Part shown: in pieces, positions 1-64,000 of the stretch
Layout: each line of letters begins with the position of its first letter
Numbering within the stretch: the stretch's first letter is position 1
Virus record (IMG/VR): IMGVR_UViG_3300042569_001787
Span: 1-64,000 of that record
Reading direction: 5' to 3' (one strand)
Length of the DNA stretch: 64,000 nucleotides
DNA from: a virus
Made by a program: the position numbers and the translations under genes
Notes under the pieces: model-generated
What the model was told of the DNA's origin: nothing
The model's database searches: none
The model's input: the letters and a program-made list of their open reading frames with translations, nothing else

Positions 1-315
1 TCTATTCACGCACCAGAACACATCCAAAACTTGGCTAATGATATTGAACGTGGATTTTACAGCAGAGGCAGGCAAAACGAATTAGTTGAACAAATTAAAG
101 TAATAGACCCAACCGCTAGAATTATTTGGGGTAGTGTCAAAAGATTAGAAGAACAATTAGATGAATTAAAAAATAATCAGGCTTTGTTAAGTTTGGTTGA
201 TAATAGTGCGGTTCAGGAAAATAAAATTGAATTGACCAAAGAGCAAAAGTTGATGATTGAAATGAGTGAAGCTGACATTCAAAATGGTCGTACAATAGAT
301 TACAAAAACAATTAG
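1..315 (+). CDS. hypothetical protein, 5'-truncated by window edge
   Basis: Frame is open from base 1 (SIHAPEHIQNLAND...) to TAG at 315. Confidence 0.6.
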   Translation, partial: SIHAPEHIQNLANDIERGFYSRGRQNELVEQIKVIDPTARIIWGSVKRLEEQLDELKNNQALLSLVDNSAVQENKIELTKEQKLMIEMSEADIQNGRTIDYKNN

Positions 316-327
316 ATAAATTAGAAA

Positions 328-684
328 ATGAACAAGATTAAACAAAATAAAATACCAATGACATTAACAGAAGATGGTATATTAAAAATTGCTGTAGAAC
401 AAGGAGTAATTGAAAATGAATTCAATTGGAAATTAGTCCGTGAACATGATGGATTAACTAATCAATCAAAGGATATTATGTGGATTGAGTGGAATAAAGA
501 CGGTACCTTTAAAGAAAAACATGACTCATTTGCGATTGGTCGTTCATTACTTATGTCGCCGTTTACTCAATTTTTTACTTGGCAAACAACCCCAATTACA
601 AAGATAGTTGCCGCAACTGCCGACGTATTTTATCTTAAGTTTGAAACAGAAAATAGTGTTTATACATTAATTAAATTAAAATGA
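328..684 (+). CDS. hypothetical phage protein
   Basis: 118-aa ORF, tightly packed, overlaps next start. Confidence 0.7.
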   Translation: MNKIKQNKIPMTLTEDGILKIAVEQGVIENEFNWKLVREHDGLTNQSKDIMWIEWNKDGTFKEKHDSFAIGRSLLMSPFTQFFTWQTTPITKIVAATADVFYLKFETENSVYTLIKLK

Positions 685-1058
685 AACTAGAAGTATTTAC
701 AGAAATTCTTAATAAACTTAAGAAACAATCAGACAAGCATGATGTCTTATATGAATTAGATATAGACCTTGTTAATTTCTCAGATAATTATACCACAGTA
801 ATAGAGATTTTATTACAAGTTTACTATGGTAAAGAAGGTGCAGATTGGATTAGTTGGTATATGTGGGAGAGAGACCCTGTTGGAACAATTGACCAAGCAA
901 CTACTAATGACGGAAAGCCTATTTGTTATGATGTCAAGTCATTATGGGAAGAGGTTGAGCAGTGTAGGTTGGACAACAAAGATGAGTATAAGCTACCAAA
1001 AAAGATGTCAGATGAAGAGAGGTTGCAAGTACTAACAATGATAAAAAGTGCATTGTGA
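681..1058 (+). CDS. hypothetical phage protein
   Basis: 125-aa ORF with 4-nt overlaps on both sides. Confidence 0.7.
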   Translation: MKLEVFTEILNKLKKQSDKHDVLYELDIDLVNFSDNYTTVIEILLQVYYGKEGADWISWYMWERDPVGTIDQATTNDGKPICYDVKSLWEEVEQCRLDNKDEYKLPKKMSDEERLQVLTMIKSAL

Positions 1059-1333
1059 AACAGACAGCAGTAGAATGGTTGATAGATGAATCCATGAAAT
1101 TAGTAGCTCAAGCTATGACAGGAACATTAAATGAAGATACAATTGAAGATGATGTTTATAGAATAGTAACTAAATCAAAAGAAATAGAAAGTAAACAACT
1201 ATTCTTAGCGTCTAATCAATCAGCAAAAGAAGCCTATAAATCGGGACAAAAAACAATGAACTGTGGATGCTATGAAATTTCAGATGCAACTACTTATGAA
1301 GAATGGTTATATGAACAATTTAAAGAACAATAA
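1055..1333 (+). CDS. hypothetical protein (MKQTAVEWL-type small phage protein)
   Basis: GTG start overlapping upstream stop; N-terminus typical of small Bacteroidota phage ORFs. Confidence 0.7.
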   Translation: MKQTAVEWLIDESMKLVAQAMTGTLNEDTIEDDVYRIVTKSKEIESKQLFLASNQSAKEAYKSGQKTMNCGCYEISDATTYEEWLYEQFKEQ

Positions 1334-1335
1334 AA

Positions 1336-1575
1336 ATGGGAAAAATAATATTAGAGTTTGACTCTATTGAAGAACAAAATGATGCAAGAACGGCATTAGA
1401 TGGTATTAAATGGAAATTAGCCATGTGGGATTTAGACCAATTACTTCGAAGTGTAACAAAATACGGCACTTTTGATGGAAGAGAAGCTACTGGAACAGAA
1501 CAAGACATGGCTTATAAGGTAAGAGACTCTATCAGAGATATATTAAATGAATCCAATTTAAACTTAGATGATTAA
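1336..1575 (+). CDS. hypothetical phage protein
   Basis: 79-aa ORF in operon. Confidence 0.7.
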   Translation: MGKIILEFDSIEEQNDARTALDGIKWKLAMWDLDQLLRSVTKYGTFDGREATGTEQDMAYKVRDSIRDILNESNLNLDD

Positions 1576-1594
1576 TAAAAGAATAATACTTGTT

Positions 1595-2458
1595 TTAAGT
1601 AATATCTTTAACGTCAAATTTTTCAACTGCCGCAATTGCGTCTGACCTATGACGACTAGCCCCTCCGCCAGAATTTATATCGGCAAAATGAGTTGCCGCC
1701 TCAGTTTTATTTTTAAATTTAGGAAATGCATTACCTGATTTACCTTTAGTAAAAAATGCAACCGCAATTTCCGCAGCAACTGTTGGGTCGTTAACTAAGT
1801 CAGGATTTCCCACTAAGTTTTTACCAATCATATTACCATATTTTTCGTAATTTTTTTTACCTGTTAGTTGGTTAAATCCTCTACCTCGGTATTTCCATCC
1901 ATCACCACCACCTTGGTTTCCAACTGTCTTTGCGTACACTACGTTAAAGAATTTTTCAGGGTTTTTTTTAAGAGAGTCCATTTCACTGTCTGAGTATTTT
2001 GAAACTCTAGACCCAAAAATTTTTCTAATTCTTGAATTTGATGTGTTGGCGTAAGATACTTCAGATTTTGGTCTAAAATTTGATTCTTTAGATATTACAG
2101 ATAAAGCTCCAATTTGGGTTAATGGGTCTTTGATTCCTGATTTATTCATGTATTTAATCATTAACTCAATATTAGCTTTCTGTGTTGAGTCAAAATTACC
2201 TTTTAAAACAACTTTACCTGTATTACCCGTTGGTTTTGAGTCGTCACTTGTTGGTTTTGAATCATCACTTGTTGGTTTTGAATCATTGTCAACACTATTA
2301 GTTGATGATGGGTTATTAGTGTTAGAGGAGTTTAATTTACCTTCAACACCAGCTAATGCTGCTTTAATCATTTTTGTAACAAAGTCATCTTCTTCAAATA
2401 AATTATATAGAGACCTAATTTCTCTTTTTTCGGATTCGTTAATAATCAATTTTTTCAT
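1595..2458 (-). CDS. GH19/lysozyme-like peptidoglycan hydrolase with N-terminal IINE tag and DDSKPTS repeat linker
   Basis: GDGWKYRGRGFNQLTGKKNY GH19 motif; KES catalytic Glu region. Confidence 0.8.
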   Translation of the reverse strand: MKKLIINESEKREIRSLYNLFEEDDFVTKMIKAALAGVEGKLNSSNTNNPSSTNSVDNDSKPTSDDSKPTSDDSKPTGNTGKVVLKGNFDSTQKANIELMIKYMNKSGIKDPLTQIGALSVISKESNFRPKSEVSYANTSNSRIRKIFGSRVSKYSDSEMDSLKKNPEKFFNVVYAKTVGNQGGGDGWKYRGRGFNQLTGKKNYEKYGNMIGKNLVGNPDLVNDPTVAAEIAVAFFTKGKSGNAFPKFKNKTEAATHFADINSGGGASRHRSDAIAAVEKFDVKDIT

Positions 2459-2531
2459 TTAATAAAAATATATCTATAAATACTTTGTTATTAAGAATAA
2501 GTTATTATTTTTTTTAGAGTATTTATTATCA

Positions 2532-2921
2532 ATGAGAGTAACTATTAAACATATTAATTCAGAAATACCAAAAGACGAGTATACTTTATTTAATAATTTT
2601 ATAAAATTTATTCAGAAAGAATTTCCATTAAAAAGTGATATTACTGTATTATTTTTAGGTGAACGAAAAGGAGATATGACCACTGGTAGTAGAACCAATA
2701 ATAATGAATTAAAAATCCTTTCTAAAGGTAGAATTAATCGAGATATCTTAAGAACTTTGGCTCATGAATGGATTCATGAACACCAAAGAACTATTCTTAA
2801 GAGAGACCAAGGGCCTAATATTGGAGGTAAAAATGAAAACGAGGCCAACTCTGGTGCCGGTATCTTAATTAAAAAATTTGAAAAATTGTTTCCTGACACT
2901 GAAGTACAACTCTATCAGTAA
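2532..2921 (+). CDS. HExxH zinc metallopeptidase-like protein
   Basis: LAHEWIHEHQ...ENEAN. Confidence 0.6.
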   Translation: MRVTIKHINSEIPKDEYTLFNNFIKFIQKEFPLKSDITVLFLGERKGDMTTGSRTNNNELKILSKGRINRDILRTLAHEWIHEHQRTILKRDQGPNIGGKNENEANSGAGILIKKFEKLFPDTEVQLYQ

Positions 2922-2996
2922 TTAATTTTTCGATAAGTAATTCTAATTTTTTTGGTTATTAACAAACTTATTAACAAAAAAATAGTTAGTACCTCC

Positions 2997-3422
2997 TTAA
3001 GAGATACCAACTACTTCTAAGTCAAAAATTAATTTTTTACCTGCTAATGGGTGATTAGCGTCAAGAACAACTACGTCTTCCTTAATTTCGGTTACCTTTA
3101 CATTAACAGGTCCCATAGGCCCCATACCTTGTAGCATTTCACCTTCTTTAACACCTTCAGGTACGTTTGTTATTGGAATTTCCGATATCAATGCAGGGTT
3201 AAAATCCCCATAAGCATCTACAGATTCAATCTCGACGGTTTTAGTCTCACCTTCAGACATGTTAATTAATCCAGCTTCAAAACCTTTAATTAACTGTCCC
3301 TCTCCTAAAACAGTTTCCAATGGTTCGCGACCTTCAACCAAGGAAGAATCAAATACTGTTCCATCCTCTAATTTTCCTGTGTAGTGAACTTTTACAGTAT
3401 CACCATTTTGAATTTTTCTCAT
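2997..3422 (-). CDS. FKBP-type peptidyl-prolyl isomerase (SlyD/FkpB-like)
   Basis: VKVHYTGKLEDGTVFDSS...DANHPLAGKKLIFDLEV. Confidence 0.95.
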   Translation of the reverse strand: MRKIQNGDTVKVHYTGKLEDGTVFDSSLVEGREPLETVLGEGQLIKGFEAGLINMSEGETKTVEIESVDAYGDFNPALISEIPITNVPEGVKEGEMLQGMGPMGPVNVKVTEIKEDVVVLDANHPLAGKKLIFDLEVVGIS

Positions 3423-3543
3423 AATTTATTTTATTTTTAATAAATGTAAGTCTAACAAGCCAAATAATCAAATATTTTTTTGATTTAAAAAATAATATAA
3501 GTTATATTTATTAAAAATAACCCCCCGTAAACCCCTAAGTGAT

Positions 3544-3738
3544 ATGTTAAATGAAGAATTAGTAGAAGAAATGTATTGGTTGGCACATAACTCAAATGTT
3601 TTTGATGAATTTGGTAAAAAAATAATTAACGAATTAAATAAATATCCAAAATTACATAGATATGAGATTGTTGAGCAAGTATTTAATGATTTTGTTAAGG
3701 ATGGTGCAATTATCGTACCCCCTATTGAGTTCATATAA
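3544..3738 (+). CDS. hypothetical protein
   Basis: 64-aa ORF with phage-like composition. Confidence 0.5.
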   Translation: MLNEELVEEMYWLAHNSNVFDEFGKKIINELNKYPKLHRYEIVEQVFNDFVKDGAIIVPPIEFI

Positions 3739-4000
3739 CATCAATAGATGACACTATCGATATATTCTGTTTGATTCCCATAAATTTCCATGACTCTTCA
3801 GTTAATAGGTTAAGTCCATCAGGATAAACTCCTTCGGTTAATTCAATACTATTAATGAATAATTTACAATCAACCACAAAAGTGTGATTATTGGTTGAGT
3901 ACTTTACGTAGTTTACTATGACATAACTGCCCACACCAAAAAGTAGTTCCAAATCAGATTTAAAAATCTTATTTAATAAAATTTCGAGACATTTTTTCAT
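3731..4000 (-). CDS. hypothetical protein
   Basis: 89-aa ORF; TATTTAA motif just upstream on minus strand. Confidence 0.6.
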   Translation of the reverse strand: MKKCLEILLNKIFKSDLELLFGVGSYVIVNYVKYSTNNHTFVVDCKLFINSIELTEGVYPDGLNLLTEESWKFMGIKQNISIVSSIDVI

Positions 4001-4086
4001 AACTTAAATATATGTGGGTTAAATAATAAATCAATTTATAATTTGACATATAATCTTAAATCATGTATATTTAAATAAAAAAAATT

Positions 4087-4332
4087 ATGTATTTAAATGT
4101 TATATTAACAATCTTAGTAATCGTCTTAATAGTTATTTGGATTACAGTTTATTTATGGTGGAAACAAGTTGGAGTCAAACTATCTAAAATAATAGGCACA
4201 TTCAAACAGGGTCTCCCAATGAATACACATGGTGATGGCGTCACACCACAACAAAACGTTATGCCTGACTTAAAAAACTCAATTGGTGAGTTTAGAAAAG
4301 CGATGGACATGTTAAATAAAATGAAAAAATAA
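4087..4332 (+). CDS. small single-pass membrane protein
   Basis: N-terminal hydrophobic helix. Confidence 0.65.
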   Translation: MYLNVILTILVIVLIVIWITVYLWWKQVGVKLSKIIGTFKQGLPMNTHGDGVTPQQNVMPDLKNSIGEFRKAMDMLNKMKK

Positions 4333-4370
4333 GTAATGATTTAATTATTTATGGTATCTTTACAAAAATA

Positions 4371-4598
4371 ATGTCTATGGAAGTTTTAAAATTTGAAGGG
4401 GAATACGGTTGGGTTATCAAAGTATTAGAGTCTTGCGAAAACATTGAACAACTTATTGTTAGTCAAAATGTATTTAATAATTTTATTAAGAAATGGGATA
4501 AAAATATCTCTAATGAACAAAAACTGCGTCTCAATAATAGTTTTAACAAATTAAAATGGTTACAAACTTCTAAACTTAAAAAAAAAGTGGTTAATTAG
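4371..4598 (+). CDS. hypothetical protein
   Basis: 75-aa ORF. Confidence 0.55.
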   Translation: MSMEVLKFEGEYGWVIKVLESCENIEQLIVSQNVFNNFIKKWDKNISNEQKLRLNNSFNKLKWLQTSKLKKKVVN

Positions 4599-4681
4599 AC
4601 CTGTAGAGTTGATTTTTTTAAAATAACACGTATTTATTAACACTATCACTCTCATCACGAGAGCCTCTATATATAAAAAAG

Positions 4682-4708
4682 AAGGGTCCTATTTGGGACC
4701 CTTTTTTT
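4682..4708 (+). terminator. intrinsic terminator
   Basis: AAGGGTCC-tattt-GGGACCCTT hairpin followed by T-run. Confidence 0.8.
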
Positions 4709-4764
4709 ATTTCAATTAAATAGTATTTATATGTGATTAATAAACAAATTAAAATTTAAAAGAA

Positions 4765-4893
4765 ATGGCTAAAACAAAAGCATCAACAGACTCAATTAAA
4801 CAAACTTTTGGTAAAAAAAAAGGTGGTAAACACAAAAGAAAATTTGGGCCTAAAGGAAAAAAACCAAAATCTTACCGAGGACAAGGTCGTTAA
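4765..4893 (+). CDS. 42-aa basic protein ending in YRGQGR (not in ORF track)
   Basis: MAKTKASTDSIKQTFGKKKGGKHKRKFGPKGKKPKSYRGQGR; TATTTAT motif upstream. Confidence 0.75.
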   Translation: MAKTKASTDSIKQTFGKKKGGKHKRKFGPKGKKPKSYRGQGR

Positions 4894-4940
4894 TTGTAAG
4901 TACAAAAGAAAAAATGTAAATATTTATATAGAAAAACACT

Positions 4941-5204
4941 ATGAAAAAAATTATTAATTGGGTTTCAGGGTTATTTAAAGACGAATCAGGTTCACCATCC
5001 TCAAAAAGATTTGTTGGTATTATTGCGGGGTTATCTTTATGTGTTACATTATATGTAAATAGTTACACTCATGGAGACATTAAACCATCAGACACATTAG
5101 TTAACGCGGTGGCGTTACTTGCATTTGGTTGTCTTGGTTTATCATCTGTAGATAAATTTACCTCATTAAAAAAGAATATTAAAGACGCAAATAAAGAAGA
5201 GTAA
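4941..5204 (+). CDS. 2-TM holin-like membrane protein
   Basis: SSKRF followed by two TM helices and charged C-tail. Confidence 0.55.
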   Translation: MKKIINWVSGLFKDESGSPSSKRFVGIIAGLSLCVTLYVNSYTHGDIKPSDTLVNAVALLAFGCLGLSSVDKFTSLKKNIKDANKEE

Positions 5205-5263
5205 ATTTGTTCTTATTTTAATATGGGTAGGAGGGAGATTTTCCTTACTCTGTAGGGTTTATA

Positions 5264-5293
5264 AAAAAATCCCGATTGTGTAGTCGGGATTTT
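5264..5293. terminator. bidirectional terminator between convergent genes
   Basis: AAAAATCCCGA...TCGGGATTTT. Confidence 0.75.
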
Positions 5294-5319
5294 AAAACTT
5301 TAAAAAAGAATTTAGTTAT

Positions 5320-7188
5320 TTAAGACTTAGTTTCTTCAAATTCAACATCAGACGCGTCCATTGCACCGTCATTATTCTCTTGATTTACGCTTTCATATAA
5401 ATCCTGACTAATCTTTTGAAACTTCTGAGTTAACTCTTCCATGATTTGTTTGACTGAGTCAATTTCTTTTTTACCGTGAGCGTCTTTTAACTTAGTAATG
5501 CCTGTGGTAATCTCAGTTTTATCTTCTTCAGATATTTTATCACCTAAATCTTCTAATGATTTATTCATTTGGAAAATAGTACTGTCTGCAGAATTTAAAG
5601 TATCGACATCTTCTTTTATTTTTTTATCTGATTCCGCATTTTCTTCCGCTTCAAGTTTCATTTTTTCAATATCTTCTTTGGATAAACCTGAAGACGACTC
5701 AATTCTTATAGATTGTTTTTTACTTGTTGCCTTATCAACCGCAGATACATTTATAATACCGTTCGCATCAATATCAAAGATAACTTCGATTTGAGGAATA
5801 CCTCTCATTGATGGTGGTAACCCATCTAAATGGAATCTACCAATAGTCCGATTATCTTTTGACATTGCCCGTTCACCTTGTAATACGTGAATTTCTACAG
5901 TTGGTTGGTTATCTACCGCAGTTGAGAATACCTGTGATTTTTTGGTTGGTATGGTTGTGTTAGACTCAATTAATTTTGTAAAAATTCCTCCCATGGTTTC
6001 GATACCTAATGACAATGGAGTAACATCTAATAGTAATACATCTTTAACATCACCAGCCAATACACCACCTTGAATTGCGGCACCTAAAGCGACAACCTCA
6101 TCAGGGTTAACTCCTTTTGAAGGTTCTTTACCAAAGAATTCTTTAACCGCGTTTTGAATTGCGGGAATACGGGTAGAACCACCAACCAAAATTATTTCAT
6201 CAATTTCACCGATAGTAATGTTTGCATTTGACATTGCGGTTATGCAAGGTTTGATTGTTCGTTTAATTAATGAATCCGCCAATTGTTCAAATTTGGCACG
6301 AGATAAAGAAGTTACTAAGTGTTTAGGGCCTGTTGAGTCGGCACTTAAATACGGTAAGTTAATTTCTGTCTGAAGTGACGACGATAACTCAACTTTTGCT
6401 TTTTCCGCAGCTTCACGTAAACGTTGTAACGCCATAGAATCTTTAGTGACATCAAGACCGTCAGTTGATTTTTTAAATTCATCGACCATAAAATCAACAA
6501 TCACTTGGTCAAAGTCATCTCCACCTAAGTGAGTGTCACCATCGGTTGACAACACTTCAAATACACCACCACCTAATTCAAGTATTGATACGTCATGTGT
6601 ACCACCACCACAGTCAAATACAACAATTTTCATATCTTTAGACATTTTGTCTAAACCATATGCTAATGCTGCTGCGGTAGGTTCGTTAATAATACGTTTA
6701 ACCGTTAGACCTGCAATTTCACCAGCTTCTTTGGTTGCTTGACGTTGTGCGTCATTAAAATACGCGGGTACCGTAATAACCGCTTCTGTAACACTCTCAC
6801 CTAAATAATCTTCGGCAGTTTGTTTCATTTTTTGTAAAACAACTGCAGAAATCTCTTGTGGAGAGTAATTTCTATCATCAATACTCACTCTAGGAACGTT
6901 CCCGTCTCCTTTTACGATTGAATACGGGACTTTAGACAATTCTTTTTTAACCTCGTCATAACTTGTCCCCATGAAACGTTTAATTGATGAAATTGTTTTG
7001 GTCGGGTTTGTAACCGCCTGTCTTTTTGCTGGGTCACCAATTTTTCTTTCTCCGCCATTAATAAATGCCACTATTGAGGGTGTGGTTCTTTTCCCTTCAC
7101 TGTTTGTAATCACAACAGGTTCGCCATTCTCCATGACTGCCACACATGAATTTGTGGTCCCTAAATCTACTCCAATAATTTTTCCCAT
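5320..7188 (-). CDS. dnaK: Hsp70 chaperone DnaK
   Basis: [31 protein letters not shown] motifs; 622 aa. Confidence 0.98.
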
Positions 7189-7277
7189 AGTTAAATAATG
7201 TTTTGTGTAATAATATATAATAAAATTTATAGAGTCAAGCTCCTAAATAAAATCTTAAATAATTGTGCCAAAACAAA

Positions 7278-7300
7278 AAAACTGACAATTTGTCAGTTTT
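7278..7300. promoter_or_regulatory. perfect inverted repeat (candidate operator) between divergent dnaK and AsnRS-like gene
   Basis: AAAACTGACAA-T-TTGTCAGTTTT. Confidence 0.55.
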
Positions 7301-7376
7301 ATGACAAATAAAAATAAATACGTAAAAAAATAGTAATTATTTTACTTTTATTATTTTAAGAATATATTTATTTTTA

Positions 7377-7457
7377 ATGAAACAAAACGGGCCAAACCGA
7401 AACTGTGAAAACAATATAATAAAAGGTATCACCTTTAATAATCCCATCATTTATTGA
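7377..7457 (+). CDS. putative Asn-rich leader peptide (26 aa)
   Basis: MKQNGPNRNCENNIIKGITFNNPIIY; 7 Asn; stop lies within terminator hairpin. Confidence 0.45.
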   Translation: MKQNGPNRNCENNIIKGITFNNPIIY

Positions 7458-7470
7458 TGGGATTTTTTTT
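7440..7470 (+). terminator. leader terminator (attenuator-like)
   Basis: AATCCCATCA-tttat-TGATGGGATT-T run, ~40 nt upstream of ATG 7512. Confidence 0.75.
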
Positions 7471-7511
7471 GCCCATATGTGAAAAATAAATAAAAATAAA
7501 TAAAACAAAAA

Positions 7512-8339
7512 ATGAAAGACACAAAAACTTACAATGAACTAGTACAAAAGATGAGAGGATTTTTCCTTGATAAAGGATTTATAGAGGTACCAACACAATC
7601 AAGGTTATCAATATTGGCGGCATGTGAAAACCCACATTCAATCGCAACTTTTAACTATAATGGAGAAGTTTGGCCATTACCACAGACGGGCCAGATGTGG
7701 TTAGAATATGAGTTACTTAAAAATCCCGAATGGAACGGAGTGTTCTGTATATCAACTTCGTATAGACAGGAAAAAAATCCTATCCCTGGTAGACACGAAC
7801 TAATATTCCCAATGTTTGAATTTGAGTCTAAAGGTGTTATGGAAGATATGGTAAAACTTGAATTGGAACTTTTAAATTATTTAGGTTTTGATAAACCTGT
7901 AGAAGTTAATTATGATGATGTGTGTGAAGAATACGGAGGGATTCCAATTTTAGAAGATGAACATGAATCAAGAATGTGGAAAGAAAAAAGTTCAGTTATC
8001 TCACTTCAGAATTTTCCATTGAGGACAAATCCATTTTGGAATATGAAACATAATGAAAATAGTATTTTTAATAAAGTTGATGTGATACTTTACGGACAAG
8101 AGACTATTGGAAGTGCTGAAAGAAGTTGTGACCCTGAAGAGATGAGACATAACTTTTATACTATTGAACGTGGCGGTTATTCCGCCAAGTTGTTTGAACT
8201 ATTTGGAAGAGACAGAGTTGAGTCAGAACTTAATGAGTTCCTATCATTTAATTTTTTTCCAAGGTTTGGTGGTGGCATTGGTATGACAAGATTGTCAAGA
8301 GCGTGGAATTTAAATCAAGTTAATTTGGCGATTATTTAA
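7512..8339 (+). CDS. class II aaRS catalytic-domain protein without anticodon domain (AsnRS-like, probably archaeal-type asparagine synthetase)
   Basis: GFIEVPT motif 1, SYRQE...RH...F.MFEFE motif 2, GGGIGMTRL motif 3; only 275 aa. Confidence 0.75.
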   Translation: MKDTKTYNELVQKMRGFFLDKGFIEVPTQSRLSILAACENPHSIATFNYNGEVWPLPQTGQMWLEYELLKNPEWNGVFCISTSYRQEKNPIPGRHELIFPMFEFESKGVMEDMVKLELELLNYLGFDKPVEVNYDDVCEEYGGIPILEDEHESRMWKEKSSVISLQNFPLRTNPFWNMKHNENSIFNKVDVILYGQETIGSAERSCDPEEMRHNFYTIERGGYSAKLFELFGRDRVESELNEFLSFNFFPRFGGGIGMTRLSRAWNLNQVNLAII

Positions 8340-8359
8340 AAATTTTGTATCTTTACTGT

Positions 8360-8554
8360 ATGATTAAGAAATCAATAAATAAAAACGAAATTGAATATAA
8401 AAAATGGGAACGTGTCTACGAAGATGAAGATACGATTAGTATTTGGAAATACAATTCAAAAATAAGTATGATTAACCCTTATGAGGTTGAGATAAAATAT
8501 AAAAAACCGCCAGTTACTAATGGCGTTAAGAGAACAAAACTAAGTGGGTTATAA
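8360..8554 (+). CDS. hypothetical protein (start revised to ATG 8360)
   Basis: ATG 4 nt after TATCTTTA promoter-like element. Confidence 0.55.
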   Translation: MIKKSINKNEIEYKKWERVYEDEDTISIWKYNSKISMINPYEVEIKYKKPPVTNGVKRTKLSGL

Positions 8555-8583
8555 TATAATCCACTTTTTTTATATTTATTAAT

Positions 8584-9009
8584 ATGAAACTATTAAACAT
8601 TATTAAGGAAAGTGTTAATAAAAAATTAATGTTAAACGCATTAAAAGATATGGGGTTTAATTATGAGGATTCTCAATTTGAGTTGGGTAGTTTAGTTAAA
8701 TATGTTGAAAATTTACCTAACCCTGTAAAATTATATCGAATAGTTGTAATTGATGATGAAAATAATGTCAACACAACTTACCCTGGTTCTCATTACTCAA
8801 CAAGTCAAAAAGATTTAGTGGGTTCACATTCTTACTTAACCGGATATGGTGACAAATATTTTATAATGACGGTAATTGCCAACAAAGAATTAATTGACGT
8901 TAATAGTACCATTCATAACAATATCCTGTATCCGAATGAGAATGAAGTTACATTAAAAAATAGAGGTAAGGGGGTTGAAATCCTGAGTATTAAAAAATTA
9001 AAAGTTTAA
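8584..9009 (+). CDS. putative ADP-ribosyltransferase-fold protein
   Basis: KLYR...SHYSTS...ENEV pattern (R-S-ExE); N-terminal IIKES tag. Confidence 0.45.
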   Translation: MKLLNIIKESVNKKLMLNALKDMGFNYEDSQFELGSLVKYVENLPNPVKLYRIVVIDDENNVNTTYPGSHYSTSQKDLVGSHSYLTGYGDKYFIMTVIANKELIDVNSTIHNNILYPNENEVTLKNRGKGVEILSIKKLKV

Positions 9010-9017
9010 TCTAAACT

Positions 9018-9461
9018 TTAGTAATATTTTATTTTATTTTTTGCGTTCTGAATTAACCAAGGCTCAACATTTGGAATTTTATCCAAAAAATTTAATTCAT
9101 ATCGATAACAAACAATCTCTTCATCATTTGGCGGTAGAGAGCAATTATGTTTTAAGAAAAACAAATGTTTTGATTCATGGACTAATATCGCGGCAATATT
9201 ATTTATTGAGTTAAAATTCATATCCTTTTGAGATATCATAATGGTCTTAGAATCTTCTGTTGTCGAAAACCCACCATTCCAAAAAGATATATGATTACAA
9301 ACCTCGATTAAGGTCAAATACTTTTCTGAGTCAGTACTTTTTATTAAAAGTAATGCTTCAGTAACCTTATATTTCCAATTATCCCCAACATCCTCAATCT
9401 TAATTTGTGCGGTAGATTCTAACGTACAAAAAAACAATATTATTAATAAAAGGTATTTCAT
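9018..9461 (-). CDS. secreted HExxH metallopeptidase-like protein
   Basis: Signal peptide ending STA-Q; ILVHESKH...EE. Confidence 0.65.
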   Translation of the reverse strand: MKYLLLIILFFCTLESTAQIKIEDVGDNWKYKVTEALLLIKSTDSEKYLTLIEVCNHISFWNGGFSTTEDSKTIMISQKDMNFNSINNIAAILVHESKHLFFLKHNCSLPPNDEEIVCYRYELNFLDKIPNVEPWLIQNAKNKIKYY

Positions 9462-9557
9462 AGTTTTTTTTAATAATAAATAGTAAAAATACGGTCGATA
9501 TTATAAACAAAGAATATTTATTGTCAAGAGTGAAATAAATAAACTAAAAAAATAAGT

Positions 9558-11459
9558 ATGAAAAAACTAGTAACCTTGTTTGTCATTTTGGCAACGACCC
9601 TAATTGGATATGCTCAAACATGTCCAACACCCACGACAAGTGGAGTTTTTGTTACGTTAGATTCTAATTATCAATTGGCGCCGTCGGCAGTTGGTTTTAC
9701 TAACGTAGGTTTGTGTTTTTACAACAACACAACAACATTAATTACCGCGACACAATTCAGAGTATACTATGACAAATTAGCATTTTCTGGCATTAACACA
9801 GTCACCTCATTAAACACGTCATATTCTCAGTATTTACAGTATGTTGATAACCCATCATTAGGTTTTGTGACAATTACATTATCTTACACAGGTAGTTTAT
9901 CATCATTCGAAATTCCTGACGGAGCTTTTGTACAATTGAAGTTGAATCATATTACAGGATTTTCCACACTATCATCTGTTGATAATATGTCATTTAGCGG
10001 TGTTAACACATTCCCCTCTATTTCCACAAATCAAGATGGTACTGACAATACTTTAACTTTACAGAACTTTGGTGGTGTTATGTCACCTCAAACATTTTCG
10101 TTTAGTGGTACATTTACTAACGTTACAGGAACGGGGGCAAAAAACCTAACGGTTGGTTTAGAGAAAAAACTTAGGCCAAACGGTTCTTGGACACCTGTAA
10201 CAAGTGTATTATCAAACAATAGTGGTGTTTTCGCATTTAGTAATATTGCGGTAGATACTACGGGTTATGATGTTCGTATTAAAATTGTTGGTGACACTAT
10301 GTTAGTTGGTAACGTAATTTCTACCGCTGACGCTCAAAAAGTTAACGACTATGTTTTAGGTACACAAACACCTACAGGTTTTGACTATTACACCGCTGAC
10401 GTTAATGGTGATAATAATTTAACTATTTCTGACGCTTATGGGGTATTTGGTAGAATTTCTGGTAGATTCTCAGTTTGGCCTAACAGTGTGAAAGACGTTA
10501 AGTTCTTTACCTCATCCGAATATGAGACAATTAATGGTTCATCGACTAATTATCTATCATCAATTTTTGGAACAACTAACTTTACATTTAATATTATTGA
10601 GGGAGCCTCTTCTCCAACATTCTATGTGTTAGTTCCTGGCGATGCAAATGGTACAGGTTACCATATGGCTCGTGTTACACCAATTGAAGTTTTAATTACA
10701 CCTCAACCAGGTGTTGAATCACAAATTTATAACGTGATTGACACTAAAGTAGACTATGACTTCCCTACAACATCTATTGAGGTTAACGTACCTCACTTAT
10801 CTGTTCAAGAAGGTAGTTTGGTTAATATACCTATTAAAGTGTTAACTAATGGTGTTAAATTAGGTTCATTACAATTCGGATTAAAATACAATGACACATT
10901 ATTAGACTTCAAAGGAATTGATGCAAAATCATCAGCTTCAAGTTGGTTAACCTACTTGAATACTAATGACAATGAGATTTCATGGGGGGGATATGATGTT
11001 AGTTCACATTTAAAACCATTAAATGATGGTGATGAAGTTGTTACATTAAAGTTTATTACAAAACAACCTCAAGACCAATGGACAACAAGTCCTCTTTGGA
11101 CCACAAATAAGTTTGCGGGTAATAATACGTGTAAAGATTTAACTATCACACCAACAAACGGTATTTTACAAGTTTATAAATTATCTAACCCTGGCGTTGG
11201 TGGATTTGACGACATGACAGTATTCCCTAACCCAACGGATGATTATATTAATGTTAAATTTGAAGTTAAAGAATATGGACCTGTTAAATTATCGGTTTAC
11301 GGTATTAATGGGGTTGAATATAAAATAGTGGTTAATGATAAAATGCCCATGGGTGATTATCAATATGAAACTAGTTTAGGTAACTTAACTGCAGGTGTTT
11401 ACATCGCGGTTCTTAAAAGAAGTGACAAACAATTAACAAATAGAATTATTTTAAAATAA
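9558..11459 (+). CDS. secreted cohesin/dockerin-like protein with T9SS type-A C-terminal sorting domain
   Basis: SP GYA-Q; cohesin-like QFRVYYD and LQFGLKYNDTLLDF...VVTLKF; EF-hand ADVNGDNNLTISDA; CTD VFPNPTDD...GVYIAVL...RIILK. Confidence 0.8.
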   Translation: MKKLVTLFVILATTLIGYAQTCPTPTTSGVFVTLDSNYQLAPSAVGFTNVGLCFYNNTTTLITATQFRVYYDKLAFSGINTVTSLNTSYSQYLQYVDNPSLGFVTITLSYTGSLSSFEIPDGAFVQLKLNHITGFSTLSSVDNMSFSGVNTFPSISTNQDGTDNTLTLQNFGGVMSPQTFSFSGTFTNVTGTGAKNLTVGLEKKLRPNGSWTPVTSVLSNNSGVFAFSNIAVDTTGYDVRIKIVGDTMLVGNVISTADAQKVNDYVLGTQTPTGFDYYTADVNGDNNLTISDAYGVFGRISGRFSVWPNSVKDVKFFTSSEYETINGSSTNYLSSIFGTTNFTFNIIEGASSPTFYVLVPGDANGTGYHMARVTPIEVLITPQPGVESQIYNVIDTKVDYDFPTTSIEVNVPHLSVQEGSLVNIPIKVLTNGVKLGSLQFGLKYNDTLLDFKGIDAKSSASSWLTYLNTNDNEISWGGYDVSSHLKPLNDGDEVVTLKFITKQPQDQWTTSPLWTTNKFAGNNTCKDLTITPTNGILQVYKLSNPGVGGFDDMTVFPNPTDDYINVKFEVKEYGPVKLSVYGINGVEYKIVVNDKMPMGDYQYETSLGNLTAGVYIAVLKRSDKQLTNRIILK

Positions 11460-11524
11460 TAACATGCGGTCACACATTGTGACCGCTTAGCCTTAAACAA
11501 TAAACTAAATAAAAAACAAAAATT

Positions 11525-11872
11525 ATGTCAGAGGAAACAACAAATGAAACAAATGAAACAAATGACGGTACTTGGTCAGGTTTAAAAAAGACCATTATCG
11601 GAACATTAACAACAGTAATTGCTGGTGGTGGTATATGGCTATCAACAATGTTATTCGGGGGTCACTCAGAAGATAAAGAAGAAACTAAAACAGAACAAAC
11701 TGTTGCGCCTTCACCTGTAATTGTTAATGTACAACAAAATCAAGAAAATAAACAAAAAGTTGAAAACGGCGGTGGTACCAATACTATCATCAAAGAAAGG
11801 ATTATTGAAAAACCTGCGACTCAAACAGAACCTGCAGTTAAACCTGTTAAGAAAGAAGAAGACTCTTGGTAA
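11525..11872 (+). CDS. single-pass membrane protein with extended Pro/Gln/Glu-rich tail
   Basis: TM IIGTLTTVIAGGGIWL. Confidence 0.75.
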   Translation: MSEETTNETNETNDGTWSGLKKTIIGTLTTVIAGGGIWLSTMLFGGHSEDKEETKTEQTVAPSPVIVNVQQNQENKQKVENGGGTNTIIKERIIEKPATQTEPAVKPVKKEEDSW

Positions 11873-12588
11873 TGAAAAAGTTATTATTAATTGCGTTACC
11901 AATTTTATTGTTCTCTTGTAAAGTAAGTGGACAAATAGGGACCGTAAAAACTGAAGAATATCAAGCGGATTTTGAAAAGAAACAATCCATGTCTGTTGTG
12001 TCGGATTACACCGATACAATCGTAATCCCAATACAAGTTCTTAAAATTGGCATCAATGAAGAGCTATACGAGATGTATCCTGAACTTAAAGATAAAAGAG
12101 TAGGATTAGGGGTTGCTAACATTGTTTTAGAATACTTGGAGTCAACAGATAGATTTAAATTTACTGAAGATAAAGAGGAAATTAAACAGAAAATGATTGC
12201 ACAAGACAAGGCTTCTGATAAAGGTATTTCAAGTAACAAAATAGAGGTTAAAGGTAATGTAATCTTAGCCAAATATTTTGTTTACATAGAGGTATATGAC
12301 TTTTCAGTATCGGAAGACGAGGTGATAAAGGCGACTGACGAAGCTAAAACAACTCAAACAACTCGTTTAGGGTTACAAGTTAGATTTGTAGATGCTGAGA
12401 CAGGTGAAATCTACACAGGAAGTGGTTTAGGTGAATCATCTACAGTTAAAACGTCATCACTATTATCGGATGTTGAGGGTATTAAATTTAATCAATCAAC
12501 AATAGGTATTTCGACCAAAAAGGCTCTTGAAACGGCATCGTCAAGAGTTGTGTCAAAATTAATAAAAAAGGGTGTCTTTAAAAATTAA
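11872..12588 (+). CDS. CsgG/HfaB-like exported protein (possible lipoprotein)
   Basis: SP with LLFSC; RLGLQVRFVDAETGEIYTGSGLGES and KKALETA typical of CsgG-like fold. Confidence 0.7.
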   Translation: MKKLLLIALPILLFSCKVSGQIGTVKTEEYQADFEKKQSMSVVSDYTDTIVIPIQVLKIGINEELYEMYPELKDKRVGLGVANIVLEYLESTDRFKFTEDKEEIKQKMIAQDKASDKGISSNKIEVKGNVILAKYFVYIEVYDFSVSEDEVIKATDEAKTTQTTRLGLQVRFVDAETGEIYTGSGLGESSTVKTSSLLSDVEGIKFNQSTIGISTKKALETASSRVVSKLIKKGVFKN

Positions 12589-12592
12589 AAAA

Positions 12593-12940
12593 ATGAGTTT
12601 AAAAAGTTTATTTATTAGTAAAAACAAGATGACAAAAGTAGAAGATAAAAATAGATTCTATTATATGTTACAAGAAATGCAAAATAATCGTTGGAGAATC
12701 ACGGCAATCGTATTAGGGTTATTTACACTAATCATTGTTGGTATCAATGCTGGTGTCTTTTTAGGGGCGTCTATTGGCGAAGATTGGAAAGAAATGTTAT
12801 TAATTTTACTAGGCGCCTTTGTTGGTAACTTAAATAAAGTTGTTGACTATTGGTTTAACTCTGAAGATAGAGATAAAATGTTAATTCAAAAAGTGGACGA
12901 AGAAGACGGAGTATCTTTATCTAACACAACAGAAGTATAA
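12593..12940 (+). CDS. 2-TM inner-membrane protein (holin-like)
   Basis: Two TM helices; WKEMLLILLGAFVGNLNKVVDYWFNS; exact start uncertain (12572/12593/12629). Confidence 0.65.
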   Translation: MSLKSLFISKNKMTKVEDKNRFYYMLQEMQNNRWRITAIVLGLFTLIIVGINAGVFLGASIGEDWKEMLLILLGAFVGNLNKVVDYWFNSEDRDKMLIQKVDEEDGVSLSNTTEV

Positions 12941-12941
12941 T

Positions 12942-14441
12942 ATGAACATTAAGAAAATTTTAATAACAATAAGTTTTCTGTTCTCTACTATGATGGTTTT
13001 AGGTCAGGGGTTTTCGTACACATTTACGGACCCCTGTACCTTTAAATCTAAGGAAATTTTTATAAACAATCCCAATGGGAGTGTTGCCTTAATATATTCA
13101 GGGCAGATTCAAAGTTTCACACAAACACAATTACAGTCAGGGGCATTAGAGACTTGGGTTAATCAAGTTAACTCATCTAATCCACAAGGAACAGGTCCTT
13201 GTGCGGGTGTTGGTGTTGCTTTAAACACTAGTTTGAATGTTCTGATTGCTGCTAATAATATATCGGTGTTAACAAATGTTATGTCTACCATGTCTAGTCT
13301 CTCATCTATGGGTGGAGGGGCAACAGTTCAGGGGGTAATTCAAAGTAATGAAAAAGTATCGTCAAATAACAAAAAAGAAGATAAAAAAAATAACCCAAAT
13401 CAAGGGACCACAACCAACGAAGGGTCAAACCAAACTAACACCCCAAATGGTGTTTCTAATGGGTCTAACAATCAAACACAAAATAATGGTACCACAAATA
13501 ACAATGGAGGAAGTACAACTTCTTCTGAAACAAATCAAACAAACGCGCAATCACAAGGAAATAACGGAACTAACCCAAACACTGGAGGAGGTAATTCAGG
13601 TGAAGGAGGAACAACAACAACGCAAGGAGGTGGGACTACAGGTTCAGGTAACACAACTCAAGGAGGAAGTTCGACGACTCAATCGTCTGTAGGTGGAAAC
13701 GGTAACTTGTCAAATAATTCAAATACCGACCAAAAATCTAACGAAGATAAAATGAATGATGCAAGTAAAACTTCATCATCTAACTCCGCACAAGTTAAGT
13801 CAAAAGTTGCCTCGGTTAAAAAAGGAAGTCTTATGATGACAGGTGATATTGTTACCATATCAAGTGCGACAGGTGAAGAAAAACCACAACTTAAAGTTAA
13901 CATGAGTATTATTAATTCTAACACTAAGAATACTTTTGCAAAAGGGATGTTACTTAATTATACCAGTAATATTAACAACTCTTGTTTAACCTTGTTTGCC
14001 GCATATCGATATAAAAATTCAACAACAATAGTCGCAAATTCATCAATGATAAATTTTGATAGAGATTTTTTTAATACTACGTCATTAATGGAATCTTATA
14101 AAATAAAGAAAATAACATCAACAATTGGGGTTAACTACACCAGGGGTAATTTAGGCGAATCTAAATTTACTAGTTTATCGGGATTAGGCGGTCTTGTTGG
14201 TAATTTTAATGTTGGAAAAAAAATAGGCACCACTTTAATGTTTGTAATGGTTTACTCACCTTACGTCTATTATTATGAAGGTTTATGGTATCAATCAGGG
14301 TTATTGGCAGTTCCATTTGTTGCCGTTGATTACAAGTTAACTCAAAAATTTAAATTGAACCTTAGTTTTAGTGGGGTTCAACAAATTAAGAGTGACGCAA
14401 TAAACTACCAAGTATTACTTGGAGCTAAAGCACTTTTATAA
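12942..14441 (+). CDS. exported protein: N-domain + N/G/T/Q low-complexity linker + probable C-terminal outer-membrane beta-barrel
   Basis: SP VLG-Q; ~150-aa N/G/T/S/Q tract; alternating amphipathic strands ending YQVLLGAKALL. Confidence 0.65.
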   Translation: MNIKKILITISFLFSTMMVLGQGFSYTFTDPCTFKSKEIFINNPNGSVALIYSGQIQSFTQTQLQSGALETWVNQVNSSNPQGTGPCAGVGVALNTSLNVLIAANNISVLTNVMSTMSSLSSMGGGATVQGVIQSNEKVSSNNKKEDKKNNPNQGTTTNEGSNQTNTPNGVSNGSNNQTQNNGTTNNNGGSTTSSETNQTNAQSQGNNGTNPNTGGGNSGEGGTTTTQGGGTTGSGNTTQGGSSTTQSSVGGNGNLSNNSNTDQKSNEDKMNDASKTSSSNSAQVKSKVASVKKGSLMMTGDIVTISSATGEEKPQLKVNMSIINSNTKNTFAKGMLLNYTSNINNSCLTLFAAYRYKNSTTIVANSSMINFDRDFFNTTSLMESYKIKKITSTIGVNYTRGNLGESKFTSLSGLGGLVGNFNVGKKIGTTLMFVMVYSPYVYYYEGLWYQSGLLAVPFVAVDYKLTQKFKLNLSFSGVQQIKSDAINYQVLLGAKALL

Positions 14442-14442
14442 A

Positions 14443-14895
14443 ATGAAAAAAATATTATTAATTATGTTCACAACATTAATGTTGTTAACCTCTTACTCAC
14501 AGAACTGTTTAACCGTTAAACATGTTGAGAACAAAGGGTCTATTGAAGGAATTAACCCTAAAAGATTTACTCTTGGTGTTAAACAAATTACTGAAGAACT
14601 ATTATCACAAAAATATTCAATATGTGAGAATGGCGATTCTGTGTCAGTTGTTATTGAAAGTATTGAATCCCCGACTACAGGGATTTCAATAGGTCCATTT
14701 GAAAAGAAGAGAAAAGTGACTATTGTTACTTTAAAGGTTGGTATTAATGGTAAAGAATTTGAAGGTGTTGGTGAAAGTAAGGTTGATGTTAAGTCAACTT
14801 TCATCGAACTACAAGATGAAAACATACCGTTTGAGAAATCGTCATTTTCTGCGGGATTAAAGAAGGCGTTACAAGACGCAATATCAAAATTTTAA
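14443..14895 (+). CDS. exported short CsgG-like paralog
   Basis: SP SYS-Q; GVKQITEELL, GVGES, LKKALQDA mirror GVANIVLEYL, GLGES, TKKALETA of 11872 ORF. Confidence 0.6.
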   Translation: MKKILLIMFTTLMLLTSYSQNCLTVKHVENKGSIEGINPKRFTLGVKQITEELLSQKYSICENGDSVSVVIESIESPTTGISIGPFEKKRKVTIVTLKVGINGKEFEGVGESKVDVKSTFIELQDENIPFEKSSFSAGLKKALQDAISKF

Positions 14896-14896
14896 C

Positions 14897-16567
14897 ATGA
14901 AAAATACATTATTTGTTATATTAACACTTTTGTCTTTGACAGTGAGAGGACAAAATTTTACCTATTCAGGTTACATCTATAACGCAAATAGTGTTGGTGC
15001 GGTGAACGTACCTGTTAAATTATATAAAAGAACCACACCAACATTAGTAGGATTTACGTCTCAAACAAATTATAACGGACACTCATATTATCGTTCGACA
15101 GGTACCGCAACTTGGACCGCATCCAAATCCTCTTGTGAGTCAATGAATGGACATTTGGTGACAATGTCTAACGCGGCAGAAAATACGTTTGTATATAATA
15201 CTTGGCCCTCAGGTTGGATTGGGTATTACCAAGATAGGGTTGCTGGATTTTCATACTCAGAACCTTTAGGCGGGTATAGATGGACCGAACTTCCTGTTAC
15301 AAATGGTTTACAATCAGATTATGATGTTGCGTCTTATACTTCAGGTGCGTCATTAGTAGACATTAAAGGCGGTGTTAATGCAACACTAACAAATTCACCG
15401 ACTTATACAAGTACATCAGGTAAATATCTAACATTCAATGGTGTAAATCAATATGGTATGACAGGTAATTTAGCGTTAAAAGTTCCTGGTGTTACAACAT
15501 CATTAATGATGTGGATATATCCAACAGGAAATGGTGTTATCGTTACTGAGTTAGGTCAAGGCACCACAACTTCAGGTTGGCACAATTCACAAATTGAAAT
15601 AACAGGTGGTAACACTTTAAGAGTTGGTATTTGGAATACTAATATAGTATCATTAAGTACCTCAATCACATTAAACACTTGGAATTTAGTTGGGTTCACT
15701 TATAATGGAACTACTTTAAAAGGGTATAAAAATGGTGTGAGTTTTGGTTCGTTAGTGACCCCAAGACAATCTCCTGTATTATATGGTAATGGTTTATATT
15801 ATGGAATTGGTTTATCCGACGCAACCAATATGGGGTCGGGGGCATACGGTTCATTTAGATTAGGGGACTTTCAAGTATTTGATAGAGGTATAACCGACGA
15901 TGAAGTTAATAGAATATATAACCTTTACGCTTATAGATACGGAATTTATCCTTATTCAAATTGGAACCCAGGTGAACCAAATAACTCGGCTAATGAAGAT
16001 TATACTCAATTTGTTAGTGGAGGTAAGTGGAACGATTTAAACAACAGTAGTTCTTTAAATTATGTGTTAGAGTTTGATTATATCGTAGATTATACTCCTT
16101 GGGTGTTATTTAAAACTATTAACACCGACGTAACAGGAAAATACACAATTAACGAAACTACAAATCCATCGGTAGAATGGTACATTCAAATAGACGCACC
16201 AACAACAATAACAGGACTTCAAAACGTTGACGCGATTGGCGCATCGACAAAGGCAATTTCAAGAACTTTTACATCTTTAGATTATTACAAATATGATGTT
16301 AATAATGATGGTAACATTACTGTTTCGGATGAATATTATATTTTTATGAAAAAAATTAATAGATTCATCTCTTGGGGTTCTTCATTACCAAGTGTGAGAT
16401 TATTTACCTCGTCACAATTTTCAATCATTAACACATCAACAACTGATTTAAGAAGTACCTATCCAGGTGTTCAAAATATTACTATCTCGTCACCTGTAAG
16501 TGGGGGTAGTGCAAACTATTACCTAATAAACACGGGTTATTCGAACTCGACCATATTGGGTTATTAA
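14897..16567 (+). CDS. exported C-type lectin + LamG (ConA-like) + dockerin-like protein
   Basis: SP VRG-Q; YNGHSYY...C...GHLV...EN...WIG...NWNPGEPNN...WND; LamG WNLVGFTYNGTTLKGYKNG; EF-hand YDVNNDGNITVSD. Confidence 0.8.
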   Translation: MKNTLFVILTLLSLTVRGQNFTYSGYIYNANSVGAVNVPVKLYKRTTPTLVGFTSQTNYNGHSYYRSTGTATWTASKSSCESMNGHLVTMSNAAENTFVYNTWPSGWIGYYQDRVAGFSYSEPLGGYRWTELPVTNGLQSDYDVASYTSGASLVDIKGGVNATLTNSPTYTSTSGKYLTFNGVNQYGMTGNLALKVPGVTTSLMMWIYPTGNGVIVTELGQGTTTSGWHNSQIEITGGNTLRVGIWNTNIVSLSTSITLNTWNLVGFTYNGTTLKGYKNGVSFGSLVTPRQSPVLYGNGLYYGIGLSDATNMGSGAYGSFRLGDFQVFDRGITDDEVNRIYNLYAYRYGIYPYSNWNPGEPNNSANEDYTQFVSGGKWNDLNNSSSLNYVLEFDYIVDYTPWVLFKTINTDVTGKYTINETTNPSVEWYIQIDAPTTITGLQNVDAIGASTKAISRTFTSLDYYKYDVNNDGNITVSDEYYIFMKKINRFISWGSSLPSVRLFTSSQFSIINTSTTDLRSTYPGVQNITISSPVSGGSANYYLINTGYSNSTILGY

Positions 16568-16607
16568 ACTATTTATATAAAAAATAAACTAAATTAAATT
16601 AAAAAAA

Positions 16608-17429
16608 ATGTTATTAAAAAAAGGGTCTAAAAGTGAAGACGTTAAAAAATTACAATCAAAATTGGGTCTAACGGCTGACGGTAATTTTGGTTCTGGAACT
16701 GAAACTAAAGTAAAAGAATGGCAATCCGCAAACGGATTAACCGCCGATGGTATAGTTGGAGACGGTACTTGGAGTAAAATGTTTGGTAGTAAAGTAATAA
16801 AAGAAGACGTTGTTATCCCAAAAGGAGGACCATTAAACTTAGAAAAATTAAAAGGACATATTCCTGATTCGGTTATTGCACAAATCCCTGAGACTGCGGT
16901 AAAATTTAACATAACTAACTCATTAAGATTATCTCATTTCTTGGCACAATGTGGTCATGAAAGTGGTGGATTTAAAGCGGTTAGTGAAAATGTTAATTAT
17001 TCTGCAGATGGTCTTAAAAAGATTTTTGGGAAATACTTTCCTGGCAACTTAAATGAGTCTTATGCTCGTCAACCTGAGAAGATTGCTTCAAGAGTATATG
17101 CTGACCGTATGGGTAATGGTAACGAAGCTTCTAAAGAAGGTTTTAAATTCCGTGGAAGAGGATACATTCAATTAACTGGAAAATCAAACTACACAAACTT
17201 TGCTAAATTTATTGGTGAAGATACTGTTACAAATCCTGATTTAGTTGCAACAAAATATCCATTAGCGTCTGCTGCGTTTTTCTTTGACTCAAATAAACTT
17301 TGGTCAATATGTGATAAAGGGTCTGATGTTGCTACTGTAACTGCGGTTACAAAAAGAGTAAATGGAGGTACTATCGGATTAGAAGATAGGATTAAACACT
17401 TTAAAGAATATTATTCATTATTATCGTAA
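16608..17429 (+). CDS. endolysin: PG-binding domain + GH19
   Basis: ADGNFGSGT/ADGIVGDGTW; HFLAQCGHESGGF; FRGRGYIQLTGKSNY; VTKRVNGG. Confidence 0.92.
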   Translation: MLLKKGSKSEDVKKLQSKLGLTADGNFGSGTETKVKEWQSANGLTADGIVGDGTWSKMFGSKVIKEDVVIPKGGPLNLEKLKGHIPDSVIAQIPETAVKFNITNSLRLSHFLAQCGHESGGFKAVSENVNYSADGLKKIFGKYFPGNLNESYARQPEKIASRVYADRMGNGNEASKEGFKFRGRGYIQLTGKSNYTNFAKFIGEDTVTNPDLVATKYPLASAAFFFDSNKLWSICDKGSDVATVTAVTKRVNGGTIGLEDRIKHFKEYYSLLS

Positions 17430-17456
17430 ATTATCCATAATGATTAAACCAAAATA

Positions 17457-17487
17457 AAAAAGGGGATGATAGCGAATCTCCCCTTTA
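17457..17487 (-). terminator. terminator hairpin between convergent genes
   Basis: AAAAAGGGGA...TCCCCTTT. Confidence 0.7.
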
Positions 17488-17534
17488 ATGTGTTACCATG
17501 ACAGTAACGGTCCTAAACGTCCCCAACTTGGGGA

Positions 17535-18041
17535 TTATTTTTCTTTAACTAAAACTAAACATCTTTTAAGATATTCTTTAGCTCTAGATGTTGGGTCAGG
17601 ATGACCAAGTACTTTTTCAATGTCTTTAACTAATTCTTCTCCGTGTTCGTTTTCTTTATAAAGTTCAATCACTTTATCCATCGCTTGAATACAACCATTA
17701 TTAGTCTCGTCAAAATAATTCTTTTTTCTAAAACCATTAATATGGTTCATTAAGTTATATGCTAAATGTTCTCCACCATCACTAATTGTGTCAGGGTGTA
17801 GTCTTAAAGTCCTTAACATATCTAACGTATCAACCATTCCATTGATACCACCTTCTCTTTTGTAGATTTTATTTGAGTAGTTTTGGAAACTTTTAGCTGG
17901 ACCCACGATGTCATCCAAAGGAATTACATTCCCAGCGACACATCTTGGTTTTTGCTCTTTAGACTCAATTTTTGTTTGTTCTAAAATATGTTGTCTAATT
18001 GTCATACGAAGTTTTTTTTCGTCAATTATAATTCTTGCCAT
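17535..18041 (-). CDS. hypothetical protein with IIIDE/ILEQ N-terminal tag
   Basis: 168-aa ORF; TATTTAT upstream on minus strand. Confidence 0.7.
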   Translation of the reverse strand: MARIIIDEKKLRMTIRQHILEQTKIESKEQKPRCVAGNVIPLDDIVGPAKSFQNYSNKIYKREGGINGMVDTLDMLRTLRLHPDTISDGGEHLAYNLMNHINGFRKKNYFDETNNGCIQAMDKVIELYKENEHGEELVKDIEKVLGHPDPTSRAKEYLKRCLVLVKEK

Positions 18042-18150
18042 TTTGTTTTCTTTACACTATAAATATTAAGATAAATGTAATTATTTGTAATGACGTATAT
18101 TTATAGTAAAATAAGTCTAATAGACATAAATTTTAAATACAATACTATGG

Positions 18151-18372
18151 ATGATGATTGTACCTATAAAAACTTGGAGAAAGATATTTTTAGGGAATCT
18201 TTCGGTAAAATTTTTAATGTTGGCCATGTTCTTCAATCCATTTGGATTCGATGCCGTCCAATACTATCTTATTACTGTAACAGGAAGTATCTTATACGCC
18301 AATTTAATTTTGTATTGTATTTCGGGTCTATTCTTTGGATTATACTTTTATTTTCGAAAATTATCTAAATGA
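18151..18372 (+). CDS. small membrane protein
   Basis: Hydrophobic 73-aa ORF overlapping ppk2 start. Confidence 0.55.
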   Translation: MMIVPIKTWRKIFLGNLSVKFLMLAMFFNPFGFDAVQYYLITVTGSILYANLILYCISGLFFGLYFYFRKLSK

Positions 18373-19487
18373 AACTAATTGAGTCCAACATATATAGAAT
18401 AACTAACTTAATGGGATTTACCCCTAATAAGGTTATTATTGAATCTGAACCTGATAATAAAAACGAATATTATTTAAAAAGAATTGTTGATTTATTACAG
18501 TTCAACCGATTATATAATAGTGAAAATAAAATAAATTTAAATAAAATTCAACAATTTGCCAAAGAAAATTTAATAGATTTTGGATTATTAGAAAGGGGTA
18601 TGGTTAAATTATTAAAGTTAAAAGGTAACCGAAAATTAAATTTATCCGAATTTTTTAGCGAATTAATTAAATCTTTAGAAAAAAGACATTCTCATATTAA
18701 CATAGGTAAACCTGAAACTAACGACGAATTTTCATTTGAACCACAAGAACCATCAGTTGTACCTAAAAAAGTATATAAAGAAGAGTTATATTATTTACAA
18801 ATTGAGTTATTAAAACTTCAAGAGTGGTTAAATAAAACTGGAAAAACGGTAATTATTGTTTTTGAGGGTAGAGATTCTGCGGGTAAAGGGTCAACTATTA
18901 AAAAATTTACCGAAAACATGAACCCAAGAAATTATAATGTAATTGCCCTTGGAATACCAACACCTGAAGAAAGAAAAAATTGGTGGGACAGGTACAGAAG
19001 TCAAATTCAAAAAGGTAAAATAAATTTATTTGATAGAAGTTGGTATAACAGAGGTCTTATTGAACCAGTTATGGGTTATGGTAATCCTGAAGAATATGAA
19101 AATTTTATGGACAATGTTGAGGGGTTTGAAGAAGATTTAGTTAAAGATGGTAATTTTTTATTTAAATTGTGGTTCTCGATAGAAAAAGAAACTCAACAAA
19201 ATAGATTTGACATGAGACAAAAATCTCAACTTAAGTATTGGAAGTATTCCCCTAATGATGAAAAAATGCAAGACCTTTGGGATAGATTTACAGAATTTAA
19301 AGAAAAATTATTTGATAAAACATCAACAGTTAATAATCCTTGGGTTGTTATTGATTCAAACGATAAAAAAATCTCAGGATTAAATTCAATCAGGTATGTA
19401 CTCCAAAATATACCTTATGAAGATAAAAATAAAAAAATATTAAACCAATATTACCCTGAAGCACTTTCAGTTTTAAACCCTAAGTAA
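18369..19487 (+). CDS. ppk2: polyphosphate kinase 2 with ~130-aa N-terminal extension
   Basis: FEGRDSAGKG Walker A, FDRSWYNR, WKYSPND. Confidence 0.93.
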   Translation: MKLIESNIYRITNLMGFTPNKVIIESEPDNKNEYYLKRIVDLLQFNRLYNSENKINLNKIQQFAKENLIDFGLLERGMVKLLKLKGNRKLNLSEFFSELIKSLEKRHSHINIGKPETNDEFSFEPQEPSVVPKKVYKEELYYLQIELLKLQEWLNKTGKTVIIVFEGRDSAGKGSTIKKFTENMNPRNYNVIALGIPTPEERKNWWDRYRSQIQKGKINLFDRSWYNRGLIEPVMGYGNPEEYENFMDNVEGFEEDLVKDGNFLFKLWFSIEKETQQNRFDMRQKSQLKYWKYSPNDEKMQDLWDRFTEFKEKLFDKTSTVNNPWVVIDSNDKKISGLNSIRYVLQNIPYEDKNKKILNQYYPEALSVLNPK

Positions 19488-19709
19488 TTACTCCTCCGAT
19501 TTATCATCCTCCGTTGGTTTCGGTAGGATAAGTTGTAACCAAATATCAAAAACTAAAAAGTAAATCCACCAAGTTAGTTCTGATATCGTATGTGGGTCAG
19601 GATTTAAATAAGTTAGGTATAATAAAATAAGTATTTTAGTTGCAATATAGATTCTAACAACTAAAGTTAAAAATATTAAAAATTTTTTCATATTATAATT
19701 TGATTTCAA
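19488..19709 (-). CDS. small 2-TM membrane protein
   Basis: Hydrophobic helices. Confidence 0.55.
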   Translation of the reverse strand: MKSNYNMKKFLIFLTLVVRIYIATKILILLYLTYLNPDPHTISELTWWIYFLVFDIWLQLILPKPTEDDKSEE

Positions 19710-19757
19710 AAAGGGTTTTTTAATTTGTCTTCAGGTACTTAGTTACGATTTACAAAA

Positions 19758-19916
19758 TTAAATACTTTTGTTTTTTTCATTTGCAAAAATTTCTATTTGT
19801 CTTTTAACCATTTCTAAGGTTGTGTAAGCATAAACCTGTGAATCCTCTAAATTTTCTTCGGGAAATTGGGTTTGTTGTTCCTCAATCCACTTAATAATTT
19901 TTTGATAATCACACAT
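19758..19916 (-). CDS. 52-aa hypothetical protein (not in ORF track)
   Basis: MCDYQKIIKWIEEQQTQFPEENLEDSQVYAYTTLEMVKRQIEIFANEKNKSI. Confidence 0.45.
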   Translation of the reverse strand: MCDYQKIIKWIEEQQTQFPEENLEDSQVYAYTTLEMVKRQIEIFANEKNKSI

Positions 19917-19985
19917 ATTATTCCGTTTATTTAAGTAAATTATAAGAAAAAAAACATTAAACGTAAAGAAAAGTATTTATATCAT

Positions 19986-20996
19986 ATGTTAAACCCACAA
20001 CAAATAGAAAAAATAAATAAGACAATTTCCAATAGGGTATTTAATTATAATGGAATATTAATTAATGGTATCGACACAAATGTAAATATTGACTTTAAGA
20101 TTGAGTTTTTAGGGTACAAAGAAATGATTAGTGTTGGTGAATACTACGACTATTTAAAAGTTGGGGTTACTATTATTGGATTAAATGATAGATTATCTAG
20201 ATTAATTCTTTCAGACAATAATTATCTTGGGGGTAATCAATATCAATTTTTTAAAAATAATTTATATCATTTTTATTCTAGTTTAGAATCTTATATTTCT
20301 TCGGTTGTTAAATTATTTGATAATGAAGATAGTCTAATTACTATTTGGGATATTAAATTAGATTTGAGAAAAAAACCATTAACAATGAATGAAGGTAGAA
20401 TGAGTAGAGTTGCTTTAAAAACAGTGAATGAAGGTAGAATGAGTAGAGTTGCTTTAAAAACAGTAGTTAGAGATATCATATATAAAGTTAAAGAAGGTAA
20501 AAAGGGTTTATTTTATTTACCTAAAGAAGATGAATCATACGAATTTACTAATTTACCATTTTCTTTTGATGTAGAATTAACATTAAAAACTAGCGGTAAT
20601 ATTAAAGATTATCAGATGAATGGATATTACTCTTCTGAGGAAGATGTAGTTGAGATTATTATAATATTTAATCCTAATAGATTTAAAGAATATGTTTACA
20701 ATTTGATTGGTGAGTTAAATGAGGTGTTGGCTCATGAATTAGAACACGGTCATCAGAATTATAGGGGAGAATTTGAGGATAGGAGTGATGCTGACACTAA
20801 AGACTCATTAGTTTATTATACTCAAGAACATGAAATACCGGCGCAATACGCAGGATTTAAAAGACTCGCCAAACTAAGGAAAGTGCCATTTAGTTCTGTA
20901 GTTAATGATTGGTTTAGAACCCACAAAGATATTCACGGTTTAACCGATGATGAAGAAAAAATAGTAATAGATAAGATTTTAAATTTTAAAAGATAA
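19986..20996 (+). CDS. two-domain protein with C-terminal HExxH metallopeptidase-like domain
   Basis: LAHELEHGHQ...YY...HEIPA. Confidence 0.7.
   Translation: MLNPQQIEKINKTISNRVFNYNGILINGIDTNVNIDFKIEFLGYKEMISVGEYYDYLKVGVTIIGLNDRLSRLILSDNNYLGGNQYQFFKNNLYHFYSSLESYISSVVKLFDNEDSLITIWDIKLDLRKKPLTMNEGRMSRVALKTVNEGRMSRVALKTVVRDIIYKVKEGKKGLFYLPKEDESYEFTNLPFSFDVELTLKTSGNIKDYQMNGYYSSEEDVVEIIIIFNPNRFKEYVYNLIGELNEVLAHELEHGHQNYRGEFEDRSDADTKDSLVYYTQEHEIPAQYAGFKRLAKLRKVPFSSVVNDWFRTHKDIHGLTDDEEKIVIDKILNFKR
20386..20463 (+). repeat. exact 39-bp tandem duplication (NEGRMSRVALKTV x2)
   Basis: TGAATGAAGGTAGAATGAGTAGAGTTGCTTTAAAAACAG twice. Confidence 0.95.
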
Positions 20997-21002
20997 CTAT
21001 CT

Positions 21003-21638
21003 TTAATTTTTTTCTTTAAAAACTCTAATTAATTTAGAAAATAATTCTTTAATAATAATACCCGAGACTGTTAAGACACCAAAAGAAGATAATCTAATGG
21101 CAATTTCTTTAACATCACCAGATTTAAATGTCCCTGAAGTAACGGCACTATAAACAATTGGTATTAATGGGATAATGAAGGTGTAACTCATTATATTAGT
21201 GACTGAGTGTAATGTGAGGTTTAAACCTTGCATAAAATCAACAAAAGTACTTTTTAATTGATTGGCCTTATTTAAACCTGTTTTAAATTCTTTGGATAAT
21301 CCCTCAGATTTAATTTTCTCTAATATTTTTTGAATCATCTCTTTATTGTTCATATAGAACGTTGCAATAATTCCTGTTAATATTAAACTCATTTCCACAT
21401 CAGAAACATTTGGGTATTTACCCGCAATAAACTCATTTAAAGGACCAACAAAACCTCCAATACTTGCTCCCCATGTAAATAAGAATTCAAAATTCATACC
21501 CATTTGTTGTGACGACATTTTTAAAACGTCTTTAACAAATTTATAATTTTGTTTTACCATATCACCAAATTCGTTATTAACGGATTCTCGTAATATAATT
21601 CTTTTTTGATTTTCGTTTATTAATAAAGTTGCTCCCAT
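21003..21638 (-). CDS. membrane protein with LINE/ILRE N-terminal tag
   Basis: Several hydrophobic helices. Confidence 0.7.
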   Translation of the reverse strand: MGATLLINENQKRIILRESVNNEFGDMVKQNYKFVKDVLKMSSQQMGMNFEFLFTWGASIGGFVGPLNEFIAGKYPNVSDVEMSLILTGIIATFYMNNKEMIQKILEKIKSEGLSKEFKTGLNKANQLKSTFVDFMQGLNLTLHSVTNIMSYTFIIPLIPIVYSAVTSGTFKSGDVKEIAIRLSSFGVLTVSGIIIKELFSKLIRVFKEKN

Positions 21639-21690
21639 TGAACAATAAATACTTTAATTATATTTATTATTAAATTGAGTTGTAAAATTT

Positions 21691-22299
21691 ATGATTAATC
21701 CTGAATTAAAACCTGGTGATAGAGTAGTTGTCCTACATATGGAGGACGAATTTTCTGCGGTACCTATTGGAACTGCTGGTACTGTTAAATCTCATTCTAA
21801 AGTATTTGGTGATGACCAATATAATGTTAACTGGGATAATGGTAGTTCTTTAGCATTGATTAGTAGTGTTGACATTTGGGATACTGAAGAAAGTATGATT
21901 GCTAAAAGAACCATTAAAAAAAAAGTTGTTGAGGGTGAATATGAAAAAAATCTTAATTTATTAAAAAATATTGATGTATTTAAGAACTTTAATATGAAAT
22001 TCTTACAAAAGTATCTATTAGCGGTTAGAGAATCTAGTATTGTTAATATGTTTGACGCAGCTGATTACCTATGGTTAGGTCGAGAAAGAATTGAACATGA
22101 ATTCAAATACAAAGACATACATAACGAAGACGCCTTTGAAAAAGTGTTGGAAATGGCGGACCAAGCAAAATCTGAAATGATAATAGGTGTTATGAACGTT
22201 CTTGAAAATGAAGGTAAAGAAGATAGTTTAGAAAATGTTAACCGAAATATAAAAAGATACGCGTTTAAAGTACTTCAGAATTATATGATGTTATTTTAA
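21691..22299 (+). CDS. DUF4314-like SH3 domain fused to helical RES..NMF domain
   Basis: GDRV...MED...VPIGTAGTV...VNWDNGSSLAL; VRESSIVNMFDA. Confidence 0.6.
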   Translation: MINPELKPGDRVVVLHMEDEFSAVPIGTAGTVKSHSKVFGDDQYNVNWDNGSSLALISSVDIWDTEESMIAKRTIKKKVVEGEYEKNLNLLKNIDVFKNFNMKFLQKYLLAVRESSIVNMFDAADYLWLGRERIEHEFKYKDIHNEDAFEKVLEMADQAKSEMIIGVMNVLENEGKEDSLENVNRNIKRYAFKVLQNYMMLF

Positions 22300-22581
22300 C
22301 TCATATTCCCAAACACCATCTTTAACAACAGGATTAACAAATAAGTCTAAAAAAACGGCATTTTGGTCTCCCGCGTGTAATCCGATAATATTAAAATCGT
22401 AGAACTCCTCAGCTTCACCCATGGTCATTCCGTCTCTCTCTTGGAGTATATCTAATATTATTTGTTTTGAATATAGAATTCTTCTACCGTTACCAAATTC
22501 CTCAACAATTCCAATTATTGCGCTATCTAAACCATCTAAAAGTATGGCCCCTTCAGCATATTCGTCTATATCTATTGTCAT
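22291..22581 (-). CDS. conserved phage hypothetical protein
   Basis: DGLDSAIIG...EAEEFYDFNIIG. Confidence 0.7.
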   Translation of the reverse strand: MTIDIDEYAEGAILLDGLDSAIIGIVEEFGNGRRILYSKQIILDILQERDGMTMGEAEEFYDFNIIGLHAGDQNAVFLDLFVNPVVKDGVWEYELK

Positions 22582-22641
22582 ATTATAATGATACTAAAAA
22601 TATTCACATTAAACAATATATTTATAAGAAAAACAATAACT

Positions 22642-23211
22642 ATGAACGCATATTTTTTTAAAATGACAAATGAAGAGAAAACTAACATTCTTGACCAACA
22701 TAAAGAAGTTTATGATGGTTATGTTACAAACTACTCTCAACCAAATACACAACCGTTATATGTTCAAGACTTTGCTAACGATAAACAAGGTATAACCGTT
22801 AATAATAAAGGTGTTGTTAGTACTTACAAAAATATGGGTATTAATGAACAATCTCATATATCTCCAGGCTCTGCTTACGAAGGTGAAGACACCTTTGAAA
22901 GTGAAGAAGAGGAAGAAGGATACATGGTAAGTGTTGGTGAACAATTAGATATGATTGGGGACGGAGAAGATGATTTGTCTCAAGGCACCTTTGATATTGA
23001 TGATGAAGAGGAAACTGAATTTTTAGTTAGTCCTGAAGATGATTTTGAACTTGAAGATGTTTATAGTGATTTTGAAGATAATAGTGATAATGAGGATGAT
23101 TTTGAAGACCGTTTATTCGGTGGAAACTTTGATGATGAAGAAAAAGGTGACATATCATTTAAAATTCATGAATCATTAGATATGTTTAATAGACTAAAAA
23201 AATATAACTAA
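22642..23211 (+). CDS. acidic protein, probable internal head protein
   Basis: MTNEEKTNILDQH and KIHESLDMFNRLK tags; D/E rich; start revised to ATG 22642 after TATTTAT. Confidence 0.65.
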   Translation: MNAYFFKMTNEEKTNILDQHKEVYDGYVTNYSQPNTQPLYVQDFANDKQGITVNNKGVVSTYKNMGINEQSHISPGSAYEGEDTFESEEEEEGYMVSVGEQLDMIGDGEDDLSQGTFDIDDEEETEFLVSPEDDFELEDVYSDFEDNSDNEDDFEDRLFGGNFDDEEKGDISFKIHESLDMFNRLKKYN

Positions 23212-23272
23212 TTTTGTCTTTTTATAAAAAATAAGATATTTCTTTGTTATAAACTAAATTAAACATTTGAAC

Positions 23273-23599
23273 ATGGAAATTAAAGAATTGGTTTCGTTTT
23301 TTATAAATGAATCATCAGAAACTTTAGAAATTACTTTTAGGTTAACGATAGACAGTGAAGACGAGATTAGAACAGACCAAATACAAATAAGTGAGACCCA
23401 ATCATTTGGGTATAACTTTGAAGACTTTAAAATAAGTCCTTTAAGAGATTTATTCGAAGAGGATGAGGATGATGATGGATTTGAGGGTTTATTTAATGAT
23501 GATTTTGGAGACCCATTAGATGAAGACGAAATTATGTCGTTTTTAAATGAATACTACTTAATCTACCCAAATAAATTACCTACCGCAGAATTTTTTTAA
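23273..23599 (+). CDS. acidic hypothetical protein
   Basis: ORF followed by terminator-like hairpin at ~23606-23633. Confidence 0.65.
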   Translation: MEIKELVSFFINESSETLEITFRLTIDSEDEIRTDQIQISETQSFGYNFEDFKISPLRDLFEEDEDDDGFEGLFNDDFGDPLDEDEIMSFLNEYYLIYPNKLPTAEFF

Positions 23600-23662
23600 A
23601 ATAACAACCTCCTTACTTGGGGGTTTTTTGTTTTAGAAGTATTTATAATTAAAATAAACATT

Positions 23663-23947
23663 ATGTCGGAAAACACAACCTCAATTTCAGGATTCGCTGA
23701 CACATTTTTATCTAAACTAAAAGAACAATCATTTACCATTATAGTTATGGTGGGTATTATTTGGTATCAAGGTAGACTGATGGAGGAAAGAGTTTCTTAT
23801 TGGCAAAAATTATATCAGGAGAGAGAATCCTATATCCAACAAACTACCAAGGAAGATAGAGAAGACGCGGAAGTAAGACTTAAATATCTTCAAGACCAAA
23901 GAGATAAGTATGTTGAAGACGCAATAAATGAATTAAAAGATAAATAA
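23663..23947 (+). CDS. TM + coiled-coil small protein
   Basis: FTIIVMVGIIWY then charged helix. Confidence 0.7.
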   Translation: MSENTTSISGFADTFLSKLKEQSFTIIVMVGIIWYQGRLMEERVSYWQKLYQERESYIQQTTKEDREDAEVRLKYLQDQRDKYVEDAINELKDK

Positions 23948-23950
23948 ATT

Positions 23951-25027
23951 ATGAAAAACCACGAACACATTAAACACAATCAATCGGCTGAAACACATTC
24001 AGATGGAAATTCAGGTGGAGCATCGTTTGATAACACAACTACCGCGTCTGCAGGTGTATCAACGGGAGATGAAAACGCATCAATTGGTATTGAGGCATCA
24101 GTTAAAACTGGAACAGAAGCGTCCGTAGATGGCGGATTAGATGGTAATAATGTTTATGTTGAAGCTAGTTATTCAGATACAACTGAAGTTCATGTAACAG
24201 TAGAAGGACAAGCTAACGCGGAAGGATTTGGTGTTAGTGGTACTGTAGACGCTTATGTTAAAACAGGAAATGAAGCAAGTTTAGAAGTAAGAGCTGGTGA
24301 TGAAGGAGTAGTTGCGAACGGAGAACTATCTGCAGGAAGTTCAGTTGGCGTAGATGGTGAAGGAACTTTAGATTTAAGAGAAGGTTCAGTAACTGCAGGT
24401 GCCGGTGTATCGGTTGGAGAACAAGTTGGTGTTGGTGGTGGTGGTGAAGCTACTTATGTAGATGGAGTTGCAACTGTCGGAGTTAGTGGTGAAGTAGCCG
24501 TTTTACTTGGTGTTGATGTTGATTTAAGTGTTAGTATTGATACAAACCAAATTGCTGAAGACGCTAGATTAGCGGCTGAACAATCAGAACGTGCCGCTGC
24601 AGAAGCTCAAGAATTGGCAGAATTAACACGAAAAGAAACTGAACGACTTGCCGCAATTGCCCAAGAAGAAACTGAAAGATTGGCGAGAGAAGTTCAGGAA
24701 GAATTAGATAGACAAGCGAGAGCGGCTCAAGAAGAAACTGAAAGATTGGCAAGAATCGCTCAGGAAGAATTAGACAGACAAGCAAAAGCTGCTCAAGAAG
24801 AACTTGATAGACAAGCGAGAGTGGCTCAAGAAGAAACTGAAAGATTGGCAAGAATCGCTCAAGAAGAATTAGACAGACAATCAAGAGCGGCACAGGCAGA
24901 ACTTGAAAGACAAGCGAGAGCGGCTCAAGAAGAAACTGAAAGATTGGCAAGAGAGACTCAAAACGCACTTGATAACGCGACTAAAGAAGCGAGTAAATCA
25001 AAATGGAATCCTAAAAATTGGTTTTAA
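23951..25027 (+). CDS. Gly/Ala/Val beta-rich domain + 11-residue-repeat coiled coil
   Basis: ~170-aa alternating beta strands, then QEETERLARIA/QEELDRQARAA repeats. Confidence 0.8.
   Translation: MKNHEHIKHNQSAETHSDGNSGGASFDNTTTASAGVSTGDENASIGIEASVKTGTEASVDGGLDGNNVYVEASYSDTTEVHVTVEGQANAEGFGVSGTVDAYVKTGNEASLEVRAGDEGVVANGELSAGSSVGVDGEGTLDLREGSVTAGAGVSVGEQVGVGGGGEATYVDGVATVGVSGEVAVLLGVDVDLSVSIDTNQIAEDARLAAEQSERAAAEAQELAELTRKETERLAAIAQEETERLAREVQEELDRQARAAQEETERLARIAQEELDRQAKAAQEELDRQARVAQEETERLARIAQEELDRQSRAAQAELERQARAAQEETERLARETQNALDNATKEASKSKWNPKNWF
24630..24960 (+). repeat. 33-bp degenerate tandem repeat (~10 units)
   Basis: GCTCAAGAAGAAACTGAAAGATTGGCAAGA / GAATTAGACAGACAAGC units in frame. 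Confidence 0.9.
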
Positions 25028-25033
25028 AAAAGT

Positions 25034-25285
25034 ATGAGAACAGACGTTGATTATATAATTTCTTTAATGAAAAAATTTACAGATAATAGTTCTAAGAATG
25101 AAATAGGTGAACAGGATGCCGCACCAGCGGCTTCAACACCATCTTCAGGTGGAGGTAATTCACCTTCCACATGGTCTGATATTGTTGGGTCAAAACTTAC
25201 TCGAGGTAAAGCTAATAAGTTAGGTCGGTCTGGAGAAAAGTGGGAATCAGGTTTAACACGAGGACCCGCTAACCAATTAAAATAA
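25034..25285 (+). CDS. small virion-associated hypothetical protein
   Basis: IGEQ tag; repeated LTRG.AN motif. Confidence 0.65.
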   Translation: MRTDVDYIISLMKKFTDNSSKNEIGEQDAAPAASTPSSGGGNSPSTWSDIVGSKLTRGKANKLGRSGEKWESGLTRGPANQLK

Positions 25286-25356
25286 TATTTAAAGGTAAAT
25301 GTTTATTATAAAATAAAGTATTTATCATTATTAAGATATTTATAGAAAAATAAAAA

Positions 25357-26799
25357 ATGGAAAAATTAATATTCGAAGGTATTTCACACAACTTACAGTA
25401 TGTTTTTACTAACAGAGGGGTTTCAAGACTTTCGGAACAATTAAAAGATTTAAATGGTAAAAACTATGTTTCTTATAGTTATGACAATTTAAATGTTGCC
25501 ATAGATATAGTAAAAGAGAATACTGATTTTAAATTTAAAACAGGTAAATTAGACCTTGTAGAATATGCCGCAACACCAAGAAGATTCTTAAATAATATTG
25601 TTGAAATATTCCAACCTGAAAATTCCATATCTTTAATTAAAGAATGGGAAACTATTTTTGGTGGTGATTTATTATTAATTAATGAATCTGTGGATAATCT
25701 TATTATTGAATCAAGAATTAACGAGTCTTGGGAATCATTTAAAGTTTTATTAGAACAATGGTATAATCCTGCCGATTGGGCCAGAGGAATCGCCAAAGGT
25801 GCTAAGAATGTTTATAATTACGGTAAAGAAAAGGTACAAAAATTTAAAAAGTGGAGTGGTGAACAAGTAAAACAAATACAACAAAAAGGTATTTGGAATT
25901 ACGCTAAAGAAAAGGGTGCGGCTCTTTGGGACACCGTTAAAAATGCCGTTAAATCCGCATATAAATGTTTAACAAATAATTTTGTTGAGTGTTTAATGGA
26001 GGGTATTAGAGGAGCAGTTATGTCAGCAGGTGGTGTTGCCGTATTAACAGGAATATCTATGATTCCCGCCATCGGTCAAATACCAACAGTTATTATTTTT
26101 GGAGCATTACTTCTTTGGGATTTATATAAAATGGCTAGCGGTAAATATGAATCAGGTGAATATCAATGGTCTGTTATAGATATTGTAATTGATATAGTTT
26201 CCTTATTATTACCAGCGTTAGGTAAAATTATTAAAGTATCTATGGGAGGTATTAAAACTTTTGCACAATTTGGTAAAGCAGCCATTTCTAAAGGAGGTGT
26301 ATTATTAAAAGTTTTTAACGCCATTAAAGGAGGGGTTGTTAAATTAGGTGGATATATAACAAAAGCAGCGACTTGGCTTGGTGAAAAATTAGGAATGACC
26401 TCATTAAAAAATTGGGGGTCAAAAGCTACCGCTCAATTAAGTAAAATAACTGACGATATGGTTGCAGGTAGTGGAGGTAAAATTGTCAAAAAGGCTGTAT
26501 CTAAAACTAAACCTGTTAGTATAAGTCAAAAAGTTAAAAGTAGTTTAAACAAAGCCTATAGACCTGATTTAGGTAAAGCAATTCCCGCAACTGGTGTTAT
26601 TGTTAACTCGGCAGGTAAAGCATTTTTAGTTACAACGGCACTTTGTGCGGCCTTAGGATTAAATGGTGCGACATGTACTCAAAAAATTGAAAGTGGTGAA
26701 GTCACTCCTGAACAAATTAAACAATCGGAAAAAGAAATACAAGACCAATTAGAACAAAATATGACATTATCAGGTAATGATATAGAATTCGAACTTTAA
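25357..26799 (+). CDS. putative virion/ejection protein with TM segments
   Basis: LINES/IIES/INES/LLEQ sites; central hydrophobic helices. Confidence 0.65.
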   Translation: MEKLIFEGISHNLQYVFTNRGVSRLSEQLKDLNGKNYVSYSYDNLNVAIDIVKENTDFKFKTGKLDLVEYAATPRRFLNNIVEIFQPENSISLIKEWETIFGGDLLLINESVDNLIIESRINESWESFKVLLEQWYNPADWARGIAKGAKNVYNYGKEKVQKFKKWSGEQVKQIQQKGIWNYAKEKGAALWDTVKNAVKSAYKCLTNNFVECLMEGIRGAVMSAGGVAVLTGISMIPAIGQIPTVIIFGALLLWDLYKMASGKYESGEYQWSVIDIVIDIVSLLLPALGKIIKVSMGGIKTFAQFGKAAISKGGVLLKVFNAIKGGVVKLGGYITKAATWLGEKLGMTSLKNWGSKATAQLSKITDDMVAGSGGKIVKKAVSKTKPVSISQKVKSSLNKAYRPDLGKAIPATGVIVNSAGKAFLVTTALCAALGLNGATCTQKIESGEVTPEQIKQSEKEIQDQLEQNMTLSGNDIEFEL

Positions 26800-26824
26800 A
26801 AAAATAAAATAAAACAAAATAGAT

Positions 26825-28183
26825 ATGAAAAACATAGTATTAGAAGAACTTAACAGAGTAAAACTATTAATGAGTTATGATAGTAAAAACACGTTAAGTG
26901 AAAACATAGAGATAATTAAATTGGATGAGTCCAAAAAAATAATTTCCGAACAAACGGGTAAAGCCTTGCTTAAATCGATTTTGGGAACTAGTGATGAAGC
27001 GGCGGCTTTAGCTTTAAAAACAACAAAAAACCTTAAATATACGGCTGGTGTTAAGTTATTTGATGATATTGCAATATACGGAAACACAGGTTTACGTAGT
27101 GGTGATGAGGTTATGACCGCGTTAATCAAAAATACATTAAATAAAGCCCAATTAAGTGAATTAGCGAAAGGACTTATGAAAACAGGTAAGGCCACAGGTA
27201 GTTTAAGAACTACACTTACTAATAAAGCCGCGGACTTGGCGGTTAAAGACGCTAGGTATGTAAAACTGTCCCAAAAACAACTTAAAGACGCACTAATTAA
27301 AAAAGGTTATGATTCGGGGATTGCCGATGAAATAGCATCAAAATTTGCAAATAAACGTGGTACACCAACTGTCAAAACTGGTAATAAACCTGGTAATAAA
27401 ACTGGTGGTAAAACTAGGACACCTAGGAAACCAAGAGTTAAATCTACTACATACACCCCACCTCCAGGTAAACCCACAATTTGGCAAAATCTTAAAGGTA
27501 GAATAGCTGGAATGGCAAGAGGAAAAATATTCAAATATTTATTAATTGCGGGTGGTTTATACTTAGTGTGGAAATGGTGGACAGACGAAGGTTCTGCTCC
27601 GTTCCCTGACTGTATTGGTAAAAACATTCCTAAAGAAGATTTTGAAAAAATGGTTAGTGACGGTTTAGACTACGTTTTAATTACTGACACAGGAAATTCT
27701 ACTATTGACCAAAATGGTGGTGGTAGATTTTTTGATGATAAAGACTTCACAACAGGTAACGGTAAATATAGTGGAACATGGAGTGAAAAAGATGGTAGTA
27801 TAGTTATTACTATTAATGGAACTGACTACTCTATATCATGTGAAGGTATGAATGATGATGATGATGATGACAATGACGGAGGTAACGGTGGCGGTAACGG
27901 TGGCGGTAACGGTGGCGGTAATATCGATAGTTATAAAGTCTGTGATAGTTTCCCTTTAACTAAAGGTTGTAGTGGTAGTAAAGTAAGTGAATTCCAAAAA
28001 TGTATTGGTGTTACTGTTGACGGTAAATTTGGACCTAAAACAGAACAAAGATTAAAAGATAAAGGATATAGTACTACGGTTACTCAGGAAGTTTACGATA
28101 AAATTCTTAAGAATTGTGGGTCTAGTAATAGTGACAATAAAACACTTAAACCAGATGCGGGTTCAGCAGCTGACGATTTATAA
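26825..28183 (+). CDS. putative virion protein with TM helix and C-terminal PG-binding domain
   Basis: LEELNRVKLLM tag; YLLIAGGLYLVWKWW; VDGKFGPKTE. Confidence 0.7.
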   Translation: MKNIVLEELNRVKLLMSYDSKNTLSENIEIIKLDESKKIISEQTGKALLKSILGTSDEAAALALKTTKNLKYTAGVKLFDDIAIYGNTGLRSGDEVMTALIKNTLNKAQLSELAKGLMKTGKATGSLRTTLTNKAADLAVKDARYVKLSQKQLKDALIKKGYDSGIADEIASKFANKRGTPTVKTGNKPGNKTGGKTRTPRKPRVKSTTYTPPPGKPTIWQNLKGRIAGMARGKIFKYLLIAGGLYLVWKWWTDEGSAPFPDCIGKNIPKEDFEKMVSDGLDYVLITDTGNSTIDQNGGGRFFDDKDFTTGNGKYSGTWSEKDGSIVITINGTDYSISCEGMNDDDDDDNDGGNGGGNGGGNGGGNIDSYKVCDSFPLTKGCSGSKVSEFQKCIGVTVDGKFGPKTEQRLKDKGYSTTVTQEVYDKILKNCGSSNSDNKTLKPDAGSAADDL

Positions 28184-28204
28184 AAATAAAAAAAACACAT
28201 TATA

Positions 28205-29938
28205 ATGAAAAATTTAATAACAGAACAAGTTGAGAGGGTATGTTTAGAAACTTTCCCAACTAATAAAAATCTATTTACCGCGTGTGCAGCAGGATGTTTT
28301 ACAGATAAAGGGTCGGGGAAAATGTTTGCTAAACAAGCAACTCTAACTGGTGCAAACGCAGGTGTTTACGCTTATAAAGAATCGGTTCAAAACCCTGGAA
28401 CAGTTTATTTCTATAAAGACAATATTGATATCAATACAGGTCTTGGTGGAACTAAGTTAAAAGGTAATGTGACAACACAAGAAGCCGCAGGTCAATGGCC
28501 ATGTAGTTTGTTGACTAATATTATGGCGGCAACTTTAAGTCCTACAATTAAATTAGCGGTTGATGCGTTAAAAGCGGCAACTAACTCTGAAATAGTGCCT
28601 TATCAAGACGTAACAGGCGCTGACACTATGAGTGGTAAATACAAGTTAATGAAACTACAGGACGTACCACAAGTTAAAGACAGAAGTTTATACTTAACAC
28701 CTGACTTGGCGGCAAGACAAGGTGATATCTTTGTATGGGTTTTACAACAAGGGACAGTTCAATATCAAGGCAATAGAGCTAATGAGATTATTAAAGCCAT
28801 GGAAACAAATAGTTGGACAAAAGGTAGATTACCGGCAGAACAAGCGGGAATCGAAATTAACTTGCAAACATCACCAATTGATACCGAAACAAAACAACCT
28901 AAATACGCGGGTGAATTTAAATCGCCATTTTACATGTATAAATTATACAGTGATATGTCACCATCTGAGGTTTTAACTAATATGAAAACTCAAGTTGAAA
29001 AAGCTAAGACAGACTATAGTAAAAATAGTTGTAGAAAAACTATCAACAATTATTATGACATTATGTCTAAGGGTGGTTTGAATATGTCTCAACAAGAGAT
29101 TAACGTTTTCAAACCAACTGTTGCAACATGTATTGCTAATCACAAAACATCTTTTGGTGGTAATATGACAGATAAAATGAATAATATTTGGAACGCAAAA
29201 CCTGTAAACGGATTAACTTTTGAAGTAAAAAGTTCTATCCAACAAAAAGCTCAAAACGAATCTAAAGAAAATAAATTAAAAAATATAATTAGAGAAAATT
29301 TAGTTAGTCTATCTAACTCAAAAAAAAAAGCATTATTAGGTGAACAAAATATTATAACAACAAGATATTCTATTATTAAAGAAAGTGGTAAACCTAAAAA
29401 TAGAACTCAGAAAAAAAAATTAACAGATGAATTAATTTCAGAAACATTTTATTTAAATTCTCAAGGATTTAACAATAAATTAATTAATGAAGAATTTTTA
29501 GACGTTATTAAAGGTTTATTTGGAAATGCTGGTGAAGGTGTATTTAATTATATTAAAGAAAGATTTGCGACATTTATTGTTACTAAATTAACACCAATGG
29601 ACCCTAATGGATGGGCGGCAAACATACTAATTACAGCAGTTGGTAACATTCCAATTGGAGATTATATGACAGGTAAAGTATTTAGTTGTGATTATATAAG
29701 TGATGTTTTATCTAAGTCAGTTGCTGAAGGAGCATTAAGAAAAGTACAATACGAGAAAGCAATGGGGGGACCATTATATGACATATTAAGAAATGCGATT
29801 GTTGAAACGTTAGAAGATACAAAATTTGGTTCGGCAATTGAAAACGCAATTGGTGATTTGGTTTGTCCTTTATTAGGAGGAATTAAAGAAAAAATGAATT
29901 TAGCGTCAGACGCTATAAAAGATAAAGCACTAAGTTAA
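28205..29938 (+). CDS. putative virion protein
   Basis: LITEQ, IIREN, IIKES, LINEE tags. Confidence 0.65.
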   Translation: MKNLITEQVERVCLETFPTNKNLFTACAAGCFTDKGSGKMFAKQATLTGANAGVYAYKESVQNPGTVYFYKDNIDINTGLGGTKLKGNVTTQEAAGQWPCSLLTNIMAATLSPTIKLAVDALKAATNSEIVPYQDVTGADTMSGKYKLMKLQDVPQVKDRSLYLTPDLAARQGDIFVWVLQQGTVQYQGNRANEIIKAMETNSWTKGRLPAEQAGIEINLQTSPIDTETKQPKYAGEFKSPFYMYKLYSDMSPSEVLTNMKTQVEKAKTDYSKNSCRKTINNYYDIMSKGGLNMSQQEINVFKPTVATCIANHKTSFGGNMTDKMNNIWNAKPVNGLTFEVKSSIQQKAQNESKENKLKNIIRENLVSLSNSKKKALLGEQNIITTRYSIIKESGKPKNRTQKKKLTDELISETFYLNSQGFNNKLINEEFLDVIKGLFGNAGEGVFNYIKERFATFIVTKLTPMDPNGWAANILITAVGNIPIGDYMTGKVFSCDYISDVLSKSVAEGALRKVQYEKAMGGPLYDILRNAIVETLEDTKFGSAIENAIGDLVCPLLGGIKEKMNLASDAIKDKALS

Positions 29939-30018
29939 TTAGTCTTTAACTAACCTTCGGAATAAATTCCGAAAGGGATAAACCATCTAAAAGAAAGGGG
30001 GGATGTTCCAAATCTAAC

Positions 30019-30052
30019 AAAGAGGTGTCGTGAGACACCTTTTTGTTTTTTT
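30019..30052 (+). terminator. intrinsic terminator
   Basis: AGGTGTC-gtga-GACACCT followed by T-run. Confidence 0.8.
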
Positions 30053-30160
30053 CATATTATTGATTTAAAAATAATTCTACGGTATACTTATAGTAAGAAT
30101 TATAATTAAATGAATAATCTCTATTGATTGTGATGATAAAATATTTACAATTATTTACTA

Positions 30161-30862
30161 ATGGAGAATAATGAAAAATACGACTTTTGTATTGTTATTA
30201 CAACATATGAAAGAGAAGATATGTTAAAACAATTATTGGAAGATATTTTTAAATACACCGAATATAAAATGTATGTGGTCGTGTTTGATGATGGGAGTAA
30301 GAGAACTTACGATTTAAGCAAATACGATGTAAAATATATTAAATACGTAAAAAATAATGGGTTAAAAAATCTTTGGAGAGTGATAAATGATGCCTTTAAA
30401 TTTATCGGAAAAATAGACGCAAAATATTACTTTTATTTACAAGATGATTTAAGATTAAAAGAAAATTTTTTTGAAGAAAGTATTAGGATTTTTGAAAAAA
30501 TTGATGATGATAAAAAAATTTGTTTGGAATTAAGAACGGACCAAAGAACTACAAGACCCAATTGGACAGCAATTGAACCAAAAATTATTGATGAATATAT
30601 ACATACTCAATGGGTTGAGCTAGATTTTATATGTAAATACAATTTTTTTGAGGCCCTTAATTTTAAAATAAACCCAATACCTATGTCAAGATGGGATAAA
30701 AATCCGCATATTAGTAGTGGTGTTGGACAACAGATTAGTGTTAGATTATCTGAAAAAGGGTTAAATATGTATCACGTTATTAATACCTTGACAACTCACG
30801 GTGACCACGAATCTGTATTATTACCCGAACTTAGAAAAAATGAAAAATTACTCGCAATATAA
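30161..30862 (+). CDS. GT2-family glycosyltransferase
   Basis: IVITTYER, VFDDGS, LQDD. Confidence 0.85.
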   Translation: MENNEKYDFCIVITTYEREDMLKQLLEDIFKYTEYKMYVVVFDDGSKRTYDLSKYDVKYIKYVKNNGLKNLWRVINDAFKFIGKIDAKYYFYLQDDLRLKENFFEESIRIFEKIDDDKKICLELRTDQRTTRPNWTAIEPKIIDEYIHTQWVELDFICKYNFFEALNFKINPIPMSRWDKNPHISSGVGQQISVRLSEKGLNMYHVINTLTTHGDHESVLLPELRKNEKLLAI

Positions 30863-31449
30863 TGAATATAAAAACTTATATAATAAACCTTGAACGAAGA
30901 ACGGATAGGTTAAACGAATTAAAAATACCCTTTAACTACGAATTTTTTGTTGCGACAGATGGTATAAAAGTGTTTGATAGTGATGTTTACAGTAGAAAAG
31001 AATTGGCTCACTTAGGTTGTAAAGATAGTCATAAACGATTATTGTCTAAAATATATGATGATGGGTTAGAACACTGTTTAGTTTTTGAAGATGATGTTGA
31101 ATTGTGTGAAAATTTTGAAGTTAAATTAAATGAAATAATTGAAGAACTACCAAAAGATTGGGATATAGTTTATTTAGGAGGATGGAACCTTGGAGATAAG
31201 AAACCATACTCAACTAAATTAGATATTGCCGAAAAAATTTACACTACCCATTCTTATCTAATAAGACGTAAATTTATTCCAAAATTACTTGAAGAACTTG
31301 ATACTAATGAATGTGAAAAAGTTGATGTTGTTTTTAGTGTTTTACAAGAACAAAATAAATGTTTTATTACGTCACCTATTTTGTGTTGGCAAAGGGAAGG
31401 ATTTAGTGATATTCAAAATAAAATAACTAATAATATACATTTATTATGA
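30862..31449 (+). CDS. GT25-family glycosyltransferase
   Basis: YIINLERRTDR, GCKDSH, LVFEDDV, YLGG. Confidence 0.9.
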   Translation: MNIKTYIINLERRTDRLNELKIPFNYEFFVATDGIKVFDSDVYSRKELAHLGCKDSHKRLLSKIYDDGLEHCLVFEDDVELCENFEVKLNEIIEELPKDWDIVYLGGWNLGDKKPYSTKLDIAEKIYTTHSYLIRRKFIPKLLEELDTNECEKVDVVFSVLQEQNKCFITSPILCWQREGFSDIQNKITNNIHLL

Positions 31450-32057
31450 TAATAACCTTTTATAATGCTAAGATAAACCAATCAGTGGTTACAAACCAAA
31501 AGAGAGTTTTTGAACATTTTAATATCGAATTAAATCAAATTGAATGCGGTCAATGGATTGGTCACGGAAAAGTAATAGATAAATATCTTAGAGAATGTAA
31601 TCAAGATTGGGAATATCTGATATTATTTGATATTGACAGTATACCCCTCAATGAAAAAATAATACCTGAAACTATTGAATGGATTAAGAATAACCACGGA
31701 TTATTTTCTGTTGCACAAAAAGCTAGTCATATTAAAGATTCTATAGTTTATGCGGGTCCTTGTTTTTTAGGGTTTAGTAGAGAAACCTACGAATTAATGG
31801 GCCGACCATCTTTTGACAAAACGTATCGTTCAGATTGTGCTGGTGAACTAACTTATTTTGCAATTGATAAAGGATTTGAAGTTAAATTAATGTACCCATC
31901 AAGTGTTGAGGAACCAAGGTGGGATTTAGAAGATGGTGTTAAATTTGGGTTTGGTACTACTTATGAAAACAATATTTACCACTCGTTTGAATCACGATTT
32001 CACAATATTGATATGTTTATAAATAAATGTGAAAAAGTTTTGAATAATAATGGATAA
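31446..32057 (+). CDS. GT-A-fold glycosyltransferase-like protein
   Basis: LFDIDSIP DxD motif; in GT cluster. Confidence 0.6.
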   Translation: MIITFYNAKINQSVVTNQKRVFEHFNIELNQIECGQWIGHGKVIDKYLRECNQDWEYLILFDIDSIPLNEKIIPETIEWIKNNHGLFSVAQKASHIKDSIVYAGPCFLGFSRETYELMGRPSFDKTYRSDCAGELTYFAIDKGFEVKLMYPSSVEEPRWDLEDGVKFGFGTTYENNIYHSFESRFHNIDMFINKCEKVLNNNG

Positions 32058-33786
32058 GATAATTTATAATATCGCCAGTTATAAAAGAGGTGATACGTTA
32101 ATTAATACAATACAATCAATTTATAATCAATGTGATATTATCAACGTTGCCCTTAATGATTATGATGAAATACCTGTTGAATTATACGATAAAAAAATAA
32201 ATTTGTTTATTACGGATAATGACAGAGGGGATGCGTATAAATTTTATAAATTAATGGATTCTGATGGTTATTATTTTACAATAGATGACGATTTGATTTA
32301 CCCTGAAAACTATACTAAATATATGGTTGACAAGGTTAATCAATATAATAGGAAGTCGATTATTACTTTACACGCACGAACTTTTAACTCATTCCCCATT
32401 AATAGTTATTATAATAGTAAATCATCTGTTTATCATTTTAAAAAATCATTGGATAAAGACCGTAAAGTACAATTTGGTGGTACTGGAGTAATGTGTTTTC
32501 ACACTGATTTATTTAAAGTTCCTATTGAGTATTTTGATAAACCAAATATGGCAGATGTGTGGGTTGGTAAATACGCTAAAGAAAATAATATTGAAATTAC
32601 ATGTGTAGAACATAATGGAGGGTTTGTTAAACAACAAGATATTGATAGTAGTATATACAAAACTGGTTTGAAAAATGATGATATACAAACAAAATTAACT
32701 AACGAGTGTTATATAGATAAGGAAATTTCAATGAAATTAGTAATAGTATCAACGTTTTGGAATTCCGAAAAATTTGTTTCGGATTGTATTAAATCTTTAA
32801 AAAACCAATATTACACAAATTTTGTGTCATATATGATTGATGATATGTCGACCGACAAATCATATGATGTTGCCAAAAAAGAAATTGGTGATGATGAACG
32901 TTTTATTCTTATAAAAAACACAGAAAAAAAATATAAAACCAAAAATTTTATAGATGTTATTCGTAATAACAAAAATATTGATTCGAACGATGTTATTATT
33001 GAATTGGATGGGGATGACCAATTAATTGATAATTTTGTGTTAGGTTTAATTAATAAAATTTACACTGACCCTAATATTTGGATTTGTGGTTCTAAATGGA
33101 GAGATAAAAAGGGTGGCACCATGAAGTATGGTAGAGCAAATGCGGATAACCCTAGACGTACTAGTTGGAACTTTTCTCACATGAGAACTTATCGAGCATT
33201 TTTATTCAGAATGATAAAAGATGCTGATTTAAGATACAATGGGCAATATTTTAAAGCGGCAGTAGATTTAGGCATTGGGATACCTATGTTAGAAATGTCA
33301 GGTAATGAACATTATTATTTCTTAGATGAGGTAACCTATCTTTACACATGGCACAACCATCAATCCTATTCTAAAAATAGTTCTTTTGGAGATTCTAAAT
33401 TACAAGGTCTTACCGCAAAACATATATACCAATTACCTGTTTATAAAAAATTAATTATCGAGAAAGGTTACGATGAGATAAAAATTAATGTTGAAAACGT
33501 CCCGACATCAAAAGAGTTAATTAATAATTTATTAACTGATAAACCACTCAGCCCAAAGGTGTCTTCATTTAACTATGACTTAATTAATCAAATTATTCTT
33601 AACAAAAACGTGTATAACCCCAAAAATCATATTAAACCTATTAGGGAGAATATTCCGTTAGACAGGAACAAATTAATTGAGATTAAAAAAGGTTCCATTG
33701 CCGACGAAGCAAGAAAGTCCTTAACAAAAACATTTAATAAGGTAAATAAGACGCCAAATATTTTTGGAGGTAAAAAAAGAATGTAA
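32050..33786 (+). CDS. tandem double GT2-like glycosyltransferase
   Basis: FTIDDDLIYP in domain 1; IDDMSTD and ELDGDD in domain 2. Confidence 0.85.
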   Translation: MDKIIYNIASYKRGDTLINTIQSIYNQCDIINVALNDYDEIPVELYDKKINLFITDNDRGDAYKFYKLMDSDGYYFTIDDDLIYPENYTKYMVDKVNQYNRKSIITLHARTFNSFPINSYYNSKSSVYHFKKSLDKDRKVQFGGTGVMCFHTDLFKVPIEYFDKPNMADVWVGKYAKENNIEITCVEHNGGFVKQQDIDSSIYKTGLKNDDIQTKLTNECYIDKEISMKLVIVSTFWNSEKFVSDCIKSLKNQYYTNFVSYMIDDMSTDKSYDVAKKEIGDDERFILIKNTEKKYKTKNFIDVIRNNKNIDSNDVIIELDGDDQLIDNFVLGLINKIYTDPNIWICGSKWRDKKGGTMKYGRANADNPRRTSWNFSHMRTYRAFLFRMIKDADLRYNGQYFKAAVDLGIGIPMLEMSGNEHYYFLDEVTYLYTWHNHQSYSKNSSFGDSKLQGLTAKHIYQLPVYKKLIIEKGYDEIKINVENVPTSKELINNLLTDKPLSPKVSSFNYDLINQIILNKNVYNPKNHIKPIRENIPLDRNKLIEIKKGSIADEARKSLTKTFNKVNKTPNIFGGKKRM

Positions 33787-33851
33787 TCCCTTTTTGACTA
33801 TTTTATAATTTATATTATCTTTATACTATAAATTAAAAAGATTTAACTTAC

Positions 33852-33925
33852 GGCTTCGTAGCTCAATTGGACAGAGCAACACACTTCTAATGTGTAGGTT
33901 ACTGGTTCGAATCCAGTCGAGGTCA
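33852..33925 (+). tRNA. tRNA-Arg(UCU)
   Basis: GGCTTCG/CGAGGTC acceptor, TTCTAAT loop, GGTTCGAATCC. Confidence 0.95.
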
Positions 33926-33939
33926 CTAAAATTTATTAT

Positions 33940-34191
33940 ATGGGAAGACATGACAATATCTTAGAACAAGAACACAACGAGTTTGTTAATAGCGAACTAT
34001 TTTGTCAAATGATTACGGAAAAAATAGAAAATTCACATTTTCATAAATATGATGGTATAACACCTGAAGGGTTTTTACTTATACCCGAACAAACCTTAGA
34101 AAGGTTGAAAGATTTTGAAACTTGGAAAGAGTGGAAAAATAATCCATCAATTTTAAAAAAAATGATGATTGACGATTTAAAAAATGAATAA
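33940..34191 (+). CDS. hypothetical protein
   Basis: 83-aa ORF. Confidence 0.6.
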   Translation: MGRHDNILEQEHNEFVNSELFCQMITEKIENSHFHKYDGITPEGFLLIPEQTLERLKDFETWKEWKNNPSILKKMMIDDLKNE

Positions 34192-34229
34192 TTTTTTTGT
34201 AGATTAAAAAAAAATAGTACATTTGTGGT

Positions 34230-34937
34230 ATGAAATATTCAGCACTTAAAGACATCGTTTATATTGGTTTGATGGTTTTTGTTATCGGAGGAACCAATGA
34301 GTATTTGGAAAAATACGACTATAGTTATGACAAAGTAATGGGTTCTTTGGAGTCTGAGGCAAAAAGACTTGACAAAGTTTACGGTTATGACAAGAACTAT
34401 TCAAAAGAAGAAGAGGTTAAAATTACTGATTCAAAACAACCATCTTCAACTGAAGTTAGTTCTGACCGAGTAATCAACATCCACGGTTTTGGTAAATATA
34501 CTCAAAGTGACCTTTATACAATCAAAGAAGGTGTTGAAAACTTCTACGGTATCCGTTGTGTCATCTCTGAAAGTGTTGAGTCAGATGATTTTTACTATGA
34601 CAATAACACTAACGTATTATTAGCGTACAAAGTATTAACATTATCTGTTGGTAAATCAAATATGAATATGTATGTTACTGACGAACCATTATGTAATGAA
34701 AATTCTAATGATTTGATTAGTGGACACGCAAGAATTAATTGTGACGGCTCTGTTATCAGTACTAAAGAAATGAGAAACAACAATCACTATAATAATACTA
34801 GTTTAGTTCATACTGCGGTACACGAATTAGGACATAACTTTGGGTTATCTCACTGTAATAACCAATCTTGTATCATGAAATCTCACGGTTTAGACACTAA
34901 AGAGTTCTGTAATGAGTGTAAATTAAAAATTAATTAG
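34230..34937 (+). CDS. membrane-anchored archaemetzincin-like (M54) zinc protease
   Basis: HELGHNFGLSHC...CIM...C..C. Confidence 0.8.
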   Translation: MKYSALKDIVYIGLMVFVIGGTNEYLEKYDYSYDKVMGSLESEAKRLDKVYGYDKNYSKEEEVKITDSKQPSSTEVSSDRVINIHGFGKYTQSDLYTIKEGVENFYGIRCVISESVESDDFYYDNNTNVLLAYKVLTLSVGKSNMNMYVTDEPLCNENSNDLISGHARINCDGSVISTKEMRNNNHYNNTSLVHTAVHELGHNFGLSHCNNQSCIMKSHGLDTKEFCNECKLKIN

Positions 34938-34962
34938 TGATAATTTTTTTACATCAATAAAC

Positions 34963-34992
34963 AAAAAAAGGGGGATAATTCCCCCTTTTTTC
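34963..34992. terminator. bidirectional terminator
   Basis: AAAAAAAGGGGGA-taat-TCCCCCTTTTTT. Confidence 0.85.
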
Positions 34993-35012
34993 TTTGATTT
35001 GGTATTTATCAA

Positions 35013-35177
35013 CTATTTCTTTTTAGAAATAATTGACCACACACCACCTACAAGTGTAACCGCTGCTCCGATAAGTTCTTGTACTGATGAATCAGTTGCA
35101 AGACCTTTCATAATCAGGATACCACCTACAAAAGTAAGTGCGTGTCTAACGATACCTTGGATTTGTTCTTTAGTCAT
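35013..35177 (-). CDS. 54-aa 2-TM holin-like protein (not in ORF track)
   Basis: MTKEQIQGIVRHALTFVGGILIMKGLATDSSVQELIGAAVTLVGGVWSIISKKK; TATTTAT upstream. Confidence 0.75.
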   Translation of the reverse strand: MTKEQIQGIVRHALTFVGGILIMKGLATDSSVQELIGAAVTLVGGVWSIISKKK

Positions 35178-35234
35178 TTTTAATGTTGATTAAAGGTTTA
35201 TGCCAGACTATAAATATCAAAAAAATAGTAAAAC

Positions 35235-35270
35235 AGTCTTTTGGTCTAATGGTAGGACCCGTGGTTTTGG
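35235..35270 (+). pseudogene. 5' half of a tRNA-Gln(UUG)-like gene
   Basis: AGTCTTT TG GTCTAATGGTAGGAC C CGTGG TTTTGG, with no 3' arm or T-loop. Confidence 0.5.
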
Positions 35271-35356
35271 GTTAAAAGATAAAAATTTTAATTTATTAGT
35301 TTAATATTTTTCGCACAAGTAGACTCCGATTACAAAATTTTTTGTATCTTTACAAT

Positions 35357-35851
35357 ATGAAAGACTCACTACCATATTGTAATACAGAAAAAGCGATTAA
35401 AGGTTATGAAGAATCCCAAATTGCGAAAAATGAAAAAAATGATTGTGTTGTAAGAGCATTCGCATCTTGTTTTGATGTGTCTTACAATTATGCTCACGGA
35501 TACGTTAGAGATAACTTTGGTCGTAATAACCGTCAAGGAACTTATGGTACTGTAAATAAAATGACCAAACTTGCGGAGAATAGAACTCAAATAAATTACA
35601 AAAAAGTTAAATGTGTTGGTAAATTAAACAATTACAATAGACGCACATTAGAATATACCGTTAACGTAAAGGGTGAAAAGGTTAACCGTAAAATGACTGT
35701 TGGTACTTTTACAAAACAAAACCCTGTTGGGACATTTTTTATGTTAGTTAGTCGTCACGCTTTCACAATTAAAGATGGTGTTGTGATTGGTAACTATGAA
35801 GATTCAACCAAGAAAAAACGTATATTGTTTTATGCGTTTGAAGTAAAATAA
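35357..35851 (+). CDS. papain-fold (C39-like) hypothetical protein
   Basis: NDCVVRA...HAFTIKDG; start revised to ATG 4 nt after TATCTTTA. Confidence 0.6.
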   Translation: MKDSLPYCNTEKAIKGYEESQIAKNEKNDCVVRAFASCFDVSYNYAHGYVRDNFGRNNRQGTYGTVNKMTKLAENRTQINYKKVKCVGKLNNYNRRTLEYTVNVKGEKVNRKMTVGTFTKQNPVGTFFMLVSRHAFTIKDGVVIGNYEDSTKKKRILFYAFEVK

Positions 35852-35908
35852 TAAAAAATATTTTACAAATTGTTTGGCAAATCAAAAGTGATTATATATC
35901 TTTGTGAT

Positions 35909-36109
35909 ATGGAAATAACAATTAACATACCCAATAGTGTTCTTAATAGAATGAAAGAACTCAAAATTACAGACGAAAATATTCAAAAAGAAATGGTAAT
36001 TGATTTTATCAACGACTCTTTGGACTCACATTACGCCAACGGAATGTTTGATAAATTCAGAAAATGGACATTAAAAAATGATAATTTTGAAGTTTATTTG
36101 GTAGATTAA
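35909..36109 (+). CDS. hypothetical protein (start revised)
   Basis: ATG 4 nt after TATCTTTG. Confidence 0.55.
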   Translation: MEITINIPNSVLNRMKELKITDENIQKEMVIDFINDSLDSHYANGMFDKFRKWTLKNDNFEVYLVD

Positions 36110-36201
36110 AAAAAGTTTGTATCTTTGTAAGGCAAACAACGGGGGTAGGAAGTGAGAGGTTGATGTCCTACTCCCGTAAAGAAAGAAGAAGTTCATTGAC
36201 A
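36096..36201 (+). promoter_or_regulatory. Bacteroidota sigmaA-type promoter, hairpin and boxA-like element of tRNA operon
   Basis: TTTGG (~36096), TATCTTTG (36120-36127), ACGGGGGTAGGA..TCCTACTCCCGT, GTTCATTGACA (36191). Confidence 0.7.
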
Positions 36202-36308
36202 TTAAAATATTGTGGTGGTAAGAAACGGGAAACTTGTAAAGTACATTAACCTGTTGACATAAGATGGTGAAACGAGAGTGTGTGTCAGCTACTTAACTGC
36301 AAATAAAT

Positions 36309-36382
36309 GGTAACTATAGCTCAGTTGGTAGAGCAAAGGTTTGTGGTACCTTGTGCCATGGGTTCAATTCCCATTAGTTACC
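36309..36382 (+). tRNA. tRNA-His(GUG) with encoded G-1
   Basis: AAGGT-TTGTGGT-ACCTT anticodon arm. Confidence 0.95.
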
Positions 36383-36394
36383 CAAAAAAAATAT

Positions 36395-36468
36395 AGTTAA
36401 TTAGCTCAGTTGGTTAGAGCAATTCCCTGATACGGAATAGGTCATTGGTTCGAGTCCAATATTAACTA
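36395..36468 (+). tRNA. tRNA-Ile(GAU)
   Basis: ATTCC-CTGATAC-GGAAT. Confidence 0.95.
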
Positions 36469-36473
36469 CATAT

Positions 36474-36546
36474 CGCGGGATGTGGAAATTGGTCATCCGC
36501 TCGGTCTCATAAGCCGAGATTACAGGTTCGAGCCCTGTTCCCGCAA
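36474..36546 (+). tRNA. tRNA-Met(CAU), initiator type
   Basis: C1xA72 mismatch (CGCGGGA/TCCCGCA); CTCATAA loop. Confidence 0.92.
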
Positions 36547-36621
36547 CAACAAAAGGGTAGAATATTCGTAAGGGCCTTTCCTGAAAGATGGCTAGCTAGG
36601 CCCGTGTCTACCCTGATTTTT

Positions 36622-36693
36622 GGTCCCATCGACTATCGGTTAGGTCGTCAGGTTTTCATCCTGGAAAGTCGGGTTCGATTCCCGGTGGGACTA
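36622..36693 (+). tRNA. tRNA-Glu(UUC)
   Basis: TCAGG-TTTTCAT-CCTGG. Confidence 0.95.
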
Positions 36694-36806
36694 CTATAGC
36701 CAACCAAGCTTTACTACGATAAGGGTTCATACCTTGACTTTACTAAATAAACGCTTAATAGAACAAAGTACAAGTTCAGAGTGAGGAGCGGGTCTCACAA
36801 ACTTTT

Positions 36807-36879
36807 GGTCCCGTGGTTGAATGGTTACAATTCCACCCTGTCACGGTGCGAGATACGGGTTCGAATCCCGTCGGGACCG
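36807..36879 (+). tRNA. tRNA-Asp(GUC)
   Basis: CACC-CTGTCAC-GGTG; GGTCCCG/CGGGACC acceptor. Confidence 0.95.
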
Positions 36880-36902
36880 CAAAATAATGAATAATAACTA
36901 TT

Positions 36903-37058
36903 ATGAAAAAATTTAGATTGCCACGAAAGATTAAAAAAAAATTAAAAAATAATTTATACACCTATCCAAAAAGTGAAAGAAATACTTACTTAATTGCTTG
37001 GCCATATAAATACGAAAAAGATTATATTGCATACAAAAAAGGATTGTTAAGAAGTTAG
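36903..37058 (+). CDS. 51-aa basic protein (not in ORF track)
   Basis: MKKFRLPRKIKKKLKNNLYTYPKSERNTYLIAWPYKYEKDYIAYKKGLLRS. Confidence 0.55.
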   Translation: MKKFRLPRKIKKKLKNNLYTYPKSERNTYLIAWPYKYEKDYIAYKKGLLRS

Positions 37059-37139
37059 CGATAATAATCAGAACCCTTGGTAGTTTTGTTTTTTAATAAA
37101 AAAATAGTATCTTTGTACCTTAATTAAAAATAATGTGTA

Positions 37140-37649
37140 ATGAATATATTTTTTTTAGACGAGAATCCTACATTATCAGCTCAATATCATGTTGACAAAC
37201 ACGTAGTTAAAATGATTTTGGAAACCGCTCAGTTATTGTGTGGTGTTCATCACATGACCGTACATGATAAAATACATGATACCGGCCAAGTACCGTACAA
37301 GTTATCACATAAAAACCACCCATGTTCTATTTGGTGTCGCGAGTCATTATCAAATTATTTGTATTTGTGTGAGTTGGGTTTGGAATTAAGTAAAGAATAC
37401 ACTTACCGATACGGTAAACGACATAAATCTCAAGATGTAATTGAATGGTGTTTGATTAATAAACCAAACATCCCTGATATTGAATTTACAGACCCAGCTA
37501 AGGCGATGCCTGATGAGTTTAAAGTTGATTCTGTTGTAGAATCTTACAGAAATTATTACATGGGGGCTAAATCTAATTTAGCAGCTTGGAAAAACAGAGA
37601 AAAACCTTTTTGGTTTGAAAAAAAAGAATTAACTTTGGAATATGATTAA
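37140..37649 (+). CDS. pyrimidine-dimer DNA glycosylase (DenV-related) family protein
   Basis: MNIFFLD...DKHVVKMILETAQLL...HKNHPCSIW...EYTYRYGKRH. Confidence 0.85.
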   Translation: MNIFFLDENPTLSAQYHVDKHVVKMILETAQLLCGVHHMTVHDKIHDTGQVPYKLSHKNHPCSIWCRESLSNYLYLCELGLELSKEYTYRYGKRHKSQDVIEWCLINKPNIPDIEFTDPAKAMPDEFKVDSVVESYRNYYMGAKSNLAAWKNREKPFWFEKKELTLEYD

Positions 37650-37666
37650 AATACGGTTGTAAGATA

Positions 37667-37882
37667 ATGGCTTGTAAAGAATGTCCTTGGGTTATAAGGA
37701 ATAAACATAATGACATGATTGTGGAGTTTTCCAAAAAAATGGATAAACCCCACAACTGTCATATAAAAAACGGAGGAAAAAACCTTTGGAGTACAACAGA
37801 AAAAAATAAATGTGATGGAAGAAAAGAATACGAAGAAAGTATTATACAGGATTTAACCACCGATAAATTTAAAAAACTATAA
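37667..37882 (+). CDS. small Cys-rich protein
   Basis: CKECPW...CH...C. Confidence 0.6.
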   Translation: MACKECPWVIRNKHNDMIVEFSKKMDKPHNCHIKNGGKNLWSTTEKNKCDGRKEYEESIIQDLTTDKFKKL

Positions 37883-37944
37883 AACACGACTTAAAATCGT
37901 GTTTTTTTGGTTATCATAATATTTATTATAAAAATATATTATTT

Positions 37945-38550
37945 ATGTCCACAGAAGTTATTGTTGCGTTTATATCAGGCGTATTAGGTCCTATTATTCT
38001 TTTATATACAAAGAACAAATTAGAGAAAAAAAAAGAAATGCCTGACATGGTTAAAGAAACACTACTAGTTAGTGAATTAATTACAACAAAAATTGAACAT
38101 ATTAAAGAAGAATTTAAAGCGGACAGAGTTTGGATAACACAATTTCATAATGGAGGTCACTTTTACCCGACAGGTAAATCAATGGCAAAATTCAGTGTCA
38201 TTTATGAGACGGTTTCCCAAAATACAAATTCAATTCAATCAAATTTTCAAAACATTCCTGTTAATTTATTTAGTAAGTCTATCAATTATTTACTGGAAAA
38301 TGATGTAATTCAAATTCACGATTATAAAGACGAATCTGTCGCAACTCACGGTTTAAAATATATTGCGGAAGATACAGGATGTAAATCAGGGTATTTATTT
38401 TCAATAAAAACAATTGATAATAAGTTTATTGGGACCTTAGGGTTAGATTTTTCAAAAAGAAAAACAAAACTTGATGTGGAGATGATAAATCACTTACAAG
38501 TTCACGCAACTTCAATTGGTGGAGTTCTTATGGGTCACCTAAATGGTTAA
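37945..38550 (+). CDS. N-terminal TM + GAF-like domain (T4 gpt holin-like architecture)
   Basis: TM; ADRVWITQFHNGG; FIGTLGLDF. Confidence 0.6.
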   Translation: MSTEVIVAFISGVLGPIILLYTKNKLEKKKEMPDMVKETLLVSELITTKIEHIKEEFKADRVWITQFHNGGHFYPTGKSMAKFSVIYETVSQNTNSIQSNFQNIPVNLFSKSINYLLENDVIQIHDYKDESVATHGLKYIAEDTGCKSGYLFSIKTIDNKFIGTLGLDFSKRKTKLDVEMINHLQVHATSIGGVLMGHLNG

Positions 38551-38579
38551 CAAACCTAAATCTCTTTATATTTATTAAG

Positions 38580-39791
38580 ATGAGAAGTTATATTAACGAG
38601 AAGCCCGAATCGGTCCAACCTTTAAAATATAGTAATGTTAATTTTAAACAAATTGGTCACGGTAATCCCGCCTCTGATAAAATAAACCCATCTTTATTAA
38701 TGGACGTAAATTTAGCAGCTAAAAACGCTAATGTTATGGCCAGTGTAACAACCGCAGTTTCAGGACATAAAAAAGGTACTAGACATGAGCTTGGTTTGGC
38801 GGTTGATTTGGCAATGTTTGATAATAAAGGTTACGGTAGTAAAGAAAGTGCTCAAAAAAAAGGTATTTACGATAAAATTGAAAAATTTGTTAGAACCCTA
38901 GAATCTATGGGGTATAAAGTAAATTCTGAACGAGGTAACGATAAAGCCGTTTTATGGTTTGGATTCCCAAATCATCATCATCATGTTCATGTATCAAGAA
39001 AATCTGATAATGGTACGTCTACAGGGAGTGATACTCAATCTACAAATTTTAAAAACTTACCTGAAAAAATTAAATCCTCGATAAATAAATTAAAAACAAA
39101 GTATGGTATTAACATTACTCAATCACATATTGATAAAGAATTTAAACAAGAAGGTAATATACAACCAGATAATGGAGGGATTAATAACGAAGCTAAGAAA
39201 AGTATTGAAAAATTAATAAAAGATTGTAAAAAAGCAAACCCTAAAATTCGGTTTCCCGACGGTATTGTTTCTGATTATAGAAGTTATGATGACCAAGTAG
39301 ATAATTTTGGAAAAAAAGCTAAAGATAGGGGTGTTGATGACACACAAAAGTATAACACAATTCCTGGTTTTTCTCAACACCACACAGGAAAGGCCTTTGA
39401 CATATTTAGTACTGAACCTAGTTGGTGGGATACAAATTCAGGGGTTAAAAATTGGGTTGCGGATAATTGTAAAAAATATGGGTTTAAGGTAACTTACAAT
39501 GTTGATGGGGTACTTAGAAAAAAAGAACCTTGGCATTTATTCTATATTGGTAATGAATCAATCACAACAACGTCTAATTCAACTAACGATTCAACCTCTA
39601 ACTCAACTTCTATCTCAACTAATGATTTGACTAATGATTTGACTAATGATTTGACTAATGATTCATCACAAAGTAACGACGTTATCCAAAAATTTTTAAG
39701 CCCATTGTTAGGTTCTTTAGGGTTTAAAGAAGGTGAGGAACCAACCAATAAATTGATTGAGGATATTAAAAGAATTAAAAATTTATTATAA
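38580..39791 (+). CDS. double M15-family peptidoglycan peptidase (M15-like + VanY-like)
   Basis: H..G.AVD...HVHV; YRSYDDQ...PGFSQHHTGKAFD...EPWH. Confidence 0.85.
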   Translation: MRSYINEKPESVQPLKYSNVNFKQIGHGNPASDKINPSLLMDVNLAAKNANVMASVTTAVSGHKKGTRHELGLAVDLAMFDNKGYGSKESAQKKGIYDKIEKFVRTLESMGYKVNSERGNDKAVLWFGFPNHHHHVHVSRKSDNGTSTGSDTQSTNFKNLPEKIKSSINKLKTKYGINITQSHIDKEFKQEGNIQPDNGGINNEAKKSIEKLIKDCKKANPKIRFPDGIVSDYRSYDDQVDNFGKKAKDRGVDDTQKYNTIPGFSQHHTGKAFDIFSTEPSWWDTNSGVKNWVADNCKKYGFKVTYNVDGVLRKKEPWHLFYIGNESITTTSNSTNDSTSNSTSISTNDLTNDLTNDLTNDSSQSNDVIQKFLSPLLGSLGFKEGEEPTNKLIEDIKRIKNLL

Positions 39792-40483
39792 TGGAAAAAT
39801 TTATTAACCCAGCCCCGTATGGTAATATGAAATCATCTATGATGTCAAAATCTGTTGATTTAATTGCATACCCAAATTCAAAATTAATAAATCCGTATGA
39901 CGGTGTTATTATTTTTGACAGAACACCTTCTTGTGAAAATTTTATTAAAATTAAACATGAGTTTAATGGTGATGATATATATTCCGAATTTTGTAATGTC
40001 GGTAAATCATTTGTTTCACCAGGCGATAGAATAAAACAAGGTCAAATTATTGGGTATTTCACTGACGATAGAATTAGTTACTCAATAAAAAACAATGATG
40101 ATAAAAAATTAGACGTATCAACATATCTAAAAGGGGTTGGTCCTAAAAAAGAAGAGCCTAAAAAAGAAGAACCTAAAAAAGAAGAACCTAAAAAAGAAGA
40201 CCCTAAAAAAGAAGACCCTAAAAAAAATAAACCAATACAAGATGACCCTAAACTTGATAATGACCCTAAACTTGATATTGGAAATAAAAATGTTGGGTCT
40301 GGTAATGTTTTCTTAGACACATTATTATCCCCATTTTCAATTGCCAATGATATTACCAAAGGTGTCGGTAAAAACATCAAAGGTGTCGGTAAAAACATTA
40401 AGACAGCTTTCAAAGAAGATTATGGTAATAATAAAAGACTTGTCGAACAAATAGATAAGATTAAAAAAATTATAAATAATTAA
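39791..40483 (+). CDS. degenerate M23-like domain protein with KKE[ED]P repeats
   Basis: NPYDGV...VSPGDRIKQGQIIG, no zinc His motifs. Confidence 0.65.
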   Translation: MEKFINPAPYGNMKSSMMSKSVDLIAYPNSKLINPYDGVIIFDRTPSCENFIKIKHEFNGDDIYSEFCNVGKSFVSPGDRIKQGQIIGYFTDDRISYSIKNNDDKKLDVSTYLKGVGPKKEEPKKEEPKKEEPKKEDPKKEDPKKNKPIQDDPKLDNDPKLDIGNKNVGSGNVFLDTLLSPFSIANDITKGVGKNIKGVGKNIKTAFKEDYGNNKRLVEQIDKIKKIINN

Positions 40484-40518
40484 ACAATCCCCCTTTTTTA
40501 GGGGGTTTTTTTTCTTTA

Positions 40519-40745
40519 AAAAAAAATTTAGTAAATCAAAAAAGTTTACTTATCTTTGTACAACAAAAGAGATAGATAACAATTCAGATACAAATCTTAA
40601 AAAAAAAATAAAAAAAGATTTGGTAAATCGAAAAAGTTTACTTATCTTTGTACAACAAAAGAGATAGATAACGATTCAGATACAAATCTTTAAAAAAAAT
40701 AAAAAAAGATTTGGTAAATTGAAAAAGTTTACTTATCTTTGTAAA
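40519..40745 (+). repeat. three tandem ~91-92-bp units each containing a Bacteroidota promoter
   Basis: TTT[AG]GTAAAT..AAAAAGTTTACTTATCTTTGTA with -7 boxes at 40551, 40643, 40734. Confidence 0.9.
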
Positions 40746-40750
40746 ACAAA

Positions 40751-40778
40751 TCGGAAGAGTCCGAAACGTTCTTTGAAA
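40751..40778 (+). promoter_or_regulatory. boxB-like hairpin and boxA antitermination element
   Basis: TCGGA-agag-TCCGA then GTTCTTTGAAA. Confidence 0.7.
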
Positions 40779-40784
40779 TATTAT

Positions 40785-41628
40785 TATCCATTACAACACT
40801 TCGGTGTTGTATAAAAGATAATCGGCCGTATATGGTCGTTAAATAAACCTCGAAAGGGGGATAAAGTGAAATCATCGTGTTAATGGTTTTGCGGTTCGGG
40901 TAACCGAACTCGAGTATACAAGTGGGATATCAGTGAGCCTGTAGTACCGAGGATAACTTCGTAGGGAAATGGAAAACTGAACGGGCAATGTGGATTGTCA
41001 GTTTGAGGTGGGAACACCAATAAGAATAACCCATAGGGGCCAAGTGAGAAGTGTACTCCAAATACACAATTGCGGGTCCCAATATAAGAGGTGACTTAAA
41101 ACCGAAGGGATAAAACCTGAAGGTAAGATAGAGAACGAGTGGTGTCGCTAATATCCTTACCACAGACCCACCAAGGTCTTGGTACGAAGTAATCTTAAAA
41201 TATGAGAGTGGGGACACTCTACCGAGTAGAAAAGTATCTTGTTGTTCAAAAGACAACGAGGCTTAAGACGGACCTCTACTTGGAATCATCCACAACACAT
41301 AACTTATACTAAATTTAAGTAAAACTAAAATAACTATAAGCAAAAGTGTTCGTCAGGTTTTGATGAAAGTCGCCTACATAGTCATGAGTTGTTCATGGCA
41401 TACCGAGACCGCAAGTCAACGTATATTGTTACCAAAAACCTCTAAGGAGTCGAATCCTAAGTCAGTTCGCAAGATTGAGGAGAGTAGAGTAGTAATAGAG
41501 TAGTTAAAACCTTAAGAAGTGATTGGTCTAACCAATCGGCGATGAGGATTACCATTCAAAAGATGGTGGAAATGAAGGGAAACAATAATCCTTCTAAAGA
41601 TTCTCACAAAACGGTGTATTCTCAGCCC
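40785..41628 (+). ncRNA. large structured ncRNA, GOLLD-like (~840 nt)
   Basis: No credible ORF, raised GC, many GNRA/UUCG hairpins and AGTA/GAA E-loop-like motifs, 3' end GGTGTATTCTCAGCC, own promoter and terminator; family assignment from memory. Confidence 0.7.
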
Positions 41629-41668
41629 TTTTTAAAATTACCCAATATATAGAATACGATTTTTAATC

Positions 41669-41764
41669 AAACCTCAATAATCTTGGGGTTTTTTTATTTT
41701 AAAAAAAGTTTTGTAATTTAATTTATGTGTATAAAAAAACCCCACCTTTTTAAGATGAGGTTTA
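41669..41764. terminator. back-to-back terminators for the convergent GOLLD-like RNA and tmRNA
   Basis: AAACCTCAA..TTGGGGTTTTTTT (+) and AAAAAAACCCCA..TGAGGTTT (-). Confidence 0.7.
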
Positions 41765-41769
41765 ATTAG

Positions 41770-42156
41770 TGGAGGTAGAGGGGTTCGAACCCTCGTGTTG
41801 TACACCTTACCTATTAAGGACTACACGCTTAGGATAACATTTTCTAATGTTCCAAAAATAGTTAGTTCGTTCTTCACCATCGTAAACTAACAACCAATGG
41901 ATGACTCAATTTTGGGTTCAGTCATTTTTCCACCCTTGTAAAGACTTCTGTTCCTAGGTTGTATGTCCACCGACCCGTATGGTTGTTTCCTATATGTTAG
42001 GCAACTACCGCAGCGTCTTCACGGATTAATCCGATTGTCGCCATTTTGTTTAAAACGTTTCCGTTTACTGTTTACATCCGTAGATTTAAGTGAAAGGATA
42101 CATCTCACTGCGTGCCCCGAATAACTAACAATGCCAGTCAATTCCAAGTTACCCCC
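41770..42156 (-). ncRNA. ssrA: tmRNA
   Basis: 5' GGGGGTA / 3' TACCTCCA with G3.U, GGAATTGAC D-like loop, GGTTCGAACCC T-arm, internal tag ORF 42062-41997. Confidence 0.93.
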
Positions 42157-42159
42157 ATA

Positions 42160-42214
42160 TTTTAAAGAACTTATTTCTTGTACAAAGATAGTAAAGTCTT
42201 ATTAATTACCAAAC
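42160..42214 (-). promoter_or_regulatory. tmRNA promoter and boxA
   Basis: Minus strand TTTGG...TATCTTTG...AGTTCTTTAAA. Confidence 0.7.
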
Positions 42215-42244
42215 TATTTTATATTTATATGTAAATAAATATTT

Positions 42245-43609
42245 GTGAAAGATTCAAAAAATGCTAAAATAATATTTGAAAACGAGTATGTTGTATTTGT
42301 ACAGGTGTTCAACAAGAACGCGGCCACATATTACGGACCTCCAAAAGTTACTGAATTATATGACCGAGATTTTAGTCATGGTGAATTATTTTTTGCCGTA
42401 AGTAAATTTAATCCTGGCCCTGAATATATATATACACTATACAAACCTACAGACGGTGAACTTGAATACTATTCAGGTATTGAATTAAAACTTGAAAGTT
42501 ACGATAACATCACATTTAAGTATCCGTACTTAAAACCCTATGTCCAAGATATTAGAGGAAATAGTGAAATATATGATTTGTTATTGAAAATTAAAAATGG
42601 TCAAAAGGTAAATAACTGGGACGCTAATAACTTTGACCCAATCGTATATGACATCAAATTTAATGAACAAACACCGGGTAAGAGTAGAGTTAAATTAAAA
42701 TTTGACAATTATGAGGATTATTGGAAATTATTTGACCTATCTGATGGAGATATTTGGTTTGCAAATTACGTATATTCTAATTATGAGTCCTACGATTTTG
42801 AAAGTGGAGATTTTGTTGATGAGGATTGGAAAAGAGGTTATTTATTACGTGAATTAAATGATGAAAACCTAATTAAATTAAAAGAAATTTTAAAAATACT
42901 ATCACCAGAACTTTCACAATTACGAAATGATGAAGAATGGGAAAAATCGTCTAGTTTATTATTAACAACATTTGAACGTGAATCTCAGGAAATTATGTCT
43001 GATTGGTTGTCAGAAAGAAATAACTGTAAAGAACGAGGTGCCCGTAAGATGATGGAAGACGACTGTTGTAATTTTTTCCAAAATTATGGAATATTCAATA
43101 TGGGAAATTGTTTTTATAGTTATGTGACGACAGTATCGGTGTTATTATCTTTATATTCAATGACGGGAGAAAGACATTTAACGGTTAGTGAGGTTTTAAG
43201 TGATATTGGACATAAATCAGGCAATATTGGTGGATGGGAAGAATATTCTTATGAACAAGATTGTATTGATTTTGATGATGAATCATTTAATCGTACTTGT
43301 GGTTGGCAATTAGATAATATGTTTACTAAACTTGAAGACTCTGACGAATTTGAGGATATTAAAAAATTCTCAGATAATGCGTCAAAAATTTTAAGTAAGT
43401 ACGATATGGAAACTAATTACAAATTACCCAAAGACGAATCAAGAAATTTTAAAATAGTTAAAATGAACCCAAAAACAAATAAAGTCCATGTTGTGGTTTC
43501 ATTAAAAGGTGGGTATCGTGGAGAAGAAAGAAGTTATGATTTTGAAGACTTTGACCAACTTTTACATCAATCGGAATTATTTGAAAATAAATTTGTCAAA
43601 GTCAAGTAA
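42245..43609 (+). CDS. hypothetical acidic protein
   Basis: 454-aa ORF, GTG start. Confidence 0.7.
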   Translation: MKDSKNAKIIFENEYVVFVQVFNKNAATYYGPPKVTELYDRDFSHGELFFAVSKFNPGPEYIYTLYKPTDGELEYYSGIELKLESYDNITFKYPYLKPYVQDIRGNSEIYDLLLKIKNGQKVNNWDANNFDPIVYDIKFNEQTPGKSRVKLKFDNYEDYWKLFDLSDGDIWFANYVYSNYESYDFESGDFVDEDWKRGYLLRELNDENLIKLKEILKILSPELSQLRNDEEWEKSSSLLLTTFERESQEIMSDWLSERNNCKERGARKMMEDDCCNFFQNYGIFNMGNCFYSYVTTVSVLLSLYSMTGERHLTVSEVLSDIGHKSGNIGGWEEYSYEQDCIDFDDESFNRTCGWQLDNMFTKLEDSDEFEDIKKFSDNASKILSKYDMETNYKLPKDESRNFKIVKMNPKTNKVHVVVSLKGGYRGEERSYDFEDFDQLLHQSELFENKFVKVK

Positions 43610-43627
43610 TTTACTTATCTTTGGCCT

Positions 43628-44458
43628 ATGGAGAGAAACTATCAATTACTAAAGGACGTTTTGTCGGTCCCAACAAAGACATATAAGGAAGACCGAATGA
43701 TTGAGTTTTTAGTTAATTGGTTAACTGAAAACCAAATACCATTTCAAGTTGACAAACACCGAAACATTTACGCAACTAAAACATCTCAGGATATTACTGA
43801 AGATTTCTTTTTCCCGTGTGTTATTGCCCATACTGACACCGTACATCAATTAGATGTTATAAACGTCAAAGAAATGGAATTACCTAACGCTCAGGGAGTA
43901 ATTAAACCATCTTTAAAAGCGTTCAACGATTTAGGACAATCAACAGGAATTGGTGGTGATGATAAATGTGGCGTTTATGCATGTTTAGAATTATTAAAAG
44001 AATTACCAAATCTTAAAGCAGCATTTTTTGTTTCTGAAGAAACAGGTTGTCACGGTTCAAAACAAGCCGATAAAGATTTCTTCAAGAACGTAGGGTACGG
44101 AATTCAATTTGATGCACCTGAGAATTGGATGGTTAGTGAGTTCTGTATGGGTGTTCAGTTATTTGGTAGAGACACCGAGTTTTTTAAATCGTGTGATGAG
44201 GTATTAACCGAAACATTTAATCCTGACAGAAAATATCAGTCTCACCCATATACCGATGTTTACGCATTGAAGAATACATTTGACTTCTCATGTATTAACT
44301 TCTCAATTGGGTACTATGATTACCACACAAGAGAAGAATATGTGGTTATTGAGGATGTTTATAACGGAATTAAAACGGGTAAAGAATTAATTGAAAAATT
44401 GGGTAACGTAAAATACCCATTCAAATCAAAACCACGATACAGTTATTTATTTGACTAA
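43628..44458 (+). CDS. M28/M42-like zinc peptidase
   Basis: AHTDTV, GGDDKCG, EETG, D, YH metal ligands. Confidence 0.85.
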   Translation: MERNYQLLKDVLSVPTKTYKEDRMIEFLVNWLTENQIPFQVDKHRNIYATKTSQDITEDFFFPCVIAHTDTVHQLDVINVKEMELPNAQGVIKPSLKAFNDLGQSTGIGGDDKCGVYACLELLKELPNLKAAFFVSEETGCHGSKQADKDFFKNVGYGIQFDAPENWMVSEFCMGVQLFGRDTEFFKSCDEVLTETFNPDRKYQSHPYTDVYALKNTFDFSCINFSIGYYDYHTREEYVVIEDVYNGIKTGKELIEKLGNVKYPFKSKPRYSYLFD

Positions 44459-44656
44459 AAAAACTCCTACGTCATTAATTTTAAGCTCATTTTACCTTTA
44501 TTTCAAGCTCATTTTTTATTAAAATTGAACGATAAAGTTATTAAAATTGAACGATAAAGTTAATCATTATGAGCTCTATTTTACTATTTGAATCTCAAAT
44601 TCAAAACGTATAATGTGGAGTTATTTTTTACTTATTAATGAACATAAAAAAAGGGG

Positions 44657-46699
44657 TTATTCAACCCCTTTTCTTTTTCGTGTAACTTTCTTCACTTCTT
44701 TAAATTTAACATCCCCATTTTCACTAATTAACGTATATTTAGTGTTTTCTTGAATGTTACTCTTAAGAACTTCTTCCGATATAAAGTCTTCAATTTTATC
44801 TTGAATAGCCCTTTTCAATGGACGAGCCCCATACATGTCATCAAACCCAACCTCAGAAATCATATCGACAAGTGAGTCATCAAATATTATATTATATTTA
44901 AGACCCGTTAATCTTTCTGATAAGACACTCAACTCAAGTTTAACAATTTTTTTAACATCTTCTTTCACTAATGAATTAAAAATAATGACTTCATCAATAC
45001 GGTTTAAAAATTCAGGGGCAAAAAACTTCTTAAGCTCTTTCTTCAAAACTTCTCTTTTTTGTTCTTCTTCAACGTAAGAACTTGAGCTAGTTTTAAACCC
45101 TACTCCAGCACCAAAATCTTGTAGTTTCTTAACCCCAACATTTGATGTCATAATAATAATACAGTTTTTGAAATTAATCTTTCTTCCCATACCATCAGTT
45201 AGATGACCGTCATCCAACACTTGTAATAATGTTGAGAATATGTCTTTGTTTGCTTTTTCAATCTCATCAAACAAAATTACTGAGTAAGGTTTGTTTTTAA
45301 CTTGTTCGGTTAATTGTCCTCCTTCATCATAACCAACATATCCTGGAGGTGCTCCAATTAATCTTGAGATACTATGTTTTTCTTGATATTCAGACATATC
45401 TACACGAATCATATTTTCCTGACTACCAAACATTTGTTTTGCTAATTGTTTTGCTAAGTAGGTTTTACCCACACCTGTTGAACCAAGAAAAATAAATGAA
45501 CCAATTGGTTTATTAGGGTCTTTGATGCCTAATCTGTTTCGTCTGATTGACTTAGCGATTTTCATAACCGCCTCAGATTGCCCAATAACTTTATCAGATA
45601 AGTTTGCCTCCATTTCAGACAATAATTTAGTTTCATCCGCATTTAGTTTACTGATAGGGATTTTGGTCATATTTGAAACAACCTCATAAACCAATTCAAT
45701 AGAAACTTCTTTCTTCTTAACTAAAAGTTCATCTTCAAATTTTTTCTTCTCAACATCTAATTTATTAAGAATACGTTTTTCTTTATCACGTAAATTTGCA
45801 GCTTCTTCGTAATTTTGTTTTTTAACAACATCAAGTTTTTCAATTTTAACATCTGTGGCCGCTTGTTTTAATTTTTCAATAATCTCAGGCATTTTAATTT
45901 CAACCTGACATCTTGCACCAACCTCATCAATAATATCAAACGCTTTATCAGGGAACTCTCTATCCGTGATATATCTTGCGGCCAAATCAACACACACAGA
46001 AAGTACTTCATCAGTATAGGATACCTTATGGAATGTTTCGTACTTATCTTTAACATTTTTAAGAATCTCTAATGTTTCTTCTTTTGTTGAAGCGTCAACA
46101 ATAACTTTTTGGAAACGTCTTTCTAACGCTCCATCCTTCTCAAAGTTTTTACGATACTCATCAAGAGTTGTAGCACCAACACATTGAATTTCTCCACGAG
46201 CAAGTGCTGGTTTAAAGATATTTGACGCATCTAAAGAACCTGATGAATTACCCGCCCCAACTATAGTGTGAATCTCATCAATAAACACAATGATATTTGG
46301 GGCGTTTTGTAATTCCTCAATAATTACTTTCATACGTTCCTCAAACTGACCACGATATTTTGTACCCGCAACTATTGAAGTCATATCCAACGATACAATT
46401 CTTTTATCCATTAAATTTCTTGGACATTCGCCGTTAAAAATTTTAATTGCCAATCCTTCTACAATTGCAGTTTTACCACAACCAGGCTCACCAATAATAA
46501 TAGGGTTGTTTTTCTTTCTACGAGAAAGAATTTGGGCAATCCTCGTAATTTCTCTCTCTCTACCAACAACAGGGTCTAATTTACCTTGTTCGGCTAATTT
46601 AATTAAATCTCTACTGAAGTTATCCAACACAGGTGTTGAAGAGTCAGATATTGATTTAGGTGGGTTATTCTTCCCCCCGTTGTCCACAGATTCTATCAT
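44657..46699 (-). CDS. clpC: ClpC-like AAA+ unfoldase lacking N-terminal Clp-repeat domain
   Basis: GEPGCGKT and GSTGVGKT Walker A; UVR-like QNYEEAANLRD; GVGF ClpP-docking loop. Confidence 0.88.
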   Translation of the reverse strand: MIESVDNGGKNNPPKSISDSSTPVLDNFSRDLIKLAEQGKLDPVVGREREITRIAQILSRRKKNNPIIIGEPGCGKTAIVEGLAIKIFNGECPRNLMDKRIVSLDMTSIVAGTKYRGQFEERMKVIIEELQNAPNIIVFIDEIHTIVGAGNSSGSLDASNIFKPALARGEIQCVGATTLDEYRKNFEKDGALERRFQKVIVDASTKEETLEILKNVKDKYETFHKVSYTDEVLSVCVDLAARYITDREFPDKAFDIIDEVGARCQVEIKMPEIIEKLKQAATDVKIEKLDVVKKQNYEEAANLRDKEKRILNKLDVEKKKFEDELLVKKKEVSIELVYEVVSNMTKIPISKLNADETKLLSEMEANLSDKVIGQSEAVMKIAKSIRRNRLGIKDPNKPIGSFIFLGSTGVGKTYLAKQLAKQMFGSQENMIRVDMSEYQEKHSISRLIGAPPGYVGYDEGGQLTEQVKNKPYSVILFDEIEKANKDIFSTLLQVLDDGHLTDGMGRKINFKNCIIIMTSNVGVKKLQDFGAGVGFKTSSSSYVEEEQKREVLKKELKKFFAPEFLNRIDEVIIFNSLVKEDVKKIVKLELSVLSERLTGLKYNIIFDDSLVDMISEVGFDDMYGARPLKRAIQDKIEDFISEEVLKSNIQENTKYTLISENGDVKFKEVKKVTRKRKGVE

Positions 46700-46809
46700 A
46701 TTTTGTTTTTAGTTAATTATAAGGATTAATTTTGTATTTTCAACTACAGGAACAAAGGTAAGAAAAATATCTAAATTAAAAAATTTAATTTTTGGTTATA
46801 TTTATGAAT

Positions 46810-47145
46810 ATGATAAAACACTATACCAAATATATTGAGACTCTTGGTGCCGACGAAGAACTTATAGAAACCTATAAGAATCTTAGACAGGCCTTTCAAA
46901 GAGAAGGATGGTCAGAAAAAGATTTAAAAAGCCCACCATACTACCCTCAAGATATTATGAAGAACCTTCAAAGGTTTAGTAGTTTACATTCAAAATTATT
47001 CCAAGAATTAAAAAGTTTTTTTCCTGATATTGACCACAATGAATTTGTTGATTATCTTAGGGGTAAATTACAAATAATAGATTCAGAAACACCTTTACAA
47101 AATGGCAGTAAAAAAAGAAGAGATAATCGGGACGAAGATTATTAA
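46810..47145 (+). CDS. hypothetical protein (start revised)
   Basis: ATG 4 nt after TATTTAT. Confidence 0.6.
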   Translation: MIKHYTKYIETLGADEELIETYKNLRQAFQREGWSEKDLKSPPYYPQDIMKNLQRFSSLHSKLFQELKSFFPDIDHNEFVDYLRGKLQIIDSETPLQNGSKKRRDNRDEDY

Positions 47146-47344
47146 TGAGATTGACTCAAGTAACTTAGTAAAAACTGAGTACGACACCGAAACCAAATTA
47201 ATGGTGGTGGAATTTAAAAACGGTATGAAATATCAATATGATGCGGTACCTCATGAGGTTTACACAAGATTTAGAATGAATGAATCACAAGGTAAATTTT
47301 TTAACACAGAAATTTCTAAAAAATTCAAATATACTAAACTTTAA
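47102..47344 (+). CDS. KTSC domain protein
   Basis: SSNL...YD...VEFKNG..YQY..VP...S.GKFFN..I. Confidence 0.9.
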   Translation: MAVKKEEIIGTKIINEIDSSNLVKTEYDTETKLMVVEFKNGMKYQYDAVPHEVYTRFRMNESQGKFFNTEISKKFKYTKL

Positions 47345-47374
47345 TTATTATCAATATTCGACTATTTATTATTA

Positions 47375-48700
47375 ATGGGCGATTTAAAAAGTATATTAAC
47401 TAGTTTTCAGGTGCAAGAGGAATTAAACCCTAAAATTTGGGATGATTCTTTAAAAAAAATGTCACCTAAAGTTAGGTCACGTCTACTTCAGATTGCTTAT
47501 GAGTTTATAGAGTTTTTAAAAGTAGATATTGTTGTATCAGATGTTATAATGATTGGGTCTCTTGTTAACTATAATTGGTCAAAATATTCAGATATAGATT
47601 TACATATTGTTGTAAATTTTAATCAATTTTCTGAAAACACCAAAGATTTGTATTTAGAATTTTTTGATTTGAAAAAAATTATTTTTAACCAAAAACATAA
47701 TATAAATATGTTTGGGTATGATGTTGAGTGTTTTGTTCAAGATGAAAACACAGAAGCATTTAGTAGTGGGGTATACTCGGTTTTATTTGATAAATGGGAA
47801 AACAAACCTAAAAAAGAAAATATTAAAATTGACCTTGAATTGATTAAAAACAAATCAAAAAAATGGATGAGAATTATTGATGGGGTTATTGAAAATGTTA
47901 AAGATGAGTCTATTGACGAGGCTAAACAAATAATTGACAAATACAAGAAAAAACTTAAAAAGTATAGAACTTGTGGGTTAGAAGAGGGTGGTGAATATTC
48001 GGATGAAAATTTAGTTTTCAAAGTCCTAAGAAGAAATGGGTATATTGAAAAGTTATATCAATATAAAGATAATTATATTGATAAAAAATTATCCCTGAAG
48101 GAATCATCCACCAATATCGGAGGTAATTTTAAAACTGATTTAGAAAACGGGCCAAAAAATCACGGTAGTAGAAAATTAGGTAATTGGCAATCAGATAACG
48201 CTTGGGATATTTTCGCACCTCCCAATACAGTTGTTAATTCATATACTAACGGTACTGTTACTAAAATTAGAGATACTGGAAAAAATTCTGGAAAAATTTT
48301 TGGAACACAAGTATCAATTAAAGGTGATGAGGGATTTCCCAATATTTTCTACACTCACGTTAAAAATGTAAAACTAAAAATTGGTGATACTATTAAAGTT
48401 GGTGATTACATTGGGGTTATTTCTGAATGGATTGGTCATGACACAATGACTCATGTACACATAGGTTTACCTTATGGTGAACATATAAGAAGTTTATTAA
48501 AAAATTCTGGAAAAATTTTTACTAATAAAACAAGTACTGACTATAATGTTGATAGTAATAACGATAAAAAAAATTCCGAGAATCCTGTCATTACCAAAGG
48601 TAGTGAAGAAAATACGGTTATTACCAAAGATATTAAAGGAAAGGATGAAGAAGTTAATAGTTGGTTAGCCCCATTATTGGCGGCATTAGGATTTAAATAA
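47375..48700 (+). CDS. Pol-beta-type nucleotidyltransferase fused to M23 peptidase
   Basis: GS...SDIDLH NTase; H...D, YTH, GD.IKVGD.IG, HVH M23. Confidence 0.8.
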   Translation: MGDLKSILTSFQVQEELNPKIWDDSLKKMSPKVRSRLLQIAYEFIEFLKVDIVVSDVIMIGSLVNYNWSKYSDIDLHIVVNFNQFSENTKDLYLEFFDLKKIIFNQKHNINMFGYDVECFVQDENTEAFSSGVYSVLFDKWENKPKKENIKIDLELIKNKSKKWMRIIDGVIENVKDESIDEAKQIIDKYKKKLKKYRTCGLEEGGEYSDENLVFKVLRRNGYIEKLYQYKDNYIDKKLSLKESSTNIGGNFKTDLENGPKNHGSRKLGNWQSDNAWDIFAPPNTVVNSYTNGTVTKIRDTGKNSGKIFGTQVSIKGDEGFPNIFYTHVKNVKLKIGDTIKVGDYIGVISEWIGHDTMTHVHIGLPYGEHIRSLLKNSGKIFTNKTSTDYNVDSNNDKKNSENPVITKGSEENTVITKDIKGKDEEVNSWLAPLLAALGFK

Positions 48701-48782
48701 ATGACTGAATTATGTTAGAACGATAACATTTTTGATTCTGAATATATTTATAATATAAATTAATTTTAAAAAAAACAAAATA

Positions 48783-50090
48783 ATGGGAAACTTAAAACCA
48801 ATCGGAAGTGAAAAATTACAAGGTATGGACAAAATCAACCGTATCATTGAGATTTCTAGATATAATGAAAATATGCCGATAGCTGTAAATGAAGATAAAT
48901 CAATCGAGTATATAAAGACTTTATCTGACGGAAACAATTATCAAATTGTTAAAGAAAAAAACGGATATGTGATTAAAAAAACACTAGCCGAATCTGCGGG
49001 TAAAAATGATTACTTAGAACCAATGAAAAATAGAAAATACTATTCTTCTTATTCACAAGCATTCAAACGCCTTAACTTAATTGCTAAAGAAGTTAATGTT
49101 AACGAAGGGTATGAATCAAATGTTTCATTATTTGGTGAGAGTGATGTAGATGAAAAAGCGGCAACAAAATACATTTTAAAAATGGGGGAAACTAAGGAAC
49201 AAACAGCTCCTGCTCCTGCACCTGCTCCCGCACCTGCACCTGCTCCCGCACCTGCTCCCGCACCTGCTCCCGCACCGACAGATGACTTAGGTATGGAGGA
49301 CAATTTAGGTATGGAAGAACCTGAAGGTGAAGAAATGGAACAACCTGAAGAGGATGAAGTTATAACATTAAAAGTTATTCAAAAATTGACAGGTAAATTA
49401 GCTCAGAAATTAAGAGCGTTCCAAGACTCTCAAGAAGATGAAGAACCAATGACCTCTAAAGACATTAAATATGTTGTTAATTCTATATTATCGGCATTAA
49501 ATTTAGAATCTTTAGACGAAGAAGATAAAGAAGATATCTTAAATAAACTTGAAGGTGCTGAAGATGACGAAGAATTTGGTGGTGAAGAAATGGATATGGA
49601 AGAACCTGACGGTGAAGAAATAGGTATTGAAGAGCCTACCGGTGAAATGTCTGAAAGTGATTTTGATATGGACGACCAAGAATTTGATGATAATTTATAT
49701 GGTGAAGGTGGATATGAAGAAGAAGGTGGATATGAAGAAGTTGGTGAAGGACATAACCATTACTCAAAAATTAAAGGTGTTAATCCAAAACATGGTAAAC
49801 ACATGGAAGATGTTATTGAAGGACTTTTTACCGAATCTAAAATTGATAATATATTAAAAAAATACTTTAAAATTGAGGAAAACGAAAAGAATTTAATTAA
49901 AGAAAATAAATTAAAAACTATTAGTAAAATTAAAACTGTTTCTGAAAGTATTTCTCAAGAAGTTGCATCAACTAAGTTAGTGTCTAAATATCCTAACGCA
50001 AAACTTGTTGGAAAAACAAACCACAAAAATTTAGTGTTTGAAATGAACAATAAACAATTTCGAGTTACTGTTAAAGGTCAGATACTATAA
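48783..50090 (+). CDS. acidic virion/head-assembly hypothetical protein with PA repeat
   Basis: 435 aa; (PA)n at ~49205-49277. Confidence 0.75.
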   Translation: MGNLKPIGSEKLQGMDKINRIIEISRYNENMPIAVNEDKSIEYIKTLSDGNNYQIVKEKNGYVIKKTLAESAGKNDYLEPMKNRKYYSSYSQAFKRLNLIAKEVNVNEGYESNVSLFGESDVDEKAATKYILKMGETKEQTAPAPAPAPAPAPAPAPAPAPAPAPTDDLGMEDNLGMEEPEGEEMEQPEEDEVITLKVIQKLTGKLAQKLRAFQDSQEDEEPMTSKDIKYVVNSILSALNLESLDEEDKEDILNKLEGAEDDEEFGGEEMDMEEPDGEEIGIEEPTGEMSESDFDMDDQEFDDNLYGEGGYEEEGGYEEVGEGHNHYSKIKGVNPKHGKHMEDVIEGLFTESKIDNILKKYFKIEENEKNLIKENKLKTISKIKTVSESISQEVASTKLVSKYPNAKLVGKTNHKNLVFEMNNKQFRVTVKGQIL

Positions 50091-50500
50091 TGATTTATTT
50101 AATATATGTTAATGAATTAGGTCCTAATTATAAGGGTGATAACATATATGAATTTATATTTTCTGATAATTTAGAAAATATATGGGGGGAAAACTGGGAA
50201 TCAAAACCGTCTAACGGTTACCCACTACCACCTGATTTAGAATTCATACGAAAAGTAGGGACTCTAAAAAATGACCAAGTTACATTATCAGTAATCCAAA
50301 ATTCTGATAACTTCTCAATGTTGGATTCTATGGATGGTGTAATTGCTTTAGCTTGGGAGAATGAGAGTGACGAGGTTGATTTTGACCGTCAAAAAAGATT
50401 AGTGTTTAAATTCGGTGACGAAGAGGCCACAGTCAAAGATAAATTATATGAACGTGATATCGTTTTAGAATTTGAAAAAAAGGTTGTCTATGAAAACTAA
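50090..50500 (+). CDS. conserved hypothetical protein
   Basis: 136 aa, translationally coupled. Confidence 0.75.
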   Translation: MIYLIYVNELGPNYKGDNIYEFIFSDNLENIWGENWESKPSNGYPLPPDLEFIRKVGTLKNDQVTLSVIQNSDNFSMLDSMDGVIALAWENESDEVDFDRQKRLVFKFGDEEATVKDKLYERDIVLEFEKKVVYEN

Positions 50501-51419
50501 CCAAAAACAATTAAGATTAATACAACACGGGTTGAAAGCGTCCACTGTCACTAGATTAAGTGAATCACAAGTGGATATTTTGTTTAACAGACTTAATGAG
50601 TCTAAAAAAGAAAATAAAGAACAAGTTACTAAAACTACTGAACCTGCTAAAGAAATTGTTACTATAGGGGCTCAAGGAGGCGATTTACCAAATAACCCAA
50701 CAGGGAAGGGATATAAAGTTGAAAAGAAACCTGATGGTACTATGAAAGCAACTCCCATGGAGACTGAGATGACAGAAGACACTGATTCTGAGATGAATTG
50801 GTTAATGAAAGGTGATACTCAAGACCCAGTTCAAAAAGGACCTACAGGTGACGGTGACCCTGATTCATTACAAGAATATAAAACTCTTGCGGAAAAATTT
50901 GAGTCTAAAAAACAACAAAAATATTTCTTTTCTAAATGTGGTGATGGTAAAACAAAAGAACAAAAGAAATGGTGTAAAATGGCAGAAGAATTCGCTGACA
51001 AAACAAACTTTAAAAAGTTACCTGAAAAGAAAAAAACAGAAACAAAAGAAAGTGGTTTAAATAATTTAGTTAATAAAGTTTCTGCGGCATATGCGGGTGG
51101 TGTAAAAAATAAGTTGAATTCCATGTCTCCAAGCGTTACCTTTGGTGAAAATGAAATAGAAAAAAAAATTATGAAACTAGTTGAAAAACATATTACACCA
51201 AAAATGACTAAAAGGGAATTCCTTAATTTAGTTAAAGAACAAGGCCCTAAAACGGCTCCATCAACACCAGGGGTTAGACCTGATGTTGATACCCCAACAA
51301 GACCATCAAAACCTGGAACACCATACCTACCTAAACCAGGCGTTAAACCTGCACCTAAAGCCAAACAAAAGGTACCAAGTTGGTTGTCATTTAAATCATT
51401 AGGAATTAAATTAAAGTAA
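50490..51419 (+). CDS. hypothetical virion-associated protein
   Basis: LNES, LVKEQ tags; Pro-rich C-terminus; start revised to ATG 50490. Confidence 0.7.
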   Translation: MKTNQKQLRLIQHGLKASTVTRLSESQVDILFNRLNESKKENKEQVTKTTEPAKEIVTIGAQGGDLPNNPTGKGYKVEKKPDGTMKATPMETEMTEDTDSEMNWLMKGDTQDPVQKGPTGDGDPDSLQEYKTLAEKFESKKQQKYFFSKCGDGKTKEQKKWCKMAEEFADKTNFKKLPEKKKTETKESGLNNLVNKVSAAYAGGVKNKLNSMSPSVTFGENEIEKKIMKLVEKHITPKMTKREFLNLVKEQGPKTAPSTPGVRPDVDTPTRPSKPGTPYLPKPGVKPAPKAKQKVPSWLSFKSLGIKLK

Positions 51420-51423
51420 GAAA

Positions 51424-52740
51424 ATGAGTCTAAATCCAAATACAGAAAAAAACCTAAAAGTTAAAAAATTTTTAGAAAAAAAATTAGTTAGTGAAGGGTT
51501 AACTAATAATGAACGTAGTCTTTTAAGTGAGTTAAAAAATAACTTAAAAGAAGCACCTATTGATTATGAAGGGCCTGAAAGAATGGAACCTAATATTGAA
51601 AGAAAAATTACGTCAAAAGAGACGCCTTACAATAACTTTCCTGCAATCCCTAAAATGGATAAGGATTATATTGAATTAATATCATCAAAAAGATTTAAAG
51701 ATTCTGTAGATAAAGTTAGAAGAGCCATGGGTGACACCAGAGTAATCCAAGGGGGTAATCCATTAAATAATTTAATGATGACCGCGATGCAATCGTTACA
51801 AACAGTTGTATCAATTCAAATGGAAAACAAAGAAGTTTTAGAACAACTTGCCGTTGATTTAGTTATTAAAGAGATGGGTATTCCTGAAGGAGCAATGCAG
51901 TTTGACGCTAAATTAGTTATGAGACCTATGGGTGCGGCAGAAGGAATGAAAGAAGAACCTGAAATGCCTAGCGAAGAAGAAATCGAAGAGTTTATGGGTG
52001 ACGCCGAAACATTTGATTTAGAAAGAGCTAAAAGAAGATTTATTAACTCACTTATTCAAGGTGCGGCGTTTAAAGGCGGTCACATGTTTAATTTAGTTTC
52101 AAGAGAACTTAATGATATTGACTCTAGATTAATGAATTTATATACCGTGTCACAATCTTTAATGGAACACGCATATTGGTTATTCCCTGATATGGAAGGA
52201 ATGGCTGGTGGCGGTGGTGGTCAAATGGGACAATCAGAAGTTGATACCGAAACTGACCCACCAACAGTTAAAGCAAGAGCAATGACATTCCCGCTTTTAA
52301 TTCATGAATTAGTTAAAGGTATTTACGAAATATTTGGTACTCACGGTTTACCTGATGACCCAAAACAACAAGAAATGATTATGAGTGCTGAAGATACTTT
52401 ACCGGCAGAAATTTGGGATTCTCGATTAGGTCCAATTTTTTGGGAAAAATTCTTACAAGCTTATCCAATCGAATTGTTTGATGAAGATATGAAACACATC
52501 CAACATTACTTATTTATGAGATTTTCTAAATTAAATGCTGAAGAATTTTTTAGAGTCGCTAAACTTATACTTTCAGGTGACCCACAAGGAACTCAATTTA
52601 TTCAGAGGATGGTTAATGAAATTGTTACTGAATTGAAAGAATATGACGCGGAAGAAGCGTTGAGTGGCGGTGACGATGAAGATGACGATGAAGGATTTGA
52701 TGATTTCTTAAATGGACTAGGATTATCGAGACCAAAATAA
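51424..52740 (+). CDS. conserved hypothetical protein upstream of terminase
   Basis: 438 aa; LIHELVKG. Confidence 0.75.
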   Translation: MSLNPNTEKNLKVKKFLEKKLVSEGLTNNERSLLSELKNNLKEAPIDYEGPERMEPNIERKITSKETPYNNFPAIPKMDKDYIELISSKRFKDSVDKVRRAMGDTRVIQGGNPLNNLMMTAMQSLQTVVSIQMENKEVLEQLAVDLVIKEMGIPEGAMQFDAKLVMRPMGAAEGMKEEPEMPSEEEIEEFMGDAETFDLERAKRRFINSLIQGAAFKGGHMFNLVSRELNDIDSRLMNLYTVSQSLMEHAYWLFPDMEGMAGGGGGQMGQSEVDTETDPPTVKARAMTFPLLIHELVKGIYEIFGTHGLPDDPKQQEMIMSAEDTLPAEIWDSRLGPIFWEKFLQAYPIELFDEDMKHIQHYLFMRFSKLNAEEFFRVAKLILSGDPQGTQFIQRMVNEIVTELKEYDAEEALSGGDDEDDDEGFDDFLNGLGLSRPK

Positions 52741-52746
52741 TGAAAC

Positions 52747-54516
52747 ATGTTAAATTTATCCAAAGAACAGGTACTAATCGAGTACGTAAAATGTCATAAG
52801 GATGTAAAATACGCGTTAAGAACTTATCTACAAACCTACGACAATACAGTTTCTAAATACGTACCATTAGAATTATTTCCTGACCAAGCATCATTACTTG
52901 AAGATTACGAGAATTATAACGAAAACATCGCCCTAAAATATCGACAAGCGGGAGTATCTACAGTTACCGCCGCTTGGGCTTCGATGAAACTTTCTTTTGC
53001 TAAAAAAAATAAACCCGAAAAAGTTCTTATAATTGCTAATAAACTTGATACGTCATTAGAAATGGCGAACAAGATTAGAGCCTTTGTTGGTCAATGGCCA
53101 AGTTGGGTTGGGGTTGACTTTGCAGTTGAAAAAAACTCACAAAAACATTATAAATTAAATAACGGTAGTGAGGTTAAAGCCGTTGCAACATCTAAAGATG
53201 CCTTACGTGGATTTACTCCTACAATACTTGTATTTGATGAGGCGGCGTTTATCGAGGCCGACAGTGATTTTTGGGCGGCTTGTATGGCGTCCCTATCTAC
53301 AGGAGGTAAAGTAATTGTAGTCTCAACGCCAAATGGTTATGACCGAATTTATTATGAAATATACGACCAAGCATTAAGAAACATGAATGACTTTAGGATT
53401 ACTGAAATGTATTGGTTTCGTGACCCTCGTTATACAAAAGATTTATATTTAGTTAAAACCGAGGATATGATTCACTATCTTTTAAATAAAGAAGAGTACA
53501 GTGAAAAAGATATACTTAGTTGGTCACATATACCAGCATCCGAAAGAGATTATAGTGAACTAAAAAAATTAATGGACCAAGGTTATAAACCTTGTTCTTC
53601 TTGGTTTGAGGCGATGGTTAAGAAATTAAAATATGATAAACGTAAAGTATCTCAGGAGTTGGAATGTAACTTCTTAGGTTCAGGTGATAACGTATTTGAT
53701 TCTAAAATGTTACAAACTATTAGAGAAAATTCTATTACAGAACCCAAGAATAAAATGATGGGTAATGCTTTATGGATTTGGAAAGAACCTGTTGTTGGTC
53801 ATAAATACATTATGGGGGTTGACGTATCTCGTGGGGATAGTGAAGATTTTAGCTCCTTTCAAATTATTGATTTTGATGAGAGAGAACAGGTTGCGGAATA
53901 TGTTGGTAAATTACCACCAGATACTATGGCGGAAATTTGTTATAAATGGGCCAACATGTATTCATGTTTTATTGTAATTGATATTACAGGTGGGATGGGT
54001 GTTTCCACATCAAGAAAATTACAGGAAATGGGTTACAAAGACTTATATGTTGATGGTGTCGATACGGCTAATAAGTGGAAATACGATGCCAAGGCACATG
54101 AAAAAATACCAGGGATTAACTTTAACAATAAAAGGGTTCAAATTATCGCGTCATTTGAAGAGGGGGTGAGACATGGATTTAAAATTTATAGTTCAAGACT
54201 TTTTAATGAAATGAATACGTTCATCTACATTAATGGCCGTCCTGACCACCAAAAAGGACATCATGACGATTTAATTATGTCGGTGGCTATGGCAACTTAC
54301 GTTGCCGAGTCTTCATTTAGTAATTTGACTAAGGTTGTTGAGCACACTAAAGCGATGATTGAGGCTTGGGCGGTTAATAATAATGACCAAACATCAAAAA
54401 AATTAGAATTTAATCCTGTTATACCGCACATGTCTGAAAGAATTAATCAGTATAACAGTCAGAACATGTCTAGAGAAGATTATCAAAAGTATGGTTGGTT
54501 ATTTGGCGTTAGATAA
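52747..54516 (+). CDS. terminase large subunit (T4 gp17-like)
   Basis: KYRQAGVST, LVFDEAAFI, STPNG, MGVDVSRG, HDDLIMS. Confidence 0.95.
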   Translation: MLNLSKEQVLIEYVKCHKDVKYALRTYLQTYDNTVSKYVPLELFPDQASLLEDYENYNENIALKYRQAGVSTVTAAWASMKLSFAKKNKPEKVLIIANKLDTSLEMANKIRAFVGQWPSWVGVDFAVEKNSQKHYKLNNGSEVKAVATSKDALRGFTPTILVFDEAAFIEADSDFWAACMASLSTGGKVIVVSTPNGYDRIYYEIYDQALRNMNDFRITEMYWFRDPRYTKDLYLVKTEDMIHYLLNKEEYSEKDILSWSHIPASERDYSELKKLMDQGYKPCSSWFEAMVKKLKYDKRKVSQELECNFLGSGDNVFDSKMLQTIRENSITEPKNKMMGNALWIWKEPVVGHKYIMGVDVSRGDSEDFSSFQIIDFDEREQVAEYVGKLPPDTMAEICYKWANMYSCFIVIDITGGMGVSTSRKLQEMGYKDLYVDGVDTANKWKYDAKAHEKIPGINFNNKRVQIIASFEEGVRHGFKIYSSRLFNEMNTFIYINGRPDHQKGHHDDLIMSVAMATYVAESSFSNLTKVVEHTKAMIEAWAVNNNDQTSKKLEFNPVIPHMSERINQYNSQNMSREDYQKYGWLFGVR

Positions 54517-54537
54517 TATTTATTAATAAAACATCAC

Positions 54538-54693
54538 ATGGGATTAACTTCTAGAAAAAAATCGGGGAATAAGATTAATGGTAGTAAATTAAACGTGCCT
54601 GGTCAGGGTATTAGTAATGTTAAACCTGGTGGTGATAATAAAATAAACCAACAAAAAGGTGACCCTAACAGAAAAAAAGGTAATCAAAATTAA
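54538..54693 (+). CDS. 51-aa basic protein (not in ORF track)
   Basis: MGLTSRKKSGNKINGSKLNVPGQGISNVKPGG...; TATTTAT upstream. Confidence 0.55.
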   Translation: MGLTSRKKSGNKINGSKLNVPGQGISNVKPGGDNKINQQKGDPNRKKGNQN

Positions 54694-54730
54694 CTATTTA
54701 ATTATAGATAATTAGAATTAAATTTATTAT

Positions 54731-56554
54731 ATGGAAAATAATCAAAATAATCAATTTACAGTTTGGCAGAGGTTATCCCAAGCTTTTGGGCCTAACGCCC
54801 TGTTAAATCAAGATTATCCAACATATAATTTAGACAAGACTGAGTTATTAAAAACATCATCAAAACAGGAATACGAAAGAGAAAAACTACAAGCTCAACA
54901 AACGTTTTACTTAGCCAATCAATGGACAAAAATTGAGAGTAACTTATATACTCAAGCGGTTTATTATGAACCAACAAGATTAGCATCATTCTATGATTAC
55001 GAATCTATGGAATATACTCCCGAAATTTCGGCGGCTTTAGATATCTACGGTGAAGAATCAACAACTGTTGACCAAAATGGATACATGTTACAAATTTATT
55101 CAGAATCTAAACGTATTAAATCAATCTTAATTGATTTATTTAATAATGTTTTAGACATCAATACTAATTTACCAATGTGGACAAGAAATACCGCAAAATA
55201 CGGTGATAATTTCGTTTATCTAAAATTAGACGCCGAGAAAGGTATTGTTGGTTGTATGCAATTACCAAATATTGAGATTGAACGACTTGAAAGAGGTATG
55301 GCGGCAAAATCTGCAAACGTTGAGGAACCCGTAGAAAACAAAGGTTTAAGATTTAAGTGGAAAGCTAAAGACATGGAATTTAATTCATGGGAAATTGCTC
55401 ACTTTAGATTATTAGGTGATGATAGAAAATTACCTTATGGTACTTCTATGTTAGAAAAAGCAAGACGTATTTGGAAACAATTATTATTGTCGGAAGACGC
55501 AATGTTAATCTATCGAACTTCAAGAGCACCTGAAAGACGTGTATTTAAAGTTTTTGTTGGTAACATGGACGATAAAGATGTTGAGTCATATGTACAACGT
55601 GTTGCAAACAAATTTAAACGTAGTCAGGTGGTTGATAGTCAATCAGGTAATGTTGATATGAGATTTAACCAAATGGCGGTTGACCAAGATTATTTTATTC
55701 CTGTTCGTGACCAAGCAGCGCCAAATCCAATTGATACTTTACCTGGAGCTCAGAACCTTTCTGAAATTGCTGATATTGAATACATCCAAAAGAAATTATT
55801 AACCGCACTTCGGGTACCTAAGGCGTTTTTAGGGTTTGAGGAAGTAGTTGGTGATGGTAAGAATTTATCATTACAAGACATCCGTTTTGCAAGAACAATT
55901 AATAGAATTCAAAAATCTATGATTGCAGAAATGAATAAAATCGCTATCATACATTTATTCTTATTAGGTTTTGAAGATGAATTATCAAACTTTACCTTAG
56001 GATTAACTAATCCATCAACACAAGCCGATTTATTAAAAATTGATGTTTGGAAAGAAAAAGTTTTATTATACAAAGATGCTGTAACGGCAATCGAGGGTAT
56101 TGCACCAGTGTCAGTGACTTGGGCTAAGAAACATGTACTAGGATTCTCGGATGAAGAAATTAAATTAGATTTGCAACAACAACGTGTTGAAAAAGCCGTT
56201 GGGGCAGAATTAACTAATACCGCAACTATTATCAACCATACAGGAGTATTTGATAATATTGACAAATTATATGGTGTTAAATCAGGCTCAACTCAAAATG
56301 TGGGGGCGACCCCACCACCTTTAGGAGGATTAGGAGGTCCTGAAGATACTGGCGGAGGAGCACCACCACCACCTCCAGGTCCTGAAATAGGTGGTGACGC
56401 GGGGATAACACCTGAGTCATTTAAACGTGATAATTTATCAATTTTATTAGAAAGTGATAACTTAACAGAGTCAGATTCATTTATTGATTTATCTAAAGCA
56501 AGAAATTCTTTAGGTGAAATAGAGAAAGAATTAAACAAAATTCTAAAAGATTGA
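54731..56554 (+). CDS. portal protein (T4 gp20-like)
   Basis: EDAMLIYRTSRAPERRVFKVFVGNM, DYFIPVR, IDTLPGAQNL, ALRVP. Confidence 0.95.
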   Translation: MENNQNNQFTVWQRLSQAFGPNALLNQDYPTYNLDKTELLKTSSKQEYEREKLQAQQTFYLANQWTKIESNLYTQAVYYEPTRLASFYDYESMEYTPEISAALDIYGEESTTVDQNGYMLQIYSESKRIKSILIDLFNNVLDINTNLPMWTRNTAKYGDNFVYLKLDAEKGIVGCMQLPNIEIERLERGMAAKSANVEEPVENKGLRFKWKAKDMEFNSWEIAHFRLLGDDRKLPYGTSMLEKARRIWKQLLLSEDAMLIYRTSRAPERRVFKVFVGNMDDKDVESYVQRVANKFKRSQVVDSQSGNVDMRFNQMAVDQDYFIPVRDQAAPNPIDTLPGAQNLSEIADIEYIQKKLLTALRVPKAFLGFEEVVGDGKNLSLQDIRFARTINRIQKSMIAEMNKIAIIHLFLLGFEDELSNFTLGLTNPSTQADLLKIDVWKEKVLLYKDAVTAIEGIAPVSVTWAKKHVLGFSDEEIKLDLQQQRVEKAVGAELTNTATIINHTGVFDNIDKLYGVKSGSTQNVGATPPPLGGLGGPEDTGGGAPPPPPGPEIGGDAGITPESFKRDNLSILLESDNLTESDSFIDLSKARNSLGEIEKELNKILKD

Positions 56555-56573
56555 TATTTATAAATAAAAAGAG

Positions 56574-57293
56574 ATGACAAATTTTGGAATAATTAAATCA
56601 AAGATTGAAGATGTGTTATTAGAGTCATATAAAAATGACACATTTAAAGAAGAATTCAAAAAATTTAAAAAGTTAGTTTTAGAAAATAAAAAGATACGCA
56701 AACTTTTTTATTTGTATGATGATTTATCTTCTAATAAAGGATTGGCAGAATCTATTGTTGACGATTATGTGAATGAATGTATTACCATTTATGAAAATAC
56801 CATTAATAAAATACAAGAGTCGGATATTACCCCACTAAAGTTATGGGTTAAAAATTCTAAAGTTGTTAATCAGTATAATAATATTGATAATTTATTCTCA
56901 AGAGATATTTTAACAATTGAATCAAGAATAACAAGTAAAAAACTTATTTCTGAAACTATTAAGAAATTACCTATCAAGAAAACAGACACCGTTCAAATTC
57001 CGTTAACCTCTATGGTAAACATTGCAAATAAAACAATCTCAAATTTTATTGAGTCATTGAGTGAGTCAGATAAAAAAGAATTAACAAAATTTTTATCTGA
57101 AGATGATGTTACTTTAAATCAAAAATTTGATAATGTTAAAGAAAGTGTTGTGAATAAATTAACTGAAATGAAAAATAATAATAAGGACAAGTCAACTCAA
57201 ATAAGAATTGATGAAACTCTTGATAAAGTAATATCAGAAAAATACGACAAGTTAACTTATTTCAAACTTAAAAGTTTGAATGAGAATCTTTAA
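56574..57293 (+). CDS. hypothetical head-module protein
   Basis: 239 aa between portal and rpsU. Confidence 0.75.
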   Translation: MTNFGIIKSKIEDVLLESYKNDTFKEEFKKFKKLVLENKKIRKLFYLYDDLSSNKGLAESIVDDYVNECITIYENTINKIQESDITPLKLWVKNSKVVNQYNNIDNLFSRDILTIESRITSKKLISETIKKLPIKKTDTVQIPLTSMVNIANKTISNFIESLSESDKKELTKFLSEDDVTLNQKFDNVKESVVNKLTEMKNNNKDKSTQIRIDETLDKVISEKYDKLTYFKLKSLNENL

Positions 57294-57484
57294 TCATTGT
57301 TTGATTTATATTTTTTTTGTACGTATTTTGCTTTTGAAATTTCATTTCTCCTTTTAACGGATTTTTTTTGGAATTCTTTTCTCTCGTTTAATTCTCTACT
57401 TTGTCTTGTCTTTATAACTTTACTTTTGTAAATTTTTAACGCTTTTTCAAGAGTTACATTCTTTCCTACTTTTACTATTAACAT
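57290..57484 (-). CDS. rpsU: ribosomal protein bS21
   Basis: MLIV...LEKALKIYKSKV.KT...EL..RKEF.KKSVKRR...KAKYVQ, Bacteroidota-type. Confidence 0.88.
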   Translation of the reverse strand: MLIVKVGKNVTLEKALKIYKSKVIKTRQSRELNERKEFQKKSVKRRNEISKAKYVQKKYKSNND

Positions 57485-57571
57485 ATTTTTTTGAGTTTAT
57501 ATTTATTTTGACTATTGCTGTAAATATACCTATTTTTCTAAAAACAATAAACTTAAAAATTATGAAATTTA

Positions 57572-58042
57572 ATGAAAAAGGGGAAAACCTCACATATTCA
57601 CGGATTCAACACCGCCAAAATAATATATGGAACAGTTGATTCGATGAATTTTAAGTCACTCTATCTTAACATCCAAACATGGGTGGAACCGACCACAGAG
57701 TGTCAAAATTGGTCACGGACAGTTCTTAATATGAACAGAGCCATAAAACATTCAATCTACGAATCCTTAGATAAAGAGTTATTTGATGATAAATTTATAG
57801 TGGATTTAGATTTAAGGTCCAGCGGACTAAATCAAGGTAAAAAATCTTTTATGAATTTAGAGATTAATTTCTTTTTGAATCATGAAGGGCATGACTTTAA
57901 ATCAAAAGAAATTAAAGAGTCTCTTAAAGATATTACTACTAGAATTTTTTACGAAAACTTTATAGGTAACAATTACTTTAACTTTTATCTAACTAAAAAA
58001 ATCAAAACAAACGATGAGATGCTACAATTAGAGAATGTTTAA
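57572..58042 (+). CDS. conserved hypothetical protein
   Basis: 156 aa, divergent from rpsU. Confidence 0.75.
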   Translation: MKKGKTSHIHGFNTAKIIYGTVDSMNFKSLYLNIQTWVEPTTECQNWSRTVLNMNRAIKHSIYESLDKELFDDKFIVDLDLRSSGLNQGKKSFMNLEINFFLNHEGHDFKSKEIKESLKDITTRIFYENFIGNNYFNFYLTKKIKTNDEMLQLENV

Positions 58043-58092
58043 TATTTATATAAAACCTTTGGTGGTTATAAATGAAAATTTGTGGTAAAAAA

Positions 58093-58827
58093 ATGGATAA
58101 TTTAAAAATTAATATTAATAACGAGTTGAATAAAAAATCAATTCTTGTTGAATACGATGCGGGATATATTAATCCAAATGACAATCGTAACGAAAAGTTA
58201 ATTAGAGAATCTAAAGGTAATATGTTAGACCATTCTAAACCATTTGAATTTTATGCGGTATTACAAAAATATAACACCCCAAATAGAAATGGTAGAATAT
58301 ATCCTGAACGTATTTTAAAAAGAGAAGCGGAAAACTATAAAAAAATGATAGAAAAAGGTACAGCTCTTTCAGAGTTAAATCATCCTGAATCATCATTAAT
58401 TGACTTAGATAGAGTATCTCACGCAATAAATGAAATATGGTGGGAAGGACCTATATTAATGGGTAAGATACAATTACTCACTTCACCAGGATTCCACGAA
58501 AGAGGTATTGTATCAACTAAAGGAGATTTGGCGGCTAACTACCTAAGACAAGGTGTTACCTTAGGAATTTCTTCAAGAGGGGTGGGTTCCCTTAAAAAAG
58601 TTGGTGAACAGAATGAAGTACAAGAAGATTTTGAATTAATCTGTTTTGACTTAGTATCATCACCATCAACACCTGGAGCATACTTATTCCAAAATCCTGA
58701 AGATAGATTTAACTTTGATGAGAACTTGGAAGAAGAGAAAAAAATGTCGGTAGAAAGAAATGTTGGTGAAAATGGTAACAAATCACTTGACTTAATGAGA
58801 AAATTAACCGATTATTTAGGAAATTAA
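58093..58827 (+). CDS. prohead protease (T4 gp21-like)
   Basis: NRNGRIYP, ELNHP, VSH, GISSRGVGS, DLVSSPSTPGA; start 58072 or 58093. Confidence 0.95.
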   Translation: MDNLKININNELNKKSILVEYDAGYINPNDNRNEKLIRESKGNMLDHSKPFEFYAVLQKYNTPNRNGRIYPERILKREAENYKKMIEKGTALSELNHPESSLIDLDRVSHAINEIWWEGPILMGKIQLLTSPGFHERGIVSTKGDLAANYLRQGVTLGISSRGVGSLKKVGEQNEVQEDFELICFDLVSSPSTPGAYLFQNPEDRFNFDENLEEEKKMSVERNVGENGNKSLDLMRKLTDYLGN

Positions 58828-58840
58828 AAAAATTTATAAC

Positions 58841-59050
58841 ATGGACGAAAAGTATTTTATTGCAAAAATCACAACCGATATGATTGATGAAAAATCGGGA
58901 AAACTTAAAAAATTAAGAGAAGAAAAATTAGTAAAAGGTTATAACCCTACTGATGTTGAGGCCAAAGTAACTAAAGTTTACGAAAACTACACACAGGATT
59001 GGAGATTAACGGCAATTGTTGAAAGTAAAATTGATGAGGTGATAGAATAA
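58841..59050 (+). CDS. small protein, DUF4494-like
   Basis: YFIAKI...GKLKKLREEKLV...TDVEAKV. Confidence 0.6.
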   Translation: MDEKYFIAKITTDMIDEKSGKLKKLREEKLVKGYNPTDVEAKVTKVYENYTQDWRLTAIVESKIDEVIE

Positions 59051-59074
59051 AATTTTCACATTTCGATAATAATA

Positions 59075-59109
59075 AAAAGGGGGCATTAGTCCCCTTTTTT
59101 GTTTTTTTT
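59075..59109 (+). terminator. intrinsic terminator
   Basis: AAAAGGGGGC-atta-GTCCCCTTTTT. Confidence 0.8.
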
Positions 59110-59214
59110 AAAAATGACACTATTTATAATAAATTAAAAACCAATTATTAAATTAGTTTAATTAAAACTTTTTTAACATTGGGGATATTTATATAGTAAA
59201 TTAAAAACATACAA

Positions 59215-60768
59215 ATGGCAAAAGAAAAATCTTTAGTTGAAGAAGCAATCATCCAAATGAAAAATTTAGAGGATGCAGTTGCTGAAAATGCAAAAGGAAT
59301 ACTTGCTTCAACTATGAAGCAAGAAATCAAAGAACTAGTAAAAGAGTCTCTGACTGAACAAGAAGATGAGATTGAAACAGACATTGAAATGGACGAACCT
59401 GAAATGGAAGACGATATGTCTGACGAAGAAGGGTTGGACTTGGATATGGATAATTTAGATATGGATGATGAAGATTCTATGGATGATGAAGATTCTATGG
59501 ATGACGACGAAACTATTGACCTTACTGACGTTGATGACGAGGATGAAATCTTACGTGTATTCAGCTTAATGGGTCCTGAAGATAATATCGTGGTTACCAA
59601 AGATAATTCAGGTAATATCAATCTTAAAGATTCTGAAAAAGAGTATATGATTGTCGGAGAAGGTGACGAATACCTTGATGAAACAGAAATGTTCGAAATG
59701 GATGATATGTCAGATTTTGGCATGGAAGACGAAGACGAAGACGAAGACGACATTAATAGCATCATCGATAAAGTATTTAACACTAACGAAGAAGAAGAAA
59801 TGGATTTTGGAATGAACGAACCTAAAATGGACAGTGAAGAAATTGTTTATGAAATAGAATTTGACGGAGATGAAACTGATTTTACCGGAGAGGGTAGTTA
59901 CGACGAAGAAGAAGAAATGGACAGTGAAGAAATTGTTTATGAAATTGACTTTGACGGAGACGAAATTGAATTTGACGGAGATGAATTTGAATTTAACGAA
60001 GAAGGAGACGGTGAAGAAGACATGGGTCTATACGACGATGATGAACCTGTAATGGAATCTAAAAAAATGTCAATCAAACCTAAAGGTGTCGGAATTGGAA
60101 ATCCAAATAAGAAAAAAATATATTCAAACAAACCTAACCAAGAAGGTGGTTTTAAAACTGTAAAAAGAACAGTTAATAAAACCATGGGTACTGGTAAAGC
60201 AAAATTTGAATATAAAGACGGTGAAAATCTTGACGGTGATATGAAAACTGTTAAAAAGGTTGAAACCAAAGAAGCATCAAGAACTTTAGGAAGTGGTTCT
60301 AATTTTAGAACTGGCGGTTTACCAAAACCAAGAGCTCATTCAAAATTTAACACGGCAATCCAAAAAGAAAGTATTGATAACAGAGAATTACAAGTTCTTA
60401 GAGAAAAAAATGAAGAATACAGAAAAGCACTTAACATTTTTAGAAATAAATTAAACGAAGTTGCAGTGTTCAACTCAAACTTAGCATACGCTACACGTTT
60501 GTTCACAGAACATTCAACATCAAAACAAGAAAAGATTAATATCTTAAGACGTTTTGATAGTGTTGAAACTATTAAAGAATCTAAAAACTTGTATAAGACA
60601 TTAAAAGATAACCTTTCGTCTAAGACAAATCAACCAATGAATGAGTCAATTGAAAGAACTATTCAAAGTTCTCCATCGACAGGGTCATCGGCTAATTTGA
60701 TTGAGTCTAAAACATATGAAAATCCTCAGTTCTTAAGAATGAAAGATTTAATGTCAAAATTAAAATAA
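59215..60768 (+). CDS. prohead core scaffold protein (gp22-like), highly acidic
   Basis: Between protease and MCP; D/E-rich repeats; C-terminal coiled coil. Confidence 0.8.
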   Translation: MAKEKSLVEEAIIQMKNLEDAVAENAKGILASTMKQEIKELVKESLTEQEDEIETDIEMDEPEMEDDMSDEEGLDLDMDNLDMDDEDSMDDEDSMDDDETIDLTDVDDEDEILRVFSLMGPEDNIVVTKDNSGNINLKDSEKEYMIVGEGDEYLDETEMFEMDDMSDFGMEDEDEDEDDINSIIDKVFNTNEEEEMDFGMNEPKMDSEEIVYEIEFDGDETDFTGEGSYDEEEEMDSEEIVYEIDFDGDEIEFDGDEFEFNEEGDGEEDMGLYDDDEPVMESKKMSIKPKGVGIGNPNKKKIYSNKPNQEGGFKTVKRTVNKTMGTGKAKFEYKDGENLDGDMKTVKKVETKEASRTLGSGSNFRTGGLPKPRAHSKFNTAIQKESIDNRELQVLREKNEEYRKALNIFRNKLNEVAVFNSNLAYATRLFTEHSTSKQEKINILRRFDSVETIKESKNLYKTLKDNLSSKTNQPMNESIERTIQSSPSTGSSANLIESKTYENPQFLRMKDLMSKLK

Positions 60769-60806
60769 AATAAAATAAACTAAAAAAAAAATAAAAAACC
60801 AAAAAA

Positions 60807-62657
60807 ATGGGAGCATTATTAGAATCAGGTCTTGTTGGTAACATCGGGTTAAAACACCTTAAAGTTATCAAAGAAGATACAATTAACAAATGGGATAAAT
60901 TAGGATTCCTAGAAGGCCTTAAAGGTCACCTAAAAGAAAACGTAGCTCAATTATATGAGAACCAAGCGTCTTTCTTAATTAACGAAGCAACGTCTGACGG
61001 GTCTTCAGGTTCATTTGAAACTGTTGTATTCCCTATCGTAAGACGTGTATTCTCTAAATTATTAGCGAATGACATCGTATCAGTACAAGCTATGAACTTA
61101 CCAATCGGTAAATTATTCTACTTTGTACCTAAAATTCAAGGTTATTCAGGTGGTACTAACACTCAATGGAGTGATGTATCTTCAGGAGACCACTACGCAC
61201 CACTAGGAGCACCAAACGGACCAACATCTCAAAATGCAGGTTACACAGGAGCTGGAGCGGTAAGTAAAAACCTTTATGACTTATTCTACGAAGGAACTGA
61301 ACCAGGTTTAGACCCAGCAGGTTTATTCGATTATTCAAAAGGTCGTTGGTCAGCAATCACTGCTACAACCTCAATCCAAAAATGGACTAACGGTTTATTA
61401 GTTGATGCTAATATTTCAGGTGATACTGTAGGTGATGCAACTATCCCTTCAGGTAACACAAGAAAAGTTATCGTTAAAATGTGTGGTTTTGCTGATACAG
61501 GTGCAGGTAAATTAATCGGACCTGATGGTAATGAAATGGATACAGAATCTTTCTTATCTGATTTAATTATCTTCACAGGTGCAGGTTTATCTGTTTCTGC
61601 AACAAACCCATGTCCAGTATCAACAGGAGCTTTATTGTTCAGAGTTGTTACTCAACAATATGGTAAAGGTATCGTTTCTTACGGTAGCACTACTCAAACT
61701 ACTTGGCCATCAACTGGTAACGGTGGTTCATTCAAAAATATCTGTTCTGCAGATGGATGTATCTACTTAGAAGTTGATTTATCTTGTCCAGTATGTGCTG
61801 ATTGTGATTCTACATCTTTAGATGGTTACACAGGTACTACTATTACTCAAGCGACTTCAGGAACATCATTATACGCAGCGTTTAGACGTTATGAAGAATT
61901 AGAATTTGAAGACAAAATCGGTGAGGTTTCTTTCGACTTAGATTCAGTTACTGTATCTGTTACAGAAAGAAAATTAAGAGCACAATGGTCTCCTGAGTTA
62001 GCTCAAGACGTTGCTGCATTCCACAACATCGATGCTGAAGCTGAATTAACAGCTTTATTGTCTGAACAAGTTGCGGCTGAAATTGACCGTGAAATCTTAA
62101 GAGATTTACGTAAAGGAGCTGCATGGAACTTACGTTGGGATTACAACGGATGGAGAAGAATTTCTCAAACAACATCTTATACTCAAAAAGATTGGAATCA
62201 AACATTAATTACTGCAATTAACCAATTGTCAGCACAAATCCACAAATCAACTTTGAGAGGTGGAGCTAACTGGATTGTAGTTTCTTCTGAGATTTCAGCT
62301 ATTTTTGATGATTTAGAGTACTTCCACGTATCTAACGCATCTCCTGAGCAAGACCAGTATAACATGGGTATTGAAAGAGTTGGTACTCTTGCAGGACGTT
62401 ACCAAGTTTACCGTGACCCTTACTTCCCAGCTAACACAGTGTTAGTAGGACACAAAGGAACATCATTGTTAGACACAGGTTACATCTACGCACCGTATGT
62501 ACCTCTACAATTAACACCTACAATGTACAATCCGTTCAACTTTACTCCGATAAAAGGAATAATGACAAGATACGCGAAAAAAATGGTAAATAATCGCTTT
62601 TACGGAAGAATTACTGTAGATGGTGTTAGAACATTCGATTTAAGAGAATTGAGATAA
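60807..62657 (+). CDS. major capsid protein (T4 gp23-like)
   Basis: VSVQAMNLP.G, RKLRAQWSPELAQD...H.IDAEAEL, YAPYVPL, GIMTRY. Confidence 0.97.
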   Translation: MGALLESGLVGNIGLKHLKVIKEDTINKWDKLGFLEGLKGHLKENVAQLYENQASFLINEATSDGSSGSFETVVFPIVRRVFSKLLANDIVSVQAMNLPIGKLFYFVPKIQGYSGGTNTQWSDVSSGDHYAPLGAPNGPTSQNAGYTGAGAVSKNLYDLFYEGTEPGLDPAGLFDYSKGRWSAITATTSIQKWTNGLLVDANISGDTVGDATIPSGNTRKVIVKMCGFADTGAGKLIGPDGNEMDTESFLSDLIIFTGAGLSVSATNPCPVSTGALLFRVVTQQYGKGIVSYGSTTQTTWPSTGNGGSFKNICSADGCIYLEVDLSCPVCADCDSTSLDGYTGTTITQATSGTSLYAAFRRYEELEFEDKIGEVSFDLDSVTVSVTERKLRAQWSPELAQDVAAFHNIDAEAELTALLSEQVAAEIDREILRDLRKGAAWNLRWDYNGWRRISQTTSYTQKDWNQTLITAINQLSAQIHKSTLRGGANWIVVSSEISAIFDDLEYFHVSNASPEQDQYNMGIERVGTLAGRYQVYRDPYFPANTVLVGHKGTSLLDTGYIYAPYVPLQLTPTMYNPFNFTPIKGIMTRYAKKMVNNRFYGRITVDGVRTFDLRELR

Positions 62658-62679
62658 TCAAAATCTTAAAGAATAACAC

Positions 62680-62709
62680 TAAAAGGGACAATTTATTGTC
62701 CCTTTTTTT
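62680..62709 (+). terminator. intrinsic terminator after MCP
   Basis: AAAAGGGACAA-ttta-TTGTCCCTTTTTTT. Confidence 0.85.
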
Positions 62710-62762
62710 ATGCTCCCACATTAACTATATGTTTTTTGGTCAAATAACTTATATTTATTTAT

Positions 62763-63443
62763 ATGAGAAAAATAGAATTAACCGAATTTCAAGTTAAAGA
62801 AATAATAAAGTTATACACTGAAGATTTATTAGGCTCCCCCACTATTAGTGAAAAATTAAAAATACATAAAACAATTGTTTTAAACACATTAAGAAGTAAT
62901 GGTATTATTCTTGGTCCGTCAGGTAGAAGAAATATTGGTGGTAAAAAAGTTGCTGATAAAAAATGGAGAGATTCTAATAAAGAGTATATGTCTAATAAAT
63001 CCAAAACTTGGTATGAACAAAATAAAGAACATCGTAAAGAATATCTTAAAGAATACCGAGAAAACAATGTTGATAAAATTCGTCAAATAAAACGTGATTA
63101 CGAAAGAAATCGTAAAGCGAGAGACCCCCTCTATAAACTAATCAGTAATTTCAGAACTGCTATTTACACCGTATTAAAAGAAAGTAATGTGGATAAATAC
63201 GGACATTACTTTGACATATTACAATACACTCCTGAACAACTAATATCCCATTTAGAAAATAAATTTACAGATAAGATGTCTTGGGATAATTATGGTGAAT
63301 GGCATGTTGACCATAAATTGCCTATAACTTATTTTAATATCTCTGAAATGGGAGATGAAGAGTTTATGAGATGTTGGTCCTTAGATAACCTACAACCAAT
63401 GTGGGGTATTGAAAATATTCGTAAATCAAATAAAACGGAATAA
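62763..63443 (+). CDS. free-standing HNH homing endonuclease
   Basis: MSWDNYGEWHVDHKLP...NLQPMWGIENIRKSN. Confidence 0.85.
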   Translation: MRKIELTEFQVKEIIKLYTEDLLGSPTISEKLKIHKTIVLNTLRSNGIILGPSGRRNIGGKKVADKKWRDSNKEYMSNKSKTWYEQNKEHRKEYLKEYRENNVDKIRQIKRDYERNRKARDPLYKLISNFRTAIYTVLKESNVDKYGHYFDILQYTPEQLISHLENKFTDKMSWDNYGEWHVDHKLPITYFNISEMGDEEFMRCWSLDNLQPMWGIENIRKSNKTE

Positions 63444-63563
63444 GATAAAGGATACAAGAAATTGTTTCTTTTTTTTATATTATAAAAAAATATTAATAAG
63501 TTATTTAAACACCAATTACTGTATAATTAAAAATTTTGAGATATTTATTAATAAAGAAATATT

Positions 63564-64000
63564 ATGAATAGATTTAATTTAAATACTGAAGAAAGAAATA
63601 GGATTTTAAATTTACATGAAAGTGTTAGAGAGAAAACTATTAAAAAAATTATTTCAGAGGCGGGTCCATATGAAGATGGGGAAATCCCTGTTCCTAATAC
63701 AGGAACAACTGTCCCTACTACAGGAACAACTGCGACTCCTGGTACACCCGCAGGTCCAGGTCTTTCTGGATTTAATGCTGATTCAGATGGTGATGGTTCC
63801 CCTGATTATTTACAAGCGCAAAATCCGCAAGATAAATCTGCATTAACACCTGCGACTCCTGGTAAAACAAACTACTCGGCTAGTGATATTCAAACTTATT
63901 TAAAAACTAAAGGACATAATTTGGGTACATCAGGACCAAAGAAAGATGGTGTTGATGGTAAAATAGGTCCTAAAACTATTGCTGCGATAATTGCGGCGTT
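63564..64000 (+). CDS. virion-associated protein with PG-binding domain, 3'-truncated (not in ORF track)
   Basis: MNRFNLNTEERNRILNLHES...IQTYLKTKGHNLG...GVDGKIGPKT. Confidence 0.75.
   Translation, partial: MNRFNLNTEERNRILNLHESVREKTIKKIISEAGPYEDGEIPVPNTGTTVPTTGTTATPGTPAGPGLSGFNADSDGDGSPDYLQAQNPQDKSALTPATPGKTNYSASDIQTYLKTKGHNLGTSGPKKDGVDGKIGPKTIAAIIAA

Follow-up and report, generated by a model that had tools for sequence, protein, structure and literature searches.

Gene content and extent of the block

Eight genes lie at positions 9018-16567 of the window, the 64,000-nucleotide stretch of viral DNA that we analysed, and the signals read from their sequences indicate that every product is exported or inserted into a membrane (Table 1). 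Seven of these genes are on the plus strand, with spacings of -23 to 65 bases; the other, which encodes a HExxH protein, is divergent. An earlier note on this DNA placed the genes correctly but counted six on the plus strand. It also reported signal peptides followed by Gln, and we read them in five products: the HExxH protein, the scaffold, the barrel protein, the second CsgG-like protein and the lectin partner.

Table 1. Positions of the block, its genes and adjoining features in the window.
Feature	Positions	Strand	Description
Mobile block	9016-16580		7.56-kb insertion/deletion relative to sister phages
HExxH (zincin-like) protein	9018-9461	-	secreted, 147 aa; first gene of the mobile block; divergent
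Intergenic region	9462-9557		AT-rich, divergent, between HExxH and scaffold genes
Scaffold	9558-11459	+	633 aa; signal peptide, T9SS tail, cohesin (predicted), dockerin-like Ca loop
Hairpin	11466-11486	+	9-bp, G+C-rich; between scaffold and tether genes; no T run after it on the plus strand
Tether	11525-11872	+	115-aa single-pass membrane protein; one hydrophobic span, ~21-45
CsgG-fold lipoprotein	11872-12588	+	238 aa; alternative TTG start at 11866; best-conserved block gene
Small membrane protein	12572-12940	+	~115-122 aa; one long hydrophobic stretch (40-69)
Stalked outer-membrane beta-barrel (predicted)	12942-14441	+	499 aa; signal peptide, N-terminal domain, linker, barrel
Second CsgG-like protein	14419-14895	+	shortened; ~151 aa from ATG at 14440
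Lectin partner	14897-16567	+	556 aa; conserved stalk with C-type lectin insert; no T9SS tail
Endolysin	16608-17429	+	PG_binding_1 and GH19-type catalytic domain; adjoins the block, outside it

One sister contig (L105) matches window positions 1319-9015 and 16581-23732 at 98.6% and 98.1% identity and lacks everything between; a second (L103) has the same empty site, and a short direct repeat around TAAACT is common to both block junctions. Because L105 lacks exactly positions 9016-16580, the HExxH gene falls inside the block and the endolysin gene outside it, which removes the endolysin from the unit to which it had earlier been assigned. The block is accessory at this site, and the whole of it is gained or lost as one unit. 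We found no paper that describes it.

The virus is likely a large phage of Flavobacterium-type hosts, with Flavobacterium as the likely host genus. Contigs bearing closely related endolysin loci are 13-39% complete (CheckV), so the phage genome is probably ~300 kb. The endolysin matches phrog_181 at 1e-66, and a terminator-like hairpin lies 3' of it, at 17519-17535. For 80 loci whose endolysin shares at least 81% identity, flanks of up to 9 kb (shorter in many loci) were fetched; the CsgG-like gene is absent from these flanks in 54 loci, and in 26 the block lies ~2.7-7 kb from the endolysin.

The signal peptide of the HExxH protein ends in STA before the Gln, and its motif reads HESKH. The HExxH motif and a downstream EE..Y..E are invariant in the 15 orthologues aligned. 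Pfam gives weak zincin matches only, and a search of PDB sequences gave no match; the gene is present in 52 related loci. Upstream of it, the divergent intergenic region carries a perfect TTGACA-16-TATAAT on the minus strand (9527 to 9500), and we found no Bacteroidota-type TAnnTTTG box upstream of the scaffold gene.

The scaffold and its lectin partner

The scaffold begins with a signal peptide that ends in GYA before the Gln, followed by an N-terminal domain (~20-185), a beta-sandwich with a dockerin-like Ca loop (~186-370), a predicted cohesin (~395-545) and a T9SS type A C-terminal sorting domain (555-633). The sorting domain, already suspected in the earlier note, scores above both curated cut-offs, with 35.8 bits for PF18962 (cut-off 27) and 26.3 bits for TIGR04183 (cut-off 23), and it is found in all 18 scaffold orthologues. 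The scaffold profile also matches 95 of 121 sampled host-genus genomes; among the matches listed, almost all cover the sorting tail only (profile positions ~540-628), and the tail aligns with host-genus cargo tails at E values down to 1.8e-14.

A cohesin-dockerin-cohesin architecture had also been claimed for this protein, and its three parts fared differently. Full-length cohesin matches (PF00963, best score 46.6 bits, cut-off 24.1) occur in 15 of the 18 orthologues, which are 45-83% identical; the window scaffold itself gives no cohesin score in Pfam at E <= 1, and its predicted C-terminal cohesin domain is placed through these orthologues. For the N-terminal domain, the nearest named Atlas clusters are cohesin (0.87-0.88), and an hhalign comparison with the C-terminal domain is not significant; we treat a cohesin-like fold there as a lead only. 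The dockerin-like module, detected in 13 of the 18 orthologues, gives weak matches, which we describe together with those of the partner.

The lectin partner is built on a stalk consisting of a beta-sandwich, a dockerin-like Ca loop (YDVNNDGNITVSD) and a C-terminal segment. A lectin with EPN and WND motifs is inserted in this stalk, and a LamG domain splits the lectin in turn. The matches to Lectin_C (PF00059, E 1.7e-7) and Laminin_G_3 (E 1.2e-10), together with the missing T9SS tail, agree with the original description of a lectin that lacks a sorting domain. Partners that bear a lectin keep the sugar/Ca site motifs EPN and WND. The stalk has a paralogous counterpart in the scaffold at residues ~208-366 (E 5.6e-20), and the domains it carries vary: in 41 distinct partners, the head domains are Lectin_C (26), LamG (7), GEVED (7), PA14 (2) and Ig_7 (2). 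Judged from these sequences, the head, of predicted glycan-binding type, is exchanged between phages.

In both proteins, only the second Ca loop of the dockerin-like module is canonical (DVNGDNNLTISD in the scaffold). All Pfam Dockerin_1 scores (14.8-19.6 bits) are below the cut-off of 22.9, the Pfam E value is 0.034, and PDB entry 4uyp_B is matched at E 0.007 with the single protein and 0.00068 with the profile. A dockerin has two duplicated Ca-binding loop-helix segments, and we find one canonical loop here; the segment may have no more than a structural role in the stalk. The term 'cellulosome-style' used for this cassette was therefore an overstatement, given a single canonical Ca loop, a module that sits inside a larger stalk and cargo that consists of lectins instead of enzymes.

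The membrane proteins and the CsgG-like pair

The tether has an acidic N-terminus before its hydrophobic span, a low-complexity tail rich in P, E, K and Q, and a conserved C-terminal ..(D/E)SW. It occurs at 77 related loci with a median identity of 63%, matches no family, and its stop codon overlaps the start of the CsgG-like lipoprotein gene. The small membrane protein is present in only ~33 of the related loci, and its Pfam and NCBIfam matches (DUF456, SLATT) are all sub-threshold.

The lipoprotein carries the lipobox LFSC, with Cys16 nearly invariant in the family, and its median identity across loci is 76%. Alone, the window protein has no Pfam match. Its assignment to CsgG runs through relatives and through structure: 24 of 34 distant homologues match Pfam CsgG (PF03783, best E 3.7e-23), the family profile matches E. 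coli CsgG at E 9.6e-6, and in a fold search with the AF2 model (pLDDT 82.7), CsgG chains rank first (Foldseek E 4e-8; Z 13-13.8, rmsd 2.7-4.2 Å over 170-198 residues). Lower-ranked matches are Cj1090c (Z 11.0), PelC (10.0), LptE (9.3) and the exclusion lipoprotein TraT (8.3). The second CsgG-like protein aligns with the first family by hhalign (97.3%, E 1.8e-11) as a shortened paralogue. Both CsgG-like assignments made earlier are thus upheld. In the second protein the signal peptide is followed by Q-x-C and there is no lipobox, so it is probably periplasmic.

An outer-membrane pore had been proposed for these proteins, and here the sequences point the other way. CsgG inserts two amphipathic hairpins into a 36-strand membrane barrel. 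In 34 members of the lipoprotein family, the distal hairpin (~146-165) has negative mean hydropathy at most positions and ~20-75% charged residues at many, with no hydrophobic alternation, and in the model the second hairpin has one strand only. With hairpins that are polar across the whole family at this sequence level, a curli-type pore is doubtful. In addition, no block product matches the csgA/B (fibre) or csgE/F families.

The barrel protein has a small N-terminal domain (24-120) with two invariant Cys, a disordered linker of ~170 aa that is rich in N, G, S, T and Q and variable in length, and a C-terminal barrel (296-497) of 12-14 strands. No sequence family could be assigned to it. The AF2 model (13-14 barrel strands of 10-18 residues, pLDDT 70-88, with the linker below 50) and the fold search support the beta-barrel noted earlier: the NalP translocator (Z 15.4), CymA (15.1), OmpG (14.3) and PorV (14.2) are matched, and all 50 of the fold matches listed are membrane beta-barrels, nearly all of them bacterial outer-membrane proteins.

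Distribution of the block

All 80 viral loci fetched through the first CsgG-like gene hold a relative of it, and the scaffold, tether, barrel, second CsgG-like gene and lectin partner accompany it wherever flanking DNA is present. Gene order varies among these loci, and the lectin gene moves from one end of the block to the other. In the host genus, the CsgG-like lipoprotein family is found in three of 201 genomes, one of the three being the phage-like contig used as the search start; this near absence indicates that the phage supplies something that the host lacks. Two CsgG-like paralogues do stand in tandem in rare FCB-group bacteria, where neither a scaffold nor a lectin accompanies them. 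The barrel-like neighbours of these bacterial pairs show no significant homology to the phage barrel.

The same block is present in a cultured phage, Flavobacterium phage vB_FspM_immuto (NC_055915), as gp013-gp019, which together with the 80 viral loci bears out the expectation that the genes are conserved as a set in related phages. Identity to the window is 73% for the first CsgG-like protein, 67% for the tether (N-terminal half), 48-50% for the lectin partner (shared parts), 47% for the second CsgG-like protein and 34% for the barrel; the scaffold, split into gp014 and gp015 in immuto, is 34% and 29% identical. The immuto block differs in placing the lectin gene first and in lacking the LamG insert, the small membrane protein and an adjacent HExxH gene. 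Its setting also differs, beside replication genes and ~6 kb from the endolysin in immuto but next to the endolysin in the window. Annotation in the immuto record is limited to 'lectin C-type' and 'cohesin' domain proteins, and we found no paper that discusses these genes.

A surface-display interpretation and its alternatives

We propose, with a probability of roughly 45%, that the block is an envelope module, accessory and horizontally mobile, that hangs exchangeable sugar-binding proteins on a surface scaffold. All block products would cross the inner membrane by Sec. The host T9SS would take the scaffold across the outer membrane and remove its tail, and the scaffold would stay on or near the cell surface. 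The tail-less partner would join it through contact of the stalk or dockerin-like module with the cohesin, either in the periplasm ahead of export or outside the cell, once the partner has been released or has crossed the membrane by another route. The infected cell would then bear a multivalent lectin array, with its sugar specificity set by the exchangeable head. A separate complex of bacterial (FCB-group) ancestry would comprise the lipoprotein with its shortened paralogue, the stalked barrel and the tether in the inner membrane. In it, the lipoprotein may form a ring or plug on the periplasmic side of the barrel, and the whole would act as an anchor or conduit; any part that the outer-membrane trio plays in display is purely conjectural.

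The likely pay-off of display would be binding of host-type surface glycans, which could keep sister cells or particles attached to the infected cell. Alternatively, it could shield glycan receptors from other phages or from the phage's own progeny. This reading is plausible, and several observations count against it. Type A tails in Flavobacterium often lead to release of the protein instead of attachment, and the partner has neither a T9SS tail nor a known outer-membrane route. Furthermore, the shared terminator after the endolysin hints at expression alongside the lysis genes, and such timing would be late if the function were coating or exclusion.

The block might instead carry two independent cargoes, with the CsgG-fold pair and the barrel as a pore or periplasmic complex and the scaffold and lectin as a separate secreted adhesin; the complex could serve in uptake, envelope stabilisation or exclusion, like the csgG/csgF clusters of pelagimyophages. 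Published phage csgG clusters indeed have no fibre genes (PMC7029224, PMC9004378), among viral structures the lipoprotein model comes closest to a phage CsgG, the bacterial tandem pairs come without scaffold or lectin, and the fold family includes TraT. However, wherever flanks are present in the 80 viral loci, the two halves always occur together despite the changes in gene order, and the block is lost as a single unit, so selection seems to keep them together; this makes separate cargoes unlikely. The tail being type A (TIGR04183) would also suit a soluble lectin complex, in which the T9SS secretes scaffold and partner, and the complex agglutinates cells or binds polysaccharide particles. 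Two cohesin-like modules and a dockerin-like module on the same scaffold could form multivalent chains. Such release is unlikely in our estimate, as it leaves the membrane-bound half of the block unexplained and, in open water, the released proteins would dilute away.

A role in lysis, in which the block would be a spanin-like accessory for opening the outer envelope, with the tether and the lipoprotein-barrel linking both membranes and the lectin and scaffold targeting or timing the event, is suggested by position. The block abuts the endolysin in the window and is near it in the 26 loci above, the terminator-like site comes only after the endolysin, no canonical spanin was noticed beside the endolysin, and the overlap of the tether and lipoprotein genes, with fitting topologies, recalls an i-spanin/o-spanin pair. 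Nevertheless, both sister contigs (one of them 98% identical) keep the endolysin with nothing in place of the block, and the block of immuto lies among other genes. The lipoprotein is a 220-aa globular CsgG fold with 70-99% identity across viral loci, whereas o-spanins are small and fast-evolving, the tether tail is low-complexity and not a coiled coil, and a lectin, a cohesin and a T9SS tail are foreign to known lysis systems. On this evidence we regard a lysis function as unlikely. That the products are tail or decoration components of the virion is scarcely credible. Phage fibres do bear lectin, Ig-like and PA14 domains, but every block product has a signal peptide, lipobox or membrane span and would leave the cytoplasm, where virions are assembled, and the scaffold has a T9SS export tail. 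The signal peptides and the absence of a cohesin/stalk module from every other ORF of the 92.75-kb contig argue against virion parts, no structural-protein family was matched, and the nearly identical sister contig does without the block.

Comparison with known systems

The earlier note knew of no comparable phage system, which is too strong for the CsgG part. Clusters of csgG and csgF are published for pelagimyophages (HTVC008M group) and for the Methylophilales phage Melnitz, where the ideas put forward are uptake, 'sibling capture' and lysis control (PMC7029224, PMC9004378). These clusters and the block have in common phage-borne outer-membrane lipoproteins of CsgG fold, a few unknown exported neighbours, a location in a variable genome region and no curli fibre genes. 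The published clusters encode canonical CsgG and CsgF, close to proteobacterial genes, whereas the lipoprotein of the block does not reach the Pfam CsgG threshold and its hairpins are polar. The block has no CsgF, and it adds a second paralogue, a stalked barrel, a T9SS scaffold and a lectin.

The scaffold resembles the T9SS type A cargo of Bacteroidota in its signal peptide with Gln after the cleavage site and in a tail above both curated thresholds. It differs in being phage-encoded, and its export is predicted from sequence. We know of no characterised phage-encoded T9SS substrate, and our literature search found none. The block resembles cohesin-dockerin assemblies in having a scaffold with a cohesin and a second secreted protein that combines a dockerin-like Ca-binding module with an exchangeable domain. 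The differences are the single canonical Ca loop, a module embedded in a larger stalk that the scaffold has too, lectins as cargo in place of enzymes, and anchoring that would use the T9SS instead of sortase or SLH.

For the barrel protein, the best match is to a Type Va translocator: the NalP alignment spans 216 residues and includes helix 99-121, and the layout of N-terminal domain, linker and C-terminal barrel is that of NalP, AIDA-I and Hbp. However, there is no Pfam autotransporter match, ~170 disordered residues separate the helix from the barrel, and OmpG-, CymA-, KdgM- and PorV-type barrels are within 1.3 Z units of the NalP match. PelB-PelC and LptD-LptE offer an architectural analogy only, in which an outer-membrane barrel gene lies beside a lipoprotein of the CsgG/PelC/LptE fold group. 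The barrel model matches PelBC at Z 11.3, and CsgG is clearly a better match for the lipoprotein than PelC or LptE. The block products show no relation in sequence to Pel or Lpt proteins, and the block lacks genes for polysaccharide or LPS. By this analogy, a barrel paired with a periplasmic lipoprotein would fit the outer-membrane proteins of the block better than a curli-type channel.

Extent and mobility of the block

The cassette in the window is an exported, co-inherited and portable module of eight genes, in which two CsgG-fold proteins and an outer-membrane barrel accompany a cohesin, a host-compatible T9SS tag, a common dockerin-like stalk and glycan-binding heads that can be exchanged. 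Its limits come from two sister-phage contigs with an empty site, both retrieved by a search with the endolysin. The first, L105, matches window 1319-9015 at 98.6% identity and 16581-23732 at 98.1%, and everything between is absent. The second, L103, has the same empty site at 86-92% identity; there the next gene after the homologue of the 8584-9009 gene is the endolysin, and the gap between the two contains nothing spanin-like. A short repeat around TAAACT is common to both block junctions. On the strength of these empty sites and junctions, we delimit a single unit of 7.56 kb. The HExxH gene belongs to it; the endolysin, which falls within the stretch marked in the earlier note and which L105 keeps without the block, does not. 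The block is dispensable at this site. None of five sister records has a CsgG-like match, a result that speaks for the empty site only, each record being 13-39% complete.

A search of viral contigs with the lipoprotein confirmed 124 loci, 80 of which were fetched. The genes travel together in these 80 loci, where the scaffold, tether, barrel, second CsgG-like paralogue and partner are present wherever flanks exist; the HExxH gene is present in 52 related loci. Gene order is variable, with the lectin first or last and the HExxH gene either upstream and divergent or downstream. Median identity to the window across loci falls from 76% (lipoprotein) through 63% (tether) and 51% (scaffold) to 47% (second paralogue). 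The cultured Flavobacterium phage vB_FspM_immuto carries the block as gp013-gp019, adjoining replication genes.

The open reading frames lie where the earlier note placed them, but the plus-strand genes number seven rather than six, not counting the endolysin, and the HExxH gene is divergent from them. Of the block products, five have a signal peptide and then Gln, two are membrane proteins and the remaining one has a lipobox (LFSC). No PHROGs family matched any cassette product, apart from a low-complexity match on the barrel linker; for the HExxH protein, a PDB sequence search found nothing and zincin matches stayed below threshold. No paralogue of the cohesin, stalk, CsgG-like proteins or barrel was found elsewhere on the 92.75-kb contig. 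Inspection of the region upstream of the scaffold gene revealed no Bacteroidota -7 box. The E. coli-type consensus about 38 bases before the HExxH gene (see table) would, as a promoter, be odd here, since the main sigma factor of the host group recognises TAnnTTTG.

Scaffold and lectin partner

The T9SS type A sorting domain claimed for the scaffold is detected on the window's own protein (35.8 bits vs 27; 26.3 vs 23). Among 18 scaffold orthologues (45-83% identical), Por_Secre_tail is found in all 18, Cohesin in 15 and Dockerin_1 in 13, every one of the Dockerin_1 matches being under threshold. The cohesin is likewise supported: the matches are full length, lie over the equivalent of residues ~395-545 and score as high as 46.6 bits (cut-off 24.1). 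The proposed dockerin is detected weakly (Pfam E 0.034; PDB 4uyp_B E 0.007), and on direct reading its second Ca loop alone is canonical. The N-terminal domain (~20-185) is cohesin-like as a lead only: its closest named Atlas clusters are cohesin (0.87-0.88), and hhalign of this domain against the C-terminal cohesin of the same protein is not significant (0.5%). A scaffold profile matches 95 of 121 genomes of the host genus, and among the matches listed nearly all cover the tail alone (~540-628; E down to 1.8e-14), so that the phage protein joins an export tag of host type to a body that is otherwise foreign.

The lectin partner and the central part of the scaffold share a paralogous module (E 5.6e-20), in which a dockerin-like Ca loop accompanies a beta-sandwich and a C-terminal segment. 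This stalk is broken near its start by the head domain in the partner, which has no T9SS tail. Family search found Lectin_C and Laminin_G_3 in this last gene of the block, and the head is nested, in agreement with a separate earlier note: a LamG domain interrupts a C-type lectin that has EPN and WND motifs. The 41 distinct partners collected from related loci all keep the stalk but differ in their heads (Lectin_C in 26, GEVED in 7, PA14 in 2 and Ig_7 in 2), with LamG additionally present alongside Lectin_C in 7. Some partners, 766-770 aa long, combine a weak Lectin_C match with a CHU_C-associated Ig-like domain, and heads are therefore stackable as well as swappable. A predicted complex of the mature partner and residues 392-550 of the scaffold, which hold the cohesin, was run without controls and scored 0.23 against a mark of 0.32, a value that weighs neither for nor against docking.

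Two CsgG-like proteins and a barrel

Alone, the 238-aa lipoprotein has no Pfam match. An exhaustive search with it gave 239 representative relatives, and 24 of 34 diverse full-length relatives match Pfam CsgG (best E 3.7e-23); a profile of the 34 matches E. coli CsgG structures with E 9.6e-6. The CsgG fold proposed in the earlier note is also recovered by structure: the AlphaFold2 model (pLDDT 82.7) is nearest to CsgG (Foldseek E 4e-8), with VIA-align Z of 13-13.8 and rmsd of 2.7-4.2 A over 170-198 residues. Lower Z values were obtained for Cj1090c (11.0), PelC (10.0), LptE (9.3), FlgT (9.0) and TraT (8.3). The sole matches from a single-sequence PDB search, to designed PPR repeats, were spurious. 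The 158-aa downstream protein is a shortened CsgG-like paralogue (hhalign 97.3%, E 1.8e-11) without a lipobox; its profile match to ribosomal protein S1 (E 0.003, over 48 residues) was judged spurious.

We doubt that the lipoprotein forms a curli-type channel, because a feature that defines CsgG is absent: the distal part of the hairpin expected to cross the membrane is polar, often charged and lacking in hydrophobic alternation throughout the family, and the second hairpin is modelled as one strand. The family is plentiful in public data, with 6,493 matching protein clusters, and the viral contigs bearing it range from a few kb to 309 kb.

The 499-aa barrel protein has a conserved domain at its N-terminus, in which two cysteines are invariant; a disordered linker, rich in N/G/S/T/Q and highly variable in length; and a C-terminal all-beta domain. 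As had been suggested, the latter is a beta-barrel, in that its top structural matches are all outer-membrane barrels, led by the NalP translocator (Z 15.4) and CymA (15.1) and followed by OmpG (14.3), AIDA-I (14.2), PorV (14.2), FapF (12.6) and PelBC (11.3). Phage-encoded porin-like barrels in a viral structure library match it too. In PelBC and LptDE, as here, a barrel gene adjoins a periplasmic lipoprotein of the CsgG/PelC/LptE fold group, a likeness that is analogy and not homology.

In the host genus, the lipoprotein family occurs in 3 of 201 genomes, once on a phage-like contig in a bin and twice weakly (E 1e-14); in a phylum-wide sample of 201 genomes, a close relative is present in the seed genome only. 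Tandem CsgG-like pairs do occur in a few FCB-group bins (Ignavibacteriales, Rhodothermales and a Bacteroidota MAG), where the first copy passes Pfam CsgG (28.6-31.6 bits) and the second resembles both phage paralogues. Bacterial counterparts of the phage pair therefore exist but are rare. In two of the bins, the pair has beside it a protein whose barrel-like C-terminus ends in F, and hhalign of the phage barrel family against such neighbours is not significant (2-3% probability). One FCB-group locus has a large protein near the pair that looks caspase-like by eye. These bacterial loci may represent an uncharacterised envelope system ancestral to the phage trio.

Genomic setting

The window is the first 64 kb of one 92.75-kb viral contig and has a G+C content of 26-36%. 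A DNA-level search against named phages, with the query starting at window base 5000, matched one short stretch only, the CsgG-like gene, 75% identical to that of vB_FspM_immuto. Contigs of 39-127 kb with closely related endolysin genes have CheckV completeness of 13-39%, and the same lipoprotein gene is also found on contigs of 271-309 kb; the phage therefore probably belongs to a class of ~300 kb. The assembly probably stopped at the contig end because of triplet repeats. The conserved backbone upstream of the block also encodes a 275-aa protein (phrog_29758). A second endolysin-like gene lies ~14 kb away from the endolysin, which makes two related cell-wall hydrolases in this phage.

Features of the window and of related loci (G000, full 92.75-kb contig; L numbers, fetched related loci)
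Feature	Location	Strand	Remarks
Second endolysin-like gene	window 1595-2458	-	287 aa; phrog_181, 2e-36; GH19-type region
Backbone upstream of block	window 5320-8339		622-aa protein; phrog_22485, E 1.7e-251
Homologue of 622-aa protein	L103:4238-8290		opens with Hsp70-like motif (by eye)
HExxH gene	window 9018-9461	-
E. coli-type consensus	window 9500-9527	-	perfect TTGACA-16-TATAAT (12/12)
Scaffold	window 9558-11459	+
CsgG-like lipoprotein	window 11872-12588	+
Barrel	window 12942-14441	+
Second CsgG-like protein	window 14419-14895	+
Lectin partner	window 14897-16567	+
Endolysin	window 16608-17429	+	PG_binding_1 and GH19-type domain; phrog_181, 1e-66
tRNA genes	window 33852-36880		six: Arg-tct, His, Ile-gat, Met, Glu, Asp; five within ~570 bases
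Contig end	G000 ~92650-92750		stops within Gly/Ser-rich triplet repeat run
Partners of 766-770 aa	L042:12820-15132; L048:12874-15177; L059:12737-15037
FCB-group tandem pairs	L089:7002-10890; L088:4979-7623; L087:7974-9277
Candidate holin/spanin genes	L110:7344-8271, 10091-10315; L116:8775-8960		beside endolysin

Discussion

We propose that the partner would dock onto the scaffold, that the complex would reach the cell surface, and that the outer-membrane trio would serve as anchor or conduit, the benefit being glycan binding, for capture or masking. In its fullest form, this would be a complete portable display system passed among Bacteroidota phages, in which a cohesin scaffold exported by the host T9SS and a phage barrel/CsgG-fold ring place an exchangeable lectin on the infected cell, giving a programmable sugar-binding coat that captures sister cells for progeny or excludes competing phages. 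We give this full reading a probability of roughly one in five. If it is true, the barrel-lipoprotein trio would be a new outer-membrane route for the tail-less partner.

A lysis-linked role is kept alive by the position of the block beside the endolysin and by the tether-lipoprotein gene pair, but accessory status and the swapping of heads agree better with a role in host interaction than with a core role in lysis. Phages that lack the cassette and have a closely related endolysin show runs of small membrane proteins and small lipoprotein-like ORFs beside it, which could reveal the usual lysis set of this phage group.

The block can be studied directly, because it is present in a cultured pair, immuto on Flavobacterium sp. 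LMO8, and near-identical contigs with and without the block provide a natural knock-out. Such work could show how, during infection, phages of a major group of aquatic bacteria control competition or the contact between cells, and could reveal the role of the CsgG-like/barrel trio in the bacteria carrying it.

Clusters of csgG and csgF without fibre genes are described in pelagimyophages and phage Melnitz, for which uptake, 'sibling capture' and lysis control have been put forward, all as proposals only (PMC7029224, PMC9004378). Our literature search returned nothing on a phage-encoded T9SS substrate or a phage cohesin-dockerin pair.

Phages are known to alter the host surface, whether by O-antigen conversion or by exclusion proteins, and unexplained curli-pore genes occur in a few of them; to our knowledge, no phage has been described in which a T9SS substrate is tied to a cohesin scaffold, swappable lectins and the phage's own outer-membrane parts.

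Follow-up and report, generated by a model that had tools for sequence, protein, structure and literature searches.

The GOLLD gene and its phage surroundings

The window analysed here, a stretch of 64,000 nucleotides from the IMG/VR virus record IMGVR_UViG_3300042569_001787, carries on its plus strand a gene for a large non-coding RNA that extends from about 40745 to 41628-41633. GOLLD RNAs, to which this RNA was assigned, are among the largest non-coding RNAs of bacteria and phages and form an RNA-only cage that is bigger than the ribosome. Members of the family are transcribed, reach higher levels during lytic growth and sometimes hold a tRNA in their linker. The domain by which the gene was identified and its main neighbours are as follows:

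33852-36880, six tRNAs (one at 33852, five at 36310-36880)
41222-41628 (+), GOLLD 3' domain (RF02032), ~407 nt, the universally conserved part of the RNA
41767-42156 (-), convergent phage tmRNA (RF00023; 72.1 bits, cut-off 47; model positions 1-374)
44657-46699 (-), ClpC/ClpB-like double AAA+ protein

An Rfam scan of the whole window matched the GOLLD model, RF02032, to 41222-41628 (+) with a score of 324.3 bits (gathering score, 150; E = 4e-92), the model representing the conserved 3' domain only and the 5' half of the RNA lying outside it. The match spans model positions 1-416 of 416, is not truncated, and ends exactly at 41628. It was the single strong non-tRNA match of the window, the weaker one being the tmRNA. 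Searches for ROOL, OLE and other large Rfam RNAs yielded no match at the gathering score in the window, or at E values up to 5 between 40480 and 41260. The first-pass annotation had proposed a GOLLD-like giant RNA and suggested a search with Rfam covariance models as a check. That search placed GOLLD above its gathering score, and the match to the whole model, the two domains, the AU-rich linker, the phage setting and the nearby tRNAs all agree with the proposal. We conclude that the locus is almost certainly a full-length GOLLD RNA gene of ~885-890 nt in an uncultured freshwater T4-like jumbo phage, the host of which is most likely a member of the Bacteroidota.

The source record comprises 92,750 bases and is about 32% complete as estimated by CheckV. 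It encodes a large terminase, a portal protein and a major head protein, and the window represents part of the genome of a T4-like jumbo phage. The terminase is T4-like, and its best matches, at 27-29% identity, belong to a 484-kb uncultured phage, a Microcystis phage and Flavobacterium phages. The host is probably one of the Bacteroidota; the promoter motif of that phylum occurred 12 times as compared with 4.8 expected occurrences. Peptidoglycan peptidases are encoded just upstream of GOLLD. With regard to the neighbours named in the first-pass annotation, the six tRNAs, the ClpC-like protein and the convergent tmRNA are found at the positions listed above, but no KTSC domain was detected in the 19 ORFs that were scanned against Pfam.

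Two structured domains in one RNA

The structural analyses relied on alignment A1, which contains 29 distinct full-length variants, and on the larger alignment of 73 variants described below. The structural elements of the RNA, apart from its leader and 3' end, are as follows:

40793-40810 (+), variable hairpin ACAACAC-uucg-GUGUUGU, in a region of variable length among relatives
40818-41221 (+), conserved core of the 5' domain, with 18 helices predicted by RNAalifold from A1
40848-40859 (+), GAAA-tetraloop hairpin CCUC-gaaa-GGGG
40922-41034 (+), multi-helix junction in the 5' core
41082-41203 (+), second junction in the 5' core
41284-41358 (+), AU-rich linker of ~60-75 nt, unpaired in the Rfam alignment
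41359-41368 (+), 5' strand of a 10-bp long-range helix, pairing with 41503-41512 and written in pseudoknot notation in Rfam
about 41407-41417 (+), hairpin GAC-cgcaa-GUC
41445-41478 (+), two adjacent hairpins with self-complementary loop cores, GUCGAA (CG at 41451-41452) and CGCA (GC at 41469-41470)
41462-41478 (+), hairpin UCAGUU-cgca-AGAUUGA
41503-41512 (+), 3' strand of the long-range helix

The 889-nt unit was predicted to fold with a free energy of -236.7 kcal/mol, as compared with -207.3 +/- 6.7 kcal/mol for dinucleotide-preserving shuffles (z = -4.4). RNAalifold applied to A1 gave 187 pairs, 108 of which showed compensatory double changes. The four hairpins that had been singled out in the first-pass annotation are all present in the sequence, and the most upstream of these lies where A1 (columns about 50-150) differs in length, with each variant forming a hairpin of its own. 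The AU-rich linker that had been noted in the center of the RNA is present as well, at about 41285-41345, and corresponds to the variable linker that the Rfam GOLLD model leaves unpaired. Its length and sequence vary among relatives (A1 columns 713-786), and neither ARAGORN nor Rfam detected a tRNA within it.

To judge the covariation, we used slid controls, in which the pairing partners were shifted by 1-3 alignment columns. The 3' domain has 82 pairs with 99% of the cells paired, and 48 of these are compensatory, versus 9-12 in the slid controls. In the 5' domain, we counted 101 pairs, 97.2% of the cells paired and 60 compensatory pairs, versus 10-20 in the controls. All 10 pairs of the long-range helix, which encloses the central stems of the 3' domain, are formed in the window, and the helix covaries in A1 (columns 797-806 and 946-955); for example, one position is GC in 19 variants and CG in 10, and another is UA in 16, AU in 10 and GC in 3. 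Both domains thus covary, and the RNA is represented by RNA contigs (see below).

A first motif scan of IMG/VR identified 61 loci. When nhmmer was run with the two halves of the window RNA, about 50 of the 61 proved to contain both, side by side and in unchanged order, with graded similarity. Another 57 loci, all passing two extra GOLLD motifs, came from a second motif scan with looser criteria, and the HMM of the clade matched the 5' domain in about 45 of these with 190-475 bits. Altogether, more than 70 distinct GOLLD variants on IMG/VR phage contigs retain the 5' domain. The 5' domain in the roughly 45 further loci indicates that the two-domain form is a lake-type GOLLD of wide occurrence rather than a local peculiarity. 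These alignments further indicate that the upstream half is a homologous, structured GOLLD 5' domain of ~480 nt. A permissive Rfam scan (E up to 5, 40480-41260) assigned no other family to this half. The 5' domain may be specific to the lake-type subfamily, because clade profiles of the two halves found no match in the Caulobacter phage phiCbK.

One could envision, alternatively, that the two halves are separate genes, that is, an RNA of ~480 nt (40745-41221) encoded upstream of a GOLLD that consists of the 3' domain only, like the stretches of ~487 nt in Caulobacter phages. Such an arrangement would be in keeping with an Rfam model limited to the 3' half, with the phiCbK-type entries of 487 nt in the published GOLLD alignment, and with the failure of the clade 5' HMM to match phiCbK. 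However, the halves are not separated by any promoter or terminator motif, and they are contiguous and constantly spaced in about 90 loci. Moreover, the RNA contig X15 record 4 (41186-41546) bridges the boundary with at least 31 letters on each side, and the solved env-38 GOLLD is a single chain of 833 nt with its 5' region at positions 1-420 (PMC12286853). We therefore consider two separate genes very unlikely and treat the locus as encoding one two-domain RNA.

The first-pass annotation had offered as a fallback that the RNA might represent a new large class. A new structured class merely resembling GOLLD is even less probable and strains belief, although the 5' half lacks any Rfam match even at E values up to 5. 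Over the entire length of the GOLLD model, the 3' half scores more than double the gathering threshold, relatives of the window RNA reach 270-330 bits with the same model, and GOLLD is described as having a 5' region of lower conservation (PMC12286853). The 324.3-bit match to the entire model thus makes the fallback unnecessary; the kind of RNA is already known, and the locus is a new GOLLD member from a lake phage. That the region is protein-coding, or is a self-splicing group I or group II intron or RNase P, can be set aside: the minus-strand open frame of 108-110 aa (40930-41256 in the window, 108 aa) is not kept, the longest frame switches strand and frame among the variants (68-158 aa) with no conserved ORF found among them, substitutions track base-pair compensation, and no intron or RNase P family reaches its Rfam threshold.

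Ends of the gene and its RNA in lake samples

The elements that bear on the ends of the transcription unit are listed below:

40517-40791 (+), three tandem repeat units of ~92 nt, each with a Bacteroidota-type promoter (TTTG...TAnnTTTG), the third adjoining GOLLD
40710-40741 (+), proximal promoter, with TTTG at -33 and TAtcTTTG at -7
40745-40792 (+), conserved 5' leader, composed of a hairpin and the GUUCUUUGAA motif
40751-40764 (+), leader hairpin UCGG-aagag-UCCGA
40768-40777 (+), near-invariant leader motif GUUCUUUGAA
41611-41633 (+), terminal hairpin with a conserved GUAUUCUCA loop, at the end of the Rfam model, followed by UUUUU (41629-41633)
41669-41698 (+), intrinsic terminator with a 9-pair stem and a U7 run, a putative back-up or alternative 3' end

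The repeat family (D1) has three copies, with identities of 93% and 63%. Matches to the promoter motif, defined as TTTG, 17-21 nt and TAnnTTTG, were located within the repeats at 40619-40650 and 40710-40741. A similar duplication of the promoter unit was found in the relatives L060, L014, L032, L015, L040, L054, L029 and L018. The depth of RNA contigs over the two upstream units (40510-40710) was about 0-3, a value from which promoter silence cannot be proved. The distance from the end of the TAnnTTTG box to the first conserved GOLLD column is 3 nt in about 24 of the 29 variants. Because the proximal promoter ends at 40741, 3 nt ahead of that column, transcription would start at about 40745; from promoter position and conservation together, we infer a start at about 40743-40748. 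The boundaries given in the first-pass annotation, 40785-41628, were thus correct at the 3' end, where they coincide exactly with the end of the Rfam match, but conservation and the promoter place the 5' end ~40 nt further upstream, at about 40745.

The terminal hairpin and the U-run behind it likely constitute the primary 3' end. A U-run is located 3' of the terminal hairpin in most relatives, and two RNA contigs (X16 record 14 and X17 record 22) stop at 41625-41626, which is a weak hint for a proximal 3' end. Elements composed of a hairpin and a T-run are also found 40-70 nt downstream in many relatives, corresponding in kind to the putative back-up terminator of the window.

The leader hairpin covaries in A1, with CGG/CCG replaced by CAGG/CCUG. 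The GUUCUUUGAA motif, with one mismatch at most, was detected in 94 of the 106 GOLLD-candidate loci that have enough upstream sequence, and nearly all of the loci that miss it are distant or low-scoring. It is positioned 407-524 nt upstream of the 3' domain in 92 of those 94 loci. We searched for a pairing partner of the motif over 817 windows of the 73-variant alignment, and no single one was resolved: 41475-41482 and 41512-41519 (purine-rich) tied at 92-94% pairing, with 0-1 compensatory pairs, and the former is already paired in the Rfam structure. RNAalifold pairs the leader with the terminal UCAG loop through 4 bp, both sides of which are invariant and, hence, uninformative. Another candidate partner of the GUUCUUUGAA leader, the invariant UUCAAAAGA loop with which the 3' domain begins, was rejected, as 7 of the 9 loci with a G-to-A variant leader keep the loop unchanged.

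Twenty public runs contain the stretch, including six lake or freshwater metatranscriptomes. Four of these metatranscriptomes were mapped over 38500-44500, the runs having been selected for containing the stretch. In three of them, the summed depth of RNA contigs over 40711-41715 ranged from about 25 to 3800, bearing in mind that assembled contigs carry no information on strand, ends, timing or true abundance; in the fourth, no contig covered the first bin (40711-40911). The contig depth was about 3 to 240 in the tmRNA region and 0-4 over the flanking protein genes. Several RNA contigs match the window letter for letter; many others represent variant strains. The near-silence of the flanking genes argues against carry-over of DNA. 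GOLLD is present as RNA in lake samples, at a contig depth far above that of the neighbouring protein genes, which suggests that, in natural samples, the lake-type GOLLD ranks with the most prominent RNAs that its phage produces.

Probable cage assembly, known GOLLD RNAs and the neighbouring tmRNA

The GOLLD RNA env-38 (PDB 9MEE; Kretsch et al. 2025), of 833 nt, has a 3' region at 421-833, a 5' region at 1-420 and a disordered linker (PMC12286853). In that structure, loop L21a (bridge B8), the core dinucleotide of which switches between CG and GC, and the conserved loop L21b (bridge B9) form symmetric kissing loops that join the halves of the cage (PMC12286853). The two adjacent hairpins at 41445-41478 are likely the counterparts of L21a and L21b, an assignment based on where they lie with respect to the linker. 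Among the 29 variants, 17 have GUCGAA as the first loop and the other 12 have CGCAA(G), which amounts to a CG-to-GC switch, and the second loop has GC in all 29. Self-complementary loop cores are therefore kept in 29 of 29 variants, and the window retains the CG and GC cores that are needed for symmetric contacts. Like env-38, of which 14 copies assemble, the window RNA would build a closed, homo-oligomeric RNA cage by itself. Symmetric kissing loops would hold the two halves of the cage together, and the AU-rich linker would sit inside. Judging from family membership and the two loop motifs, we regard formation of such a cage as probable.

The window RNA, like env-38, exceeds 800 nt in all and is built from two domains (here of about 480 and 407 nt) with a variable linker that stays unpaired. 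Both are encoded by phages near tRNAs and share the L21a/L21b-like loop cores and conserved GAAA tetraloops in the 5' domain. In contrast to env-38, which is located downstream of a tRNA-Met, the GOLLD of the window has no tRNA in its linker or immediately upstream, and it is preceded by a triplicated Bacteroidota-type promoter of its own and begins with a conserved leader that comprises a hairpin and the GUUCUUUGAA motif. The locus thus adds to the family a cleanly bounded, stand-alone GOLLD gene with its own promoter and conserved leader, together with a deep, covarying alignment of the 5' domain that lies outside the Rfam model. ROOL RNAs are similar in being borne by phages or prophages, in lying near tRNA islands and in forming RNA-only cages, but they are unrelated in sequence and fold, and the window has no ROOL match at gathering or permissive thresholds.

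The nearest DNA matches in GenBank are LR745206.1 (634,780 bases) and LR756502.1 (642,428 bases), which show 71-79% identity over parts of the query and carry Rfam GOLLD matches of 287 and 275 bits, respectively. The 634-kb and 642-kb Mahaphage genomes were reported with Bacteroidetes as the predicted host phylum (Al-Shayeb et al. 2020, PMC7162821), and GOLLD is not mentioned in that paper (PMC7162821). The GOLLD copies of the Mahaphages differ from that of the window in being directly flanked by tRNAs, with no tmRNA in the stretches examined. Moreover, the terminase of the window phage is not close to theirs. As judged by these comparisons, similar GOLLD genes occur in phages with far-apart terminases. 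The range of GOLLD reaches from T4-like jumbo phages up to megaphages of 634 and 642 kb.

The convergent tmRNA of the window, which is called by Rfam but missed by ARAGORN, shows the acceptor pair G3.U70 and a T-arm, and its tag frame is predicted to read ATIGLIREDAAVVA-stop. It is equipped with signals of its own:

42183-42213 (-), tmRNA promoter
41737-41763 (-), tmRNA terminator

No SmpB was found in the 92.7-kb fragment, from which absence cannot be shown. A homologous convergent tmRNA is located 115-2371 nt downstream of GOLLD in relatives, even where both RNAs have strongly diverged, and lake-type variants that are more distant carry the tmRNA and GOLLD on one strand, with the tmRNA immediately upstream or downstream. 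Hence, three arrangements exist beside GOLLD: convergent, upstream-tandem and downstream-tandem. When the 3' domains were clustered at 95%, 90% and 80% identity, a tmRNA was within 3 kb in 26 of 45, 20 of 39 and 7 of 17 informative clusters, respectively, with a slight upward bias since clusters with little flanking sequence were counted as "informative" if a tmRNA was seen in them. The proximity of GOLLD and tmRNA recurs across lineages.

Proximity to a tmRNA is absent in about half of the lineages. Eleven GOLLD loci that have room for a tmRNA but no nhmmer match contain none by Rfam in the available sequence and have tRNA arrays instead. Our search for a publication that links GOLLD and tmRNA by position, judged on titles and abstracts, found none.

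What the proximity means can be read in more than one way. It may reflect mere clustering of RNA genes in phage islands. The first-pass annotation had suggested a translation-related role for the RNA from its neighbours, and the recurrent proximity to tmRNA appears to lend this suggestion modest support. Ribosomes bind GOLLD in pull-downs (PMC12286853). Taking the RNA-gene islands, the tmRNA proximity and the published ribosome pull-down together, we tentatively suggest, at somewhat less than even likelihood, that the GOLLD cage binds or encloses parts of the translation machinery (tRNA, tmRNA, ribosomes) during infection. A more specific version, which we think rather doubtful, is that GOLLD and the phage tmRNA cooperate, the cage acting in ribosome rescue or in the manipulation of translation, for instance as a store or carrier of tmRNA, tRNAs or stalled ribosomes. 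If this were true, then function rather than descent would explain why the two genes stay close in different lineages despite rearrangement. In any event, the recurrent linkage to tmRNA is a concrete, testable lead towards a translation-related function.

A comparable neighbourhood is seen in phiCbK (JX163858.1), a GOLLD-bearing phage with no relation to the window clade that is listed in the GOLLD alignment of Kretsch et al. (PMC12286853). Like the window phage, phiCbK is a large phage with a GOLLD 3' domain (165 bits) and an island of RNA genes that includes a tmRNA. It differs in that its host is an alphaproteobacterium, its GOLLD has no detectable similarity to the 5' or 3' profiles of the window clade, and a tRNA-Gly is located inside its linker. 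Its tmRNA is a permuted, two-piece RNA, which lies upstream of GOLLD on the opposite strand at a distance of about 500 nt.

Promoter copies upstream of GOLLD

The GOLLD promoter unit of the window is triplicated, and its copies lie in tandem upstream of the gene.

40517-40791: tandem promoter units, three copies of 92 nt

Copies 1 and 2 are followed, in place of the GOLLD leader, by a conserved segment of about 40 nt (ACAACAAAAGAGAUAGAUAAC...AAAUCUU) and an A-run. The same ACAACAAAAGAGAUAGAUAAC...AAAUCUU segment lies 3' of the duplicated promoters in other GOLLD-bearing loci (L060, L014, L032, L015, L040 and L054). Over the upstream promoter copies of the window, the depth of assembled metatranscriptome RNA contigs was approximately 0-3.

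GOLLD in other phages

Full GOLLD matches were found in two phages of the Mahaphage clade, L002 and L003, whose genomes are among the largest phage genomes published.

L002 (LR756502.1, 642 kb), 3254-3660: full GOLLD, 275 bits
L003 (LR745206.1, ~635 kb), 3337-3742: full GOLLD, 287 bits

In both, tRNAs directly adjoin GOLLD, which is not mentioned in the 2020 description of these genomes (PMC7162821). The L003 copy resembles env-38, the GOLLD RNA of solved structure, in having tRNA-Met immediately upstream (PMC12286853). The window GOLLD is 71-79% identical to these copies from the 634-kb and 642-kb megaphages, but the window terminase (52747-54516) matches other phages first, with an identity of only 27-29%. 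This disparity hints that GOLLD genes may move between co-occurring Bacteroidota phages.

In phage phiCbK (JX163858.1), GOLLD and a permuted tmRNA are separated by about 500 nt; neither is annotated in the GenBank record, where the tRNA alone is.

1216-1534 (-): permuted tmRNA (RF04321), 71 bits
2043-2529 (+): GOLLD, with tRNA-Gly in the linker

The window tmRNA

41767-42156 (-): phage tmRNA, Rfam, 72 bits

Although Rfam detects this gene, ARAGORN made no tmRNA call. The acceptor pair is G3.U70, the predicted tag is ATIGLIREDAAVVA-stop, and the gene end reads ...UACCUCC-A-CUA, so that the 3'-terminal CCA is not encoded. No SmpB gene was found in the 92.7-kb phage record, an incomplete genome fragment. 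A 396-nt contig from one lake metatranscriptome run (X17, record 23) joins the tmRNA 3' end at 41764 to 42129, 366 back and about 27 nt inside the 5' end. In this arrangement the contig resembles a circular or head-to-tail molecule, and could represent a ligated or processed tmRNA or else an artefact of assembly or library preparation.

Neighboring genes and a related locus

Genes for cell-wall peptidases flank GOLLD and the tmRNA on both sides.

38580-39791: VanY/M15 peptidase
39791-40483: M23 peptidase-like ORF
44657-46699, opposite strand: ClpC/ClpB-like double AAA+ protein
47375-48700: nucleotidyltransferase-M23 fusion

The M23 peptidase-like ORF contains a perfect 21-nt tandem duplication (CAAAGGTGTCGGTAAAAACAT x2, 40357-40398), which generates a 7-residue in-frame repeat.

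In L036, a related phage contig, a group I intron match lies a few hundred bases 5' of GOLLD.

6002-6189: RF00028 (group I intron), 61 bits
7256-7670: GOLLD 3' domain

The adjacent tRNA array includes, approximately 2.6 kb upstream of this domain, an ARAGORN tRNA with anticodon UUA, which reads the UAA stop and is possibly a suppressor tRNA.
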